This document shows positions 1 through 64,000 of a stretch of DNA of 64,000 nt, one piece after another. The stretch spans positions 1 through 64,000 of IMG/VR virus record IMGVR_UViG_3300043772_001024. The stretch is one strand, 5' to 3'. The notes under the pieces were generated by a model. That model made no database searches, was not told where the DNA came from, and saw nothing but the letters and a program-made list of their open reading frames with translations. How positions within the stretch are numbered: position 1 is the stretch's first letter; every line of letters starts with the position of its first letter. This DNA is from a virus. A program made the position numbers and the translations under genes.

Positions 1-5
1 GGCAT

Positions 6-299
6 ATGTATGCACATGGTACCAAAAAAGGAGACTTCAGACCATTTATTTTTATATCTGAGATGAACTTATTAGTAAAGACAGGATATCTTACTGAAGA
101 TGAGAGAAAGAATCTAAATGCTATGTTGAATAGTAATGATGATGACAATGCTCACCTTACTGGATACTCTATACTTACATTAAGAGCTAAGAGGATAGAA
201 GAAATGGGTTCATGGACTCCTGAGAATGAAAAATACAAGGATGTTAACTACACTAGGGATATTATTAATCCTGAAATATTTTTAAATTATACATTATGA
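6..299 (+). CDS. Hypothetical protein, probably 5'-truncated by the window edge; carries an LxxMxxSxDxxN motif
   Basis: Frame is open to the window start; contains NLNAMLNSNDDDN; ATGA overlap with the next gene. Confidence 0.7.
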   Translation: MYAHGTKKGDFRPFIFISEMNLLVKTGYLTEDERKNLNAMLNSNDDDNAHLTGYSILTLRAKRIEEMGSWTPENEKYKDVNYTRDIINPEIFLNYTL

Positions 300-481
300 G
301 TGATTTAACATGTATTAAATGTGGAGCTCCGGCTACCAAAAGGTATAGTCCTGATCTAGACATCAAGGGTATTGGAATGTGTGCAGAGCATACAGATGAG
401 ATCATGATGGATCTTATGGTTACTCAGTTTGATAAGAAGGGTTGGGAGAAGTTTGAGAAAAAGTATATTAAAAAGAAATAA
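296..481 (+). CDS. Small putative Zn-binding protein
   Basis: CxxC...CxxH (CIKC, CAEH); translationally coupled to the upstream ORF. Confidence 0.7.
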   Translation: MSDLTCIKCGAPATKRYSPDLDIKGIGMCAEHTDEIMMDLMVTQFDKKGWEKFEKKYIKKK

Positions 482-482
482 T

Positions 483-710
483 ATGGAAGAAAAATTTATA
501 ACTGTTACCTTAAAAGAGGATCAAACACTTACTGATTGGCTTAGGGAAACATTAAAAAGCAGACTATCTAAAAGATACAAGATAGTACATTTGGCAGAAG
601 ATGCCGGTATAGACAAGTTTCAAGTGTACAGGTTCATGTATGGTAAGGAGGTCACAGGTAAGTTCTATGATAAGGTGTTTAAATACTTAACAGAAACAAA
701 AAATGAGTGA
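483..710 (+). CDS. Small HTH-like DNA-binding protein
   Basis: Likely start is ATG 483, just after the upstream stop; IVHLAEDAGIDKFQVYRFMYGK resembles an XRE/Cro helix-turn-helix. Confidence 0.6.
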   Translation: MEEKFITVTLKEDQTLTDWLRETLKSRLSKRYKIVHLAEDAGIDKFQVYRFMYGKEVTGKFYDKVFKYLTETKNE

Positions 711-954
711 GCAAGAGTTAGTTGATCTAGGTTTTGAGATGGTTCATATTATGAATCAACAAAGTGATAATGGTTATGATTATTATTATTATCAAAAAGA
801 ACTCTGCAGTGGTCTAGTCCTACACAGTACAGATAGTATTGATGTGAAAGATAACCATTGGGTGTTAAAATCATTTGAGATACCTGCTGTAGAGATAAAA
901 ACCAAAGATCACTACATGCAGTTTTTAGAAGTAATGAACAATATAATTTGCTAA
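703..954 (+). CDS. Hypothetical phage protein
   Basis: Compact ORF in the operon; N-terminal EQELVDLGF. Confidence 0.65.
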   Translation: MSEQELVDLGFEMVHIMNQQSDNGYDYYYYQKELCSGLVLHSTDSIDVKDNHWVLKSFEIPAVEIKTKDHYMQFLEVMNNIIC

Positions 955-956
955 TT

Positions 957-1310
957 ATGTTTAGTGGTAAGTTTATAAAAAAAGATGGTAAATTAACTTA
1001 TGCCAGTCCTCAAGATAAGCTTGCTTATGATATGTTTCTAAGCAAGCTTGAAGATGGGCAAATAGTAGATATGTATATTGATCTTGCTAGTGCAGATCAT
1101 AGTAAAGCTCAGTTGGCTAAAGTACATGCCTGTATCCGGGAACTTGCAAAGGAGTCCGGTTATACATTTGATGAGATGAAAATTGTGGTGAAACAAGCAT
1201 CTGGACTTGAAGATAAGTCCTTTGCTGATTGTAGTAAAGATGAATTGATGCTAGCTATTGAAGCTTGTATACAGATAGGTAGAGAGAACTATAATGTTAA
1301 TCTTGCGTAG
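957..1310 (+). CDS. Hypothetical protein, NinB/DUF1367-like
   Basis: HSKAQLAKVHACIRELAKESGYTFDEMK and the SFADCSKDELM pattern resemble NinB-like proteins; likely start ATG 957. Confidence 0.5.
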   Translation: MFSGKFIKKDGKLTYASPQDKLAYDMFLSKLEDGQIVDMYIDLASADHSKAQLAKVHACIRELAKESGYTFDEMKIVVKQASGLEDKSFADCSKDELMLAIEACIQIGRENYNVNLA

Positions 1311-1617
1311 GTTTTTTGTCTTCTCCTCCTTCAATTTCAATTTCTTTTATGTCAAAAAGTTCTTTTTCACCAGCCTGTCTTTCAATCTCAGCTAAAAGAA
1401 GTAACATGGTTTTAAATGCTGCCTCATGCTCAGTGTGTGGCTCATTTTCAGCTTCAGCAGACATTACTTTTTTAATCAATGCTTCATATTTTTCTTGATC
1501 TTTTTCTTGTTTAAATATGTAAAGCATTGTAGCCTTAAGCATCAAATAGAAATTTTTATTTAGCTTGATGTCTATAACAGCATCATTTTTAATCTCCCTT
1601 ACTTTAATAGTACTCAT
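1297..1617 (-). CDS. Hypothetical protein (106 aa) on the strand opposite to the replication arm
   Basis: MSTIKVREIK start at 1617; fills the gap between + strand genes; protein-like composition. Confidence 0.7.
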   Translation of the reverse strand: MSTIKVREIKNDAVIDIKLNKNFYLMLKATMLYIFKQEKDQEKYEALIKKVMSAEAENEPHTEHEAAFKTMLLLLAEIERQAGEKELFDIKEIEIEGGEDKKPTQD

Positions 1618-1632
1618 AGTATTAATTTTAAA

Positions 1633-1640
1633 CAAAAATA
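1633..1640 (-). promoter_or_regulatory. Candidate Bacteroidota -7 promoter element for the 1297-1617 gene
   Basis: TATTTTTG matches TAnnTTTG 15 nt upstream of the start; no clear -33 TTG. Confidence 0.3.
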
Positions 1641-1648
1641 AACAAAAA

Positions 1649-2347
1649 ATGGATTTACAGGAAATTAAACAAAAAATGTTTATCAAACTTGAACCTAGTG
1701 GTTGGGACAGAGTTTTTAAATCTTTTATATTTAGCTCTGACTTTGATGAGATACTAACTAGGTTATATACACTAAGTCAAGCTGATAAAAGGTTTACTCC
1801 ACCATTGAAACAGGTGTTTAGAGCATTTGAAGAGTGTCCTTATGATAAACTAAAAGTAGTTTTTATAGGACAAGATCCTTACCCGGGTTTGGGACATGCT
1901 GATGGTATATCATTTAGCTGTAGTAATACAGGTAAAGCACAACCAAGTCTTAGATTTATTTTAGAAGAAGTAAACAGAACTGTTTATAATGGACATGTAG
2001 CAAGTGAAGATGTGGATTTGACTAGATGGTCTAACCAAGGTATACTTATGCTTAATACAGCTCTTACAACTGAAGTAGGAAAGATTGGAAAGCATTATGA
2101 TATCTGGCAGAAATTTACAGCATATCTGCTTGATTGGCTTAATAGTTACAACTCAGGACTTATTTATGTATACATGGGTAAAAAAGCTGAAGAATGGTCA
2201 GATTTTACTACTAATACAGACTATAAATTCATGGTAAAGCATCCGGCAAGTGCAGCATATAATGGATCCAAATGGGATTCAGATAATTTATTTATTAAAA
2301 TATCTACAGTAGTAACAAATACAACTGGTGAAATAATAACTTGGTAA
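1649..2347 (+). CDS. ung: Uracil-DNA glycosylase (family 1)
   Basis: KVVFIGQDPY, GISFS, PSL, WSNQGILMLNTALT and HP motifs; likely start ATG 1649. Confidence 0.95.
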   Translation: MDLQEIKQKMFIKLEPSGWDRVFKSFIFSSDFDEILTRLYTLSQADKRFTPPLKQVFRAFEECPYDKLKVVFIGQDPYPGLGHADGISFSCSNTGKAQPSLRFILEEVNRTVYNGHVASEDVDLTRWSNQGILMLNTALTTEVGKIGKHYDIWQKFTAYLLDWLNSYNSGLIYVYMGKKAEEWSDFTTNTDYKFMVKHPASAAYNGSKWDSDNLFIKISTVVTNTTGEIITW

Positions 2348-2348
2348 T

Positions 2349-2936
2349 ATGACAGATATATTTACAAGACTAATTCAAGAGGGATTAGCACCAAATACTT
2401 ATTATGTATTGCACTGTATAAAAGAGAAGATTGTTCCAAATAAGTTTGTGAATAAAGAACTTGAGTGCAAAAGGCTGCAAACGGACAATTGGTTGACTCA
2501 AAACTTGGAATTAACAAGTAAAAGTCTTATCTTTATGGAAGAAATCAATGGCTATTTCAAAAGAACCAAGAAGAAAACTTCACAAGATTTAATGGGCAGT
2601 AACTTTATTGCAAGTATAGAGGCATATGTAGAAATATTTCCTAATAAGAAGCTATCCTCTGGTAAATATGCTAGGGTAAATGCCAAGAATCTAGAAGCTC
2701 CATTTAGATGGTTCTTTGAAACATATGATTATGATTGGGAAACCGTCCTTAAAGCTACAGAAAAGTATGTTGATGAATTTAGTATAAGAAGGTATGAGTT
2801 TATGAGGACTGCACAATATTTTATTAGGAAGCAGAACATAGACAAGACCTTTGAGTCTGACCTAGCAACTTACTGTGAAATTATTAGGAATGGTGATGAT
2901 GAAGAACAAGTATATTTTAGTGAGAAAGTAGTATGA
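2349..2936 (+). CDS. Putative replication initiator/helicase loader-like protein
   Basis: Lies upstream of DnaB; EIFP...YVD...FMRTAQYFI pattern; function inferred mainly from position. Confidence 0.45.
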   Translation: MTDIFTRLIQEGLAPNTYYVLHCIKEKIVPNKFVNKELECKRLQTDNWLTQNLELTSKSLIFMEEINGYFKRTKKKTSQDLMGSNFIASIEAYVEIFPNKKLSSGKYARVNAKNLEAPFRWFFETYDYDWETVLKATEKYVDEFSIRRYEFMRTAQYFIRKQNIDKTFESDLATYCEIIRNGDDEEQVYFSEKVV

Positions 2937-3109
2937 CAAACTTAAAGTTATTAATGATTGCTGTTGTGGGGTCTTTGTTTTGTTTTACTGTGATTGATTT
3001 CTTTATTGTAGAGATCAAGTTTGGGCAATACTTAATAATTGAACTACTGATGGCAATTATACATGGTTTTTATAACTATGTTAAGAACAAATATTTAACT
3101 AATACATAA
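2933..3109 (+). CDS. Small membrane protein (58 aa, two hydrophobic segments); not in the ORF track
   Basis: MTNLKLLMIAVVGSLFCFTVIDFFIVEIKFGQYLIIELLMAIIHGFYNYVKNKYLTNT; ATGA overlap with the upstream stop; ends 5 nt before dnaB. Confidence 0.7.
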   Translation: MTNLKLLMIAVVGSLFCFTVIDFFIVEIKFGQYLIIELLMAIIHGFYNYVKNKYLTNT

Positions 3110-3114
3110 TAAAC

Positions 3115-4140
3115 ATGGCAGAATTATTTAATGGTGCACAAGCACTACAACCTGTAAGTGAAAGAGATGCTTTACACAAAGCATTAGCAAAGATTGCGGC
3201 TAGAAGCCGGGGAGATATTAAATCTTTAAGAAGTGCTTGGCCCAAATTTAATGATGCCTTTTGTGATGGATTAGAGTGGAGAACTATCACTGTAGTAGGT
3301 GCTAGACCTGGAACAGGTAAGACTTTGTTTATGGAACAGTTGATTAGTGATATTATACAAAATAATGCTGATCAAAGATTCCGGGTATTAAAGTTTCAGA
3401 TGGAAATGGTTGAAGAAACCAGTGGTGTAAGAAAGCTTAGTTTAAACACAGGTGCTGATTACAATACTCTTATGAGTAAAGGTAAAAAGATTGCTAAAGA
3501 TCTTTTTGAAAAATGTAAACAGTATTATGATAATACAGCTCATAAAGACATTATAGATGTAGTTTATGATGCATGTACTGTAGATGAAATGTGTGCCACA
3601 GTACATTACCAAATGCAAAAACACTCTAAAATGATTGTTGATGCAGATGGTAATCAGAAGACTGAGTACACTAATATGTTGGTAGCAATAGATCATTCAG
3701 CTTTATTTAAGAATGGTAAGGGACAAAAAGATAAATTTGAAATGTTAGGAGCTCTAGGTGAAGCACTCACTATGTTAAAGAAGAAGTATCCAGTAGCTTT
3801 TGTAGTCCTCAGCCAGTTGAATAGAAACATAGATGATCCTAAGAGAGCTGTAGATGCTGATTATGGTAATTATGTACTAGATTCAGATATCTATGGTTCC
3901 GATGCATTGTTACAACATGCTGATGTTGTCTTGGGTATTAATAAACCTTCTCTAAGAAAAATAAGACAGTATGGGCCTGACAGATATATTATAAATGATG
4001 AAGACATCTTGGTCTTTCACTTTTTAAAGTCTAGGAATGGTACCACAAGGATAAGTTTCTTTAAACTTGATAGAGAGGTGATGAGGATAATAGAGATACC
4101 TACTCCAGCATGTGCAACTAAAAAAGTATCAACACAGTAA
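3115..4140 (+). CDS. dnaB: DnaB-like replicative helicase (SF4, C-terminal domain type)
   Basis: Walker A GARPGTGKT, FQMEM, IDH, LSQLNR, GSDALLQHAD and KSRNG motifs. Confidence 0.92.
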   Translation: MAELFNGAQALQPVSERDALHKALAKIAARSRGDIKSLRSAWPKFNDAFCDGLEWRTITVVGARPGTGKTLFMEQLISDIIQNNADQRFRVLKFQMEMVEETSGVRKLSLNTGADYNTLMSKGKKIAKDLFEKCKQYYDNTAHKDIIDVVYDACTVDEMCATVHYQMQKHSKMIVDADGNQKTEYTNMLVAIDHSALFKNGKGQKDKFEMLGALGEALTMLKKKYPVAFVVLSQLNRNIDDPKRAVDADYGNYVLDSDIYGSDALLQHADVVLGINKPSLRKIRQYGPDRYIINDEDILVFHFLKSRNGTTRISFFKLDREVMRIIEIPTPACATKKVSTQ

Positions 4141-4149
4141 ATTTTAATT

Positions 4150-4818
4150 ATGAATATAAGAAAAGAAAAAGAGAAAGAGTTCTTTGTTAAGCACATGGAC
4201 ACTTTTAAGAAACTAGGGTTAGTTGACCCGTTTTTTATTATTAAAACTGCATTTTTCCAGAAAGGTAAGTATGGAAGACAAGTACAATTATTTGAGTCTG
4301 AAATTAGTAAGGGTGAGGACATCTACATGGAGTTCTATGACAATGTAAATGATGACAAGGGTAATCTTGTTGATGTTGTTCCCTTCAGTGAGGATAGACA
4401 GCTTTTTAAATACAAAGCTAATCCATTCTATGCTGAGGAGTATGACATCAAAGAGGGTAGTAACTTTAAAGGTGAGCCTTATATATTGTATACTGTTCCT
4501 TTGTCAGAGTTAGTAGCTGTACTAGATGATGGTACGGAGATTACCTATGCTCTGTATGAGAAGAGAAAAGAAGATGTTAAGAAAGAGGAGTCATTACCTA
4601 AACTCCAAAAGAGTTTATCATTGTTTCCTGACTTTGAAGAGGAGTTTCCTAGGAAAGAGAATGAGCTGTCACTAGATGAGGTTTATAATACAGAGATTGC
4701 AGATGCACCATTATCTGAAATGACTATCAGAGATTTTGCAGCAATTATGTTGATGAAACCAATAAGTGCAAGCCCATGGTTGAATGATATCATTAGACAA
4801 ACAAAAAGTGAGATATGA
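4150..4818 (+). CDS. Hypothetical replication-region protein
   Basis: Long ORF in the operon; C-terminal MTIRDFAA segment. Confidence 0.75.
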   Translation: MNIRKEKEKEFFVKHMDTFKKLGLVDPFFIIKTAFFQKGKYGRQVQLFESEISKGEDIYMEFYDNVNDDKGNLVDVVPFSEDRQLFKYKANPFYAEEYDIKEGSNFKGEPYILYTVPLSELVAVLDDGTEITYALYEKRKEDVKKEESLPKLQKSLSLFPDFEEEFPRKENELSLDEVYNTEIADAPLSEMTIRDFAAIMLMKPISASPWLNDIIRQTKSEI

Positions 4819-5537
4819 GTATAGTACTTCCTACAAGTAAAGTAAAGGCTGAAAGACAGAATCCAAAGAGAATGATTATTTATTCTAAGCCTAAGACTGG
4901 TAAAACAACTGCTTATGCCGGTCTTGAAAATAATTTAATCCTAGATTTGGAGAATGGTTCTGATTATGTTGAGGCACTTAAAGTAAAGATCAATAATTTA
5001 CAAGAGTTATTAGATGCTGGTAAAGCTATCAAGGCTGCTGGTAATCCATATAAGGTTGTTACTATTGATACTGTAACTGCATTAGAAGAAATGATACAAC
5101 CGCTTGCTGTTAAGCTTTATCGCGGAACCAGCATGGGTAAAAACTATGATGGAGACAATGTAACTTCACTACCAAATGGTGCTGGTTATTTATATATCCG
5201 TCAAGCATTCTTTCAAGTATTAGATTTTATTGATACCTTAGCTCCCCATATTATTTTATCTGGTCATATTAAAGACAAGGTAGTTGATGATAAGGGAGAG
5301 ATGGTTATGTCTGCAAACATTGATTTGACAGGTAAAATAAAGTCTCTTATTTGTGCTAATGCAGATGCTATTGGTTACATGTATAGAAAAGGTAACAAAA
5401 CTATTTTGAGTTTTAAAACTAATGAGGAGGTTACTTGTGGTGCAAGACCTGAGCATCTCCGTAATGAAGAAATAGTAGTTACTGAGATGAATGAAAAGGG
5501 TGAACTAGAGTTTCACTGGGATAAAATTTATGTATAA
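4815..5537 (+). CDS. AAA_24 / Sak4-like P-loop ATPase
   Basis: YSKPKTGKTT, LDLENG, IDTVT and SGH motifs; lies next to an SSB-like gene. Confidence 0.85.
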   Translation: MSIVLPTSKVKAERQNPKRMIIYSKPKTGKTTAYAGLENNLILDLENGSDYVEALKVKINNLQELLDAGKAIKAAGNPYKVVTIDTVTALEEMIQPLAVKLYRGTSMGKNYDGDNVTSLPNGAGYLYIRQAFFQVLDFIDTLAPHIILSGHIKDKVVDDKGEMVMSANIDLTGKIKSLICANADAIGYMYRKGNKTILSFKTNEEVTCGARPEHLRNEEIVVTEMNEKGELEFHWDKIYV

Positions 5538-5559
5538 TAACAAATAAAATAGAAACAAA

Positions 5560-6240
5560 ATGGGATTAAGTACAACTGACTTAGGAACAGGTGGTAATGG
5601 ACTACCTAAAACAATTTCTCCAGGGAATCATGTGTTAAAGATTAACATGATAGATTTGGAAGACTTCAAATTTATTGATGGTGCAAAGCATTTGATTTTG
5701 CATGTTGAAACAGAACCAATTGCCGGCTTTGAGGGTTTTGCTCTGGACAAAGATAATCCTGAGAAGGGTCATTATGATGGTCAAATTGGTAGAATTAAAG
5801 CTAGCCAGTATGCATTTGCAGATGGTGAAACTAAAACTGGTATTAAGATCCAAAGAGATAGATCTATTCTAATTTTCTTACAGAGTCTTTGTAAAACTTT
5901 TGGTGTAAATGAGTGGTTTACTGAACAAGATGGTAAGCATGATACTATTGAAGACTTTGTGGATGCATTTAATGCAAGTGCACCTATCAAAGACAAGTAT
6001 CTTGAGTTCTGTGTTGCCGGTAGAGAGTATGAAGGTAAAACCGGTTATACTAACTATGACATGTGGTTGCCAAAATCAGAGAATAGAAAATATTCATTTG
6101 GTGAGATAGAGGAAGGAAAAGTTATTACTTTTGATGAATCTAAACATTTGAAAAAATTAGAGACAAAAGAAGTAAAAAGCTTTGGAGATGATGAGTTCAC
6201 AACTCCACCTAAAACATCTTCTGACTTCAGCCTAGACTAA
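5560..6240 (+). CDS. Putative single-stranded DNA-binding protein
   Basis: Follows the Sak4-like ATPase and precedes primase; beta-rich core with an acidic tail (GDDEF...SDFSLD). Confidence 0.55.
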   Translation: MGLSTTDLGTGGNGLPKTISPGNHVLKINMIDLEDFKFIDGAKHLILHVETEPIAGFEGFALDKDNPEKGHYDGQIGRIKASQYAFADGETKTGIKIQRDRSILIFLQSLCKTFGVNEWFTEQDGKHDTIEDFVDAFNASAPIKDKYLEFCVAGREYEGKTGYTNYDMWLPKSENRKYSFGEIEEGKVITFDESKHLKKLETKEVKSFGDDEFTTPPKTSSDFSLD

Positions 6241-6247
6241 TAGTTAT

Positions 6248-6281
6248 AGGGGGAGTTAGAAATGGCTTCCCCTTAATTTTT
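6248..6281 (+). terminator. Stem-loop with GAAA loop; weak terminator or processing hairpin
   Basis: AGGGGGAGTTA-GAAA-TGGCTTCCCCT followed by TAATTTTT. Confidence 0.6.
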
Positions 6282-6293
6282 AAACTAGGTAGT

Positions 6294-7283
6294 ATGATTT
6301 CAACAAAAAATTTAATTACTGAAATTGAGCAGGTTCCAAAAGAGTGGATCTTTGAATATTATCTGAATCTAAAAGAGAAACTAACAGGTCAGGATGTAAA
6401 GATGCTATCTGCATTTAATTCAAAGGACAAGGTTCCCTCCATGTTTGTATATTTTGATGTTAACTATTCATCATATAAGTTCAAGGACTTTTCATCTGGT
6501 TATCAGGGAGATGGTATTGAGATGGTAAAGTATCTCTTTAACATGCCGTCAGCTGGTCATGCAATAAACAAAATAATTCTAGATTATCAACAGTTTCTTA
6601 CAAACAATGATGTGTATGTTGCAGAGCCTACTATGTTCCATGATAAGTATAAGGTTGTGGATTATGAAATGAGGCACTGGAATAACTTTGATCAGAATTA
6701 TTGGATGCGGTTTAAGATTGGGTCATCCATGCTTGATAGATATAATGTAGTTCCATTGTCTTTCTTTACTATGAGTAAGAGTGAAGCTGATGGTAGTATC
6801 ACATCTCATACATTTAGGAAGTCCCATACATATGGTTACTTTAGGAATGATGGTAGTTTGTACAAGATATATATGCCAAAGAGTACTCAGAAAAAGTTTA
6901 TCAAGGTTGAGAATTATATTCAGGGCACAGATCAGTTACTATATAACTGTAAGTATCTGGTTATTACTTCATCACTTAAGGATCTAATGGCTTTTAATAA
7001 GCTAGGTATTAGTAATATTGAAGCAATTGCTCCGGACAGTGAGAATACTATGATTGGAGAAAAGGTTATTGGAGAACTGAAGCTTAAGTATAACAAGATT
7101 GTTGTTTTGTTTGACAATGATGAGCCCGGTATTAAAGCTGCTGAAAGATACAAAGACAAGTATGGATTTAGCTATATACTGCTACCAATGGAAAAAGATC
7201 TATCAGATTCAGTAAAAGAACATGGTATAGATAAAGTTAGAGAAGTGTTATTCCCATTATTAAAACAAGCATTATGTATTTAG
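6294..7283 (+). CDS. DNA primase (TOPRIM, crAss-like, no CxxH Zn finger)
   Basis: ITSSLKD, FDNDEPG and KDLSD TOPRIM motifs. Confidence 0.88.
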   Translation: MISTKNLITEIEQVPKEWIFEYYLNLKEKLTGQDVKMLSAFNSKDKVPSMFVYFDVNYSSYKFKDFSSGYQGDGIEMVKYLFNMPSAGHAINKIILDYQQFLTNNDVYVAEPTMFHDKYKVVDYEMRHWNNFDQNYWMRFKIGSSMLDRYNVVPLSFFTMSKSEADGSITSHTFRKSHTYGYFRNDGSLYKIYMPKSTQKKFIKVENYIQGTDQLLYNCKYLVITSSLKDLMAFNKLGISNIEAIAPDSENTMIGEKVIGELKLKYNKIVVLFDNDEPGIKAAERYKDKYGFSYILLPMEKDLSDSVKEHGIDKVREVLFPLLKQALCI

Positions 7284-7603
7284 AAAGAACAATGGATGAA
7301 CTTGAGAGGAATCTTGATAATGTTAATAGTTATTTTGTTGACTTAAGAGACCAAGTTGAGAGAGAATTAAAAGATTACAATGATGAAATAGCTGAACTTA
7401 AAGATGAGATATCTACACTTGAAGCACAAAATATACTTCTTGAAGAACAGTTAGAAGATCTTAAAAAAGAAAATGCTATGTTTCAACTTGAGTTAGCTGA
7501 AATAACAATCCATTACTTACACCATAAAGGTGAAAATGAAGTTTTTAAAAGTAAATTAATACACATGCAACGTGAGCTGGATTTATCAAGGAAAAGAATT
7601 TAA
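7274..7603 (+). CDS. Coiled-coil protein
   Basis: Heptad repeats rich in L/E/K. Confidence 0.65.
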   Translation: MYLERTMDELERNLDNVNSYFVDLRDQVERELKDYNDEIAELKDEISTLEAQNILLEEQLEDLKKENAMFQLELAEITIHYLHHKGENEVFKSKLIHMQRELDLSRKRI

Positions 7604-7997
7604 TGAAGGTGACATACCTCAAGGAGGTGTAGGATTTATTTATATTATGACCGCTATCATAGATGGTAAGTCTGTTGCATACATTGGTAAGAAGAACTTC
7701 TTTGCCAATATTAAAAGACCTCTAGGTAAAAAAGCTCTAGCAATGTCCACGGACAAGAGACTTAAAAAGTACAAGAGGGAATTAAAACCAGATTTTATGA
7801 ACTATTACAGTAGTAATAAAATGCTAAAGGAAGCTCACAAAGCTGGAGTACCAATCAAAAGAGAAATTCTTGTGATTTGTTCTACCCAGATGGAGCTGAC
7901 ATATCAAGAAGTAAAGCACCAGTTTCAATATGAGGTGCTTGAGAAAGATGAGTATTTAAACGGGAACATTCTAGGAAGGTTCTATAAAACAAAGTAA
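7572..7997 (+). CDS. GIY-YIG family endonuclease
   Basis: GFIY...YIGKK, YYSS, conserved E and terminal N; GTG start. Confidence 0.8.
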   Translation: MSWIYQGKEFNEGDIPQGGVGFIYIMTAIIDGKSVAYIGKKNFFANIKRPLGKKALAMSTDKRLKKYKRELKPDFMNYYSSNKMLKEAHKAGVPIKREILVICSTQMELTYQEVKHQFQYEVLEKDEYLNGNILGRFYKTK

Positions 7998-7999
7998 TT

Positions 8000-8266
8000 A
8001 TGAAAAAACTATTTATTTGTCTTGGCTTAGTAGCCTTGACTCTAACAGCATGTACTGAAAATTCAAGAGTAAAAGCTTGGGGTGGTGAAGGAACAATTGA
8101 TATACCTAAAGGAAGAAAGTTAGTAAATGTAACTTGGAAAGAAGCAGAAATTTGGTATTTGACAAGACCAATGGATTCTAGTGATGTAGCTGAAACATAT
8201 AGATTTCAAGAGCAATCATCATGGGGTATGATTGAAGGTGTGTATAACATTGTAGAAAGTAAATAA
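8000..8266 (+). CDS. Lipoprotein
   Basis: MKK plus a hydrophobic stretch and an LTAC lipobox. Confidence 0.8.
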   Translation: MKKLFICLGLVALTLTACTENSRVKAWGGEGTIDIPKGRKLVNVTWKEAEIWYLTRPMDSSDVAETYRFQEQSSWGMIEGVYNIVESK

Positions 8267-8268
8267 TC

Positions 8269-8661
8269 ATGACAGAAGTTGAATTGACAACTTTGATGTA
8301 TAAATTAAATGACCGGGGTATTAAATTAATTAAAATTGAATACAATGGTGAAGGTGGTGATGGTGACATCTTTGGTATTGTATATTCTAAATTACTTGAT
8401 GCTAATGATAAGTTTAAAGCTCCTTGGAATGCTGCATCTCTAATGGATGTGGATACTAAACTTCATATGGAAGTTGAGGAACTTGCAATAAATATTTTAA
8501 ATATGCACTATTCTGATTGGACATATGAAAAAGGTTCTTATGGCTTTATTGGTATGCTTGTGCCTACTGGTGAATATGAGATTGAACATTCTGAAAGAGT
8601 TATAAATGTAAATATGTCAGATATGACATCTAATATTTTTAAAGACCAAATAACAAATTAA
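8269..8661 (+). CDS. Hypothetical protein (DUF6878-like)
   Basis: YNGEGGDGDI and DWTYEKGSYG pattern; family name recalled, not searched. Confidence 0.6.
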   Translation: MTEVELTTLMYKLNDRGIKLIKIEYNGEGGDGDIFGIVYSKLLDANDKFKAPWNAASLMDVDTKLHMEVEELAINILNMHYSDWTYEKGSYGFIGMLVPTGEYEIEHSERVINVNMSDMTSNIFKDQITN

Positions 8662-8673
8662 AATTGAAGACTA

Positions 8674-9093
8674 ATGAGTAAAATAATTTTTGACAAAGAA
8701 GAAACAAGAAATTTATTAAACATGTTACAATCCTCTGATAAAGAGAATCATATTGTAGCATTTCAGGCATTGAAGAATGTTGATGTAGATAAATACATAG
8801 GAGAGTTACTTGTAATGTATAAGTTCTCTGGTGTACCAAAGTCTGACTGGTCTGAGGCTGGAAAGAAGATACATAGCAAACTAGTAAGTATAGTTGGAGA
8901 AAGTAATCTTAGTAGTCCAAGAACTCTTAGTCTTATTACAGCTCAGAAGGGTTCTAAGACTTCAGTAGAGTTGTTTATGGAATATTTTGTCAGAGATATG
9001 ACAAGTATGTTGGAACAAATTGGGTATCCAACAGATAGTTTTGAAATAAACATTAAACTAAAAGACAATGGACAAACAACAGAGTCTAAGTAA
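8674..9093 (+). CDS. Hypothetical protein with an LxxMxxSxDxxN motif, directly upstream of the VWA-peptidase
   Basis: NLLNMLQSSDKENHIVA; overlaps the next gene. Confidence 0.75.
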   Translation: MSKIIFDKEETRNLLNMLQSSDKENHIVAFQALKNVDVDKYIGELLVMYKFSGVPKSDWSEAGKKIHSKLVSIVGESNLSSPRTLSLITAQKGSKTSVELFMEYFVRDMTSMLEQIGYPTDSFEINIKLKDNGQTTESK

Positions 9094-10249
9094 AATTTCT
9101 AAGAATTTAATGCTTACTGAGCCCTATTACGGGTTCTTTCTCATTATGTTGAATAAGCTATGGGACAGTAAAAGAGTTCCTACAGCTGGTGTGAGCAAGA
9201 ATGGAATTAATTATCAGCTTACTATTAATACAGAGTTCTGGGAAAGTCTTAGTGAAGACCACAGATATGGATTATTGAAGCATGAGTTACTACATATTGC
9301 TTTTGGACATCTTACTACATTCTTTAAGTTTTCTAACAAGAAAATGGCTAATGTGGCAATGGATTGCGAAATAAATCAGTATATAAGTAAACAGTATCTA
9401 CCGGAAGGTGGTATTGATATAGATAACTATACTGATATAGAACTAGATAGAAAGGCCGGTGCTAGATATTATTATGACAAACTGAATCAACTTCAGGATG
9501 AAAAAGATAAGAATGGCACTTGTGGAGACTCTAATATGGATAAACTTCTTGACAATATAGAGAATGGTGACATACCTGATCATAGTACTTGGGAAGACTT
9601 TGAAGATCTTACAGAGGCAGAACAGAAACTTATAGAGAAACAGTTACAGAAAGTTCTTACTGATGCTAAAGAGCAGACAGAAAAGAAAAGAGGTACTGTC
9701 CCCGGGGAGATAGAAGGGTTGATCATAATTGAAGAGATTGTTAAACCTAAATTTGACTGGAGAGGATTCATTAGGAGATTTACTGGTGTAAGCACTAAGG
9801 TATTTACTAAGAAGATCAGAAGGAAAGAGAACAGAAGGTTTGAAGCTAATCCGGGTCTTAAAGTAAAAATGAAACAACACATGCTGTTGGCCATAGATAC
9901 TTCAGGTTCTGTAAGTGATGATGAACTTAAAGAGTTTATGAGTGAAATCTACCACATATATAAATGTGGCGTAGATATAACAATAGTACAGTGTGATACA
10001 ACTATCAGATCAATTGAACCTTACAAAGGTAAATTTGAAATGGCAGTGCAAGGTAGGGGAGGAACTGAGTTTGACCCTGTCCTGGAGTATTTTAATGAAA
10101 ACCAAAAGAAATATACAAGCCTGGTGTATTTTACTGATGGTGAATGTTGGACACATGTAAAACCTAAAGGAAATATTCTATGGGTTTTGTCAGAGAGATC
10201 CCATATGAATGACAGCTTACCAGGTAAAATAATCAAATTAGAACTATAA
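9068..10249 (+). CDS. Metallopeptidase-VWA protein (DUF2201-like)
   Basis: HELLH zincin motif; VWA MIDAS DTSGS, GGT and FTDG. Confidence 0.9.
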   Translation: MDKQQSLSKISKNLMLTEPYYGFFLIMLNKLWDSKRVPTAGVSKNGINYQLTINTEFWESLSEDHRYGLLKHELLHIAFGHLTTFFKFSNKKMANVAMDCEINQYISKQYLPEGGIDIDNYTDIELDRKAGARYYYDKLNQLQDEKDKNGTCGDSNMDKLLDNIENGDIPDHSTWEDFEDLTEAEQKLIEKQLQKVLTDAKEQTEKKRGTVPGEIEGLIIIEEIVKPKFDWRGFIRRFTGVSTKVFTKKIRRKENRRFEANPGLKVKMKQHMLLAIDTSGSVSDDELKEFMSEIYHIYKCGVDITIVQCDTTIRSIEPYKGKFEMAVQGRGGTEFDPVLEYFNENQKKYTSLVYFTDGECWTHVKPKGNILWVLSERSHMNDSLPGKIIKLEL

Positions 10250-10259
10250 AAAAAAGAGT

Positions 10260-11429
10260 ATGAGCCAAGTACAATTAAATGTTGAAGAGTTAAAAAGTTT
10301 TATTAAGCACATGGTTAAGAATAACCAACACATTCAGTCTGAAGGAAAAGTTCCTGTGGCTATTAATATTGAAGGTGATGCTGGTTTGGGTAAAACTTCT
10401 GCTATCATGCAGTTGGGTAAAGAATTACAAATGGATGTTGTAAAGCTGAATTTATCTCAGCTAGAAGAATTGGGTGACTTGGTTGGGTTTCCTGTAAAAG
10501 AATTCCAGATACAAAATGCTGAAGGTAAGACTACATGGATTAATGAGTCTCAGATATCTGCAGCTAGTGCAAAAGGGTACAAGGTTATTGGAAAGAGAAT
10601 GTCACATGCTGCTCCTGAGTGGATTCAGGGTAAAGGAGAAGGTGGTTTCTTAGTATTAGATGATTATACTCGTGCTGATGCAAGATTTATGCAAGCAACT
10701 ATGGAAATCTTAGATAGACAGGAATATGTTTCTTGGAAACTACCAAAGAACTGGCATGTACTTTTGACTACTAATCCAGACAATGGTGATTATAATGTAA
10801 CCAGTCTTGACGTAGCTCAGAAGACTAGATTTATCTCTGTTGAGTTGAAATATGATGCTGATGTATGGGCTAAGTGGGCAGAGAAAGCAAACATAGATGG
10901 TAGATGTATTAACTTCATGTTGATGCACCCAGAATTGGTAACTCAAAGAGTTAATCCAAGATCTATTACTACTTTCTTCAATGCTATTAGTTCTGTACCT
11001 AAGTTTGAAGATGATCTTCCATTGATTCAAATGATTGGTGAGGGTTCTGTTGGTGTAGATTTTAGTTCAATGTTTACTATGTTCATTAATAACAAGCTTG
11101 ACAGGATTATTAGTCCTGCAGATATCCTAACTAAAGATGAGCAGTATGTAATGAACTCTCTTACTAATGCCGTTGGTAAAGATGATGACTTTAGAGCTGA
11201 TATCTCTAGTGTGATCGCAACTAGGGTAATTAACTATTCACTCACTCTTGCAGAAAAAGGAGCCGTTGGTAAGCCTATTATTGACAGGATAGCTAAACTT
11301 ACTACTGACTGTGAAGCATTCACTAATGACCTTAGATATTACATGGTCAAGGAGATTGTTAACGGAAACAAAGTTAAGTTTAGTCCATTGATGATGAATC
11401 AAGACGTGGTGAAGATGGCTGTTAAGTAA
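10260..11429 (+). CDS. MoxR-like AAA+ ATPase
   Basis: GDAGLGKT, LVLDDYTRA, TTNP, DVAQKTRF and NPRS; adjacent to the VWA gene. Confidence 0.88.
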   Translation: MSQVQLNVEELKSFIKHMVKNNQHIQSEGKVPVAINIEGDAGLGKTSAIMQLGKELQMDVVKLNLSQLEELGDLVGFPVKEFQIQNAEGKTTWINESQISAASAKGYKVIGKRMSHAAPEWIQGKGEGGFLVLDDYTRADARFMQATMEILDRQEYVSWKLPKNWHVLLTTNPDNGDYNVTSLDVAQKTRFISVELKYDADVWAKWAEKANIDGRCINFMLMHPELVTQRVNPRSITTFFNAISSVPKFEDDLPLIQMIGEGSVGVDFSSMFTMFINNKLDRIISPADILTKDEQYVMNSLTNAVGKDDDFRADISSVIATRVINYSLTLAEKGAVGKPIIDRIAKLTTDCEAFTNDLRYYMVKEIVNGNKVKFSPLMMNQDVVKMAVK

Positions 11430-11485
11430 GCCAACATAGAGCTGTTCCCCACCAAAAGGAGCATAAAATAAATTAAAACAAACAT

Positions 11486-11507
11486 AGGGGGAGATAAAAC
11501 TCCCCTT
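11486..11507 (+). terminator. Intergenic stem-loop without a U-tract
   Basis: GGGGAG-ATAAAA-CTCCCC. Confidence 0.45.
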
Positions 11508-11522
11508 ATTAAACTTAACACA

Positions 11523-12902
11523 ATGAAAAATTATTTGTTTTTTGAAATTGAAGCTAATGCCTCAGAAGTTATTATAAAAGTTGATACAACTTTTGGTACT
11601 GAAGATAACAATCAATCTGGTTTTACAATTTCAAATGATAACTATGTCCCTACTAAAGGAGACAAATTGTATTTTCTACCTGGTGTAAATATTCCCCGGG
11701 TAAAAATGAAGGATTTAACTATGGAACATGGTATTAAATCTGTCAGAAACATAGATGAGGCAACACATATCTTTGCTGGTAGAAGTACTACACACAAAAT
11801 AACAAGTAATAATTGGTATTACAGAATGTCAACTGATCATTTTAAACAGATGTTTGAGACTGTAAAACAGTTTATGGATGATTATTATATTCAAAATGTA
11901 GAGACAGCACTAGAATTTTACCAAGAAGAGTGTGTGTATATGGATTATAGTTCTTCTAGTGAAATTAGAAATGAATATCCATTTCTTGAAGCAAGAAAGA
12001 TTGAAGGACTTGTAGCATCTATCAATAACTCTAGGACATTCTATGCAGTTGATGATACTTATAGGGATTATTTTCCTGCAGTTACTACTCTTACAATTTA
12101 TGATGAGGCTGAATTATTAAAGTATATTAATGGTCCTGATGCAGTTATCATAGATTCAGTAATGTTTGAGCAATTATCAGACATGTTTAAGAGCTCAGAT
12201 AATGATAATCATATCTTGGCAATGGAGATTATGGCTAATTCTAACTATATAGATAGTTTACTCTACCTAGAAATGTTATTTAAAGAATATTCTGGTGCAA
12301 TGAACAACTGTCATACTAAAAAGCATGTTAACTTCAAGTCTTTACTAGGATATCTAAATAAAGATGGTTACATGACTACAAACATAGATGACATAATGAA
12401 GTCTTTGATTGATAAGGGTGTTCTTGATACAGAGAAAATAAATGTAATCATGGATAGGTATGCTCAGGAGATTGAGAAGCATGGTAGTACTAATTTCTTT
12501 AAAGTAAAATCCGTGACAGTTAATCCAGAAACACTGGCTTTGTTGAATGCAAACTATGTATATAACAAACTAGAAGACTTTGTACCAGAGGGTCAAGTTG
12601 AAGAAGAGGTTATTGAATTACATGCTAATTTAGAGGACCTAAATTCAATGCCAGGGGAGATTGAAGATGGTGCGCTCTCTGATGAAGACTTAGAAGATGC
12701 ATTTACTAATATTGTTAGAGATGAACTCAAGTCAGAGTTAATAGAGTTAGAAGAGGAAAAAGAGTTTCCTGAAGATGAGTCTGTCTTTACTGAGGCAGAA
12801 GATTATGCTTTAGGAGAAATTATAAGTAACCTTGCTGAAGAATCTGAATCAAATAATAATCAAAAAGAACAAGATGCCACTGATGACTTTGAATGGTTCT
12901 GA
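11523..12902 (+). CDS. Hypothetical protein: BRCT-like segment, LxxMxxSxDxxN motif, long acidic tail
   Basis: FLPGVNIPRVKMKDLTMEHGIKSVRNIDEATHIF; QLSDMFKSSDNDNHILA; ends DDFEWF. Confidence 0.75.
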   Translation: MKNYLFFEIEANASEVIIKVDTTFGTEDNNQSGFTISNDNYVPTKGDKLYFLPGVNIPRVKMKDLTMEHGIKSVRNIDEATHIFAGRSTTHKITSNNWYYRMSTDHFKQMFETVKQFMDDYYIQNVETALEFYQEECVYMDYSSSSEIRNEYPFLEARKIEGLVASINNSRTFYAVDDTYRDYFPAVTTLTIYDEAELLKYINGPDAVIIDSVMFEQLSDMFKSSDNDNHILAMEIMANSNYIDSLLYLEMLFKEYSGAMNNCHTKKHVNFKSLLGYLNKDGYMTTNIDDIMKSLIDKGVLDTEKINVIMDRYAQEIEKHGSTNFFKVKSVTVNPETLALLNANYVYNKLEDFVPEGQVEEEVIELHANLEDLNSMPGEIEDGALSDEDLEDAFTNIVRDELKSELIELEEEKEFPEDESVFTEAEDYALGEIISNLAEESESNNNQKEQDATDDFEWF

Positions 12903-13893
12903 TGAACTAGAGAGATTTTACAAAGAGAAGTTTTACTTTAGCTACAGTGGGTTGAATAAGTTATTATTCTCACCCGCTGCTTTTTACAATCATTATGTGC
13001 TCAACCAGCGGGAAGACAGTAAGGATGCTCACCTCATAGGAGGGAGTGTCCTACACTGTCTCTTGTTTGAACCTGATGCATATAGTGAGAAGTTTATAAC
13101 TATGCCTGGTAAATTTCCTACAGACAGTCAAAGAAAAATTATTGATAATATTTTCAAGATACATTGTAGTATTGGAAATAATTCATTACTTTTGGAAGAC
13201 TACTCACCAGATATACTCACACAATTACTTACAGCAAATCTTTATCAAGCCCTTAAAACAGATGCTCAAAGATTGGAAAAGATTCTCACTGAAGAGAACA
13301 AGGAGTATTTTGAATTCCTCAAAGCAAGTTTAGACAAAACAGTGGTAGATCAACCTACTTTGGATGGCTGCAAAGCACAGGTAGAGATACTAAAAAGTAA
13401 TAAAGATATCCGTGCTTTATTACAGCTAGACAAAACTGAGGAAGATGATCACATTGAAGTGTTTAATGAGTTGTACATTAAAATGGATCATGACAGATTA
13501 CCTTTTGGCCTTCATGGGTTTCTTGACAATATAGTTGTTGACAAGGACAGTAAAACAATCTTTGTCAATGACTTAAAGACAACTGGTAAGTCTATTCAAG
13601 ATTTTCCTGAAGCTGTTGAGTATTACAAGTATTGGATACAAGCTGTTATCTATCTTGTACTAGCTTCAGAAAAATTTCTTGCTGACAAACCTGACAGACA
13701 TGAATGGAATGTCCAAGTAACCTTTATTGTAATTGACAAGTATAATTTAGTTTACCCATTTCAAGTGTCTCAAGAATCAATGAGGCAGTGGAAGATAGAC
13801 TTCAGAAATATTCTTAGTATTGCTCAATGGCATTATGAGAATAAGCAGTATAGTCTTCCATATGACCTTGCAGTAGGTAATGTAAAATTGTAA
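12874..13893 (+). CDS. PD-(D/E)XK exonuclease (RecE/ExoVIII/DUF3799-like)
   Basis: SYSGL, GSVLHCLLFEP, GFLD, NDLKTT and YWIQAVIY; start at 12874 or 12883. Confidence 0.85.
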   Translation: MPLMTLNGSDELERFYKEKFYFSYSGLNKLLFSPAAFYNHYVLNQREDSKDAHLIGGSVLHCLLFEPDAYSEKFITMPGKFPTDSQRKIIDNIFKIHCSIGNNSLLLEDYSPDILTQLLTANLYQALKTDAQRLEKILTEENKEYFEFLKASLDKTVVDQPTLDGCKAQVEILKSNKDIRALLQLDKTEEDDHIEVFNELYIKMDHDRLPFGLHGFLDNIVVDKDSKTIFVNDLKTTGKSIQDFPEAVEYYKYWIQAVIYLVLASEKFLADKPDRHEWNVQVTFIVIDKYNLVYPFQVSQESMRQWKIDFRNILSIAQWHYENKQYSLPYDLAVGNVKL

Positions 13894-13898
13894 ATGTT

Positions 13899-14468
13899 AT
13901 GGTAATTAGTGCGCTTTATAAGAAGTACTTTCAGAAGTCCAAGATATTTTTATATCCGCTCTTGGAAATTAAAAGGGGTACAAGTGTTGTTCCAGAAGAA
14001 ACTTATCTGAGTTGGAACAACAGCATCACTCCTGAGGATATGAAATTAATATGTGTTTATCATACAAGAACTGACATAGAGTACATTAACTTTGAAAAGA
14101 ATGTTTTACTAAAACACTCTAGACTTTGTGATTATGTATGGACAGGTGACAAAACAATATTCACATTTGATTTTTCTGATTTAGAATACAACTGGTTCCA
14201 TTTAGTTTATGGAAGATACAGTAAGTTAGATTATGATATAAAGCGTAAGATATTAAACTTTTTTGATACAAAGTCTGGTAATTATCTGTATGTTTCCAGC
14301 TATCTTTTTCCTGAAAAGCACTTTGAAACATATGCAAATCTATTAGGTGTTAGCACTGAGCTAGTAAAATCTGTAGGTGAACTGTGTGATAAACCCAACT
14401 TGGACAAAGAAAATTTAGTATTGGAAGTTGCAAACTTGGAAAATATAGAAAAAACAGTAAATTTGTAA
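13899..14468 (+). CDS. Hypothetical protein
   Basis: ORF in the operon. Confidence 0.75.
   Translation: MVISALYKKYFQKSKIFLYPLLEIKRGTSVVPEETYLSWNNSITPEDMKLICVYHTRTDIEYINFEKNVLLKHSRLCDYVWTGDKTIFTFDFSDLEYNWFHLVYGRYSKLDYDIKRKILNFFDTKSGNYLYVSSYLFPEKHFETYANLLGVSTELVKSVGELCDKPNLDKENLVLEVANLENIEKTVNL
14436..14465 (+). promoter_or_regulatory. Bacteroidota sigma-A-type promoter
   Basis: TTG (14436-14438), 19-nt spacer, TAAATTTG (14458-14465); 22 nt upstream of ATG 14488. Confidence 0.65.
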
Positions 14469-14487
14469 AAAATTAAACCAACAAAAA

Positions 14488-14850
14488 ATGAGTGAAAACA
14501 CAATGATGCTTGTACAGTCTACATGGAATGACAAGCAAACTTTTAGAATGATTCCTATTACTGAATCTTGTCCCTATGTAGAATGTATTATGGATCCGGA
14601 TACTAAGGTATTTGTAGTCATTTCTAAGATTAGAAAGACTTCATTACACATGTTACCTAAACTTGATGAATATGGTCAAGCAGTTACAGGTACCAAAGGT
14701 ATGAAGCAAGAGAGACATAAGATTGAGGTATTTCAAGAGTTTTATGTAGAAGATGCATCTGCAATAGATGAGGTTATCAAACAATTTGCAGTTAATGCAA
14801 AGAAGTTTGACTACAAGAAATTTATGACCCCAGCTGCAACTGAGGCATAA
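14488..14850 (+). CDS. Hypothetical protein with its own promoter and terminator
   Basis: A-rich leader; bounded by the promoter and an intrinsic terminator. Confidence 0.8.
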   Translation: MSENTMMLVQSTWNDKQTFRMIPITESCPYVECIMDPDTKVFVVISKIRKTSLHMLPKLDEYGQAVTGTKGMKQERHKIEVFQEFYVEDASAIDEVIKQFAVNAKKFDYKKFMTPAATEA

Positions 14851-14868
14851 ATGATTGGAACCTGAATG

Positions 14869-14902
14869 AAAAGAGGGTGGGTACCAAGCACCCTCTTTTT
14901 TT
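14869..14902 (+). terminator. Intrinsic terminator, potentially bidirectional
   Basis: AAAAGAGGGTG-loop-CACCCTCTTTTTTT. Confidence 0.85.
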
Positions 14903-14944
14903 ATTAACTTAAACGGGGGAACAGCTTAACTGAACATCAAGATT

Positions 14945-15178
14945 ATGGGAGATATGCCATATGGACAATGTAAATATTGTCACCAAATAGGCCCACTTAG
15001 AATTACCTATTTTAGAATTCCAATTGATTGTAACTGTTGTGGTAATGGTCATTCAGAAAGAATAGAACATTGTAATAACTGTGAGGCTAAAATGCCTACT
15101 GAAACAACAGTATGGGTCAACACAAAGAAACTATTTGATCCTATTCATGAAGGTTTATTTAAAAAAGTAAGAGAATGA
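14945..15178 (+). CDS. Small Cys-rich (Zn-ribbon-like) protein
   Basis: CKYC, CNCC, HCNNC; ATGA overlap with the polymerase gene. Confidence 0.7.
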   Translation: MGDMPYGQCKYCHQIGPLRITYFRIPIDCNCCGNGHSERIEHCNNCEAKMPTETTVWVNTKKLFDPIHEGLFKKVRE

Positions 15179-17076
15179 GAACACATTGGGTCATGGACTG
15201 GGAAACATTATCCAATTGTTTCATTGGTTGTTTTGAAGATGTAAAATCTGAGCACAGAGAAGTATTTGTCTGTCACAAATCACAAAATGATATACTAGAA
15301 CTAGTTACATTCTTAGAAAGAAATGTAACACTTGGTGAATGGCATGTTAGCTTTAATGGTCTTGCCTTTGACAGTCAGATAACTGAACATATTCTCCGGA
15401 ATAAAGAGCAGCTACTTGAACAAGATGGTGAAACTATTGCAAGGTTTGTCTATGCTAAAGCACAAGCTGTAATCCAGAGAAGTAATGCAGGAGAGTTTGC
15501 TGAGTTTGGTTCTAGAGATTTGCAGATAAGACAAGTAGATGTATTTAAACTAAATCACTGGGACAATCCAGCTAAAAGGTCTAGCCTTAAGTGGATCCAG
15601 TATACAATGGATTGGAAGAATATCAAGGATATGCCTATTCCACACTATGCTGAAGTTACAGAGAGTCAAATACTTTCTATTGTAAAGTATTGTATAAATG
15701 ATGTCCGGTCTACTAAACAGATCATGCAGTTAAGCAAGGGACAGATTGAGTTAAGGAGAGCACTGACAGAAGAATATAACATAGATTTATTCTCTGCATC
15801 TGAGCCAAGGATATCTAAAGAACTGTTTTTACATTTCTTGAGTAAGCAAACTGGTATCCGGAAAGCTGAGCTCCGTCAAATGAGAACTCAGAGAGAGCAG
15901 ATAGTTGTAAAAGATATCATACTACCTTATATAAGTTTTGAGACAGCTACCTTTCAACACCTACTTAAAAAGTTTCAGGATGTAGTTATCTATACCGGAA
16001 ATACTAAAGGTGGGTTTAAGTATTCTGTACAGTATAAGGGAGTAAAGACAGACTATGGTCTGGGTGGTATTCATGGTGCTAGACAATCTAGGGTATATAA
16101 TGCCACGGATGATATGGTTATCATGACTTCAGATGTTACTTCATTCTATCCTAATCTTGCTATTAGAAATAAATGGGCTCCGGCACATTTACCACAAGAG
16201 GAGTTTTGTAGTCAGTATGAATGGTTCTTTGATGAGAGGAAAACTATTCCAAAGAAGGACCCAAAGAACTATGTATACAAGATTATCTTGAATTCAACTT
16301 ATGGTCTCAGTAATGATGAGAATAGTTTCCTGTATGACCCTGAGTTCACAATGAAGATTACTATCAATGGTCAGCTAAGTCTTAGTATGTTGTATGAGAT
16401 GATTTGTGAAGGTATACCAGGTGCAATACCGTTGATGCAAAATACAGATGGTCTTGAGACTATGATTCCTAGAGAATATGTGGACAAGTACATGGAGATC
16501 TGTAAGATATGGGAAAAGATAACCAACCTACAACTAGAACATGATAAGTATAGTAAGCTTGTGATAGGTGATGTAAACAACTATATTGCTGTTACTGAAG
16601 ACGGTAAGTCTAAATGTAAAGGTAGATTTGAGTTTGCTGACCTAGCACTGCATAAGAACAAGAGTTTTCTTGTAATACCTAAAGCTCTGCATGCATATTT
16701 TGTAGAAGGTATTAAACCTGAGGATTATCTAAAGAGTAACAGAAATATTTTTGATTACTGTGGTGGTAAAAAGATCAAGGGAGATTGGAAGTATGTAGAG
16801 AAATTTATTAAAAATGGTGTGTACACGGAGAAAGAACTCCAGCATACCTTAAGATATTATATCTGTAATACAGGGTCTAAGATTATCAAGATAAATAAGT
16901 CTGATGGTAGAGAGATAAACATTGAAGCCGGCAAATGGCTGCAACAGATTTATATCAACCACATAGATGATATGGACTTTGATGATTATGAGATTAATTA
17001 CAAGTACTATCTGGAGAATATAAAAAAAGAAATAGAAGGTTTAGAGCCTAATATAAATCAATTAAGTTTATTTTAA
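15175..17076 (+). CDS. polB: Family B DNA polymerase
   Basis: Exonuclease DWE, FNGLAFD and YCINDV; polymerase DVTSFYP, KIILNSTYG and NTDG; C-terminal QLSLF. Confidence 0.93.
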   Translation: MRTHWVMDWETLSNCFIGCFEDVKSEHREVFVCHKSQNDILELVTFLERNVTLGEWHVSFNGLAFDSQITEHILRNKEQLLEQDGETIARFVYAKAQAVIQRSNAGEFAEFGSRDLQIRQVDVFKLNHWDNPAKRSSLKWIQYTMDWKNIKDMPIPHYAEVTESQILSIVKYCINDVRSTKQIMQLSKGQIELRRALTEEYNIDLFSASEPRISKELFLHFLSKQTGIRKAELRQMRTQREQIVVKDIILPYISFETATFQHLLKKFQDVVIYTGNTKGGFKYSVQYKGVKTDYGLGGIHGARQSRVYNATDDMVIMTSDVTSFYPNLAIRNKWAPAHLPQEEFCSQYEWFFDERKTIPKKDPKNYVYKIILNSTYGLSNDENSFLYDPEFTMKITINGQLSLSMLYEMICEGIPGAIPLMQNTDGLETMIPREYVDKYMEICKIWEKITNLQLEHDKYSKLVIGDVNNYIAVTEDGKSKCKGRFEFADLALHKNKSFLVIPKALHAYFVEGIKPEDYLKSNRNIFDYCGGKKIKGDWKYVEKFIKNGVYTEKELQHTLRYYICNTGSKIIKINKSDGREINIEAGKWLQQIYINHIDDMDFDDYEINYKYYLENIKKEIEGLEPNINQLSLF

Positions 17077-17077
17077 T

Positions 17078-18349
17078 ATGCCAAAGAAAATACAGAACAC
17101 AACAAAAGCAAACTTAATAAGTGTAGCACTACCAACACATGGTGCCACTTATACTGTGATCAGTCACCAGTTTGTAATTGATTATGCTTATCAAGCCCTT
17201 GCTAATGCAGGGTTTGGTATTGTAGATGAGGAGTACAGATGTACTGCTGACGGACAAATTGCTCAGGGAATTTATAAACTTCATTTTAATTCTGATCCTG
17301 AGTTGTCTATGATGTTTGCTTGGACAAACAGTTATAATAAACAAGTAAAGTTTAAATGTGTAGTTGGTGCCTATATAAATAACAGTGGTTCTGTTATGAT
17401 TTCTGGGGAAGTTGGTTCATGGGTTAGAAAACATACTGGTTCTGCGGATACAGAGACCAAAGATACAATTGATTCTTACATTGCAAATGCTTATATGTAT
17501 TATACTCAATTGTGTTCTGACAAAGCAACTATGGAAACTGTGACTCTTAATAAGAGAAAACAAGCTCAGTTACTAGGAGTATTGTTTGCAGAGTATGAGA
17601 TTCTTACTACTGAACAAGCTAGTATGATCCGGGATCAAATGAAGAGACCACAACAAGTATTTGCTAATACTGATAGTTTATGGGCATTCTATAACTTTGT
17701 AACTAATGCATTACAGTCATCACATCCAAAGACATGGATGGAAGACCAAAGGATTCTTCATTATTTTATCTCTACAATTGGAAACTTTCAGCAGTGCAGT
17801 ACACCTGCACAGGTAGTTCAACCTATTAACACTGTTAATGAAGTCATAGAAACTGAAGTAGATCCTAATCAGATAAATCTACTAGATGCAATTGCAGAAG
17901 CTGAGGCAGAACAAGAAGTGGTGCAAAATGGGTCTGATTTTGATATAGATTTGCACCAGTCTGAAGAAGTAGTTGAAGATGTTATTGAAGACATAGAAGT
18001 TCCATTTGACATTGATGCTGATGATGATGCTGTGTTAGGTTCATTACTAGTTCCAATAGAAAAACCGGAGCCTGTTGCAACTATAGAAGATTATTTAGCT
18101 AGTAAAAATAAAGAGGAAATTAGTCCCGAAAATTCTGAGGACATTTTTCCCCAAGATGAAACTGTAGTTTATACTGATCCAGCAGGTAATGTATTTGAAG
18201 CTCCAATTGTTATAGATACAATTGAACTTAATGAGAATACAAAAATGGCTGTAGTAGTAACTGAATCAGAGTTTGCAATGGAAGATAATTTTGATTTAGA
18301 CTTTAATGAAACTGAAGAAGGTGGGGATGACATTCCTGACTTTTTCTAA
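17078..18349 (+). CDS. DUF932-like protein with a long acidic C-terminal tail
   Basis: TYTVISH, NSYNK, RKHTG and SLWAFYNFVTNAL; about 170-aa D/E-rich tail ending DDIPDFF. Confidence 0.65.
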   Translation: MPKKIQNTTKANLISVALPTHGATYTVISHQFVIDYAYQALANAGFGIVDEEYRCTADGQIAQGIYKLHFNSDPELSMMFAWTNSYNKQVKFKCVVGAYINNSGSVMISGEVGSWVRKHTGSADTETKDTIDSYIANAYMYYTQLCSDKATMETVTLNKRKQAQLLGVLFAEYEILTTEQASMIRDQMKRPQQVFANTDSLWAFYNFVTNALQSSHPKTWMEDQRILHYFISTIGNFQQCSTPAQVVQPINTVNEVIETEVDPNQINLLDAIAEAEAEQEVVQNGSDFDIDLHQSEEVVEDVIEDIEVPFDIDADDDAVLGSLLVPIEKPEPVATIEDYLASKNKEEISPENSEDIFPQDETVVYTDPAGNVFEAPIVIDTIELNENTKMAVVVTESEFAMEDNFDLDFNETEEGGDDIPDFF

Positions 18350-18387
18350 AGATCCTGTTAATCATAATAAAACAGGTTAATACAACT

Positions 18388-18419
18388 AAGGGGATGCAGA
18401 AATGTGTCCCCTTTTTTTT
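18388..18419 (+). terminator. Intrinsic terminator
   Basis: AGGGGATGCA-GAAA-TGTGTCCCCT followed by a T-run. Confidence 0.85.
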
Positions 18420-18430
18420 AACTTTACAAT

Positions 18431-18838
18431 ATGGAAAAACAATTAACTAAAGTAAAAAAGTTTCATGAAGCTTTTGAACAAGAAAATGGAACATGGCCAC
18501 AAAATTTAGGACCAGATGAAGCAGTACTAAGACATAAACTAATGGCTGAAGAAAATGATGAGTATCTTGATGCATGTGACAAAAACTCATTAGTAGAAAT
18601 AGCAGATGCTTTGGGAGACCAGTTATATATCTTATGTGGAACTATTCTTAAACATGGTATGCAAAATATTATAGAAGAAGTATTTGATGAAATACATGCT
18701 AGTAACATGAGTAAACTAGGTGAGGATGGAAAACCTATACTTAGAGAGGATAATAAAATATTAAAGGGTCCTGGGTATTTTAGACCAGATTTAAGTAAGT
18801 TTATTAAAGTTGAAAAAGATGCATCCAATAACATTTAG
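18431..18838 (+). CDS. MazG-like (PRA-PH family) nucleoside-triphosphate pyrophosphohydrolase
   Basis: EENDEY, EIADALGD, EIHASNMSK and KILKGPGY. Confidence 0.88.
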   Translation: MEKQLTKVKKFHEAFEQENGTWPQNLGPDEAVLRHKLMAEENDEYLDACDKNSLVEIADALGDQLYILCGTILKHGMQNIIEEVFDEIHASNMSKLGEDGKPILREDNKILKGPGYFRPDLSKFIKVEKDASNNI

Positions 18839-18989
18839 GAAAGCAATGATTGAGGCCTACATGGCTGGAGCTGAGGCAATGGCTTCAGGAGATATTGATG
18901 AACCTAACAAAAAGGATGCTAGGGATTGGTTTGATAATGAGTACGGACAACTAGAGTCAGAAGACTGTGACTGTTGTGAAGAAGAATAA
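18819..18989 (+). CDS. Small acidic protein (56 aa) ending CDCCEEE; not in the ORF track
   Basis: MHPITFRKAMIEAYMAGAEAMASGDIDEPNKKDARDWFDNEYGQLESEDCDCCEEE; fills the gap up to the terminator. Confidence 0.6.
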   Translation: MHPITFRKAMIEAYMAGAEAMASGDIDEPNKKDARDWFDNEYGQLESEDCDCCEEE

Positions 18990-18991
18990 AT

Positions 18992-19022
18992 GGGAGAGCC
19001 TTCGGGTTCTTCCTTTTTTTTT
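18992..19022 (+). terminator. Intrinsic terminator at the convergence of the two genome arms
   Basis: GGGAGAGCC-TTCG-GGTTCTTCC plus a T-run; cUUCGg tetraloop. Confidence 0.85.
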
Positions 19023-19161
19023 ACCTGCCCTGTGCTCTATAAGCTTTCTTGTAGTTCTTTGACTTCTTAGATCTAGAAGTCTTGGTCTTACTGTGAACAC
19101 CAGGTCTAGATACTTTTGGCTTAATGTAAGCCTTGATTGTTGTTGTTGCTGACTTTGCCAT
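19021..19161 (-). CDS. Small highly basic protein (46 aa); not in the ORF track
   Basis: MAKSATTTIKAYIKPKVSRPGVHSKTKTSRSKKSKNYKKAYRAQGR; ATG 6 nt after the stop of the giant ORF; ends at the terminator. Confidence 0.8.
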   Translation of the reverse strand: MAKSATTTIKAYIKPKVSRPGVHSKTKTSRSKKSKNYKKAYRAQGR

Positions 19162-19167
19162 TGTTTA

Positions 19168-22100
19168 TTATTTAGTTGCTTCAAATTGTTCAAATTTCTT
19201 AACTGACCACATAGGATCTTTATTTTTACCTTTAACACCATACATACTTCCTATATGATTCCATAGTTTGTATTTTCCTTTTTTCTGCCATGCATAAGGA
19301 CCCTGATCTTGTTTAGAGTATATTGCATCTGGATTATCAGTAGCAATGTTCCAAAGGTCAAACATTATTCTTATATACATTTGGATTGTATTGGTAGTTG
19401 CAATTGTTGTTGTAGAAAAATATGATATCTGATCCTTGATTCCTAATAAAGGTAAGAAAGCTTCATTTTCAGATTTAGTTGTCATTAATAAATACATAAG
19501 ATGATTACCAAAATAACCTGACCAGGTTTTATTATCCCTTTTCATTTGTTTATATCTATCTGGATCTTCTGGATCCCAATCAAATCCCCATGAACCTACA
19601 ATCATTGCTAATAAGAATAATAAAACACCTTCAGCTAATAACCTTGTCATAGCTACTTTCTCTTGTGGAGTAAGAATAGCCCAATCTCTACCTATACTTT
19701 TTATTAATTTATAAATAGATTGAAATGCTTGCATGTAATATCCTTTTTCAAGAGTTTGAGTATCCCAGTTATATACATAACCTCCTCTATTTCCTGCAGT
19801 TGTATCAATTTGATACTTATCCAAGAACATTCCTGTAGCAAATCTTTTATAGAAAGTAAATGCTCTATAGAATAAATACTTCTCAGCTTGTGGTGTATCA
19901 AATTTATCTAATGAACCAGTTACTTTTTTGTTTACACCTTGAACTAAAAGTTTCATTTTTTTAAATTCAGAAGCATCTCCTACTTTAATTTCTTCACCTG
20001 GTATTAAGTCTGCTACAGATTCTATATCAGCTCTATACTTGAGTGCTTCTACAGATATATTGTATTTTTTTGCAATGCTATCTAATGTTTCTCCGGCTGT
20101 GTATCTATGAAATACTTCATCAAATGAAAAGTTAGGATCAATGCCTTCTTTTAATACTAATCTACCTTCTGCATCAGATGTCCATGCATCAGCATATGGA
20201 ATTGATTCACCATTCTGATCTACATATTTATTATACATAACTCCCCAGAACAACTCCATAGAAGCTTCAAATTCCATAGTTCTTCTGAAATCAAATGCAT
20301 AAGTCATATCTGATAAATCTTTAGCAATTGATCTTGAAGCAGATTTACCAAATTCAGATTCAGTTCTTAATGATGGGTCAAATCTTTCAACCAATTGAAT
20401 GTCAGGTGTTTTAATACCTTTTTCATAAACATCTTTAAATACCCAATATGTTGCAGTTTGTTTTGCTTTTAGTTTACCTTTAGCAAGTGATGTTGGTGTA
20501 ACAAATCTACCACCAGCAGCCATGATTGAGTTCTGATATAACTGTCCCCAACGGTTTTTAATAGCAGACTGTGGATCAAAAGCAATAAATGCTCTGGATG
20601 ATCTTCTAAACATTCCTTGGAAAATCTTTGCTATGCGCGGGTTCTCTTCCTCAAATGCTGTTGTAGACTTTCCATAAAAGACTTTATCTATTAAATATTT
20701 TACAGCTTTCTCTCTCTTGTTTTCTTCTTTTGAAATATATTTCTTTTTACCTGTAAGCTTAAACTCACCTTTGTCTAATTTTTCAAGATCTTTAATTGGG
20801 TTATTTGAAAGAACACTCAATAATGCATCTGCTACAGGTTCATTTTCCATAAGTATTTGTTGCTCATTTAGAGATAACAAGTACTCATACATACTTCTTA
20901 ATACATCTTTAGAAACCATTTTAGAATCTAAGTTATATGTACCTCTTACTGGAATTTTTGTAACTGGATTTCCTTCTAAATCTGTTGTAGTTAATGTGCT
21001 ACCAGCATCAAAGTTAAATCCATATTCAACATCATCAGGAGCTTTACCAAACCATGATTTATACAAACCTTTGATTCCACCTACTTTTTCTACAAGGTTT
21101 TCTTTAGTTTCACCAGACTGAATAAATTCAAGATTACTTCTTTTTCTAAATCTTGGAAGATCTAGATACAATCTACTGTTTACTGCTTTACCATCTTGGA
21201 GTTTTATAAACTCTTCAGATATGGTTTTAAGTAATTGGAACTCTGCATTATTTGCTTTTTCTAACTCAGCATACTTTTCATTCATGTATTTGTTATCATA
21301 TGCTGTGTTTCTATCTCCTGGCTTATACTCTCTTGGTAAATAGTTACCTCTATTATCTATATAAGTACCAACATATTGATCCCAGTTTGCTCCTCTAGGT
21401 ATGGTCAAGAATTCATTTTTAATTACACTCTTACTATACTTTCCAGCAGGAACACCCATATATTTTTGATACTCTCCTGTAGCTGGATTCATCAATACAG
21501 TTGTTTGGTAAGAATTTTCATTAGATGGTTTGGTTATTGTCCAAACATTTAATCTAAAGTTTTTATTAGTCATACCTGTTCCTTTGACATAAACCTGTTT
21601 TTCTACATGGTTTCTTGTATACCATTGAGCAAACTCTTTATCTTTTGCTAAAGCTTGAGTTAAGTAATCTGAGTTAATCCAAGTATCTGCATTATCTGCA
21701 GTAATTTCTGGAAGACCTGTGTTTCTTATTGCATAATTAAATGCTTCAATATAGTAATCTGTAGGTTCTTTAACACTCAATGCTGCTAACTCTGCAAACT
21801 TTCTATTTAATGTTTGCATCTCAAGTTCAGTAAGACCCATATCATTCTTAGTCTTATAAAGAGTTAAGAAATCTTGGTTTTCTTCTGGAGATAACTGAAC
21901 TTTTGCGGAAACTTTAGTCATGTAAATATTCAGCCTGGCAGTTTCTTCTTGAGTAAGCCCAGTCTTTTTATTATAACTAGCCTCTAATGCAAGTATCTTA
22001 TTCTCTATATCTCTTAGTAAATCAATTTGACTTGCTGTAAAGTTAAGACCATTTGGTTGTCCATTAGCATCTGCAGTTGAGTTTGCTAGTCTATATCTCT

Positions 22101-25100
22101 CTTTATACAACTCAGATAATTCTAAAGCTACCTTAGATTTTACTCCGGCTTTTTCAGTTATCTTTCTGATGTCTTCAAAGATCTGTTGTCTAGATTGATA
22201 GTATTGAGATGTATAGGCTGTCTTAAGATTTTTTCTAAAGAACCTGTCCATTTCTTTTTGATACCGGTTCATTGTTTCACCTTCTTCTGGTAAAGCTTCC
22301 GGGTCAATATTTCTAGCTTTTAATTTAGCAGCAAAATTATCTAAGTCTTTTTGTAATCTATCTGTATCTGCAGAATAGTCATACATGTTTCTTGTTTGCT
22401 CTCTGTGTTTTTTTCTAAGCAACACTCTCTGAAGCTCTTCACCAGTTTTTGGTTTGCCATCAAGATTATAGATATCAAACAGTCTGTTATATTCTAACTT
22501 AGCTTGTTCTTCTGAGTCACCCAATTCATACAAATCTTCTAATTCTAAGAAGTGTACATTCTTAAGAGTACTCATCTTGTTTAACTGCTCTTGTCTCTCT
22601 AAAAATGAATCAAAAGCAACTTTAGGAGTAACAGTAATTTCTTCTCCTGTAAAAGGATTGACTACTTTGGCTCCTGTTTTCCAGATCTTTTGTATATCAT
22701 AGTATTCTTTAGTGAACTTTCTATGCATGTATTTCTCATCAAAAATCTCAAGTGCTTCATAAGCCTCTTTCATTTTAGCTTGATCTTTTTTAGATTTAGC
22801 TAAGTCAAAATCATTTTGTAAACGGGCTCTGTCAGCTCTATAGTTTTTAAACTTATTTAAAAAGGTGAGTACATCCTTCTCTTCATAGACACCATCACTA
22901 TTTGTAAAACCTACTTTATCAGTAAACAATAACATGTCTCCTAACTGATTAGTTTTTCTAGGATTGTAACCAACAGCATTAAGTAAAGGTAGAAGTTTTA
23001 GTGTTATATCATTTGCCTGATTCTGACTTCTCATCATTGCATCATTCATTTTTTCTTTAATGAACTTTACAAATCCACCAGTAATTGGGTCATCCATATT
23101 AGAATAAGGAGTAATCCAAGCAGTAAAAAATCCTAAGTCACCTCTTTCTCCTCTTAAATATTCTTCAATTTGTTGTCTACCAAGTCTTTTGAAGAAGTAT
23201 TCTTTTGCTGCATCTACAACATACTTAGCTCTTCTAGAAGATATAGGAAGTTCTATGTCTTTAACAGTCATAGATGTGCCATCAGGATTGCTGATTACTT
23301 TATCAATAAACTTTTCAATGTCAGCTTCTGGAATTCCTTCTGCTTTTAATAGAAGAGTAACTCTTTCTCTGAAGTTATTTTCAACAGCACTTGCCATTAA
23401 ATCAGTTTCATTATTGAAAAACTCACTAATGAAGTTAAACTCAATGTTATATATCTTTTTCTCTGCATCTTTAATGTTATCTGCAATAGAGTTTATCTTT
23501 CTAAAGAACTCACCATCTCTATCTAACTCAGGTATGCTTTTCAAATCCTCAAGCATTCTCATTTGACTATTTAAAAAACCTTTGTAATACACCACTTTAG
23601 ATATATTAGCATTGGTATTTTTATCTTTAGACTTTTCTAATTCTTCAAGTATATTTTTTATACTATCAGTAAATACTTTAAGCTCATTAAGTGAGTTGAT
23701 AAGTGCTAATGATCTTAACTTCATTTCTGTCTCATGATCAGCAATGGCTTTAATAACATTTTCCGCATCTACATCTTGTGGTCTTACATTTACAGTTTGA
23801 TATTTTTCCAACTCCTCTCTAATATAACCAAGTATTTTAGTACCTTTTGCACCTAACAATTCTTGTTTCACTTTAAATGGTGCTTGCTTAAGTGTGTTAA
23901 GTTGATTCAGTGTATCAGTATATACTCTATCTATAGTTTCTTGAAGCTTTTCTTTAGGTACATTGTTAAGCTCTTCTATTTTTGCAGTAATCTCATTTTT
24001 AAATTCTGCAATATCAGAAGGTATAAGTTCCATATCCATTATTGTAAATTCTGGATTAGACAACATACCTGCTAGCTCATCAAGTGTAGTATTCTCACTT
24101 AACTTATTTAGATTTATTGCATTACCATTTTTGGTATTGAACATATTTCTCAATACTTTCTTAATGGCAAACATTAAGTTTTTAATGAACTTACCAAAAG
24201 GAGAGTTATCATTTACTTTAGATACTGCTTTTATCTCTAATGAAGTTACTATAGCTTCTTCTTTAAATCTATCTGTACCCTCCTGAAGATTTGGATACTC
24301 TTGTCTTACTCTTTCAATTATATCTTGTCCTTCTGGTGTGCTTGCAAGTGCTGCATATAGATTATTGAATAGTTTTGGGTTTTGTTTTAATATACCTTTG
24401 ACTAATGGATGTGCAAACTCATGTAGCACAGTATCTAAAGACAATCTACCTTTTACTAAGTATACTGTATTAGCATGATAAAATCCAGATTGACCACCAT
24501 ATGGTGTTGGTGAATTAGCCAAAATAGCTTCAGCCTCTGCTTCAGATACAAATTTATAATCTGCTCCAATTGCATCAGCTAATTTTTCAGCAAATGCTGT
24601 AGCTGTTAAAATTATTTTTTGATTATCTGGATCAAGTTGGTTCAAGTTATCATCAACAGAAGCTTCTTCTGTATCCATTTGTCTCTGAGACTCAATTCTT
24701 CTATCTAACTCAGTATCTATAGCTTGCTGGCTATATTCTCCTGGTACATTTTGTATCTGTTCATCAAATGAACCTTCTATAGTCTGATTAAAAATACCAG
24801 ATGCTTGTGCAGCTAGTTCACGGCTTCTTTCTGCAGATATACCAATTTTACCGGTCTGTAAATCTACACCCTGTAAGAATGCATCAGTAAGTATATTAGT
24901 TAGTTCTTGTTTATCTTTGGTAGATAAGTTATCAAATAAACTCATTACCCATTCTGTAAACTTTTTCCACCAGCCCCAAGCTTCACCTTTTTGAGCAACA
25001 GCTTGTTCTCCAATAGATTGTACTAAAGCTTCCTCACTACCCCATTTGCTTATAGCTTCTTGCACTAATGGAGTATTTCTAAACCATGCAATATAGTGAT

Positions 25101-27444
25101 GAGCATATTCATGAGGAAGTGTATCTTCTTTTTGATTTACTGCATCAAGAAGTACAGACATAGCTTTTATATTAGCTTGTCCTATAATTCTGTCAGCCTC
25201 GTTTCTTTGGAGTAATATATTTTGTAAGTCTCTTACTTGATTTACAGTAACTTGATTCCACTGATTACCATACTCATCAGTAATTACTTCCGGAGTATAA
25301 CCTTGTTTTTTAAGAACATTAGATACTGTACTCTCATAAAAGTTATAAATAGGTTTAAGAGCACCAAATCCTTGAGGGCCTTCTACATTTGCAAGTTCTT
25401 GTTTAAGTTGAGCTATTTCATTATTAATAGTAATTAAATTATTTTTAGTTGCATATATTTCACCGTCTTCAGGATCTACATCAATGACATAGTCAGTTGG
25501 TTTATTACTTTCTATATCTTTTTTTGCTTTTTCAAGTACATCAAGTCTATTTTGCTTCTGTTGTTTATACTCTTCTAATGTTGTATGCCCTTCTATCTTA
25601 CTAGCTGTATCACCTTTAGGAAACAATACTTTTTCATAACCTTTCTTAGCACTATCTTGTATGATAGATTTAACAAAGAAGTTTACCCAGTTATTATCTT
25701 TGTTTAGGAGTTGTAGAAATTGGTTTTTACTTTTCAAATCTACATCAGGAGTGTTAATATATTTTTTTTGGGCTTCTTCAAATTCTTTATAGTTAATACG
25801 TCTTCCATTTTCATAATACCTTGTAGTAGGTTCTGTTTGATTTTCATCTGGATAATACACATCTTCAACTCTACTTTCATAGACATTATCACCTAAAGTA
25901 AATTCATATTCTTCAGCATCAAAAATTTTACGTGTAGTTGTTAAGTCTTCTCTATCTCTACCTTTCTGAAATAAATCAGATTGTACTTCTAGTATTCTAC
26001 GGGTTTTAGTAGGTGTGCCTCCTACTGTATTATATTTTATTTGTTCTCCTTCTAACCAATTACCATTTTCGTCAAATCCAGTTTGTTCTTCTAAAGGAGC
26101 TCTTTCATAAGTTGGATTTAATACATGATCATCACTTCTAAACCAACCTATACCATTTTTTGTAGCAAACTGAGCATGTCCTTTAATATTAGGTACTATA
26201 CCAGGGGTAGTTATCTCTTGTTCTGTATAGTTAGTTCCTCCTGGAACTGTTAGGTTTGAGTAGTATTTAGCATTTTGTTCTAACACCTTAGTATTATATT
26301 CTTCTTGAGATATAATGTTTCCATTTTTATAATGAATATACTCAAATTCAGGTGTAACACTTCTTTGATAAACATCATCACCTATTTTGTAACCATCTGC
26401 TTCTGAAGGTAGTTGTTGTAAATTAACTTTTGATTTAGCAGTATTAATCTCAACAGTATAAGTATAAGTATCAGCAATAGCATAAGCTATTTGAGCATTA
26501 AAAGGTATACCTTCAAAGTAAGGCATATCTTTTAGTACATTATCAATAAGTTCTTTTTGTTGTTTAGGCACTTGAAGTTCTGTAAGTATTTTATCTAAAG
26601 GCCATTTGTTCTTAAGACCTTTCTTGAATACTTCATCTGCTTTAGGAGAAGTGAGTATGTCCACTGTTTTGACACGGAAACTTACTTCATTATTATAATC
26701 CTGTTGGTTTAAAACATTTGATCCTTTCTCCCATAATGGAGTTTCACTTATATTAAGAGTGATTGCTGGATATAATTGCTGAAGTTTCTCTTTTAGTCTG
26801 CTAAATAAACCTGAGACAGCTTGAGGTGTAGTAAGCTCATCTCTTTCTTCATATAAATATTTGTCATCATAATCTAAACCAGCTCTTTCAGCATCTTCTT
26901 TTAATAACTCTCTGGCTTGTCTTTCATTCTCTAGTTGTTCATTATCTATCTCAAAGTCTTCTTCCGGTAGAAAGTGTTCATTATTCTCTATCATTTTCTC
27001 TAGGTCACTCACTTGAGTTACACTCTCTCTCACCATTGTTTTAGCTCTTTCTATCTTAGCTTCCACATCTAATGTTCCACTTACTTTTCTAAGACCCCAG
27101 GTGTATAAATCTGCTTCACCTACTCTATCATAGTTGACAAGCATATATACTTCCGGATTACCAGCTTTGTAGTTATTATTATTAGCTTTTGAAATAGCTT
27201 GTTTCAACTGTATAATTCTATCAGTGCTTAACAGTTTTGGAAAAGTTGTTCCAATTTCATTTTTTACTTTAGAAATAGGAATTATGTTAAGCTGTTCTTT
27301 GATTTCTTTATTGGCAATAAACTCATCATAAGTTGGTACATTGTCACCAAAATATGTATCAACCATCTGAGACACAGTAGTTTCACCAAAGTCTTTAACA
27401 AGTTTAGCAACATTTCTATCACTTAAATTCAAACACTTACTCAT
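19168..27444 (-). CDS. Giant virion/ejection protein (2758 aa): two zincin-like domains, EVQSD domain, LysM, C-terminal hydrophobic helix
   Basis: HEYAH (~25100), HEFAH (~24410), LysM-like segment 19981-20112; follows the RNAP gene as in crAss-like phages. Confidence 0.85.
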   Translation of the reverse strand: MSKCLNLSDRNVAKLVKDFGETTVSQMVDTYFGDNVPTYDEFIANKEIKEQLNIIPISKVKNEIGTTFPKLLSTDRIIQLKQAISKANNNNYKAGNPEVYMLVNYDRVGEADLYTWGLRKVSGTLDVEAKIERAKTMVRESVTQVSDLEKMIENNEHFLPEEDFEIDNEQLENERQARELLKEDAERAGLDYDDKYLYEERDELTTPQAVSGLFSRLKEKLQQLYPAITLNISETPLWEKGSNVLNQQDYNNEVSFRVKTVDILTSPKADEVFKKGLKNKWPLDKILTELQVPKQQKELIDNVLKDMPYFEGIPFNAQIAYAIADTYTYTVEINTAKSKVNLQQLPSEADGYKIGDDVYQRSVTPEFEYIHYKNGNIISQEEYNTKVLEQNAKYYSNLTVPGGTNYTEQEITTPGIVPNIKGHAQFATKNGIGWFRSDDHVLNPTYERAPLEEQTGFDENGNWLEGEQIKYNTVGGTPTKTRRILEVQSDLFQKGRDREDLTTTRKIFDAEEYEFTLGDNVYESRVEDVYYPDENQTEPTTRYYENGRRINYKEFEEAQKKYINTPDVDLKSKNQFLQLLNKDNNWVNFFVKSIIQDSAKKGYEKVLFPKGDTASKIEGHTTLEEYKQQKQNRLDVLEKAKKDIESNKPTDYVIDVDPEDGEIYATKNNLITINNEIAQLKQELANVEGPQGFGALKPIYNFYESTVSNVLKKQGYTPEVITDEYGNQWNQVTVNQVRDLQNILLQRNEADRIIGQANIKAMSVLLDAVNQKEDTLPHEYAHHYIAWFRNTPLVQEAISKWGSEEALVQSIGEQAVAQKGEAWGWWKKFTEWVMSLFDNLSTKDKQELTNILTDAFLQGVDLQTGKIGISAERSRELAAQASGIFNQTIEGSFDEQIQNVPGEYSQQAIDTELDRRIESQRQMDTEEASVDDNLNQLDPDNQKIILTATAFAEKLADAIGADYKFVSEAEAEAILANSPTPYGGQSGFYHANTVYLVKGRLSLDTVLHEFAHPLVKGILKQNPKLFNNLYAALASTPEGQDIIERVRQEYPNLQEGTDRFKEEAIVTSLEIKAVSKVNDNSPFGKFIKNLMFAIKKVLRNMFNTKNGNAINLNKLSENTTLDELAGMLSNPEFTIMDMELIPSDIAEFKNEITAKIEELNNVPKEKLQETIDRVYTDTLNQLNTLKQAPFKVKQELLGAKGTKILGYIREELEKYQTVNVRPQDVDAENVIKAIADHETEMKLRSLALINSLNELKVFTDSIKNILEELEKSKDKNTNANISKVVYYKGFLNSQMRMLEDLKSIPELDRDGEFFRKINSIADNIKDAEKKIYNIEFNFISEFFNNETDLMASAVENNFRERVTLLLKAEGIPEADIEKFIDKVISNPDGTSMTVKDIELPISSRRAKYVVDAAKEYFFKRLGRQQIEEYLRGERGDLGFFTAWITPYSNMDDPITGGFVKFIKEKMNDAMMRSQNQANDITLKLLPLLNAVGYNPRKTNQLGDMLLFTDKVGFTNSDGVYEEKDVLTFLNKFKNYRADRARLQNDFDLAKSKKDQAKMKEAYEALEIFDEKYMHRKFTKEYYDIQKIWKTGAKVVNPFTGEEITVTPKVAFDSFLERQEQLNKMSTLKNVHFLELEDLYELGDSEEQAKLEYNRLFDIYNLDGKPKTGEELQRVLLRKKHREQTRNMYDYSADTDRLQKDLDNFAAKLKARNIDPEALPEEGETMNRYQKEMDRFFRKNLKTAYTSQYYQSRQQIFEDIRKITEKAGVKSKVALELSELYKERYRLANSTADANGQPNGLNFTASQIDLLRDIENKILALEASYNKKTGLTQEETARLNIYMTKVSAKVQLSPEENQDFLTLYKTKNDMGLTELEMQTLNRKFAELAALSVKEPTDYYIEAFNYAIRNTGLPEITADNADTWINSDYLTQALAKDKEFAQWYTRNHVEKQVYVKGTGMTNKNFRLNVWTITKPSNENSYQTTVLMNPATGEYQKYMGVPAGKYSKSVIKNEFLTIPRGANWDQYVGTYIDNRGNYLPREYKPGDRNTAYDNKYMNEKYAELEKANNAEFQLLKTISEEFIKLQDGKAVNSRLYLDLPRFRKRSNLEFIQSGETKENLVEKVGGIKGLYKSWFGKAPDDVEYGFNFDAGSTLTTTDLEGNPVTKIPVRGTYNLDSKMVSKDVLRSMYEYLLSLNEQQILMENEPVADALLSVLSNNPIKDLEKLDKGEFKLTGKKKYISKEENKREKAVKYLIDKVFYGKSTTAFEEENPRIAKIFQGMFRRSSRAFIAFDPQSAIKNRWGQLYQNSIMAAGGRFVTPTSLAKGKLKAKQTATYWVFKDVYEKGIKTPDIQLVERFDPSLRTESEFGKSASRSIAKDLSDMTYAFDFRRTMEFEASMELFWGVMYNKYVDQNGESIPYADAWTSDAEGRLVLKEGIDPNFSFDEVFHRYTAGETLDSIAKKYNISVEALKYRADIESVADLIPGEEIKVGDASEFKKMKLLVQGVNKKVTGSLDKFDTPQAEKYLFYRAFTFYKRFATGMFLDKYQIDTTAGNRGGYVYNWDTQTLEKGYYMQAFQSIYKLIKSIGRDWAILTPQEKVAMTRLLAEGVLLFLLAMIVGSWGFDWDPEDPDRYKQMKRDNKTWSGYFGNHLMYLLMTTKSENEAFLPLLGIKDQISYFSTTTIATTNTIQMYIRIMFDLWNIATDNPDAIYSKQDQGPYAWQKKGKYKLWNHIGSMYGVKGKNKDPMWSVKKFEQFEATK

Positions 27445-30400
27445 AACCCTTTACATTTAATATAATAATCTAATGCTTTATTGACATCTAAGTTAGGGTT
27501 TTTTGTTAACTCACCCTTATACCAAGATTGAAATTCTGTACTATTTAATACTAGTAATCTTGGAGTTATATTACCAGTATTTGGTGTTGGTGTTTCTGTA
27601 ATCTCAGTGTCTTTAACTGTATCACTTTCTAAGTTTAATGTGTTTGCCTCAAACTTATCTTCAGCTTTCTTAACTATTGCAAGTCTATCACCATTATTTT
27701 CTGCCCACTGCATCATTTTACCAGTTGTCCCAGATATTATTTGATTTCTTTTGTTTACCACATACTTAGATCCATTATGCTCAACAACTACCGCCCGGCC
27801 CTCAGCAACTGCAAGATTAGCAAAGACTTTATTTCTATCTACACTATCACCTTTAAATACTTCTACACCAGCACTATTAAATATTTGAGCTCCTCTTACT
27901 GTATAAGTTTGAGTTTCTTTTCCTTTTGGTGTATAAGTTATTTGTGTTCCGGTAACTTTAGGTTGAGTAGATGGTTGAGTAGGAGCAACTGTTGCTCTAC
28001 CTGGTACAATATTCACATAGTTTCTAAAGAATCTATTCTTAGGATCTTTAATACCATTAAATACATTTGTTAAATCTGGTACCTTGTTTTCCTTACTGAT
28101 AAACTCTGCAGATATAGGATTCATTATTGCCAAGAAATCATCAAATGGTAAAGCCTCATTAAAACCATATTTGCTAAAGCCAACTCCATTTTGATATATT
28201 GTCATCAATGGTAACAACTTAAACATGTTGCTTATGTACAAGTTCTTTTCAGTATTAGATACTTTCTCTACATTAGGGTCTGCCAATTCTTTAAGATTCT
28301 CATAGTAGCTTTCAGCTAACTGACCACTCTTTAATAACTTGTTATCATTAAGTGTTAGTATTTGCTGTCCTTCTTTCAACTCCGGTTTAGCCAACTGATT
28401 AAGTATGCTATATTTTTCTTTTAAGTTTGGATTCTCTTCTATTAAAGTAAGCATATCATCTGCAAAAGAGTAATCTAAATTTTGGAAGAATACATCTCCA
28501 GTAAAATATCTATCAATCAACTCAGAAGGAATGTTTAATACATCTGTGTCAGATTGAGTATAGTTATACATAGCATTTTGGAAAAGGTAATTAACCAATC
28601 CATTTTTATACTGTGTGATAAACATTCTTTTACCATCATCACCATAACCAAATGATTTCTTTATATCTGATGCTCTATTAACCATCAAGTTAATAATAGC
28701 TTCAGTTACAGTTGGATTATTCTTTAATGGGAACAATGGCTCTATTAACTGTCTTATGATGTCATTATCATAGAATGTTCCAAGGATAGACTCATTTCTT
28801 AACTTCTTAACTAGTGCAGGATCTACTTTTGAGTTCTTCTCCATTTGTGAAAGAAGTACTTTTCTAAGCACCATCTCCTGTGTAGTTTTAGAAGTTGTAG
28901 TATCTGGATTAGAAAGTCTTAATAAATCTTGGAAACCAGAGAACTGATTCTGTAACTCTAAGAAATGTAAGAATACTGCTAATTGATGATCTTTAAGTGA
29001 GTCTTTTTGTATATCTGCTACCAGCATTTTTTCTAGTAGTTTGATATCAAACTGACCTTCTTCATTTAAGATGCCTGATTTTTTAATTAAAGCAGATAAA
29101 GCTCTATGTGTTTTTATATCTGACTTAACATATGCCGGTGCATTCTGTATACCAAATTTTTCTAATACACTTATTGCGGCTCTTTTATTTTTACCAGCTT
29201 TAGCATCTTCAAGTTCACCAGCTACAAGATCAGCATATGATCCGCCCAATAGTCTCAACTCTTTAGCATACTCTCTAATCATTGGTTGAGATAGAAACTT
29301 AACAGCATAATCTCTTGGAACACCAGCTTTAAACAATGTCAAAATCATTGGTGCTAACTCCATGTTACCTTGAATAAAGAATATCCATGCATCTTTCTCA
29401 ACATCCACGGCACCATTAATCATCTGAGAGTATAAATCAGATATTAAATCTACACCATCTGCAGTGTATACATCTGATAATGATATCTCATTATCTTTAG
29501 TGGTATTATGAGGAGTTAATAGTCTTGTTTCAATAGGTGTTGTGCCCTCAACATATTTACCTAATGAGCTATCAAAATATGTATCAAAATACTTTTTAGG
29601 CATCTTAGCACCCAATGAATTATATACTGGGTGTAAAGCATTATAGATAGCTACTAAACCAAGTACATTTTTACCAATCATGTTAGCCTCATGTTTATGA
29701 AGATTATATAATGGTTCCAATGTTCTTGTTGGACTTATTGATCTTTTTGCTTTTGTACCTGGTCTTTCTGCTTCACCATGATAGTTTCTAAATCTATTAT
29801 AGTCAGCTACCTTATCTTCAAGCTTATCAGCTACATCATCTTTAAGCAAGTAAGTATCATTTGGTCTTACCAATGCAGCATAGTTTTCTGGAAGCTTAAG
29901 TATATTATTTATACTTGTAATAAGCTTGTTTTCAAGGGCTGCTTTTTGTTGTGATATTACTCTTGAGATAGTTGCTTTACCTTCCGGTGTATCTTTATTA
30001 GATTCAATCAATCTTTTGATAGCTTCATTATCCATAGCTGATTCTATAAACTTACCATCTTTAGAAATAGCTGGCATAAATGTAGTAAGTTTATCAACGT
30101 CAAAGTCAGCTCCAGACTTAGCAACAATCTCAGATGGAGGTATAATAATGTTACCTGCACTTGGGTCTAAGAATTCCCATACTTGCATGTATTCCATTGA
30201 GTTTAAACCTTGTACAGGAATCCTTACAGCTGTTAATGTAACTGCTTTCTCATTCTGAGACATCCACTTATCATCTTTAATCATCTGATTAAGTCTTTGT
30301 CTTGTACCTATTACCTCACCATCATTATGCTTTAAATTTAACAGGTTTACAAAGTCTCCTTGTAAAGCAATAGCAACCTTCATTGCAGATGTACCATCTT

Positions 30401-33400
30401 TTGTTTGATCATAAAAAGGTAGGTTGTTACTACCCATATATTTTCTCACATCTTCATCTGTAGCATTTTTAAGACCATTGTCCCATAGACCATTAGTCAT
30501 AGCACTTGATACTTGAACCAAAGCTTCACCTTTAATCTTTTGTCTTACAAGTCTTTTCTCCATTAAAGCTACAAGGATCTTTTCTATATCATCAGATTTA
30601 AGATGCAATGATAAGTCTGTCTTTAATGAGTTGTCTGGATTAGCATTAATAAATTCTATTTGATGCTCTGGTAAATCTCTTCTTTCTAGTTCAGCTTGTA
30701 TAACTTTTAAAAACTCAGTAAAGTTTCCAATGTATTTGCCATCTTTATATTCATAACCAATATCATTAAGCAACTCCATTTTTAATAAGTTACCATACTC
30801 ATCTACTGTATTCTCATAGTCTTTAACTAAGTCAGCATGTTTATCAAGGATACCTTTCTCATACAGGTTACTTAAGATAAGCTTTCTTAACTGAGTGGAG
30901 AATACTGTTTTACCTTTAAATGATACTGGAACTTGAGTAACATCTTTAAGATACTCCAGATATATAGTATTTGGTGTAAACTTGATATCACTCATTAGGC
31001 TCATTTGCTCATCATCAGAATATATTTTATCTGCAGCAGCCTCACCTTTTTTGTTAACTTCAGATGTTACACTACCAACTTTAGAACCAGTTTGGAATGT
31101 TACATACTGTATATTCTTTGTCATCATTTGATTGTGAAGATTCTCTAAGTCAGAACCTTTAATCATAGATGGAATGAGTGGAGCTAATGCAAACTTATGC
31201 ATTGCCATTACTGGTAAATCTGTATTTGCTAAATGTCCATAGTTTTGAACTTTGTATACAGGAAACATTTCTACAACATCCGCTGCATTTATAGGCTCAT
31301 TATTAATTACTTTTTTAAACAACTCTTCCTGAACATCACTCCATTGACCAGATGCCATTTTAAGTGCTCTATACGCATCAAAAGTAATCCAACCTTGACC
31401 ATCACCCTCTTCCATTCCTTTATACTTCTCAATCTCAATAGCAACTCTTCTGTCAATCTCAGCTTTTATTTCTGCTTCAGATAGTTTACTTTTTGCAAAT
31501 CTTTCTGCATAGTCTTTTCTTAAAGCTTCTTCAATGGGCTTGATATATTTAGAGTCTCTTTTTATATCTTGGAGAATTGCTGTATTAAATTTACCATTAT
31601 AAGCTAATGTATCCATACCAGGGATTGTAGCAGCATAAGATACTTTTTGATTTAATTCAGTTAATAAAGATTGTATAGCTTTATCTGTTCTGAATTTTAA
31701 ACCACCGGATGTTGACCCAGTATTTCTTTTATGTAACTCTTCTTTTTCATGGTTATATTGAACCAAGTCTCCATAGAATAAGCTACCCATTTCAAAGTTA
31801 TGAACCCAAGCATTTACCGCATATGCTTTCATTAATACTTTAGTAGCTTCTTCTTCAGATAGATTAAATACTTTTAATCTTTCAAGTAAGTCAGGGCTTA
31901 AGTATTCTGCTTCACTGTAAAAATCTAAAAGGTCTAGTGTCTGTTGTTCAAAATAATTATCTACATCAGTTGCAATCTTTTTTGCAAGAACCGGATCTGT
32001 CTTAAGATAATCCTCTAATCTCATGTTTGGATCAGTTACCTTTTCAAGTATCTCATTCTTAGTATCTTCAGTAAGAACATTATCAAAAGCTGTAAAGTTT
32101 TCACCAGCCATGGTACCATCAGGCATCTTTCTATTATAGCCGGCATACTTTTTAAACAGATCTTTGTTAGTTTTAAACTTGTTTATCCTTTCTAACTCTG
32201 CAGCTATATAAGGAATCATATGAGTTTTAGTAACATAGTTGTTAGCTGTACCAATTGCAAACTTATCTAAATCTACCCAAAGTCTTGTGTCTGATCCTTT
32301 ACCTACACCACCTGGAATACCACCTTCTATTCTTGCACCAAATGAAGAAGACTTAGAAGCATGTCTCATGAATTCTTGAACACCACCTTTTAGTAAACTG
32401 TGTAGTTCTTGCAAGAACTTACCATGTACATCTAATGAAGTTGTGTTAGTTCCTTCACCATTTTCTAACTGAGTTCCAGAGTTAACAAACATCTGTAAGG
32501 ATCTACCAACTCTTTTTTCCATATCTGATGCAATATCAAATAAGGAATTCAAAGTTTGTGATCTGTTTGTAAATGAGTTTATCTTTGGATCAAGATAGCT
32601 TAAGTATTCAAACTCACTACCTGCATTCCACAACTCTTTCATATTAGAAGCTTTGTTTAAAGCATATATAATCATACTTACAGAGTGATCTTCTATATGT
32701 TCAAACACAAGATTTCTTTCAGCATTAAGCACTGCAAAGTTTGAAGAGTCAATACCATACTTAGCTTGAAGACCAAGTATCTTATCAATTTTATTTTTCT
32801 GAGATACTTCTTTACCTAAGACTGATGCAGGAATACCTTTCATCAACCCTTGTAATGGATTCATTCTGAAATTGGTTATAGCTTCACTAGCCTCCGAAGT
32901 TAAGTTTTGTTTTTTACTGGCTTTATTTATTTCAACTATAGTTTTAAATATATATGGTAAACCATATTCTTGTATAGCTCTTTGATCTTTCTTAAGTTCA
33001 TTTTTTATAACTCTTAAGTCATCTATATACAAACCAATTGCTCTTGCAAAATTAAATGATTTATCAATTATAAGATTACCATCTTTACCAAAATCTTCAA
33101 TGATCTTATCCATGTCAAGCATTGGTATATTATTCTCAAGAGATCTTATTACATAGTCATTTGTTAAGTCTCCTTTAAACTTAGCCTGAAACTTATTTGC
33201 AAGACTTGCTGTTTCTATTGAAGCTTTAGTAACTTCAGCTATACCATTTTCAAATATAGTAGTTTGTAAATATGTAGCTCTTGTTTTCTGAACATCTTGC
33301 CAAAAGTTAGTAAGCAATCTATTTTGAGATATTTTATCATTTATATTATCTGCTTGCACTACTTGTGATGGACTTGGAAGCTTGCTGTTTATCAACTGTT

Positions 33401-36400
33401 TAAACTCAGGATAGACTTCAGCAGCTGCTTGCTTTATATTATCATATATCTGCTCTGGATTTTTTTCTCCATTTACAGCACGCATTAAGTTGTTCCATGA
33501 TTCAGTAAAGTTTGCAAGCTCTTTATAGCCTAACTCATTGTAAACAGCTTTACCATTTTCAAGTTTGTGAAGACTCTTAAGAATGTATACTGTTTCTTTA
33601 CTAGCTAAGTCTAACAAAGATTTCTTACCAACCTTACTATCTTTTATCTGTTCACCAGATTTACTTTCCTCTACTCCTTCTGCTTTAGCACTTGATTCTT
33701 CTGTTTCAGTTTGTTCTTCTACATCAGTTTGATCTTCTTCTACTTCAATGTATTTTTGTCTTAGTAAATTAAATGTAGTATTTTCTAAATGATACTTTAC
33801 AAGACCACCTTTTGCATCACCAAAGTTATCTAATGCAGATTGAAAGATTCTTATCTTGTTTAACAGCTTTGCAGCTTCCATAGCTTTATCAGGATCATTT
33901 TCAATCTCTGTATAACTAGTTCTAGCATTAGCAAGTTTAGTTTCAAAATCTTTTCTTACTCTGGTGTAGAATGCTTTCTTATTATTATCACCAAGTAACA
34001 TAGATATGCTACCACTCTTATTACCTTTAAACTTTGCAGCTGCATCAATTATTTCAGATATATATGAGTCAATACTCTCACTTACCAGTTTAGCATCCTG
34101 TCTATTGAGTGCATCAATAGTTGGGTCTGTTAAACTTACTACACCTCTGTTGAGTTGTTTAAAAGATGTGGTATCAATATTTGGTGAGTATTTTTTTAAG
34201 AACTTAGGATTACTTTTTGCAAAGTATAGTTCTTTAAACAACTTATCTTTAGTACTCTTTGAAGAGAACAAGTTTTTGATAAAGTTTAATATTTTTCTAA
34301 ACAGAGTGTTTCTTGTTGTTTGACCTTTTTTAGCTGATTGATCAATACCATAAGATCTAAAATCTTCAGCTAAGTATTCTTCTAACTGTAAATAGTTAGC
34401 ATCCTTAAATGCTACTGTAGTACCATCTAGTAATGTAAAGCTTCCCGGTTGTTTAGCTACTTCTTTATATAACTTTTCTCTTTGTTCTTTAGTCAAGAAT
34501 ATTTGGGAGAATGCATGCCATGCTTCATGGTATACATCTACCATTGTACCTCTTTCACCTATCTCTATTTTACCAAACTTACCATTAAGTACAGAAGCAT
34601 AACCTATAAATCTAGCATATACATCAGAGTTAACTATGTTTACCATAGTTTTAAAGTCTATGTATTTAGATAATGGAGAATCATTCCACCATTGCTCAGC
34701 ATTTTTTATTTGCTCTTCTGTAACTCCATTTAAATCTGCACCCTTTCTAAACATAAAATCACTGAAGTCATCAGCTGGATCAGTTGTATTCTCTGGTGCT
34801 ATTGCATTGTTAATAGATTGCTGTTGAGTAATACCACCAATAGAGTCAGCAATAGCTTGTCTAACTTGATTTACAACTTTAGTAGTAGCTTTTCCTTCTT
34901 TATCTGTTCTCCCATTATCATGTTTAATAGATTTAAGCTTTTCACTAAAAGTATCTTTATTAAATCCTTCAGGAACAGTTAAGTTAATATAAGTTCCTCC
35001 ACCAGTTCTACCTACAAAGTCTTCAGATGGTATTCTAATTCTTAGAATATTACCATCAATCATGAAGCTATTATTTTTATCATCAGAGAGTCTTCTTATT
35101 ATATAAGACTCATCTTTCTTTTCTATTGTAGAATTTTCATTTATAAAATCTTTTAACCCATCTGTTGTTGATTCAACATTTAGTTTTAAATCAACAGCTG
35201 GTGTAGGTTGAACTTGAGCAGGAGTACCTAATGCAGCTAGTTCTGCATTTTTTTCTTTTTCCCACTGATCAAAATCTCCAACTTCTTTTATATACCATGC
35301 CTGCTTATCTTTCCACTTCTTTTCTATATCAGCTCTCTGAGCTTCTATATCAGTTTCAGTATTTGTAGTAGTAGGTTGAACAGGTTGTGATACATTAATA
35401 GGGTCTGGATTTTTAAAGTCCTCTTGTAGCTCTTTAATAAACTCAGTAGGTATACTAAATACCATGTGTGAATTAAAGAATCCCGGATCTGTTTCTTGAG
35501 ATATCTTTACTCTTGTGTTTGGTAATGTTTCAAGAAGAGGTATGTATGGAGTAAACTCATCATTGATTGTGTTTGTTTCTAAATCATAATCTTGGTAACG
35601 GTTATTGTTTAATGCTTTGTCATTATAAGTCATCTTAGCACTATAGTAGTTACCTTTATCATCAGTAGCTGCATTTAGCAAAACATCTTCAATAATACTT
35701 TCTTTACCAATAAGTTCTTCATTTATAAGTGGTATCTCTTTTCCACCACCCTGCTTATATGTTTTTTCATTATACTTGAAAATTAAAGTATTGGTACCCG
35801 GATCATAACTTAACTCATGTCTTCTAGTAGAAGGAGATGCTTTATCTGATAAGAACTGAGAAACAAAATTATATTTCTCTGCATTAGATATATTTGGATT
35901 AGCTAATGCAGCTGCAATCTTTCTAATTAAAGGACTTGCTTGTCTTTTATTATTAGCAAATTCAATAGGTAAGTTAGGTCTATCTAATGAATATTCTTTA
36001 CCATTCAAAGTAATCTTAGCTGCTTCTCTAGTACCACCAATCATTACCGGAGTAATAGTTCTGAATGTAGCATTGTTTACAAATGGAAGTTTTCTTAAGT
36101 TTCTTAAGTCAACATAGGGTTGGGCTATACTTTCTTTTACACCAGGAGTTAAACTAGTTAAATCAAGTAAAGGTCCATCACCTTTTAATGTAGCTTCTTT
36201 AACTTTATACAGCTCTTTAAACTCTTCTTGTTGTAACTTTCTAGCTTCTTCTTCTGTGATACCCATTTGTGCAGCAATATCAGCAGGAGTTTTAACACTA
36301 GTTTCAGTCCCATACATATTAGTCAATCTGTACACACCATTACCAGTTCTTACATCTCTCATGAACTGATACACAATGCCACCACCTTCTTCTTGAGTAA

Positions 36401-37235
36401 CTATCTTACCTTCTTGATTGAAGTAAAGATAATTACCGTCTGCATCTGTAAGCACTAATGCAATTCTTTTTAAACCTTCAACACCTTCTTTATTAGTTTC
36501 TTGAGCTTTAATTGCACCAGCTCTTATGAGTTCATTAAGAGTTGTTTTATCTAACTGAGCTTCATGAGTTTTTCTTAACTCTGTTAACAGTATTGGTTTT
36601 AACTTTAGTGTTCTACCTTGATATGTAATTCCAGCTAGAGGGTCTGTTGAATCAGAAAGTTCTACATCAGCTCTTATAGCTTCCATTGCAGAGAATATTC
36701 TCTGTTTAGCCGGATCTACTTTTTCTTCAAGTATTGGTTTATTTGTAACAGGATTAATTGGAATTAATTGCTGCATAGTAGATACAGTAGAACTAAAAGG
36801 TCTAAGTCTTACCGGATCTTTTATTTCAGATGTTTGATCTACTTGCTCAGTAAGCAATGCCTCATTTTGTTTAGTTTTAATCAAAGCCAACTTTGCTCTC
36901 TCAGATACTTGTGGTTTAAAGTATTTTTGTACTTCATTAAAACCTTCAACCTCATTCTTAAACTTAAGACTCAACTCTTTAATTGGATCTAACTTAATAT
37001 CTAAGTTGTCAAAAGCAGGTTTAGCTGCTATTGTTCTTATAATAGAGGGAACCTGTTGAAGAAACTTAACTGCTGTATCTTCATCTTTTTTGTCCGCAAT
37101 CTTATCAAAAAGATCAGCCATATATTGCTCAGGACTAAATGTCTCTCCAGCTTTTATTGCTTCAGTTAAAGATTTGTATATGGTTTTATATAATTTTTCA
37201 GATTGACTCTGGCTTAAGGCACAAGTAATTTTCAT
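27441..37235 (-). CDS. Virion-packaged crAss-like RNA polymerase (3264 aa) fused to a zincin-like domain
   Basis: RIPVQG and KSGADFDVDK (catalytic DxDxD at 30093-30107); DGQGWIT; HEAWH (~34520). Confidence 0.92.
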   Translation of the reverse strand: MKITCALSQSQSEKLYKTIYKSLTEAIKAGETFSPEQYMADLFDKIADKKDEDTAVKFLQQVPSIIRTIAAKPAFDNLDIKLDPIKELSLKFKNEVEGFNEVQKYFKPQVSERAKLALIKTKQNEALLTEQVDQTSEIKDPVRLRPFSSTVSTMQQLIPINPVTNKPILEEKVDPAKQRIFSAMEAIRADVELSDSTDPLAGITYQGRTLKLKPILLTELRKTHEAQLDKTTLNELIRAGAIKAQETNKEGVEGLKRIALVLTDADGNYLYFNQEGKIVTQEEGGGIVYQFMRDVRTGNGVYRLTNMYGTETSVKTPADIAAQMGITEEEARKLQQEEFKELYKVKEATLKGDGPLLDLTSLTPGVKESIAQPYVDLRNLRKLPFVNNATFRTITPVMIGGTREAAKITLNGKEYSLDRPNLPIEFANNKRQASPLIRKIAAALANPNISNAEKYNFVSQFLSDKASPSTRRHELSYDPGTNTLIFKYNEKTYKQGGGKEIPLINEELIGKESIIEDVLLNAATDDKGNYYSAKMTYNDKALNNNRYQDYDLETNTINDEFTPYIPLLETLPNTRVKISQETDPGFFNSHMVFSIPTEFIKELQEDFKNPDPINVSQPVQPTTTNTETDIEAQRADIEKKWKDKQAWYIKEVGDFDQWEKEKNAELAALGTPAQVQPTPAVDLKLNVESTTDGLKDFINENSTIEKKDESYIIRRLSDDKNNSFMIDGNILRIRIPSEDFVGRTGGGTYINLTVPEGFNKDTFSEKLKSIKHDNGRTDKEGKATTKVVNQVRQAIADSIGGITQQQSINNAIAPENTTDPADDFSDFMFRKGADLNGVTEEQIKNAEQWWNDSPLSKYIDFKTMVNIVNSDVYARFIGYASVLNGKFGKIEIGERGTMVDVYHEAWHAFSQIFLTKEQREKLYKEVAKQPGSFTLLDGTTVAFKDANYLQLEEYLAEDFRSYGIDQSAKKGQTTRNTLFRKILNFIKNLFSSKSTKDKLFKELYFAKSNPKFLKKYSPNIDTTSFKQLNRGVVSLTDPTIDALNRQDAKLVSESIDSYISEIIDAAAKFKGNKSGSISMLLGDNNKKAFYTRVRKDFETKLANARTSYTEIENDPDKAMEAAKLLNKIRIFQSALDNFGDAKGGLVKYHLENTTFNLLRQKYIEVEEDQTDVEEQTETEESSAKAEGVEESKSGEQIKDSKVGKKSLLDLASKETVYILKSLHKLENGKAVYNELGYKELANFTESWNNLMRAVNGEKNPEQIYDNIKQAAAEVYPEFKQLINSKLPSPSQVVQADNINDKISQNRLLTNFWQDVQKTRATYLQTTIFENGIAEVTKASIETASLANKFQAKFKGDLTNDYVIRSLENNIPMLDMDKIIEDFGKDGNLIIDKSFNFARAIGLYIDDLRVIKNELKKDQRAIQEYGLPYIFKTIVEINKASKKQNLTSEASEAITNFRMNPLQGLMKGIPASVLGKEVSQKNKIDKILGLQAKYGIDSSNFAVLNAERNLVFEHIEDHSVSMIIYALNKASNMKELWNAGSEFEYLSYLDPKINSFTNRSQTLNSLFDIASDMEKRVGRSLQMFVNSGTQLENGEGTNTTSLDVHGKFLQELHSLLKGGVQEFMRHASKSSSFGARIEGGIPGGVGKGSDTRLWVDLDKFAIGTANNYVTKTHMIPYIAAELERINKFKTNKDLFKKYAGYNRKMPDGTMAGENFTAFDNVLTEDTKNEILEKVTDPNMRLEDYLKTDPVLAKKIATDVDNYFEQQTLDLLDFYSEAEYLSPDLLERLKVFNLSEEEATKVLMKAYAVNAWVHNFEMGSLFYGDLVQYNHEKEELHKRNTGSTSGGLKFRTDKAIQSLLTELNQKVSYAATIPGMDTLAYNGKFNTAILQDIKRDSKYIKPIEEALRKDYAERFAKSKLSEAEIKAEIDRRVAIEIEKYKGMEEGDGQGWITFDAYRALKMASGQWSDVQEELFKKVINNEPINAADVVEMFPVYKVQNYGHLANTDLPVMAMHKFALAPLIPSMIKGSDLENLHNQMMTKNIQYVTFQTGSKVGSVTSEVNKKGEAAADKIYSDDEQMSLMSDIKFTPNTIYLEYLKDVTQVPVSFKGKTVFSTQLRKLILSNLYEKGILDKHADLVKDYENTVDEYGNLLKMELLNDIGYEYKDGKYIGNFTEFLKVIQAELERRDLPEHQIEFINANPDNSLKTDLSLHLKSDDIEKILVALMEKRLVRQKIKGEALVQVSSAMTNGLWDNGLKNATDEDVRKYMGSNNLPFYDQTKDGTSAMKVAIALQGDFVNLLNLKHNDGEVIGTRQRLNQMIKDDKWMSQNEKAVTLTAVRIPVQGLNSMEYMQVWEFLDPSAGNIIIPPSEIVAKSGADFDVDKLTTFMPAISKDGKFIESAMDNEAIKRLIESNKDTPEGKATISRVISQQKAALENKLITSINNILKLPENYAALVRPNDTYLLKDDVADKLEDKVADYNRFRNYHGEAERPGTKAKRSISPTRTLEPLYNLHKHEANMIGKNVLGLVAIYNALHPVYNSLGAKMPKKYFDTYFDSSLGKYVEGTTPIETRLLTPHNTTKDNEISLSDVYTADGVDLISDLYSQMINGAVDVEKDAWIFFIQGNMELAPMILTLFKAGVPRDYAVKFLSQPMIREYAKELRLLGGSYADLVAGELEDAKAGKNKRAAISVLEKFGIQNAPAYVKSDIKTHRALSALIKKSGILNEEGQFDIKLLEKMLVADIQKDSLKDHQLAVFLHFLELQNQFSGFQDLLRLSNPDTTTSKTTQEMVLRKVLLSQMEKNSKVDPALVKKLRNESILGTFYDNDIIRQLIEPLFPLKNNPTVTEAIINLMVNRASDIKKSFGYGDDGKRMFITQYKNGLVNYLFQNAMYNYTQSDTDVLNIPSELIDRYFTGDVFFQNLDYSFADDMLTLIEENPNLKEKYSILNQLAKPELKEGQQILTLNDNKLLKSGQLAESYYENLKELADPNVEKVSNTEKNLYISNMFKLLPLMTIYQNGVGFSKYGFNEALPFDDFLAIMNPISAEFISKENKVPDLTNVFNGIKDPKNRFFRNYVNIVPGRATVAPTQPSTQPKVTGTQITYTPKGKETQTYTVRGAQIFNSAGVEVFKGDSVDRNKVFANLAVAEGRAVVVEHNGSKYVVNKRNQIISGTTGKMMQWAENNGDRLAIVKKAEDKFEANTLNLESDTVKDTEITETPTPNTGNITPRLLVLNSTEFQSWYKGELTKNPNLDVNKALDYYIKCKGL

Positions 37236-37239
37236 ATCA

Positions 37240-40200
37240 TTAACATTCTAGATCATCTAACAAAGCATTAACTGTCTCATCTACTGTGATATTTTTATCT
37301 GCAACTTCTTGTTCTAAAGCTGTCTGTGCTGTAACATCATTAAGCAATGTAGATACAACATCAGTTGACTCTTTAGATAGATTTTGAAGATCTTTATCAG
37401 CCGGCTGAGTTGTTGGTGCCTCACCTTCAGTAAATAGATCACTATTTAATTTAAACATTTTATTTAACATATCAATAGAAATTGTCTTTTGATTTTTCTT
37501 ACCATATGGTTTTATTGTAACTGTACCTTTAACTATATCAATACTGCTAATAACTGCTGTCTCAAATGGCTCTAAAAATACTTCACCTCTATTCTTACCT
37601 TTGTCTGCAAATATAGTACTTTCACTGTGAACTTGGTTTCCGATACTCCAAGATTTTTCTTGCGTTGCAGCTTTTCCCCCTGAAAGTAAGTTACTCCTTT
37701 TTTGTTCTAACATTTGCTGCACTTGGAACAACTCATCAGCTGTCATGTCAAGAGAGTTCATACCAAGTTGAAGTTCAATAAAGTCTAACTGATCTGTGTC
37801 TTTAGCTTTGTTTATTCTATCCTCATACTCTTTAACTTTTGCAGAAGTATCAGTTGGAGTTCCTGTTGGTACACCACTACCTTCTTCATAGTCAGTAGGT
37901 TCTACTTGTTCTCCCTCAGCTTTATTTACTATGTTAGATACACTTGGAGAAACAGGTACACTACTAACAGTAGGTTTAGACTTCAATGGTATGATACTGT
38001 CTATTTGAGCCTGCATTTCTGGAGAAACAGGTAGGTCAATAAGTATCTTACCTGCTTTAAGTGCATTGGCTGAACTTGGTCTTGAAGCTTTTAATATCTT
38101 ACCTGTGTTTCTATCTATTTGAGTTTCAACTGGTAATATTTTTGGAATAGCTTTAACACCAATCATATTGTATAACAAGTTTACATAAGATGCTTGTTGC
38201 AATGTATTAGATACTTTGCTTGAATAATATTCACTATTAGGATCATTATACTTATCCCACTTATCTTGCTTACCTGTTTTTAAATCTACTATGTAAAAGT
38301 TTTTACCATCAGATAGTAGGAAGTCAATCTCCCCGGCAACATTTGCATCCTTGTCATACACAACAAGACCTCTGGATACTATAATTAATTTATTAGTATC
38401 CATCCATTGTTTCATAATCTGGAATAAACCATTTTCACCAAATAGGTTTTCATAAGCTTCCTCACTAATTTTATCTGCTTCAAATTTTGGTTTTCTACCT
38501 GCAAGAAACTCTTTAGATAAGTCATCTATGTATGTTCCTGCATCTGTCTCTTCATTGTATGTTTTTTCTGTTACTGCTCTTTCTACACTTTCTAAAAGTG
38601 TATCTGGAGTTTGTTGAGCTTTTTTAACCTCAGAAGGTGTGACATCTGGAAGCCCGGCAGACAATTGTAACAACATATTAGACTGGGCATCACTCATTTC
38701 ATTAGGGTATCCCTGGTACCCTGAAGTATCATTCCAATCAGCAATTATCTTATTCAGCTCTTCTTTAGATTTTATTTGACCTGACTTGATAGCATTTTGC
38801 AAATTACCAAAGAATATAAATGATAAGTTAGGACCTGTAATACCTATTTGGTTTCTTGAAGTAGCAACTAACTCTTCATAAGTTACAGGAGTTTCAACAG
38901 GAACTTCTTCTTCAATTTGGCTCTCAATTGCAGCTATCTGATTTCTTATTTCCTGAGCTAATTCAGGATTACCAAACTCACCTTCTTCTACTTTAAGATC
39001 TTCTCTTAAACTATTAAGTTGAAGTTTAAGTACATCTTGATCTGCAGAAGTTATAGTCATTAACTCTTTTATTTCTTCTGCAAGAGCTTCATATGTTTTT
39101 TCACTGAATCCAGGAAGCTTGGCCTCTCTTAATTGATTTATAAAAGCATCTACACCTTTACCTTGACCAATTGTCATGTTAAATGCAACTCTAACATCTT
39201 CCATTTTCTTGTAAGCATATTTCTCACCTTTAAGGCTTTCAATAACATTACTTACTCTTCTTAAAATATCACCCTCTACATCATAGCCGGTTTTCATTGC
39301 TTTAATCTTCTCTTGTTCCTTAAGCAGTAAATCTATTTTAGCTTTAGCTGCTTGGAGCTCAGGACTCATCTCACCAATTCTTTTGTTCTCTATATATGTA
39401 GAAAGTATGTTAGCTTTACTTTTATAAATAGCCAAGTTCTTTCTCTCTTCATCTGTAAGTTGATCGGCAGGTTTTGCACCCAACTCAGCAATTAAAAATC
39501 TATATCTCTGTAGTGTAGTATCTAATATAGCATCAGTAGCATCATCTGCAGATATTACTTCTCCATTAGGTAAAGTAATAGATGGTACAACCACTTCTCC
39601 AGCAGGTGTTGTTGCTGCTTGTAGCTTTTTATCTTTTACATATTTCTCAATTATCTCTAATGCTTCTGACTCAGATTTAATAAATGTTGCAAACTTGTTT
39701 TGTAAATCTTCTTCAGTGAGATTATCCGGAAACATACTTTTATTTTCTGGTCTTGCTCTGTACTCATCATATGCATCAACAAGCTGTTGTTTTAATTCTG
39801 GAGGCATTGCTTCTATTGGGGTATCAGCATTGATTGCATCTAACTCAGCTATTTGTTCTGCTGTGAATGGTTTAATACCTTCTTCAATAGCTTTTTCTGC
39901 AGCCTCAGCTCTTAAAGCATCATATGTCTTTTTTACTTCTGCTACATCTTCATCAGTTGGTCTGTTTAATATTTCAAATATTTCACCACTGTTAAACTTG
40001 ATATCTAATTTTAAGTCAACAGCTTCCCCTTCTGCATTATCATATTTTAATACACCAGCCTGATCTTTAAAAAACACAGCTGTTTTTTGTACTCCATCTT
40101 CTTCATAAGTAACATCAACACTTTGACCATTAGATAATTGATCATTAATAACATTTATGCTGAAATCTTTTTTGTTATCTATTTTTCTTACAACTACTTT

Positions 40201-43200
40201 AGTAGGTACTTTAGGTAATTTATTTATTTCAGATAACTCTTCTGCATCAAGTCTTGCTAATTCTTCTTTTTGTTTTTCACTAGCAGGTTTATTAGCTTCA
40301 AGTATTTGTTGCATAACAGATAAGCCCATGAATCTATTAGCTACTTCCTCATATATAGGACTACCTTTTTTTATTACTCTTTTGTTTACATCATCAAAAA
40401 ATTCAGTAGGTATCACTCCTGTTTCTTTAAATTCTGCAAATGCCTCTAAGTCAACATAAATACCAATAACAGCCATATCATTAAGAAGCTGATTAAACTT
40501 AAGTGTCTCAAGTTGCTTATTAATGTTTTCCCGGATATAGTCTTCTCTGTTGTTCCACATTTCATACATCCAGTCATATGTTCTATCCACATGCTCCATG
40601 AAACCTTCTGGATCATTCATCATGTTTATAGCATCAGATAACTTGTTTGCTTCTTTACCAAGCTTATAGTAATCCACTAATTTTTCAAAAGCATCATCAA
40701 TACTATCATTTAATATAATGTCATCACTTTGTTTAGCTAATGACTTCATGTATTTTTTAAATGAAGACTCTAGTTTATTTATAACTTGATCATCTAGCTC
40801 TAACCTCTTAGCTTTTTCTTCTTCATTACCCGGTTCAACCATGCCTTCTTCAAAGAAATGGGACATAAAGTTTTCATAGTCTTTCTGATACTCTTTTAAA
40901 ACACCTAGTGTATTCTCAGTCTCTTTAAGTTTTCTTTTAGATACTGGATCAGTCATTCCTTTTAAACCTTCAACTTCACTTTCAAGAATCTGTATTTCAC
41001 CCAGTATTCTATCATCTTTTAATAAAGCTTGAACTCTATTAGGATCTATCTTACCAAGTAATTCTTCTTGAGCAATAGCTTGGTAAATACTTTGCATCCT
41101 AGTTACAGTATCCTTATAATTCTCATGATAGAAAATTAAATTCTTTTTACCCTCCTCCCATGCTGCATGATATACAGAAGCTTTCTCATACTCTTTAGTT
41201 CCTTCCTCATAGTCATTAAGATCTATAGGACTAGGGAATTTTTCATTGTATTGTTTATATGTTTTCTCTATCTCTTTGGCTCTATTGATTACCCTATCTA
41301 GTTTTTCAACATGACCTTCTGCTTGCTCAACAGTAATACCAACAGCTTCAGCATACTCTTCAGTAGTCAATTCTTTTAAAGATTCCATATAGTCAGTCCA
41401 TATTTCAAGACTGTCCATTTTAATTAAGTCTGTTACATTTTTAATAACTGCTTCTTCTTTAGCATCTTTTTCTACTTTAGTATCTCCTGTATCTATAACA
41501 TTAGCTAATTCAGTTTGTGTACCTAAAGTAAATACTTTTGACTGAAGAAAATCAAGAGGATTTTTAGCCATGGTATTATTAACTGACTTAGTCATTCTAT
41601 CTACATACCCATCAATCTTAGCTTTATGTGCTTTATACATGTCATTTTTAAAAACTTGCATGTATTTTTCTTGAGCAAAAGGAATAGCTCTATTTAACGG
41701 ATAAGCAAAAGCACCCATCACAAAACCAGATGCAAATGTCTCAAGACCTTGAGCACTAGCTTGTTTACTAAAACCTTCACCTAATATTTCACCAAATGTT
41801 TTATCAGTTTTAAGTTCAGCTAACTGAGCTTTAGTATAATAATAAGATGAAGCAGGTTGAGAATAAAATGCTTGTAAGTGGTAGTTTTTAGATGTATCAG
41901 CAATAACTTCTTGTAGTACTTCTTGAGCACCTTCCATTAAGTTAGCTTTAGTATAACCTATAGCAGCTTTAACTGTTTTTTGAAGACCTTGTTTCTTAGC
42001 TGTTGCCCACGCACCTTTTACAGTAGTTAACTTTGGAGTAAGTAACTCTTTACCAGACTTTAATGTTTTCTTTGTAAACTCTCTCACAGTTGACTGACCT
42101 GCCATCTTTTGAACTTCAGCAACTTTTTTTGAAAGCATTCTAGACAAACCAGATTTAGGATTAAGTACATTACCAAATGTAACTTTATTACTTGCATAAA
42201 TAAGCAGTGTGTTGGCAAGCATTGAATCTTTAGAAGCTTTTTCTGCTTCTGCCATCATAGCATCTCTTAATGCTTGTGGTGGCATCTTACCATTGTTTCT
42301 AGATCTATAATCTTTAACTAATTGGTCATATGTATCATTTCTTGCAAATCCACCCTCAAGTCTAGCTTCAGATAAAGCCATATTTATATTACGGGCATCT
42401 CTGTATAAAGCCCCTGCAGTTTTAAATGCTGCATTATTAAATCTGTTCCAACCTTGTAATTGTTTTACATTTTTAGCAATGTCTATTCCTGTCTCTAATA
42501 AATTTTCAGCAGGGTTGGCAAGCTTTGCAAGACGACCGGCTGCTCTACCAACTTTATTGTCTAAAATATCACCTATCTTAGCAGCATTAAAAAACTCTCT
42601 AGCTTTATGTACATTAGTTAAAGACTTTACAGATCCAGCTACAGATTTACCTAATGTAGCTGTCATATCTGCAACAGTACTAACTCCTTTAATACCCCGC
42701 ATTCCTCTGCCAATTTTAGTTGCTAATCTTCCAAGGTTCGCAATACCACCAACACCACCAGTAAGAGCACTAATTGCCAACTCTTCTGTAAGAGCCTCTC
42801 CAATTATACCTGAAGTATAACCAAAGTTCATTAAACTATTATTAAAGAATGCACCTACTCCACCTGATGTATCTTGTGCAATAGCAGCAGCTTCAGCATA
42901 CTTTCTTGCATCTTCTGGATCATCACCAAAATCTCCTTGCACCATTCTTAATAAACTTTTGGGTCCGGATACAAAACCTCTTGCAAATAAAGGAGCAAAC
43001 CCATGTACTAATGTTCTTTGTGCTCTATCAAAAAAATTTGTTTGAGCATTAAAAGCAGCATCATTATCTTTAAATGGACTAAATCCAATTTTATCAAATG
43101 TCTCTTGACCAAATGCATGATATGTTTTATAGAAAGAACGTCCATCTGCACCAGCATTATAAGTGTATGGTTTTATTTGTTCATTATTAGTATGCAACTG

Positions 43201-43380
43201 CATACCTTTTTCTAAACCTTTAAGTGCTCTAGCTTGAGCTAAATCTTTTAATGATTGTGGTTGACCTTGATTTATATTTAATTTTTTTTCAAAATCATTA
43301 TTTAAGTATGGAGGTGGTGTACCTTTATTACTTTCTGGTGTAACACCGGCTGCAGCTAATAACTCATTACTAAATGGCAT
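37240..43380 (-). CDS. Giant virion/ejection protein (2046 aa) with a PD-(D/E)XK nuclease-like domain
   Basis: Gly/Ala-rich amphipathic N-terminal region; AGEIDFLL, IVDLKTG and LQQASY near the C-terminus. Confidence 0.85.
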   Translation of the reverse strand: MPFSNELLAAAGVTPESNKGTPPPYLNNDFEKKLNINQGQPQSLKDLAQARALKGLEKGMQLHTNNEQIKPYTYNAGADGRSFYKTYHAFGQETFDKIGFSPFKDNDAAFNAQTNFFDRAQRTLVHGFAPLFARGFVSGPKSLLRMVQGDFGDDPEDARKYAEAAAIAQDTSGGVGAFFNNSLMNFGYTSGIIGEALTEELAISALTGGVGGIANLGRLATKIGRGMRGIKGVSTVADMTATLGKSVAGSVKSLTNVHKAREFFNAAKIGDILDNKVGRAAGRLAKLANPAENLLETGIDIAKNVKQLQGWNRFNNAAFKTAGALYRDARNINMALSEARLEGGFARNDTYDQLVKDYRSRNNGKMPPQALRDAMMAEAEKASKDSMLANTLLIYASNKVTFGNVLNPKSGLSRMLSKKVAEVQKMAGQSTVREFTKKTLKSGKELLTPKLTTVKGAWATAKKQGLQKTVKAAIGYTKANLMEGAQEVLQEVIADTSKNYHLQAFYSQPASSYYYTKAQLAELKTDKTFGEILGEGFSKQASAQGLETFASGFVMGAFAYPLNRAIPFAQEKYMQVFKNDMYKAHKAKIDGYVDRMTKSVNNTMAKNPLDFLQSKVFTLGTQTELANVIDTGDTKVEKDAKEEAVIKNVTDLIKMDSLEIWTDYMESLKELTTEEYAEAVGITVEQAEGHVEKLDRVINRAKEIEKTYKQYNEKFPSPIDLNDYEEGTKEYEKASVYHAAWEEGKKNLIFYHENYKDTVTRMQSIYQAIAQEELLGKIDPNRVQALLKDDRILGEIQILESEVEGLKGMTDPVSKRKLKETENTLGVLKEYQKDYENFMSHFFEEGMVEPGNEEEKAKRLELDDQVINKLESSFKKYMKSLAKQSDDIILNDSIDDAFEKLVDYYKLGKEANKLSDAINMMNDPEGFMEHVDRTYDWMYEMWNNREDYIRENINKQLETLKFNQLLNDMAVIGIYVDLEAFAEFKETGVIPTEFFDDVNKRVIKKGSPIYEEVANRFMGLSVMQQILEANKPASEKQKEELARLDAEELSEINKLPKVPTKVVVRKIDNKKDFSINVINDQLSNGQSVDVTYEEDGVQKTAVFFKDQAGVLKYDNAEGEAVDLKLDIKFNSGEIFEILNRPTDEDVAEVKKTYDALRAEAAEKAIEEGIKPFTAEQIAELDAINADTPIEAMPPELKQQLVDAYDEYRARPENKSMFPDNLTEEDLQNKFATFIKSESEALEIIEKYVKDKKLQAATTPAGEVVVPSITLPNGEVISADDATDAILDTTLQRYRFLIAELGAKPADQLTDEERKNLAIYKSKANILSTYIENKRIGEMSPELQAAKAKIDLLLKEQEKIKAMKTGYDVEGDILRRVSNVIESLKGEKYAYKKMEDVRVAFNMTIGQGKGVDAFINQLREAKLPGFSEKTYEALAEEIKELMTITSADQDVLKLQLNSLREDLKVEEGEFGNPELAQEIRNQIAAIESQIEEEVPVETPVTYEELVATSRNQIGITGPNLSFIFFGNLQNAIKSGQIKSKEELNKIIADWNDTSGYQGYPNEMSDAQSNMLLQLSAGLPDVTPSEVKKAQQTPDTLLESVERAVTEKTYNEETDAGTYIDDLSKEFLAGRKPKFEADKISEEAYENLFGENGLFQIMKQWMDTNKLIIVSRGLVVYDKDANVAGEIDFLLSDGKNFYIVDLKTGKQDKWDKYNDPNSEYYSSKVSNTLQQASYVNLLYNMIGVKAIPKILPVETQIDRNTGKILKASRPSSANALKAGKILIDLPVSPEMQAQIDSIIPLKSKPTVSSVPVSPSVSNIVNKAEGEQVEPTDYEEGSGVPTGTPTDTSAKVKEYEDRINKAKDTDQLDFIELQLGMNSLDMTADELFQVQQMLEQKRSNLLSGGKAATQEKSWSIGNQVHSESTIFADKGKNRGEVFLEPFETAVISSIDIVKGTVTIKPYGKKNQKTISIDMLNKMFKLNSDLFTEGEAPTTQPADKDLQNLSKESTDVVSTLLNDVTAQTALEQEVADKNITVDETVNALLDDLEC

Positions 43381-43391
43381 ATCTTAAAATA

Positions 43392-46300
43392 TTAATTATT
43401 TACTGCATTCCCTGAAGACTGCATTTGAATATTTTTTTGTTGTTGACTAAACTTTTTTAAATCATCATACACCCAACCATTTAAGTCATCAATTCCAGAA
43501 CCTAATGCACTTTCTAAATTTGGACCAAATGTGGTACTTCTATTTACTACACTTTCAATTATCTCTCCGTTATAGTCTTTGTATGTAGTTTCTGTAATAT
43601 AATCAGGATCACTAGGATCACCCTTTCTAATTGTAAATGATCCAAGACCACTTGGATGATTCCAAGTATATTTATCATTATATTCAACATGAGATTGTAA
43701 AGCACCCATTGTTGAATTATGCAATGAATTATTAAACTTAGTGTTTGGTGCAATAACAGTTAATCCATTTTGTATAAGTTTATCATAATCAGTTTGCTCA
43801 ATATAACCATTTGGATTTTTTTCTTCATCCAAAAGCATTTCTTTTAAGAACTTCTCTGGAAACTTAATTTTCATAGAACCTTTTGTCATATCTTCAGCAG
43901 CCACTCTTTGAGCTATCATGTCAAATGCATTAGCTTTAGTGCCATGTTCTTTAGTCCACTCCATATAATCATCAAGTAGTCTTTTACCAAGTGCAGAACT
44001 TGTTTCATCATAACTTCTATCAAAGAAGCTTGTTCCAAATATACCTGATTCTATCTTACCTGATTTATACCCAGTAGGACTTGCACCTTCAAAAGATATT
44101 ACATTTTCAAGTCCATCTATTGAGTTTCTTAAGTTAGCCCAATCTTTAGTAAATTCCCAAAATGTAATAGCACCTAATGAATTAGGTTTGCTTAAATCTA
44201 TTCTGGATGAAAGAGCTCTCATACCAAAACCACTACCACCTTCTTCATTAAGTTTTACATAACCAGGTACTTCTCCAATTATGTGTCTATCACCAACATC
44301 TGAATAAATATCTCTTGCACTTTTTGTAAATTGATTCATTATTCTTGCTGATAATATATTGTTTACATCTTCAATTGAATTAGCAACTCTTTCTCTATCT
44401 TCTCCAATTCCTAATTGATACTTAGTAACAGGATTATTACTTTCCATTTTTTCTTTATACTTGTATGTTTCAGGTCTATCTTCATATAGGCCGCTTAGCA
44501 CAGCATTTTGTGCAAACTCAGGAAGCATTTTAAAGGTTGGATCATTCCGCATTTTTTGTTCCTTGTCTTTAGCTTCAATGATAAAGTTAGTTTTTAGTTT
44601 ATAGTTAGAATTAAGATTACCAGACTGATCATACATGTTACCTAACTCTTCTCTTAATCTGGACATGTCAGTACTTAGATACTTACCATTTTTATCAAAC
44701 TTAGCTGTACCAAACTCTTTTATCATAGTAGGATCATTCTTAAGAGAATTATAAACATCATCTGCAACTAACTCTCTTGTTTCATATCTCCATTTTCTTG
44801 AGTCTTGTACATTTTTACTTATAGTATTTGCTATTGCTAGTTCAGTATCTAAGCCTTGTCTCATTGCAGATTTTACTGTTGTAAGGTTAGAATTTTTAGT
44901 TAACCAACTAGTTCCATTAGCAAGAAAAGAAGCCATGTAGTTATCTTTTATATTGTCTGAATACTTTACAGTACCTTCTTTATAACCAGCAAATTTCTTT
45001 TGTTCTATATCCATGGCATCACGGACTTTTTCCCCTTTGTAATTTTTAATGTAAACATCCTGTTTTTCTTTATTAGTATGCTTTAAAAGAAAGTCAACTC
45101 CTTCTGATTCAATTTTTTTCATCAATGCTTTGGGGTCTGTGAATTCATACTCAGGACCACGGCCGGGTTTATAAACACTCCAACCCACAGAACTTTCTGC
45201 AGCTCCAGCAGGTTTAACTAAATCATAAAATTGTTGTTGAGTCATTTCATCATTTTGTATAGCTTGATCATAAACCTTAAGAAGACCCATTATACCAGTT
45301 TTACCTTTTTGATCAAATAAAGTTCCTATACTTTGTTTTTCAACTTTTGATACATCTTGCCCTTTTAAAAAGCCACCCTCTGGATCAAGAAGTTTAAATG
45401 CATCAAAAACATTAAACTCTTGTTGTTCTTCATGTTTTTTTAATGTTGCTTTAGCTTCTGTGATTGCTTGTTGATTTGCTAATGGATTATTAAGAATTTC
45501 TTGTGCCTTAGCTACTTGATCATCACTTACTTTTTTACCTGAGCCTGATCCTGATTTTGAACCACCAGAACTTTTAGGTGCTTTAGGTTCACCGCTATAA
45601 CTAAACTCATCATAATAAGCTTTTGCTTGTATTGCCTCTAGTCTGTTCTGTCCTCTTAATTGTTCTGTTTGATATCTCCAAGAACCAGCTGCATTTATTT
45701 CAGATAGTTGGTGAGCATGTTTAACATCAAGAACAGCATATGGGTTTTCTTTAAAGTCTTCTTTGGCATCCGTGTATGCAAATCTTGTAGCTGCACCCAT
45801 AAGATCTTCATTCATCAACATGTTAGCCATGTTACCGTCCACTACATTTCTAAGTTGATTTATATCTTTGTATGGATTTTGAAATTGTCCAGTACTTGTG
45901 TTACCGCTACTAGAGTATGAGCTGTTAAATTGATTTAATTGTTCATCTAATTTACCCAATATCTCATCATTAACACCTTTTGCTTCTTGGTATTGTTGGA
46001 GTTGTCTTTCTAGTAATGGATCTGAGCCTTGCTCTTTTATTTGCTTTTGTATATCTGCAATTTGTGCATCATACATTTTAGTGTTTGCTTGTTTATCTGC
46101 ATGTCTGCTTTCAGTAAGTTTTTTCATCTTACCATAAGCATCCTTCATATATTCCATTTCTGCTTGTGCCTCTCCTCCATATTTATCAGCTTCACCTTTT
46201 GCAAAGTCTTTACGGTTTACATAAGCTTGTGTTTTATATACAGCTTGTATAGCTGGGTCTCTTCCAAGTTCAGCTTCAAATAAACTTGACAAAGGTTCAA

Positions 46301-46931
46301 TAAGAAGTTGTCCATTTTTATTTTTCATTATCCATTTACCATCTGGACTTAAGCTGGTTTTCTCATATGATAAACCAGCACTCTTTGCTAACTCTCTTGT
46401 TTTCTCAGCTACATTTACATATGGTGTATATACAACATTACCAAACCCCATAGCTTCATCAGCACTGGCATTTTTAAATTCTTCTCTTCTATATTGTAAT
46501 TCTTTTATACCATCACCCCAATATTGTTTTCTAGCTTTTTCATCATCACTTTTATTCAAACCTTCAGCAGCACCATAAGTGTTGTTAAAGTTTTTAGTCC
46601 AAGCCATGTCTTTCATCAAAGCACCATCTTCATAGAAAGGCTTAAATATCTGAGAAGCTTGTTGTACATTTTGTTCTAAAGAAAGATCTAAACCAGCAAT
46701 TCTTTTTAAATCCATATCAATTTGCTGTACTGTAGCATCTCTTTTTTGGATATTGTCATCTCTTGTAAGATCAGCATAATAAAACTGACCATACATTTTA
46801 TTTAACTGCTTGTAATTTGAATCATATTGAGTTTGCTTAAGCTGCAATAAATTAGCAACCATATTCAATCCAGTATCATGTGGTTGAATAGATGGTATTA
46901 TTGACTGAACTCCTTGTAAATAGGTACCCAT
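43392..46931 (-). CDS. Putative ejection/cargo protein (1179 aa)
   Basis: Helical, no Cys seen; first gene of the giant-protein cluster. Confidence 0.75.
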   Translation of the reverse strand: MGTYLQGVQSIIPSIQPHDTGLNMVANLLQLKQTQYDSNYKQLNKMYGQFYYADLTRDDNIQKRDATVQQIDMDLKRIAGLDLSLEQNVQQASQIFKPFYEDGALMKDMAWTKNFNNTYGAAEGLNKSDDEKARKQYWGDGIKELQYRREEFKNASADEAMGFGNVVYTPYVNVAEKTRELAKSAGLSYEKTSLSPDGKWIMKNKNGQLLIEPLSSLFEAELGRDPAIQAVYKTQAYVNRKDFAKGEADKYGGEAQAEMEYMKDAYGKMKKLTESRHADKQANTKMYDAQIADIQKQIKEQGSDPLLERQLQQYQEAKGVNDEILGKLDEQLNQFNSSYSSSGNTSTGQFQNPYKDINQLRNVVDGNMANMLMNEDLMGAATRFAYTDAKEDFKENPYAVLDVKHAHQLSEINAAGSWRYQTEQLRGQNRLEAIQAKAYYDEFSYSGEPKAPKSSGGSKSGSGSGKKVSDDQVAKAQEILNNPLANQQAITEAKATLKKHEEQQEFNVFDAFKLLDPEGGFLKGQDVSKVEKQSIGTLFDQKGKTGIMGLLKVYDQAIQNDEMTQQQFYDLVKPAGAAESSVGWSVYKPGRGPEYEFTDPKALMKKIESEGVDFLLKHTNKEKQDVYIKNYKGEKVRDAMDIEQKKFAGYKEGTVKYSDNIKDNYMASFLANGTSWLTKNSNLTTVKSAMRQGLDTELAIANTISKNVQDSRKWRYETRELVADDVYNSLKNDPTMIKEFGTAKFDKNGKYLSTDMSRLREELGNMYDQSGNLNSNYKLKTNFIIEAKDKEQKMRNDPTFKMLPEFAQNAVLSGLYEDRPETYKYKEKMESNNPVTKYQLGIGEDRERVANSIEDVNNILSARIMNQFTKSARDIYSDVGDRHIIGEVPGYVKLNEEGGSGFGMRALSSRIDLSKPNSLGAITFWEFTKDWANLRNSIDGLENVISFEGASPTGYKSGKIESGIFGTSFFDRSYDETSSALGKRLLDDYMEWTKEHGTKANAFDMIAQRVAAEDMTKGSMKIKFPEKFLKEMLLDEEKNPNGYIEQTDYDKLIQNGLTVIAPNTKFNNSLHNSTMGALQSHVEYNDKYTWNHPSGLGSFTIRKGDPSDPDYITETTYKDYNGEIIESVVNRSTTFGPNLESALGSGIDDLNGWVYDDLKKFSQQQKNIQMQSSGNAVNN

Positions 46932-46978
46932 ATTATAATCTTTCTATATTGTAAAACTATTAAAATTTTATAAGTTTA

Positions 46979-46996
46979 ATAAACCTCTTAAGTTTA
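46979..46996 (-). promoter_or_regulatory. Palindromic element TAAACTT-N3-A(G/A)GTTTAT, copy 1
   Basis: TAAACTTAAGAGGTTTAT upstream of the 1179-aa gene; 16/18 identical to copy 2. Confidence 0.55.
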
Positions 46997-49654
46997 TTAC
47001 ATTAAAAATGGCCATAACATGTCAGCATATATATAACCTCCTTTCTTATATGCAGCACCACCATATCTACTAATGTTCATTTTTCTTTCAAGATCCATTG
47101 CCTTTAAAACATCTGAGTTATCAGTAATACCCATATTTTTAAATCTAGCCATTTTAGTTGCAAAATCTTCTGCAGGTTTTTCTGGAGTGATCGCTTTATT
47201 GTTTGTATTAACATAATACTCATCACCAGTAACAGGATCAATATTCCACTTCATACCTTGAGCTTGATTTACAGCAGCAAGTGTTCTTGCATTACCTTTC
47301 ATTTTAGCAAACTTATCTCCTACATTAGCCCAGTAATTATTATAGTCTTGAGCTTTATTACTTTGCCAAGTTGCATTTCTTTGATTGTAAACATCAGATG
47401 CATCTTTATCCATCAGTAATTGGTTGTACTGATGTTGAGTATTAGCTTTATTAAGTGCTGTTGCTCTATCTGCATTCTGCGCATTTACTTGAGAAGCTAA
47501 GTTAATTATATCACCTTGAGATCCTCTTTGTGCCGCAAACATAGCAGCAATAGCTCCACCAGGATTATTAGCAGCAGTTTTTTGAATAGCATTTATTGTA
47601 CCTTGTGTCATACCTTTTGCTAATTCAGCTTGAGCTATATAATCAGCTCTTTGTGCTTGTTCTCTTACAGCTGGTGCTTTACCATGTATAGTAGGAACAT
47701 TAACATTTCTTTGAGCCATTGCAATACCAAGATTTAATTTATCTTCTGGAAGATATTGTAAACTTTGAGGTAGGTTTTGTTGAATTGGTTGCATTTGTTC
47801 CATTTCATATCCTTCACAAGGAGGACACGTACCATCAGCATTTTTAGGGAACACTGCTTCGTCACCTGTCATAGGATCAGTACATACACACTCTTCTTCT
47901 TCAGTACCTGTTGTTGTTGTAGTTATTGGTTCTTGAGGTATTATGTGTTCTGCTTCTTCAAATGATGTATTTACTTTATTTATACAATCTTTATAAGTTT
48001 GACCTTCTGGAGAACTGTATATAATTTCTAATGCTTTTGCTTTAGATTCTTCCCAATTTGGATCTCCTGGTCTTGCACCCTTTAACCATTTTGGAAAAGC
48101 TTCAACTAACATTTGGTCTATATTTCCTGATTTAGTAATTTTATCACATAAGCCACCAGCTACACCTTTAGGATCTGCTTTACCACTTCCAGCACCTTTA
48201 TAATATTTTACATCTTCTCCCTTTCTTCTTCTGTATTGACCTTCATATCCACTTGATGATTTACCTTTGGTCCAGTCAGTACCGGATGAAAATGTGCCAA
48301 CTTTTTTTGACTTTATTCCTCCAACAGTTTCACCATTATCAGCTTTACGTAAAGGAACACCACCATAAGCCATCTGATTAGGATTGTTATAGAATGGCAT
48401 TCCATAACCACCCATAGACATACCATACATAGCCATAGGAGCTTGTTGCATTTGTTGTTGTGGCATTTGTTGTGCCATAGCCATCATCTGTTCAGGAGAA
48501 GGTTGTCCTTGTGGAGGAGCTTGCATTCCTGGTTGAGCTCCTTGTTGTTGCTGAGCCATCATCTGCCTTTGTTGTGCAGCTTGTTGTTGCAAGTTATTAA
48601 GAGCATCTGTAACCATTTCTTTTGCCTTCATTTCCGGAATAGCAAGATTACCAAGAACTGTAATTATATCTTCAGGAGTTATTCTGCTTTGCAATAAGTT
48701 TAGAAGAATCTCATCCATTTCTTTTCCTTGATCAACTGCACTTTTTACATCTGCTGTAATTTTATTTAATGCAACTTCTAAACCTTTATCAGCATGTCTC
48801 AACATTCCACCATGTCTCATACCTGGTTGCATTGGAGGTTGTTCCATTCCTTGTTCTTCAGGCATAGCTACAGGAGAACCGTCAGGCATTGTTGGAGGCT
48901 CATTAGCTTCAATAGCTTGTTGAGGTGCTCCTTCTGCCATTGCTTGACCCATATCAATTGCCTGACCTGCTTGTGCTGGTGATTCTTGTTCTGGTTGATC
49001 CGGTAGTATGTCTTGTTCAGAGATACCATTAGCTTCCATATATTGTTTAGCCACAGATGGAATTCCTTGTGGAAAACCTTTCTTAGCTTCTTGAGCTAAA
49101 GCTAATGCACCTAGTTTAATGATCATTTTCTTTATCATTAACTCTGCAGTTTTTATTTGCACTTTATCTGAACTAGGATCTTGCATTGTTGCTCTATACT
49201 TATTTAATGCAATAAACTGTTTAGATAAATCTGCCGGGGTATATCCTCCTTTCTTAGCTGCTTTATTAAACATCTTAAGAATAGCAGGATCTTTGATCAT
49301 CATCTCCTTAGTATCACTAAAGATAAAACTATCATCCGGAAGATTTAATGGTACACCATTAGCACTATGTCTAGGTCCTTTAATTTCATAAAACAAAGGA
49401 TATCCAGAAGGATCAAATGTTAATACAGTTTCTCCACCTTCAGCTTCTAGGTTAGCTTCCTCTCTAGGTACTTTTGTTATTGTAGTTCTAGATACTGCTT
49501 TAGGTTCTGTAAGTTTTAAGTTACCACCACCAAATGCTGAAAGATCATTTGCTAATGATCCTTCTACCTGATATCCAGTCTTAGCTTTTGGAGGCTGAGT
49601 TATTTTTACTTTAAATAATTCAGGAGCTTCTGCTATTTTAACTCTGTATCTCAT
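46997..49654 (-). CDS. Putative virion cargo protein (885 aa), Q/M/P-rich, with xxxGG motifs
   Basis: EAEGGE...GPRHSANGV...FIFSD domain; low-complexity centre; lies between the tail and RNAP genes. Confidence 0.75.
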   Translation of the reverse strand: MRYRVKIAEAPELFKVKITQPPKAKTGYQVEGSLANDLSAFGGGNLKLTEPKAVSRTTITKVPREEANLEAEGGETVLTFDPSGYPLFYEIKGPRHSANGVPLNLPDDSFIFSDTKEMMIKDPAILKMFNKAAKKGGYTPADLSKQFIALNKYRATMQDPSSDKVQIKTAELMIKKMIIKLGALALAQEAKKGFPQGIPSVAKQYMEANGISEQDILPDQPEQESPAQAGQAIDMGQAMAEGAPQQAIEANEPPTMPDGSPVAMPEEQGMEQPPMQPGMRHGGMLRHADKGLEVALNKITADVKSAVDQGKEMDEILLNLLQSRITPEDIITVLGNLAIPEMKAKEMVTDALNNLQQQAAQQRQMMAQQQQGAQPGMQAPPQGQPSPEQMMAMAQQMPQQQMQQAPMAMYGMSMGGYGMPFYNNPNQMAYGGVPLRKADNGETVGGIKSKKVGTFSSGTDWTKGKSSSGYEGQYRRRKGEDVKYYKGAGSGKADPKGVAGGLCDKITKSGNIDQMLVEAFPKWLKGARPGDPNWEESKAKALEIIYSSPEGQTYKDCINKVNTSFEEAEHIIPQEPITTTTTGTEEEECVCTDPMTGDEAVFPKNADGTCPPCEGYEMEQMQPIQQNLPQSLQYLPEDKLNLGIAMAQRNVNVPTIHGKAPAVREQAQRADYIAQAELAKGMTQGTINAIQKTAANNPGGAIAAMFAAQRGSQGDIINLASQVNAQNADRATALNKANTQHQYNQLLMDKDASDVYNQRNATWQSNKAQDYNNYWANVGDKFAKMKGNARTLAAVNQAQGMKWNIDPVTGDEYYVNTNNKAITPEKPAEDFATKMARFKNMGITDNSDVLKAMDLERKMNISRYGGAAYKKGGYIYADMLWPFLM

Positions 49655-49659
49655 GTTGA

Positions 49660-52600
49660 TTATTTTATATATTCTACTTTACCTCCGGCAGCTTCAATAG
49701 CTTTTATTTGATCCATAGTTAAACTATAAACTTTACCTTTAGCATATTGTGAATTCATTTGTCCACCTTTCTTACCATACAGACCACCTTCATAACCTTG
49801 TTTACCAGGAGTGCTTCCATATTGAGTTTCATTACCACTTGCCATCAAGTCTGAACCTTTTCTTTCTGCAGAACCAAAACCTGATTGACCTGTATTAGCA
49901 GTAGCAGCATCAGATGTTCTTGATCTTTGTGCAGCTAAATCCATTTTTCTACCCTCATCTCTAGCATTTAAAAATCCAGTAGTCAGTCCTGTTAAACTTG
50001 TTGGACCACTAAATAAATCTGTAGCAAGTTGTCCTGGATTAAATGTATAAGCAGATTGTTCTACTGTTCTACCTATAAGATTAGGATCATTAAACTCTGC
50101 TTTATCTACAGTGATACCAGGTTTAGCTTTTGGTAAATATCCACCGTAAGCCATGTATTCAGGTACATAACCACCATAAGCCATATAACCACCATAAGCC
50201 ATTGGTAATTCATCTAAACCATCTTCTCCAGTATAAGCTGGATTAGATCCGCTTGATGGAGGTGGTACTCCAGGATTATAATCTTGTGGAGTTGGAACAA
50301 ACTTTGGATCAGCCATAGGGTTGTCTTCACCAGGTGCAGAATATGAAGGACTAGATGCTGCTGGTCTACCCATATTAGTATTTCCAGTTACACCTGTACT
50401 TGCAGTACCAAATGCATTACCTCCAAAAGGATTTGAAGAAACATTAGATTGTCCAGACATTGAAAAATTATTTGGACTTTCTGCATATTTTAAATTACCT
50501 GATGGTTGAACACCTGTGCTAGCAGATCCAAATTGATTTCCACCAAATGCATCTCCAGTAAATGGATTACTTGATGATACAGCAGATTCACCTTGAGATT
50601 GCATTGTTTCAGGAGCAGTTCCAGATAATTTACTAGGAATTTGAGAAGCACCTCTTGTAGGCATACTGCTTGGAGGAGTAATAGATTCAGCATCTGCATT
50701 TACAAGTCTACCTTTACTATCAATACCCATTGGGTTTCCTTCAACATCCACATTAGTCATCAGCATTTCATTTTTGCCAAGCTTCATTCCTTTTGCAGTT
50801 CTTGTATCTGTTGTTTCTTCATCATCTTCTCCACCAGTAGTTGTTGTTCCTGCATTAATATTAGTACCAGAACCTTGTTTGTTTATCAAATCATCTGCAG
50901 CCCCATCTTCAGGATCAGCATACCATTCTCTTACTCTTTTAGTATCAAATGGGTTATACCACTTACCTCTATCTTTGTATGCTACTTCTCTAATCTTTTT
51001 AGTTCCTTCAGGTACTTGCCAATTAACCGGAGAAAAAGCATTGCTATAATTAAAATCTCTTGTAAGTCCAAAACCTAATCTTTGAGGTCTACCTACTGAG
51101 AATTGACCTTGACCCATTCCTTGTTGTCCCTGCATCATTTGCATCATTTGCATATATTGAGCCATTTGGTTTTGATTACCCATAGAACCATAATTATCTC
51201 TATTTTGATTAAATGTAATTTGATCACCTACTTTATATCCACCACTTTGAGGACCTTGATTTTTTGTAAGATCAAAGTTTCTACCACTTGTTGTTCCTGT
51301 ATTAGGTTGACCAGTTGGTTGGAATCTATTACCTACAGTACCAGAAGGTTGCATACCTGTAGTAGCTTTACCAAATGCATTACCAGCAAATGGGTTTACA
51401 TCTACTGGATTTTTACTACCCATTTGATCTATTCTGTTTTTGGTAGCATTCATTTGTTTTTGAAAGTTGGTAATATAACCATCATATGCTTTATGTAAAA
51501 CATCTCCACCATATGCATACTCATCACCTCCATAGATAAACTTCTGAAGATTACCATATTCATCAGGTTCTACACCAGATATTGGACCTCCCATTTGGTA
51601 GTAGTCATAATATTTTGTTGCTAGTGGGTTTAAAGACAGTCTTCTTTTTCTTTCATTTATTTCTTTTTCTGTTGTTTCTGCAGCTGTGTCTTTGATAAAG
51701 CTACCATCTGGCTTAACAATATCATAACCATTAGCTTTATTAATTTCTTTATACTTTTTTGCTCTAACATCTTTTGGTATACGTGCTAGATAATTAAATT
51801 TCTGGTCAAAAGCTTCTTGATTAGCCTCCTCTGCTTTAGTACGTTTATCAGACCAAGGAGAAAATTCTGAACTTACCGCAGACCAACCCATATGAGAATC
51901 AGAGTCACCCAGTTGACTACTTTGTGTACCATCTGGATTTGTAACTATATAACTTTCATCAAGGCCATATTTGCTAGGATCAGCATTATATTCTTTTTGA
52001 CTTACTGGATTACTCCAAACTAATGATTCATCTACATTAGTATTGTCATCATCATATTGACCAGACCATACTAAACCTCTTTGATCAACATCATTTCCTT
52101 TTGGATTTTTAATTACTTCTCCTGTTGCAGGATCTATCATATAACCATACTGAGAAGGATCTTTTGCTTGATTATAAAGAGAGTCTGTAAACTTATCAGA
52201 ATCAGCTTTTTGTTTAGATAATTTTGCAAAATCACCTGCCCAGTCTTGACCATAATCTATAAGACCAGGTATATTAGTTTGTTGACTTTGTAAAGGTGCA
52301 CCCCCTACAGATTGAGCTTGTGTAGATTGAGAAGCTGCAGTAGAACTTGCACTAGATGAAGGTCCTGTAGCTTTCATAGTCTTTTTACCATTCAGCATTC
52401 TTGCATTTGGATTCTCAAAAGGATTACCCAATAGCTCTTCCGGATCTGGTAGATCAACTATAGATCTTACTCTGTTACCATCTTGATCTGCACAGTATCC
52501 TAAGTTAGGGTCATATACAGATCCTGGAGGACATTTAATCTCATTCTTTTTACTTGACTTATTATTTTGTGCAGCAGTGGAATTTGGATTTTGTTTTGCT

Positions 52601-53688
52601 ACTTCATCTAAAGCAGCATTGTTTATAGTGCTGATAGTTTTCTTTCTTACTTGTGCTGGGTAGCTTACTTTTTTATAAGACATCATACCTGGCCCCATCA
52701 TACCAGGAAACATTCCAGGCATCATATTCATTGCACCAGGAAGCATTTTAGCTAAATCTCCAATAGCATCTAAATCCCATGTAGCTTCAGCTTTTCTTAA
52801 ACCACCTAATGGTCCAAACTCATAATTAACATTTGCACCAGGTATTGCTGTTGGTGTTCCAAATAAAGCTCTGTTAGCTCTTGCAATTTTTCTATTTCTT
52901 CCACCAAATAGAAACTTACCATTAAAATTATCTCCCATTGTAGATTCTTGATATTGTTGATATTCATTTTCTGCTGTTTCTTTCATCTTAGCTTCATTAG
53001 CAGTTTGCTTAATTATGGCAGCTAAGTTTTTTTCAGGAGGTGTAAATCCAGAAGGACTATCTATTGTTCCTCTTGGAGATATGTTAGTTTCATTGTTTTT
53101 TACTTCTTCCCCTTGAGCAGCTTTTCTTAATTCTTTAATTCTCTTTTTTACATAAGCACCTTTGGTTAAACCACCAAACTTATAAGCATTGTCATAAGGC
53201 TCTGCATCCATTCCGATATAATATGGTTGCTTAGGTTTAGGTACTATACTGCCTGGGGCAAACTGTCCACCTTCTGCATATTGACCACCATATCTTGCCA
53301 TATCTTCATCATCATCTTCATCCGCACCTTCATTAACAACGGCAAGTCCTTGATTGTCACCTCCATAGTAATCATAAATAGCAGCATTATCAGGCTCCTC
53401 TTCTTCTATTACTTCTGTTGTTTCTTCTTGTACTGGTGTATCATATGGAGCAGATGCTTCATCCTCATCATACTCATCATCTCCTAGAAGATCATATTGT
53501 TTGTAAACCTTATCTCTTGCTTGATCTCTTGATAAACCAAACTCAGCCATCTCATAGATAATAATTTCAGGATCTTTACCTTCTGCAATCTTTTTATTTA
53601 TTTCTTTATCTATGTTAACAGCCATACCATCCTTGGCTTTTACCAGCTTACCTTTCCCATCCGGAGCTTTATATAATCTAACTTTCAT
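49660..53688 (-). CDS. Putative virion cargo protein (1342 aa), largely low-complexity
   Basis: Many MAYGG/YxxGG/KAxxG motifs and NPFxGxAFG repeats. Confidence 0.75.
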   Translation of the reverse strand: MKVRLYKAPDGKGKLVKAKDGMAVNIDKEINKKIAEGKDPEIIIYEMAEFGLSRDQARDKVYKQYDLLGDDEYDEDEASAPYDTPVQEETTEVIEEEEPDNAAIYDYYGGDNQGLAVVNEGADEDDDEDMARYGGQYAEGGQFAPGSIVPKPKQPYYIGMDAEPYDNAYKFGGLTKGAYVKKRIKELRKAAQGEEVKNNETNISPRGTIDSPSGFTPPEKNLAAIIKQTANEAKMKETAENEYQQYQESTMGDNFNGKFLFGGRNRKIARANRALFGTPTAIPGANVNYEFGPLGGLRKAEATWDLDAIGDLAKMLPGAMNMMPGMFPGMMGPGMMSYKKVSYPAQVRKKTISTINNAALDEVAKQNPNSTAAQNNKSSKKNEIKCPPGSVYDPNLGYCADQDGNRVRSIVDLPDPEELLGNPFENPNARMLNGKKTMKATGPSSSASSTAASQSTQAQSVGGAPLQSQQTNIPGLIDYGQDWAGDFAKLSKQKADSDKFTDSLYNQAKDPSQYGYMIDPATGEVIKNPKGNDVDQRGLVWSGQYDDDNTNVDESLVWSNPVSQKEYNADPSKYGLDESYIVTNPDGTQSSQLGDSDSHMGWSAVSSEFSPWSDKRTKAEEANQEAFDQKFNYLARIPKDVRAKKYKEINKANGYDIVKPDGSFIKDTAAETTEKEINERKRRLSLNPLATKYYDYYQMGGPISGVEPDEYGNLQKFIYGGDEYAYGGDVLHKAYDGYITNFQKQMNATKNRIDQMGSKNPVDVNPFAGNAFGKATTGMQPSGTVGNRFQPTGQPNTGTTSGRNFDLTKNQGPQSGGYKVGDQITFNQNRDNYGSMGNQNQMAQYMQMMQMMQGQQGMGQGQFSVGRPQRLGFGLTRDFNYSNAFSPVNWQVPEGTKKIREVAYKDRGKWYNPFDTKRVREWYADPEDGAADDLINKQGSGTNINAGTTTTGGEDDEETTDTRTAKGMKLGKNEMLMTNVDVEGNPMGIDSKGRLVNADAESITPPSSMPTRGASQIPSKLSGTAPETMQSQGESAVSSSNPFTGDAFGGNQFGSASTGVQPSGNLKYAESPNNFSMSGQSNVSSNPFGGNAFGTASTGVTGNTNMGRPAASSPSYSAPGEDNPMADPKFVPTPQDYNPGVPPPSSGSNPAYTGEDGLDELPMAYGGYMAYGGYVPEYMAYGGYLPKAKPGITVDKAEFNDPNLIGRTVEQSAYTFNPGQLATDLFSGPTSLTGLTTGFLNARDEGRKMDLAAQRSRTSDAATANTGQSGFGSAERKGSDLMASGNETQYGSTPGKQGYEGGLYGKKGGQMNSQYAKGKVYSLTMDQIKAIEAAGGKVEYIK
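50140..50202 (-). repeat. Tandem coding repeat, MAYGG x3
   Basis: Three near-identical copies of ccacc(a/g)taagccat on the + strand. Confidence 0.85.
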
Positions 53689-53705
53689 GTTATTCTTTAT
53701 AATTA

Positions 53706-53748
53706 AATATACTAAATTTTAATTTAACTGATAAACTTTTTAAGTTTA
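53706..53748 (-). promoter_or_regulatory. Palindromic element copy 2 plus TTTAGTATATT box (candidate late promoter)
   Basis: TAAACTTAAAAAGTTTAT (53731-53748) and TTTAGTATATT (53706-53716) upstream of the 1342-aa gene. Confidence 0.55.
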
Positions 53749-54692
53749 CTTACTGGTTCTACTATGTATCCTTGGTCTATATATTTCTGTATTTCTTTTT
53801 CTGGTATATCTATTTCTATATAGTCATTAGTTGATCCACCCTTTCTTTTTTGATTTAGGTTATCACTATCAATATCTTCACCTGTATCACCAATATTTAT
53901 AACTTGTTGCCAAGGAATAGTTTTATATAAAGTTTTAATTGAACTAGGATCTAAATATTTAAGTTTACCAAACTTACCTAATGCTGGTACTGCACCAAAC
54001 ATATCAGCAGCTTGTCTCCATGTAGGTAAATCCATTCCACTTTCTTGCCAATCAGAGTATGCATTTTTTGCATCTCCCCAAGAAAGATATCCAGTTGGAT
54101 CAAAAAATTCTGCTACATTTTCTCCAAAAGATTCTGGCATATGTCCAGTTTTAGTTCCTGTAATTGTTACTTCAGGAAAAGTTTTTTGTAAAACTGTATC
54201 TTTATTTCTTTTTTGTTTGATCTCTTTGTTTAATAAAGCCTTATTACTAAAAGAATTATTTACAGGTTGTTTAGATCCTTTTCTAGTTAATGAGGGTACT
54301 GGTTTTTTGCTTTGATTACCTTGTCTCATTCTAGACATTAAACCTTGCATAAAAGGATCTTCAACACACTTTTTACCATTCCACTTATATCCTGGAAGAC
54401 AGTCTGTTGAACCCCCATCTATAAATCTATTTAATGTGGGTATAGAAGGATCACTTACTTCTTCTACTATATAACCACCATCAATATACTTTTGTACATC
54501 TTCTTCAGATAAATCTAATTTAATATAGTCTTTTTCACCACCATCTTCATATTTAAATTTAGCTGTAGGATTGTAAACTCCCGGAGCCCTTTTCTTTTTT
54601 CTTTTTTTAAATAACTTGTTTTTTACAAATAGTCTGTTGGTAGCAAATATGTTACTATTCTGCAATGGCCCACCTTTTTTAAAATCAGTCAT
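53724..54692 (-). CDS. Putative virion cargo protein (322 aa) with a duplicated module of about 27 aa
   Basis: DYIKLDLSEEDVQKYIDGGYIVEEVS and DYIEIDIPEKEIQKYIDQGYIVEPVS; xxxGG motifs. Confidence 0.75.
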   Translation of the reverse strand: MTDFKKGGPLQNSNIFATNRLFVKNKLFKKRKKKRAPGVYNPTAKFKYEDGGEKDYIKLDLSEEDVQKYIDGGYIVEEVSDPSIPTLNRFIDGGSTDCLPGYKWNGKKCVEDPFMQGLMSRMRQGNQSKKPVPSLTRKGSKQPVNNSFSNKALLNKEIKQKRNKDTVLQKTFPEVTITGTKTGHMPESFGENVAEFFDPTGYLSWGDAKNAYSDWQESGMDLPTWRQAADMFGAVPALGKFGKLKYLDPSSIKTLYKTIPWQQVINIGDTGEDIDSDNLNQKRKGGSTNDYIEIDIPEKEIQKYIDQGYIVEPVSKLKKFIS

Positions 54693-57600
54693 TATCTTAA
54701 AGAGTATTGGTTCTTACTATTAAATAATTTAAGGATCATGTTAGTATCCCTTGAGTCAGCTTTACTAAGATACATGAAGTTAACCATGTGTCTGAATTTT
54801 TTTCTTTGTAACAAAGATTTATTATAGTCTACAGCTTGAGGGTTAATAGCTTTTTTATAACCATTAGCTTCTGTAATCCACAACATGTTCTCTGGATAGT
54901 TTCCTAATAAAGTTGTAGTACCTGGAATAAGCTGTCCAGATGGTGGATAACCTGATCCATTAGGGAATTCTCCACGGTCTTTAGTAATATCCCAAAACTG
55001 GTTAACTCTGTATTTGTTCTCTTCTTTAGAAAACAAGATATCATATGAGTTATTGTTTATATTAAGTTGTGGATACAATAATGATAATGCTATATTATTC
55101 TTAGGGAATACATTAAGATTCAAGTATCCTGATATTTGTTCTGAGTTATGTATAACTAGTCTATCAAAGTTATAATCCAATATATGGAACTGATCACTGC
55201 AGAATCTTCTTTCTCTTCTATAACACTCAAGTACATACTCTATACTTTTTACTGTTGTAACAGATTGACCGGTAGTTATTGGGAACTCAATTTCAAAAGG
55301 ATACTGCACACCATAAAAATTACAGTAATCATTACAGTTAGCACCATGTTTATAAAACTTATTTGTCTGTGTAGTTATAAAACTATCTTTAGTAGGCATA
55401 ACAAGATCTGGATGCCAATCATGGAAGCTTATCCAAAACTGAGACTTAGGGTCATAACTTACTGTCCATGAGGCATCTTCAAATATTCTAGGATCTCCAA
55501 GTGCTAGTTTAATAGGTGTATTTGAAGGTTTACCATCTACATAAGGATAATAATTAAAATAACTTTCTTTACCTGAATTTATATTAATTACTCTTCCTGC
55601 TAATGGAAAACCATCAGGACCAATTTCTTTTAACTTATAATCTTTTTTACAAAAGTAAAGTACAGAGTTATAGTTATCATATACTGCTTGTGTTCCAACA
55701 CCTGCTACTGGATTATCCTGATATGGATAATCAGGAAAATCCTCAAGTAATTTACACGGCAAGAAATAATCAAACCACCATTTCATACCAGCTTGAGATA
55801 CTTCTTGAAGACCTTCACCATATGAGAATACTTTACCTTGATCTTGTGATATATAATATAGTCCCGCTGGAGTTGATATTACTGACAATCTTCCTTGAGA
55901 TGACCCATACATGTATGGTTTATCTGCTACTACAATATTTTGAGGTTCTCTTGCAAATACACCTCCGTCACCTATAATGACTTTTGTTCCTGATCCATCC
56001 ATCTCAAGTGTATCAACACCTTGGAATACTATTGGACTATCATTCTTAAATGTAACAAAGGCTCCAGTTTTAGCAAAGTTTTTAACTCCACTAATCTGAC
56101 TAACAAATTCTTTTCTGTTTAACGGTAAGAATATAAACCAATTATCAGTAGATGATGTTTGTGAAACAGGTAATGAATATGTAATAGTATTTGGATAATA
56201 AGTATAACATAACTCAGCAACCTCAGGATTATAGTACACACTCTGTAAAAATCCAAATGATGTATATCTGTTTGTAAGCCTTGTTATACTTAATGAATAA
56301 TCATATAGATAAAAGTTACCTTCTGTTGCAGTTATCTTATCCATTCTGAACATAGTCTCTAAGTCTGTATACCTATATGGGTTATAAGCCTTTTCATAAT
56401 CAAAGACACCAACTTCTCTAAAGTCATTTATTACATCAGACTCTACAAAAAAGTCTCTTACTCCAGATGCTGATAAATAGAAATATGCATTCTTAACATT
56501 TGTAAACCCGTCATATGAAACTGGTGGAATTATGCTCCAAGCTTTATCAGTTCCTCTATTATAACCTTTATGATCAAGATTAAAATAATCATTTGGTAAA
56601 AATCCGTCACCTGTTGTTCCATTATAAAAGTCATTTATCCATTGTGTCCAAGTTCCAGGGTTGGCTATATTAAGCTGGGATGCATCATACTTTTCACTAT
56701 TAGCCCAATACCTAGGTTCAGGAATCATCTGACTATTAAAGTAATTATACTCATAACCATTGGGTTCTGTATATAACCAATTATAGAAAAAGAACATTGG
56801 ATTCTTTTCTGTAAATCTTGTTATGTAAGTATCACCACCAAATATTACAGGAGTTTGGTTAATTGTTTTTAATGTAACAGATTTATTTGTAGGAGCTGGT
56901 AAATTATTAGTTGTATATGGTAATGTTGCATAATCAAACTTTTGCTCACATGGTGTTATTGGAAACTGAGTAATACTTTTTAACTGTCCATATTGGTCAT
57001 CATTGTCTATTTTCATAGCACTATAATGACTACCAATTCTTGTAGTAAATTCTATGCTCTTTTTCTTTTCAGTAAACTTTGGACCAGCTGCACCTAAAGC
57101 ATCATCAAACATACCAAGACTACCTAGTGATTGATCTAGCCCACTGGTACCTGTTATTAATAATTTAGGACCATCTGTAGTTGGAGTATTAGCTCTCTCA
57201 GTTCTCAACATTAATAACTGACTTCTCTTGTAGTTATTAATAGTGTATTTTTGAAATTGATTCATGGTAATAGTATCATCATAATCATCTATCTCAAATG
57301 AGATATTTTTAAATATATATGATGAGTCTGCAATTTTAAATCTCTTTGTATCATTTATATTAAATGGTTTAAATGCATCATATAAACCATGACCAATAAG
57401 TTGTAAAGCATATTGTCTATATGGTGCTAAGGCATATATTAAATCTGCTGCAGCATTAACACCTTCCATAAAGTATTGTGATATTTGAGTTACACCACCT
57501 AATGCACTAAACAACCCTTGTGTCCATGAAGGTAACATAGCATTTCCTGATAGCTCATTAGTATAACTATTTGTATTAAATATACCTCCTTCAAATAGTG

Positions 57601-60259
57601 ATTGACGATTATTATTTCTAGCAGCACTACCAAAACCATCAGTAGAGGCATTACCCAATGGGTTAAAAGCATCTGTAAGAAATCCGCCAGTAATACCATT
57701 TGCATAATTAAAAAAAGTTTGTCTACTTGTGAAAGTATTAAAATCCCAGTCAAAATCATGAAAATTTAATGCACCTCCTGTTATATTTTTACCAGCATAT
57801 GGTGTTGGTAATGTTGCACCTGGTCCACCATTACCACCTCCAGCAAGTAACCAATCCATAGCATATTGATTTTCAAAACTACCTAATGGATAATTAATTT
57901 GTTTTTTACCCATTCTTCTTAGAAGTGCATCTCCTATACCTGAAATGATTATGACCCACAATGCATCATTACTCATAAGTTTAAACTTAGGATGACCCTG
58001 TGGCTCTATAAATCTTTGTATAGCATTACCTTCAAGATGCCCGTATAGTTTTAATTCTATTGGGGCCAAGTAAGGATTTCTAAAACTAGTATCTGGTGAA
58101 TGAAAACTTGTTATGTTTACAGGAACATCTTGATTTAAAAAGTTATTATTACTATCAACAGACTTTATAAATGGATCATTGTAATACTGATCATTACCTG
58201 ATGCATTATTTCCTATTGGTATAATTGTATTATAAGGATAGTTAGCATAAAGACCCGTTCTGTTATTAGCAGGAACACCAACTCTATTATATGTTCTAAA
58301 GTTATTCAGCATACCTTTGGCAATAATACTTCTATTACCATCTCTAGATCCTCTCAATATTTCATATCCTACTATTCCCGGTATATCAAAACCATCATTG
58401 TCTTTTGGATATATAATATTCTTAAATTGCACTGACATCATTCTGATGAATAATGCATTTGTTGCAGGATCTCTTCTAAAATGATAAGCAGCATCAGATG
58501 ATGTTAACTGTCCTGTGGCTTCATTATAAATTACATTCTCAGGAAACTTATGATGTCTAATAGGTAGTCCACATAAATCATATGAAGCACTTGGTATAGG
58601 TAATCCTGTTACAGAACTCCATGTACCTGTCCAAAAATGTTGACTAGCATTCCATATGTCAGGTCTATTATCTGGATACTTTTCTGTAGACTGCCAATAA
58701 CCCATCTTACCCGCAGCAATTACTCTACCACCATCAGGCAGTGTATAAGGATAAAAGTTAGGTGATGGTGGCTGATTCAGTCTTGCTGTATTTATAGTTT
58801 GGAATAACAAGGTATCTCCAGGAAAACTATCTGAGTTTGAATAAGGTAAATCTTCACGAATACCTGGTGCAGGTCCCCAATTTTCAGCAGCTCTTCCTGG
58901 AATATGATATGATGCAGACTTATCTCCTGTGTTGTATACCCATCTTATAAAAAAAGTATATACCTCATCTCTCATAAAATTAGTCTTTGAGCCTCCTCTA
59001 AAATAATAATTGGAAGGGTACTCTACTGAAACCCATTCGGTTTCAATTAAATTTGCTAAGGGTTGATAGTTAAAATCAAACTTTGATGTTGGCCCTACTC
59101 TAAGCAAATAAGTATTTAACTGAGCCATTTGATCTGACTTCTCAAATACAGGAGTCATCAAAGGTATGAGTGTAATATCTATAGATTCAAAGCTAGGTTT
59201 GTACTGGTCTATAAATATGTTTCTAGTATTTGTAGAATAGTATCCAATTACTCTAGCAACAGTATTCTCATTTATGTTTGCAACAAGTACAAGTTGGAAC
59301 TCATCAAAATTTTCTGTGTCAGCTTCTACTTCTAATTGTAATGAACCTTGTGTAGAATTAACAGTATAAACAGGTTGTACATTACTAGCTGTAAAATAAT
59401 CTGATATCTTTTCTCCTTTTATTGTATATGCAATAACTGCATAGTAACTACCATTTTCTAATGAACCTGAACCATCACCAAGTCTTAAATTAAGACAAGG
59501 TGTATCCATCAATCTTGCTAATCTTGTTTTTTCACAATCAAGTGTATTAATAGAATTACAAGTAATACAACCGTCTATAGGATGTCCTGCTGGCCATACA
59601 CCAGGTTGAGTCTGACTTGTATTAGATGAGTCAGTACATATTTGATTCCATTCTACACCTGGCCAAAGAATGTTTGTACCATTACCATTTGAGTAAAAGT
59701 TAACAGTTGTGGATCCTGAACCACCACCTAACCAAACATAATCAGAACTAGGCCAAGTTTTTGGATCACCAACATTTAAATATCTATCTGGATTTTTACC
59801 ATCAGCCCAATATACCTGCCAAGAACAATCTTCTTTTTCTCTTGCTGCTCCAGATATTAAATGTGCTTTACTAAAACCTAAACATGCATCTTGAACAATT
59901 GGTCTATATGTACATGAGGCTTCTTCAAACAAACCTATTTCAGATACTCTTGGTAAAATCTCAACAGCACTTGCATGAGAAGCTGTAAACACAATCCATT
60001 TATCACTAAACATGTGTATCATTCCTATAACATATCTGAATGAAAAAGCACTATTAATTGTTGCTCCAGCTGTTGCACAAAGTATATTTGAAACTTCATT
60101 GGATATTGTACCTACATCACCTTCAATAGTGTTGTTAACCACATTCCTTGCATAACTCCACATACCTTCTTGAATAAATGCGGGGTCACTATCTTTATGA
60201 AGACCCTTTATAAAGGTATTAGTCTTACTAGTATTTAAGTTTCCTTTTTCTTCTGCCAT
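54692..60259 (-). CDS. Tail stabilization / muzzle protein (crAss-like Tstab, P22 gp10-like)
   Basis: FIKGLHKD...YARN N-terminus, FMRDEVY and WTVSY...WISFHDWHP; follows the tubular protein genes. Confidence 0.8.
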   Translation of the reverse strand: MAEEKGNLNTSKTNTFIKGLHKDSDPAFIQEGMWSYARNVVNNTIEGDVGTISNEVSNILCATAGATINSAFSFRYVIGMIHMFSDKWIVFTASHASAVEILPRVSEIGLFEEASCTYRPIVQDACLGFSKAHLISGAAREKEDCSWQVYWADGKNPDRYLNVGDPKTWPSSDYVWLGGGSGSTTVNFYSNGNGTNILWPGVEWNQICTDSSNTSQTQPGVWPAGHPIDGCITCNSINTLDCEKTRLARLMDTPCLNLRLGDGSGSLENGSYYAVIAYTIKGEKISDYFTASNVQPVYTVNSTQGSLQLEVEADTENFDEFQLVLVANINENTVARVIGYYSTNTRNIFIDQYKPSFESIDITLIPLMTPVFEKSDQMAQLNTYLLRVGPTSKFDFNYQPLANLIETEWVSVEYPSNYYFRGGSKTNFMRDEVYTFFIRWVYNTGDKSASYHIPGRAAENWGPAPGIREDLPYSNSDSFPGDTLLFQTINTARLNQPPSPNFYPYTLPDGGRVIAAGKMGYWQSTEKYPDNRPDIWNASQHFWTGTWSSVTGLPIPSASYDLCGLPIRHHKFPENVIYNEATGQLTSSDAAYHFRRDPATNALFIRMMSVQFKNIIYPKDNDGFDIPGIVGYEILRGSRDGNRSIIAKGMLNNFRTYNRVGVPANNRTGLYANYPYNTIIPIGNNASGNDQYYNDPFIKSVDSNNNFLNQDVPVNITSFHSPDTSFRNPYLAPIELKLYGHLEGNAIQRFIEPQGHPKFKLMSNDALWVIIISGIGDALLRRMGKKQINYPLGSFENQYAMDWLLAGGGNGGPGATLPTPYAGKNITGGALNFHDFDWDFNTFTSRQTFFNYANGITGGFLTDAFNPLGNASTDGFGSAARNNNRQSLFEGGIFNTNSYTNELSGNAMLPSWTQGLFSALGGVTQISQYFMEGVNAAADLIYALAPYRQYALQLIGHGLYDAFKPFNINDTKRFKIADSSYIFKNISFEIDDYDDTITMNQFQKYTINNYKRSQLLMLRTERANTPTTDGPKLLITGTSGLDQSLGSLGMFDDALGAAGPKFTEKKKSIEFTTRIGSHYSAMKIDNDDQYGQLKSITQFPITPCEQKFDYATLPYTTNNLPAPTNKSVTLKTINQTPVIFGGDTYITRFTEKNPMFFFYNWLYTEPNGYEYNYFNSQMIPEPRYWANSEKYDASQLNIANPGTWTQWINDFYNGTTGDGFLPNDYFNLDHKGYNRGTDKAWSIIPPVSYDGFTNVKNAYFYLSASGVRDFFVESDVINDFREVGVFDYEKAYNPYRYTDLETMFRMDKITATEGNFYLYDYSLSITRLTNRYTSFGFLQSVYYNPEVAELCYTYYPNTITYSLPVSQTSSTDNWFIFLPLNRKEFVSQISGVKNFAKTGAFVTFKNDSPIVFQGVDTLEMDGSGTKVIIGDGGVFAREPQNIVVADKPYMYGSSQGRLSVISTPAGLYYISQDQGKVFSYGEGLQEVSQAGMKWWFDYFLPCKLLEDFPDYPYQDNPVAGVGTQAVYDNYNSVLYFCKKDYKLKEIGPDGFPLAGRVININSGKESYFNYYPYVDGKPSNTPIKLALGDPRIFEDASWTVSYDPKSQFWISFHDWHPDLVMPTKDSFITTQTNKFYKHGANCNDYCNFYGVQYPFEIEFPITTGQSVTTVKSIEYVLECYRRERRFCSDQFHILDYNFDRLVIHNSEQISGYLNLNVFPKNNIALSLLYPQLNINNNSYDILFSKEENKYRVNQFWDITKDRGEFPNGSGYPPSGQLIPGTTTLLGNYPENMLWITEANGYKKAINPQAVDYNKSLLQRKKFRHMVNFMYLSKADSRDTNMILKLFNSKNQYSLR

Positions 60260-60261
60260 GA

Positions 60262-61305
60262 TTATAGTACTCTAGATACACCATTAATTCCGTAAAATGC
60301 TCTATTTGGAGAATAGCTTTTAAACATGTCATAGTATTTACTATACATAGCTTTTCTATTTGTCCACCACATTTGTTCTAGTTCTTTAAAGTTTGGAGTG
60401 TTAACTAAACTCAAAGCTTGGTTTCTTGCAGCTCTAAGCTTTTGTTCTACAAGTTGTAATCTTGCAGATACATCTTCTCCATTCATAAATAAGTTTTCAA
60501 GCAGCCTTTGTTTTATTGCATACTCATAATAATCATTAAGCAAGTCATGATCAGGTACAAGTAAATTACCTGCTTCATCTTCCATAGCTCCTTGGTAATT
60601 AAGATATACCTTACCTGTCTCAAATGTTGTAAATAAAAATCCATCTTTTATCCAACCTTGATTAGCAGTATCATAATATAAGTTAGGACAATCACATTCT
60701 ATTTCCTGACTCTGTTTCATTCTTAATGGAATTAATCTAGAATATTTTCTTGTGGCTCCTGTATTTAATATTTGAATCAACTCATACTTTTCACCTTTGC
60801 AATTCATAAATACCCGTGGAGGTACACATGTATTACCATATGGATTATCAGGATCATACTCAGTTGGTATTGGATCTACTATAGGATGATTAAGATCACA
60901 AGCTGCAGTATGTTTACATGGATTAGCATTACATGATCTGCAGTTAACACTTGGTGGTGCACATTGATTTACTGTTGATGGTACTTCATGATAAGGTACT
61001 TCTTGTATATTAGTTCCACCGGACATTCCACCATAACCAACATGGTCTTCATACTCTCCACAGATAAAAGCAAAATTAAATGTATAAAAATTATCAGGTA
61101 ACTTTACTTTATTATGACAAACCTCAAGTACAACTTCTCTTGTTTGATTTATCCTTAGACCAAGATCATAGTTTATTCTTTTAGCAACTTTAATTAATTG
61201 CTGAGGCTCTATCATATTTTCTAGAGCAAGAGTATTCATGTCTATTGATACATCTTCTAAGAGTTGATCAAAAGGTCTGTAACGGAGAGTGTAATTGAAA
61301 TCCAT
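60262..61305 (-). CDS. Tail tubular/ring protein
   Basis: FTTFETGKVYLNYQGAMEDEAGNLLVPD motif typical of crAss-like tubular proteins; Cys-rich insert. Confidence 0.72.
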   Translation of the reverse strand: MDFNYTLRYRPFDQLLEDVSIDMNTLALENMIEPQQLIKVAKRINYDLGLRINQTREVVLEVCHNKVKLPDNFYTFNFAFICGEYEDHVGYGGMSGGTNIQEVPYHEVPSTVNQCAPPSVNCRSCNANPCKHTAACDLNHPIVDPIPTEYDPDNPYGNTCVPPRVFMNCKGEKYELIQILNTGATRKYSRLIPLRMKQSQEIECDCPNLYYDTANQGWIKDGFLFTTFETGKVYLNYQGAMEDEAGNLLVPDHDLLNDYYEYAIKQRLLENLFMNGEDVSARLQLVEQKLRAARNQALSLVNTPNFKELEQMWWTNRKAMYSKYYDMFKSYSPNRAFYGINGVSRVL

Positions 61306-61967
61306 TATCTTAATGAGTTTTGACTATCATCTGCACCATCAGCTGGCATCTGTGTAATAGTAGTTAATTCTTTTAATACAAACTGTTCAGCTTCTGAAAA
61401 TAAATAATCAGGAATTGCTAAAGGTTCATCCTGTTTTATTTGACAATCATCAGTATCACATGTTTCTACTTTGTTTTCAAATATGGCTTCCATTCTTATA
61501 GCATCCCAGTCTATGTTAGGACAGTATACATAACCATTAAGATACCAGAAATATGGTCTCTTGTTATATTTGAATGTGCTAGATTTAGTTATAGACACCC
61601 ATGTTCCAGGGTCTGTTCTAAACATTTCTATAGATCCATCTATAGAAGATGTAGTACGGATAATTGGTCCAAACATACCATCTAATATACTTGGTAATTT
61701 ATCTTTAGATCTTTTAAAATAACATTCTGAATATACACCAATACAACCAGCCTCTACTCTATCAACATCTATAAGTTCAATATATGGTAGAACTTGAAAG
61801 ATCTGACTCATCTTCATTAACCTGAACTGATTGTCTTCTCTTTTAATTAATGTCTTTGCATATTTACTAAGAGCAAAATAGATTGTCCTATCAGTTAAGA
61901 AAGCATCTTCCTTAACAGCTTTAAGAGCATTTCTTACTCTTGATATGGCTTCTCCTATTGTTGTCAT
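61305..61967 (-). CDS. Tail ring/connector-like protein
   Basis: Synteny between the IHF-like and tubular genes; YFWYLNGYVY motif. Confidence 0.6.
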   Translation of the reverse strand: MTTIGEAISRVRNALKAVKEDAFLTDRTIYFALSKYAKTLIKREDNQFRLMKMSQIFQVLPYIELIDVDRVEAGCIGVYSECYFKRSKDKLPSILDGMFGPIIRTTSSIDGSIEMFRTDPGTWVSITKSSTFKYNKRPYFWYLNGYVYCPNIDWDAIRMEAIFENKVETCDTDDCQIKQDEPLAIPDYLFSEAEQFVLKELTTITQMPADGADDSQNSLR

Positions 61968-62545
61968 ATGTCAAATTCATTATATGTTTTCAATTCCTTT
62001 TTCTGTTTCTTGACAAGCATATCTATATATGTTGCCTTTTGGTAGATCAGTCTAAGTTTTGCAGTAGGATCTACTACCACATACATATTCCAATTTTCAG
62101 GATAACTCTTAGCAACTTTTCTTTTAAAGTCCCTACATGCAACAAAACTCCAAAACTCTCTGTTTTTCATTTTATGTTTTAGTGCATGACTGGTAAAAAA
62201 GATTTTAGCTAACTTTCCATCTGTATCCCAATTTCTGTTTGTTACTGTCATCCCATATTTATGAGACTTTACAAAGTCAATATTTTTTTTCTTACTTTCT
62301 TGACATGTTCCAATGAACAACCAACCTATTTGCTCTGGGAGCTGGACACCATCTCTTTTATCAATCACTGTTTGATAAACTGTAGTGTTAAACTTCTTAA
62401 CTATAGTTTTTAATACAGTGTTATCAATATCCTTATACTTTGAATATTTTTTCTTAAACTTTTCAAAGAACTCTTTATTTAGAACATTGTGTACATCTGG
62501 TCTAAATCTTGGAGCTTTTACATCTGGCTTATTAAATTCCTTCAT
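61964..62545 (-). CDS. HU/IHF-like basic protein (crAss-like IHF family)
   Basis: Helix-helix followed by DGVQLPEQIGWLFI and a late FVACRDFKR; strongly basic; synteny. Confidence 0.6.
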   Translation of the reverse strand: MKEFNKPDVKAPRFRPDVHNVLNKEFFEKFKKKYSKYKDIDNTVLKTIVKKFNTTVYQTVIDKRDGVQLPEQIGWLFIGTCQESKKKNIDFVKSHKYGMTVTNRNWDTDGKLAKIFFTSHALKHKMKNREFWSFVACRDFKRKVAKSYPENWNMYVVVDPTAKLRLIYQKATYIDMLVKKQKKELKTYNEFDI

Positions 62546-62557
62546 GCTATTACTATT

Positions 62558-62614
62558 AATATACTAAAAATAAATGAGACTAACAAATGTAACTAAAAAA
62601 CAAAACCCCCACAA
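62558..62614 (-). promoter_or_regulatory. Promoter region of the IHF-like/tail operon
   Basis: TTG (62612-62614), 20-nt spacer, TACATTTG (62584-62591); TTTAGTATATT box (62558-62568) shared with 53706-53716. Confidence 0.55.
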
Positions 62615-62638
62615 GTGTGAGGGTTTGTCTTGTTGTCA
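62595..62638 (-). terminator. Intrinsic terminator after the 81-aa Cys-rich gene
   Basis: AAACCCTCAC-ACTT-GTGGGGGTTT followed by TGTTTTTT on the - strand. Confidence 0.75.
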
Positions 62639-62663
62639 CAGAAACCAACAACCTGTAACTTCT

Positions 62664-62909
62664 TTAAGGATTACACAACTGAGCTACTATACTTTGTAAA
62701 GCTGTAGCTAAGTTTGTGTTTGTTGCTATTAATATTGTTTCACCACACATAATATTTGGACCAGTATATATAATACACTGAGCATCCATTATCTCAGAAC
62801 ATGGTTCTGGATTAGGACATCCAATTGGAGTTGGACATGGTGCAGGACTTGGCATGAAGCTATCTTCACATCCGCATTTCTTACATGTATTTGTTGTTGT
62901 AGTTGTCAT
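62664..62909 (-). CDS. Small Cys/Pro-rich protein, probably tail-fibre associated
   Basis: CKKCGC...CPTPIGCP...CSE...QCIIYTG...C; follows the fibre-like gene. Confidence 0.7.
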   Translation of the reverse strand: MTTTTTNTCKKCGCEDSFMPSPAPCPTPIGCPNPEPCSEIMDAQCIIYTGPNIMCGETILIATNTNLATALQSIVAQLCNP

Positions 62910-62919
62910 TACTTAATAT

Positions 62920-64000
62920 TTAAGGACAAGAATAATTTTTAATATCTGTTGTACATGGATCTAAATATGCAATAAGCCCATCAAGTTGTACCCAACCAAA
63001 TCCACCAACATTAGTTTCATTATTAGCATCACAACTAAATGGATATGTTAATGTTGCATCGTAGTCTAATGTAACTGCTTGAGCACCTGATGCTGGTGAA
63101 CTATTCATTACACTAGATGCACTCTGATATAATGGAACATATTCTCCAGATCTTACATGTGATATAACATTATTTGCAATAGATGTGCTATATGGATTAC
63201 CTATAGTCCCACCTGTTCCTGCTGATTCTTCATAATCTTTTATTAATGTTAATATTAATGTTTTATTTGAAGTAATGATTGGTTTTACTAAAGTAGTTAG
63301 CATACCACTGTATAATGGTACAGAACTTATGTTTATAAATCTATAAGCTAATGTATAATTTAGAAAATAACTATTATCAAAATTAGTTCCTGCATCAACT
63401 ATAGAAGTTGGTATAACTGACAAACCTTGATTAAATGTAATTGAACCACCAGAGTTTAATACTACTGATCCAGGACCAGCTTGTGATGGAGCTACTGTTG
63501 TGTTTAAGAAATAAGTATCAGTTAGTGGTGCTGATCCATTATAATCCCATATCAATGGTTGATTACTATTTAAAGGATCTTGTAAAGGAATCATTACAAC
63601 CCCTCTAAAATGAACAGCATTTCCTATTCTTCTACATTGAGGTACTTTTTTATTTGCAATATTAAATGTCCCATACCATGCAAATCCATCTAGATCCACC
63701 CAACCTGTATCTTGTATATTTGCAGTTAATACTCCGGCAGTCAAATCTAAATTTACACTGCTTGTATTACTTGTGCTTACAAGTCCAGTACTAACTGCAG
63801 CATATACATCACATATTACAATCCAAGCATTAGTAATGCTTTCTGCAAGAGTTGCTGGAACAGGAGTCCAATTTGGATCTGTAGTTACATCTGTTCCAAA
63901 AGCACATGCTGGAACTAATGCATTACCAATATCTGCTGGAGTACCTAATACACCTAACAAAGAACAATAACCACCAGCTACACTATTTATTAATTGATCT
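62920..64000 (-). CDS. Tail fibre/spike-like protein, 5'-truncated by the window edge
   Basis: Frame stays open beyond 63960 to the window end (DQLINSVAGGYCS...); DTGWVDL...CRRIGNAVHFRG is a fibre-tip-like motif. Confidence 0.65.
   Translation of the reverse strand, partial: DQLINSVAGGYCSLLGVLGTPADIGNALVPACAFGTDVTTDPNWTPVPATLAESITNAWIVICDVYAAVSTGLVSTSNTSSVNLDLTAGVLTANIQDTGWVDLDGFAWYGTFNIANKKVPQCRRIGNAVHFRGVVMIPLQDPLNSNQPLIWDYNGSAPLTDTYFLNTTVAPSQAGPGSVVLNSGGSITFNQGLSVIPTSIVDAGTNFDNSYFLNYTLAYRFINISSVPLYSGMLTTLVKPIITSNKTLILTLIKDYEESAGTGGTIGNPYSTSIANNVISHVRSGEYVPLYQSASSVMNSSPASGAQAVTLDYDATLTYPFSCDANNETNVGGFGWVQLDGLIAYLDPCTTDIKNYSCP

What the first reader, a model, noticed from the sequence alone, without database searches (positions are those of the whole stretch)
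27433..37245. Terminal-cysteine daisy chain across the three giant ejection proteins
Seen in the translations: the 2046-aa protein has one Cys, its last residue (37243-37245, ...LDDLEC). The 3264-aa RNAP has two, C5 (37221-37223, MKITC) and C3261 (27453-27455, YIKCKGL). The 2758-aa protein has one, C4 (27433-27435, MSKC). That is four Cys in 8068 residues, each within five residues of a terminus facing the neighbouring gene. The two outer ends of the chain have none, and neither does the 1179-aa protein. Established: N4 virion RNAP is Cys-free, which is thought to suit passage through the periplasm, so Cys-free interiors are expected. Inference: the retained Cys pair head-to-tail in gene order (C2046-C5, C3261-C4) by disulfide or shared metal. 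This would form one thread of about 8000 aa with fixed stoichiometry and ejection order, released by reduction in the cytoplasm. The genes are also tightly coupled (4-nt gap; ATGA overlap). I know of no description of this.
Basis: partly seen in the sequence, partly recalled or inferred. Interest (0 to 1): 0.92.

Follow-up and report, generated by a model that had tools for sequence, protein, structure and literature searches.

The report
Terminal cysteines chain crAss cargo proteins
Three giant proteins that this crAss-like phage carries in its particle, with its RNA polymerase in the middle, have no cysteine except one at each end that faces the next protein; relatives keep this rule wherever the genes are separate and drop it wherever they are fused, which points to untested end-to-end disulfide links tying the proteins into one thread.

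Summary
The 2046-, 3264- and 2758-aa proteins hold four Cys in 8068 residues (C2046; C5 and C3261; C4), all at facing termini; other ORFs in the window have 0.91% Cys.

It is not chance. About 105 of 120 polymerase homologues have exactly these two terminal Cys, and 102 of 105 homologues of the first protein have one Cys at -1 to -6. The pattern holds in 14 reference crassviruses from three families.

The Cys follow gene boundaries, not homologous positions:
- Fusions lose exactly the flanking pair.
- Four full fusions (5415-5729 aa) have no terminal Cys.
- The first split lies on opposite sides of a zincin motif in different lineages.
- In crAss001 the first gene is on the other strand, so junction nucleotide signals are excluded.

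A co-fold of the first protein's C-terminus with the polymerase's N-terminus scored 0.80 against 0.00 for the best control, with both Cys in the interface. Cyanophage A4 has the same signature in unrelated proteins, and cryo-EM shows a Cys1715-Cys5 disulfide there (PMC12002296).

Head-to-tail pairing is therefore well supported. The bond itself, ejection order and reductive release are untested. This scan noted the same rule earlier in other crAss-like genomes. I found no paper describing it for Crassvirales.

The parts
37240..43380 (-). Protein A (2046 aa), first giant cargo protein and homologue of crAss001 gp47. It has a weak PD-(D/E)XK nuclease region and its only Cys is the last residue.
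37243..37245 (-). Codon of C2046, the last residue of A. The column is invariant in a 36-sequence alignment.
37243..37410 (-). C-terminal tail of A (residues 1991-2046), predicted to dock on the N-terminal domain of the polymerase.
27441..37235 (-). Protein R (3264 aa), the virion RNA polymerase homologue. Its only Cys are C5 and C3261.
37221..37223 (-). Codon of C5 of R (invariant).
36936..37235 (-). N-terminal ~100 residues of R, highly conserved. This is the predicted docking domain for the tail of A.
34515..34529 (-). HEAWH zincin-type motif (R residues 903-907, invariant). It serves as the landmark showing that the A|R split lies at a different place than in Steigviridae and Intestiviridae.
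30093..30107 (-). DFDVD catalytic motif of the two-barrel RNA polymerase (R residues 2377-2381).
27453..27455 (-). Codon of C3261 of R, fourth residue from the C-terminus (invariant).
19168..27444 (-). Protein C (2758 aa), third giant cargo protein and homologue of crAss001 gp49. Its only Cys is C4.
27433..27435 (-). Codon of C4 of protein C.
43392..46931 (-). 1179-aa Cys-free protein upstream of the chain. It is probably a cargo protein; its boundary with A carries no Cys, so it is not part of the chain.

Best explanation
The three giant cargo proteins are joined head to tail inside the virion. The C-terminal tail of A docks on the conserved N-terminal domain of the polymerase R, and the C-terminus of R docks on the N-terminus of C. 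Each joint is then locked by a disulfide between the two terminal Cys (C2046-C5 and C3261-C4). The result is one covalent, nearly linear chain of about 8000 residues. It is the functional equivalent of the single polyprotein that other crassviruses encode as a fusion. Because each Cys lies within a few residues of a terminus, the joint adds almost no branch, so the chain could still thread through the narrow tail channel as one string. The interiors are kept Cys-free, which avoids mispairing and capture by periplasmic oxidoreductases. Shown here: the Cys pattern, its conservation, its strict link to gene boundaries, and a predicted A-R interface that contains both Cys. Inferred: the bond chemistry, when the bond forms, the N-to-C ejection order A, R, C, and separation by reduction in the host cytoplasm.
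For: (1) Conservation. About 105 of 120 R homologues (44-99% identity) have exactly two Cys, one at position 5 and one at -1 to -4. At least six unrelated C-terminal sequence contexts occur. 102 of 105 A homologues (23-97% identity) have exactly one Cys at -1 to -6; the three others are fragments. All three Cys columns are invariant in the alignments.
(2) Order-wide pattern. The same pattern occurs in phi14:2, crAss001, cr85_1, cr116_1, crAss002, cr271_1, CrAssphage LMMB and cr3_1.
(3) Natural fusions. A-R fusions (cr50_1, cr118_1, cr52_1, cr108_1, P0247, P0242) have no N-terminal Cys and none at the junction, yet keep the R|C pair. R-C fusions (crAss002, cr271_1, LMMB, cr3_1, P0353) keep only the A|R pair. 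Full fusions (P0300, P0329, P0294, P0373) have no terminal Cys. Only head-to-tail pairing predicts this co-loss.
(4) Contingency over 350 proteins. With the chain-start domain, 0 of 127 have an N-terminal Cys, against 195 of 223 without it. With the chain-end domain, 0 of 52 have a C-terminal Cys, against 267 of 298 without it. Interior Cys frequency is 0.0093%.
(5) Split position. The A|R split lies upstream of the zincin YHEAxH motif here but downstream of it in crAss001, cr85_1, crAss002 and cr271_1. Each lineage has a Cys pair at its own split.
(6) In crAss001, cr85_1 and cr116_1, gene A is on the opposite strand from R, so junction nucleotide signals cannot explain the Cys codons.
(7) Co-fold of A 1897-2046 with R 1-300: ipSAE 0.80, 0.85 and 0.80; best of 3 controls 0.00. 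That mark was reached by 58 of 80 solved complexes and 2 of 110 mismatched pairs. The runs agree in at least 63% of contacts and the partner pLDDT is at least 72. The interface covers A 1991-2046 including 2043-2046, and R 1, 3-18 and further residues.
(8) Precedent. In cyanopodophage A4, the C-terminal helix of gp27 inserts into gp26 and is fixed by a Cys1715-Cys5 disulfide seen by cryo-EM (PMC12002296). In the A-4L genome, gp27 (1717 aa) has a single Cys at -3 and gp26 (1114 aa) a single Cys at position 5.
(9) crAss001 virions do contain inter-subunit disulfides in the tail and portal vertex (PMC10172136).
Against: No physical evidence exists for the bond in any crassvirus; the cargo proteins were not resolved in the crAss001 atlas. 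Virions assemble in a reducing cytoplasm and gut phages live in anoxic conditions, so it is open whether and when the Cys oxidise. The co-fold is a model's confidence. It may pass because the two pieces are halves of an ancestrally continuous domain, and it did not report a Cys-Cys distance. The second joint (R-C) was not co-folded. The rule is looser in some lineages: the C-terminal Cys is at -9 in crAss001 gp50, and fused Intestiviridae proteins and cr116_1 have 5-15 internal Cys. The statistics are not corrected for shared ancestry. About 10% of termini expected to carry a Cys lack one, though most of those look like truncated gene calls.
Confidence: 0.7

Rival explanations
1. The termini dock non-covalently and the Cys stay reduced in nature. 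They are conserved as interface residues or as a thiol sensor, and any disulfide forms only on exposure to air.
For: The co-fold gives a large helical interface of about 55 and 60 residues that might suffice without a bond. Hosts and habitat are anaerobic and assembly occurs in a reducing cytoplasm (established knowledge).
Against: Cys is the only residue that is invariant at joints whose surrounding sequences differ completely between clades. A plain interface residue would be replaceable. Cys is otherwise excluded about 100-fold from these proteins, so keeping it suggests its chemistry is used. In A4 the bond is seen, and crAss001 virions hold other disulfides.
Confidence: 0.12
2. Each facing Cys pair binds a shared metal ion such as Zn, Fe or Cu rather than forming a disulfide; or all four Cys form one tetrahedral site that gathers the four termini.
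For: The tail of A is acidic (..LDDLEC), which could add ligands. Four Cys is the number needed for a Zn(Cys)4 or cluster site.
Against: Lineages with one fusion keep only two terminal Cys, which excludes a universal four-Cys site. No His, Asp or Cys co-ligand is conserved next to the Cys across clades. The A4 precedent is a disulfide.
Confidence: 0.07
3. The terminal Cys do not pair with each other. Each links its protein to another virion component (portal, inner capsid, other cargo) or carries a modification.
For: Other virion proteins have Cys. The upstream 885-aa protein has a six-Cys cluster, and crAss001 tail and portal-vertex proteins use disulfides.
Against: This does not explain why fusion removes exactly the two Cys flanking the fused boundary and leaves the other pair, nor why outer ends never carry Cys. 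The candidate partner is not constant: cr85_1 gp058 and several upstream cargo proteins have no Cys. The co-fold puts both Cys in one interface.
Confidence: 0.06
4. The Cys codons are a by-product of nucleotide signals at tightly coupled gene junctions (overlapping stop and start, re-initiation).
For: In the window the junctions are a 4-nt gap and an ATGA overlap.
Against: In crAss001, cr85_1 and cr116_1, gene A is on the opposite strand and far from the start of R, yet both Cys are kept. In LMMB, cr3_1, crAss002 and cr271_1 the genes are 80-170 nt apart. The Cys position varies from -1 to -9 and from 3 to 6, in unrelated contexts.
Confidence: 0.01

Closest known systems
Cyanopodophage A4 (Anabaena phage A-4L) ejection proteins gp27 and gp26, Cys1715-Cys5 disulfide in the pre-ejectosome (PNAS 2025, PMC12002296)
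   Same: The two proteins are large, otherwise Cys-free ejection proteins encoded by adjacent genes. The upstream protein has a single Cys 3 residues from its C-terminus and the downstream one a single Cys at position 5. A C-terminal helix of the upstream protein inserts into the downstream protein, as predicted here for A and R.
   Different: A4 has two proteins rather than three and no RNA polymerase in the chain. BLAST detects no homology to the crAss proteins. The A4 proteins form a pentameric ring around the portal axis. The paper reports the bond as a structural detail and does not describe a conserved rule or a link to gene splits and fusions.
crAss001 gp47-gp50-gp49 and phi14:2 gp67-gp66-gp65 (virion RNA polymerase module of Crassvirales; PMC10172136; bioRxiv 10.1101/2020.03.07.982082)
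   Same: These are homologous proteins in the same order with the same terminal-Cys pattern. They are known to be packaged in virions, and they are fused into one polyprotein in some phages.
   Different: The window's clade is distant (22-27% identity) and its proteins are larger. The A|R split lies on the other side of the zincin motif. Neither paper mentions the terminal Cys: 'cysteine' does not occur in either text.
Schitoviridae (N4, DEV) ejection proteins including the 3500-aa virion RNA polymerase (PMC11445570)
   Same: A giant virion polymerase is ejected into Gram-negative hosts, and Cys is strongly suppressed in the ejected proteins.
   Different: The N4-type proteins have essentially no Cys at all, terminal or otherwise, so they have no covalent chain. 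Their polymerase is T7-like, not a two-barrel DFDxD enzyme.

Membership tests
Crassvirales virion RNA polymerase / giant cargo module | Giant protein with the DFDxD catalytic motif, homologous to phi14:2 gp66 and crAss001 gp50 | tested here: met
   DFDVD lies at R residues 2377-2381. tblastn and BLASTP hit crAss001 gp50, phi14:2 gp66 and crAss002 gp33, with E down to 1e-30.
Crassvirales virion RNA polymerase / giant cargo module | Flanking giant proteins homologous to gp47-like and gp49-like proteins, downstream of the tail and cargo genes | tested here: met
   win_A matches crAss001 gp47 (E 7e-7) and win_C matches gp49, cr118_1 gp15 and cr108_1 gp052 (E 1e-3 to 3e-6). The similarity is weak but colinear.
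Crassvirales virion RNA polymerase / giant cargo module | The proteins are packaged in the virion and ejected | not testable with these tools
   Known for crAss001 and phi14:2 by mass spectrometry. Inferred here by homology.
A4-type head-to-tail disulfide between consecutive ejection proteins | Single Cys a few residues from the C-terminus of the upstream protein and at about position 5 of the downstream protein, with Cys-free interiors | tested here: met
   The rule holds at both joints.
A4-type head-to-tail disulfide between consecutive ejection proteins | The C-terminal helix of the upstream protein docks into the N-terminal part of the downstream protein | tested here: met
   Prediction only: ipSAE 0.80 against 0.00 for the best control, with the interface covering A 1991-2046 and R 1-100. 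The second joint was not tested.
A4-type head-to-tail disulfide between consecutive ejection proteins | Disulfide physically present in the virion | not testable with these tools
   Needs non-reducing gels, cross-link mass spectrometry or cryo-EM.
A4-type head-to-tail disulfide between consecutive ejection proteins | Sequence homology to A4 gp27 and gp26 | tested here: not met
   No BLASTP hit at E below 0.01 against the crAss panel and all 375 collected proteins. The trio works like the A4 pair but is not a homologue.
Schitoviridae-type Cys-free ejection proteins | Complete absence of Cys from the ejected proteins | tested here: not met
   The interiors are Cys-free, but four terminal Cys are conserved.

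The most novel reading that the evidence does not exclude
In Crassvirales the injected cargo is always one covalent thread. The segments are joined either by peptide bonds (fusions) or by terminal disulfides (splits), so genes can split or fuse freely during evolution as long as a Cys pair marks each split. The thread, about 0.9 MDa in this phage, is pulled through the tail in a fixed order and is cut into working proteins, including an activated RNA polymerase, only when host thiol reductases meet it in the cytoplasm. The same device arose independently in cyanophage A4, which would make it a general solution for podophage ejection proteins.
Probability: 0.4. Interest if true: 0.8.

Novelty: new variant of a known kind. 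Interest (0 to 1): 0.72.

Why it matters
Crassviruses are the most abundant phages of the human gut, and how they deliver roughly a megadalton of protein, including their own RNA polymerase, through a narrow tail is unsolved. A conserved covalent tether would explain several things: equal stoichiometry, the ordered passage of proteins that are too large to leave folded, and why the same module can be one, two or three genes in different lineages. It would also give a redox trigger for releasing the polymerase in the host. The idea can be tested at once on cultured phages (phi14:2, crAss001, crAss002) with non-reducing gels and cross-link mass spectrometry. The sequence rule is also practical. 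It flags mis-called starts (for example crAss002 gp33), shows whether a giant gene on a metagenomic contig is complete, and tells where it sits in the chain.

Tried and rejected
- Megablast of the region against phage genomes found nothing.
- phmmer of each giant protein against PDB sequences found nothing, so the polymerase identity rests on the DFDxD motif and tblastn.
- PHROGs and Pfam gave only weak nuclease and LysM hits.
- The exhaustive phmmer search with the N-terminal 1000 residues of protein C was dominated by a promiscuous domain (residues ~213-870). It therefore did not give orthologue statistics for C. It did, unexpectedly, supply the diverse giant proteins and full fusions used in the contingency test.
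- Rejected readings:
  - A lipoprotein lipobox: only 2-5 residues precede the Cys, so there is no signal peptide.
  - Split inteins: there is no intein domain.
  - A single Zn(Cys)4 site: singly fused lineages keep only two terminal Cys.
  - Junction nucleotide signals: contradicted by the opposite-strand cases.
- The alternative pairings A-C/R-C or R-N/R-C were rejected because a fusion would then orphan Cys, which is not seen.
Full report
**Observation.**
- A (37240-43380, 2046 aa) has one Cys, its last residue.
- R (27441-37235, 3264 aa) has C5 and C3261.
- C (19168-27444, 2758 aa) has C4.
- The 1179-aa protein upstream has no Cys.

The starts are unambiguous, because only a few non-start codons separate each ATG from the preceding in-frame stop. 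Thirteen other ORFs of the window contain 0.91% Cys. About 74 Cys would therefore be expected in these 8068 residues and 0.18 in the 20 terminal positions, where four are found.

**Identity.** R carries DFDVD at residues 2377-2381. Its surroundings match the annotated RNA polymerases of crAss001, crAss002, phi14:2 and many other Crassvirales at 22-31% identity. A and C match crAss001 gp47 and gp49 weakly but colinearly. The window therefore comes from a distant crAss-like phage. The trio corresponds to the virion-packaged gp47-gp50-gp49 of crAss001 and gp67-gp66-gp65 of phi14:2.

**Conservation.**
- Close IMG/VR relatives (66-99% identity) keep all four Cys and Cys-free interiors.
- Among the 120 best R homologues (44-99% identity, 2548-4304 aa), about 105 have exactly two Cys: one at position 5, and one at 1-4 residues from the C-terminus.
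- The C-terminal Cys sits in at least six unrelated sequence contexts.
- Four homologues have one extra internal Cys. Those lacking C5 have unrelated N-termini, which points to truncated gene calls.
- Of 105 A homologues (23-97% identity), 102 have exactly one Cys at -1 to -6 and none inside; the other three are fragments.
- In alignments A1 and A2 the three Cys columns are invariant.

**Order-wide pattern.** Position of the Cys at each terminus (negative numbers count back from the C-terminus):

| Phage (family or genus) | A C-term | R N-term | R C-term | C N-term |
|---|---|---|---|---|
| phi14:2 | -1 | 3 | -2 | 3 |
| crAss001 | -3 | 5 | -9 | 5 |
| cr85_1 | -4 | 3 | -1 | 5 |
| cr116_1 | -2 | 3 | -1 | 6 |
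| crAss002, cr271_1, LMMB, cr3_1 (Intestiviridae) | -1 or -2 | 3 | fused | fused |
| cr50_1, cr118_1, cr52_1 (Suoliviridae), cr108_1 | fused | fused | -2 to -4 | 3 to 6 |

- In phi14:2 these four Cys are the only ones in 5398 residues.
- For crAss002 the R N-terminal value holds only if translation starts at the in-frame MSC, 32 codons downstream of the annotated start.
- The outer ends (A N-terminus, C C-terminus) never carry a Cys.
- In crAss001, cr85_1 and cr116_1, gene A lies on the opposite strand from R. In several Intestiviridae the genes are 80-170 nt apart. The Cys codons therefore cannot be a by-product of junction signals.

**The Cys follow boundaries, not positions.**
- The fused A-R proteins have no Cys near the mapped junction, and the fused R-C proteins have no Cys pair there.
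- The exhaustive phmmer search returned diverse giant proteins that share a promiscuous domain with C. These proteins obey the same grammar.
- BLAST mapping identified four full A-R-C fusions. P0300 (5680 aa) and P0329 (5415 aa) have no Cys at all; P0294 and P0373 have one internal Cys each.
- A-R fusions whose only Cys is the last residue are P0247 and P0242. An R-C fusion whose only Cys is C3 is P0353.
- Over 350 proteins of at least 1200 aa, a chain-start domain at the N-terminus excludes an N-terminal Cys: 0 of 127, against 195 of 223 without it (Fisher 3e-68).
- Likewise a chain-end domain excludes a C-terminal Cys: 0 of 52, against 267 of 298 without it (Fisher 1e-40).
- Interior Cys frequency in this set is 91 in 976,539 residues.
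- These counts are not corrected for shared ancestry. However, the fusions occur in different families, and the four full fusions come from separate 50%-identity clusters.
- The invariant zincin motif YHEAxH lies inside R here (residue 903). It lies inside A in crAss001, cr85_1, crAss002 and cr271_1. In the Suoliviridae fusions it sits at the same distance from DFDxD as in the window (about 1475-1490 residues).
- The A|R split therefore sits at non-homologous places in different lineages, and each lineage has a Cys pair at its own split.

**Which Cys pairs with which.** A fusion removes the two Cys that flank the fused boundary and leaves the other two. Only head-to-tail pairing (A C-terminus with R N-terminus, R C-terminus with C N-terminus) predicts this. 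Any other pairing, or a single four-Cys site, would leave orphan Cys in singly fused lineages.

**Physical plausibility.**
- The first ~100 residues of R are much better conserved than its C-terminal region, and the last ~10 residues of A are conserved.
- The co-fold used A 1897-2046 and R 1-300, each with its own alignment. It scored ipSAE 0.80, 0.85 and 0.80, against 0.00 for the best of three controls.
- That mark was reached by 58 of 80 solved complexes and 2 of 110 mismatched pairs. The runs agree in at least 63% of contacts, and the partner pLDDT is at least 72.
- The confident interface comprises A 1991-2046, including 2043-2046, and R 1, 3-18, 20-25, 42-68 and 93-100. Both Cys lie in it.
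- No related complex is in the PDB by sequence, so a pass from memory is unlikely.
- The pass may reflect that the two pieces are halves of an ancestrally continuous domain, which is itself compatible with the model. It is a prediction, not a measurement.

**Literature.**
- Cys suppression in N4-type ejection proteins is established: 0.00075% against 0.865% proteome-wide (PMC11445570).
- crAss001 virions contain structural inter-subunit disulfides, and gp47, gp49 and gp50 are unresolved capsid cargo (PMC10172136).
- Neither crassvirus paper mentions cysteine in the cargo, and my searches found no paper describing the rule for Crassvirales.
- Earlier notes of this scan record the same rule in other crAss-like genomes and pointed me to PMC12002296, which I read.
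- In cyanopodophage A4 the C-terminal helix of gp27 inserts into gp26 and is fixed by a Cys1715-Cys5 disulfide seen at 3.4-3.6 Å.
- In the A-4L genome, gp27 (1717 aa) has a single Cys at -3 and gp26 (1114 aa) a single Cys at position 5. Neither has detectable homology to the crAss proteins.
- The sequence signature has thus been shown once to correspond to a real head-to-tail disulfide.

**Verdict.** Head-to-tail pairing of the terminal Cys is strongly supported by comparative evidence, by a passing co-fold and by an experimental precedent in an unrelated podophage. Still inferred are that the link is a disulfide in crassvirus particles, when it forms, that it enforces ejection order, and that reduction in the cytoplasm releases the proteins. 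I rate it a new variant of a known kind: a three-member chain with the virion RNA polymerase in the middle, plus an evolutionary rule that ties Cys pairs to gene splits. It can be tested directly on cultured phages.

Noticed in passing
window 47816-48148 (protein 46997-49654, minus strand): The 885-aa protein just upstream of the Cys-free cargo proteins has six Cys packed into residues 503-613 (C503, C557, C589, C591, C610, C613). The 66%-identical relative L002 keeps all six with the same spacing. crAss001 gp45, phi14:2 gp69 and cr271_1 gp44 have a Cys pair 8-10 residues apart at a similar place. This could be a metal site or a disulfide knot in the tail-lodged cargo protein.
   Followed up: partly
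window 24835-26844 (protein C residues ~213-870): This is a promiscuous domain with no Pfam family. phmmer finds 915 proteins at E below 1e-10 among 1.8 billion representatives. The domain sits at very different positions in first, middle or last members of the chain, and sometimes in several copies (P0259 has four).
   Followed up: partly
L012 20432-20723 (cr108_1) and L018 19038-19879 (cr116_1): In two Steigviridae the RNA polymerase gene is interrupted. In cr108_1 the break lies exactly at the DFDxD motif (the upstream ORF ends ..AKAGSD and the downstream one starts ..YDIDK, with a 290-nt gap). In cr116_1 a 215-aa Cys-rich endonuclease-like ORF lies in the gap. These are probably self-splicing introns in the catalytic site.
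   Followed up: no
L007 15945-16043 (crAss002 gp33): The annotated start of crAss002 gp33 is probably 32 codons too early. An in-frame ATG gives MSCTPS.., which matches the N-terminal Cys rule seen in cr271_1, LMMB and cr3_1 (MSC..).
   Followed up: partly
window 34515-34529, and protein C residues 778 and 1008: The chain contains three HExxH zincin-type motifs: HEAWH in R (invariant among homologues), and HEYAH and HEFAH in C. Which protein carries the protease motif differs between lineages.
   Followed up: partly
P0002-P0120 (homologues of R): R homologues vary by more than 1000 residues. They carry different accessory domains according to precomputed Pfam hits: YbiA/DUF1768 PF08719, 2OG-Fe(II) oxygenase PF13532, PF18760 and PF25176. 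The polymerase protein thus seems to serve as a carrier for swappable injected enzymes, all of them Cys-free.
   Followed up: no
L012 31675-31944 (cr108_1 gp046): cr108_1 encodes a thioredoxin-domain protein in its early or replication region. This may be relevant to reducing the proposed links after injection.
   Followed up: no
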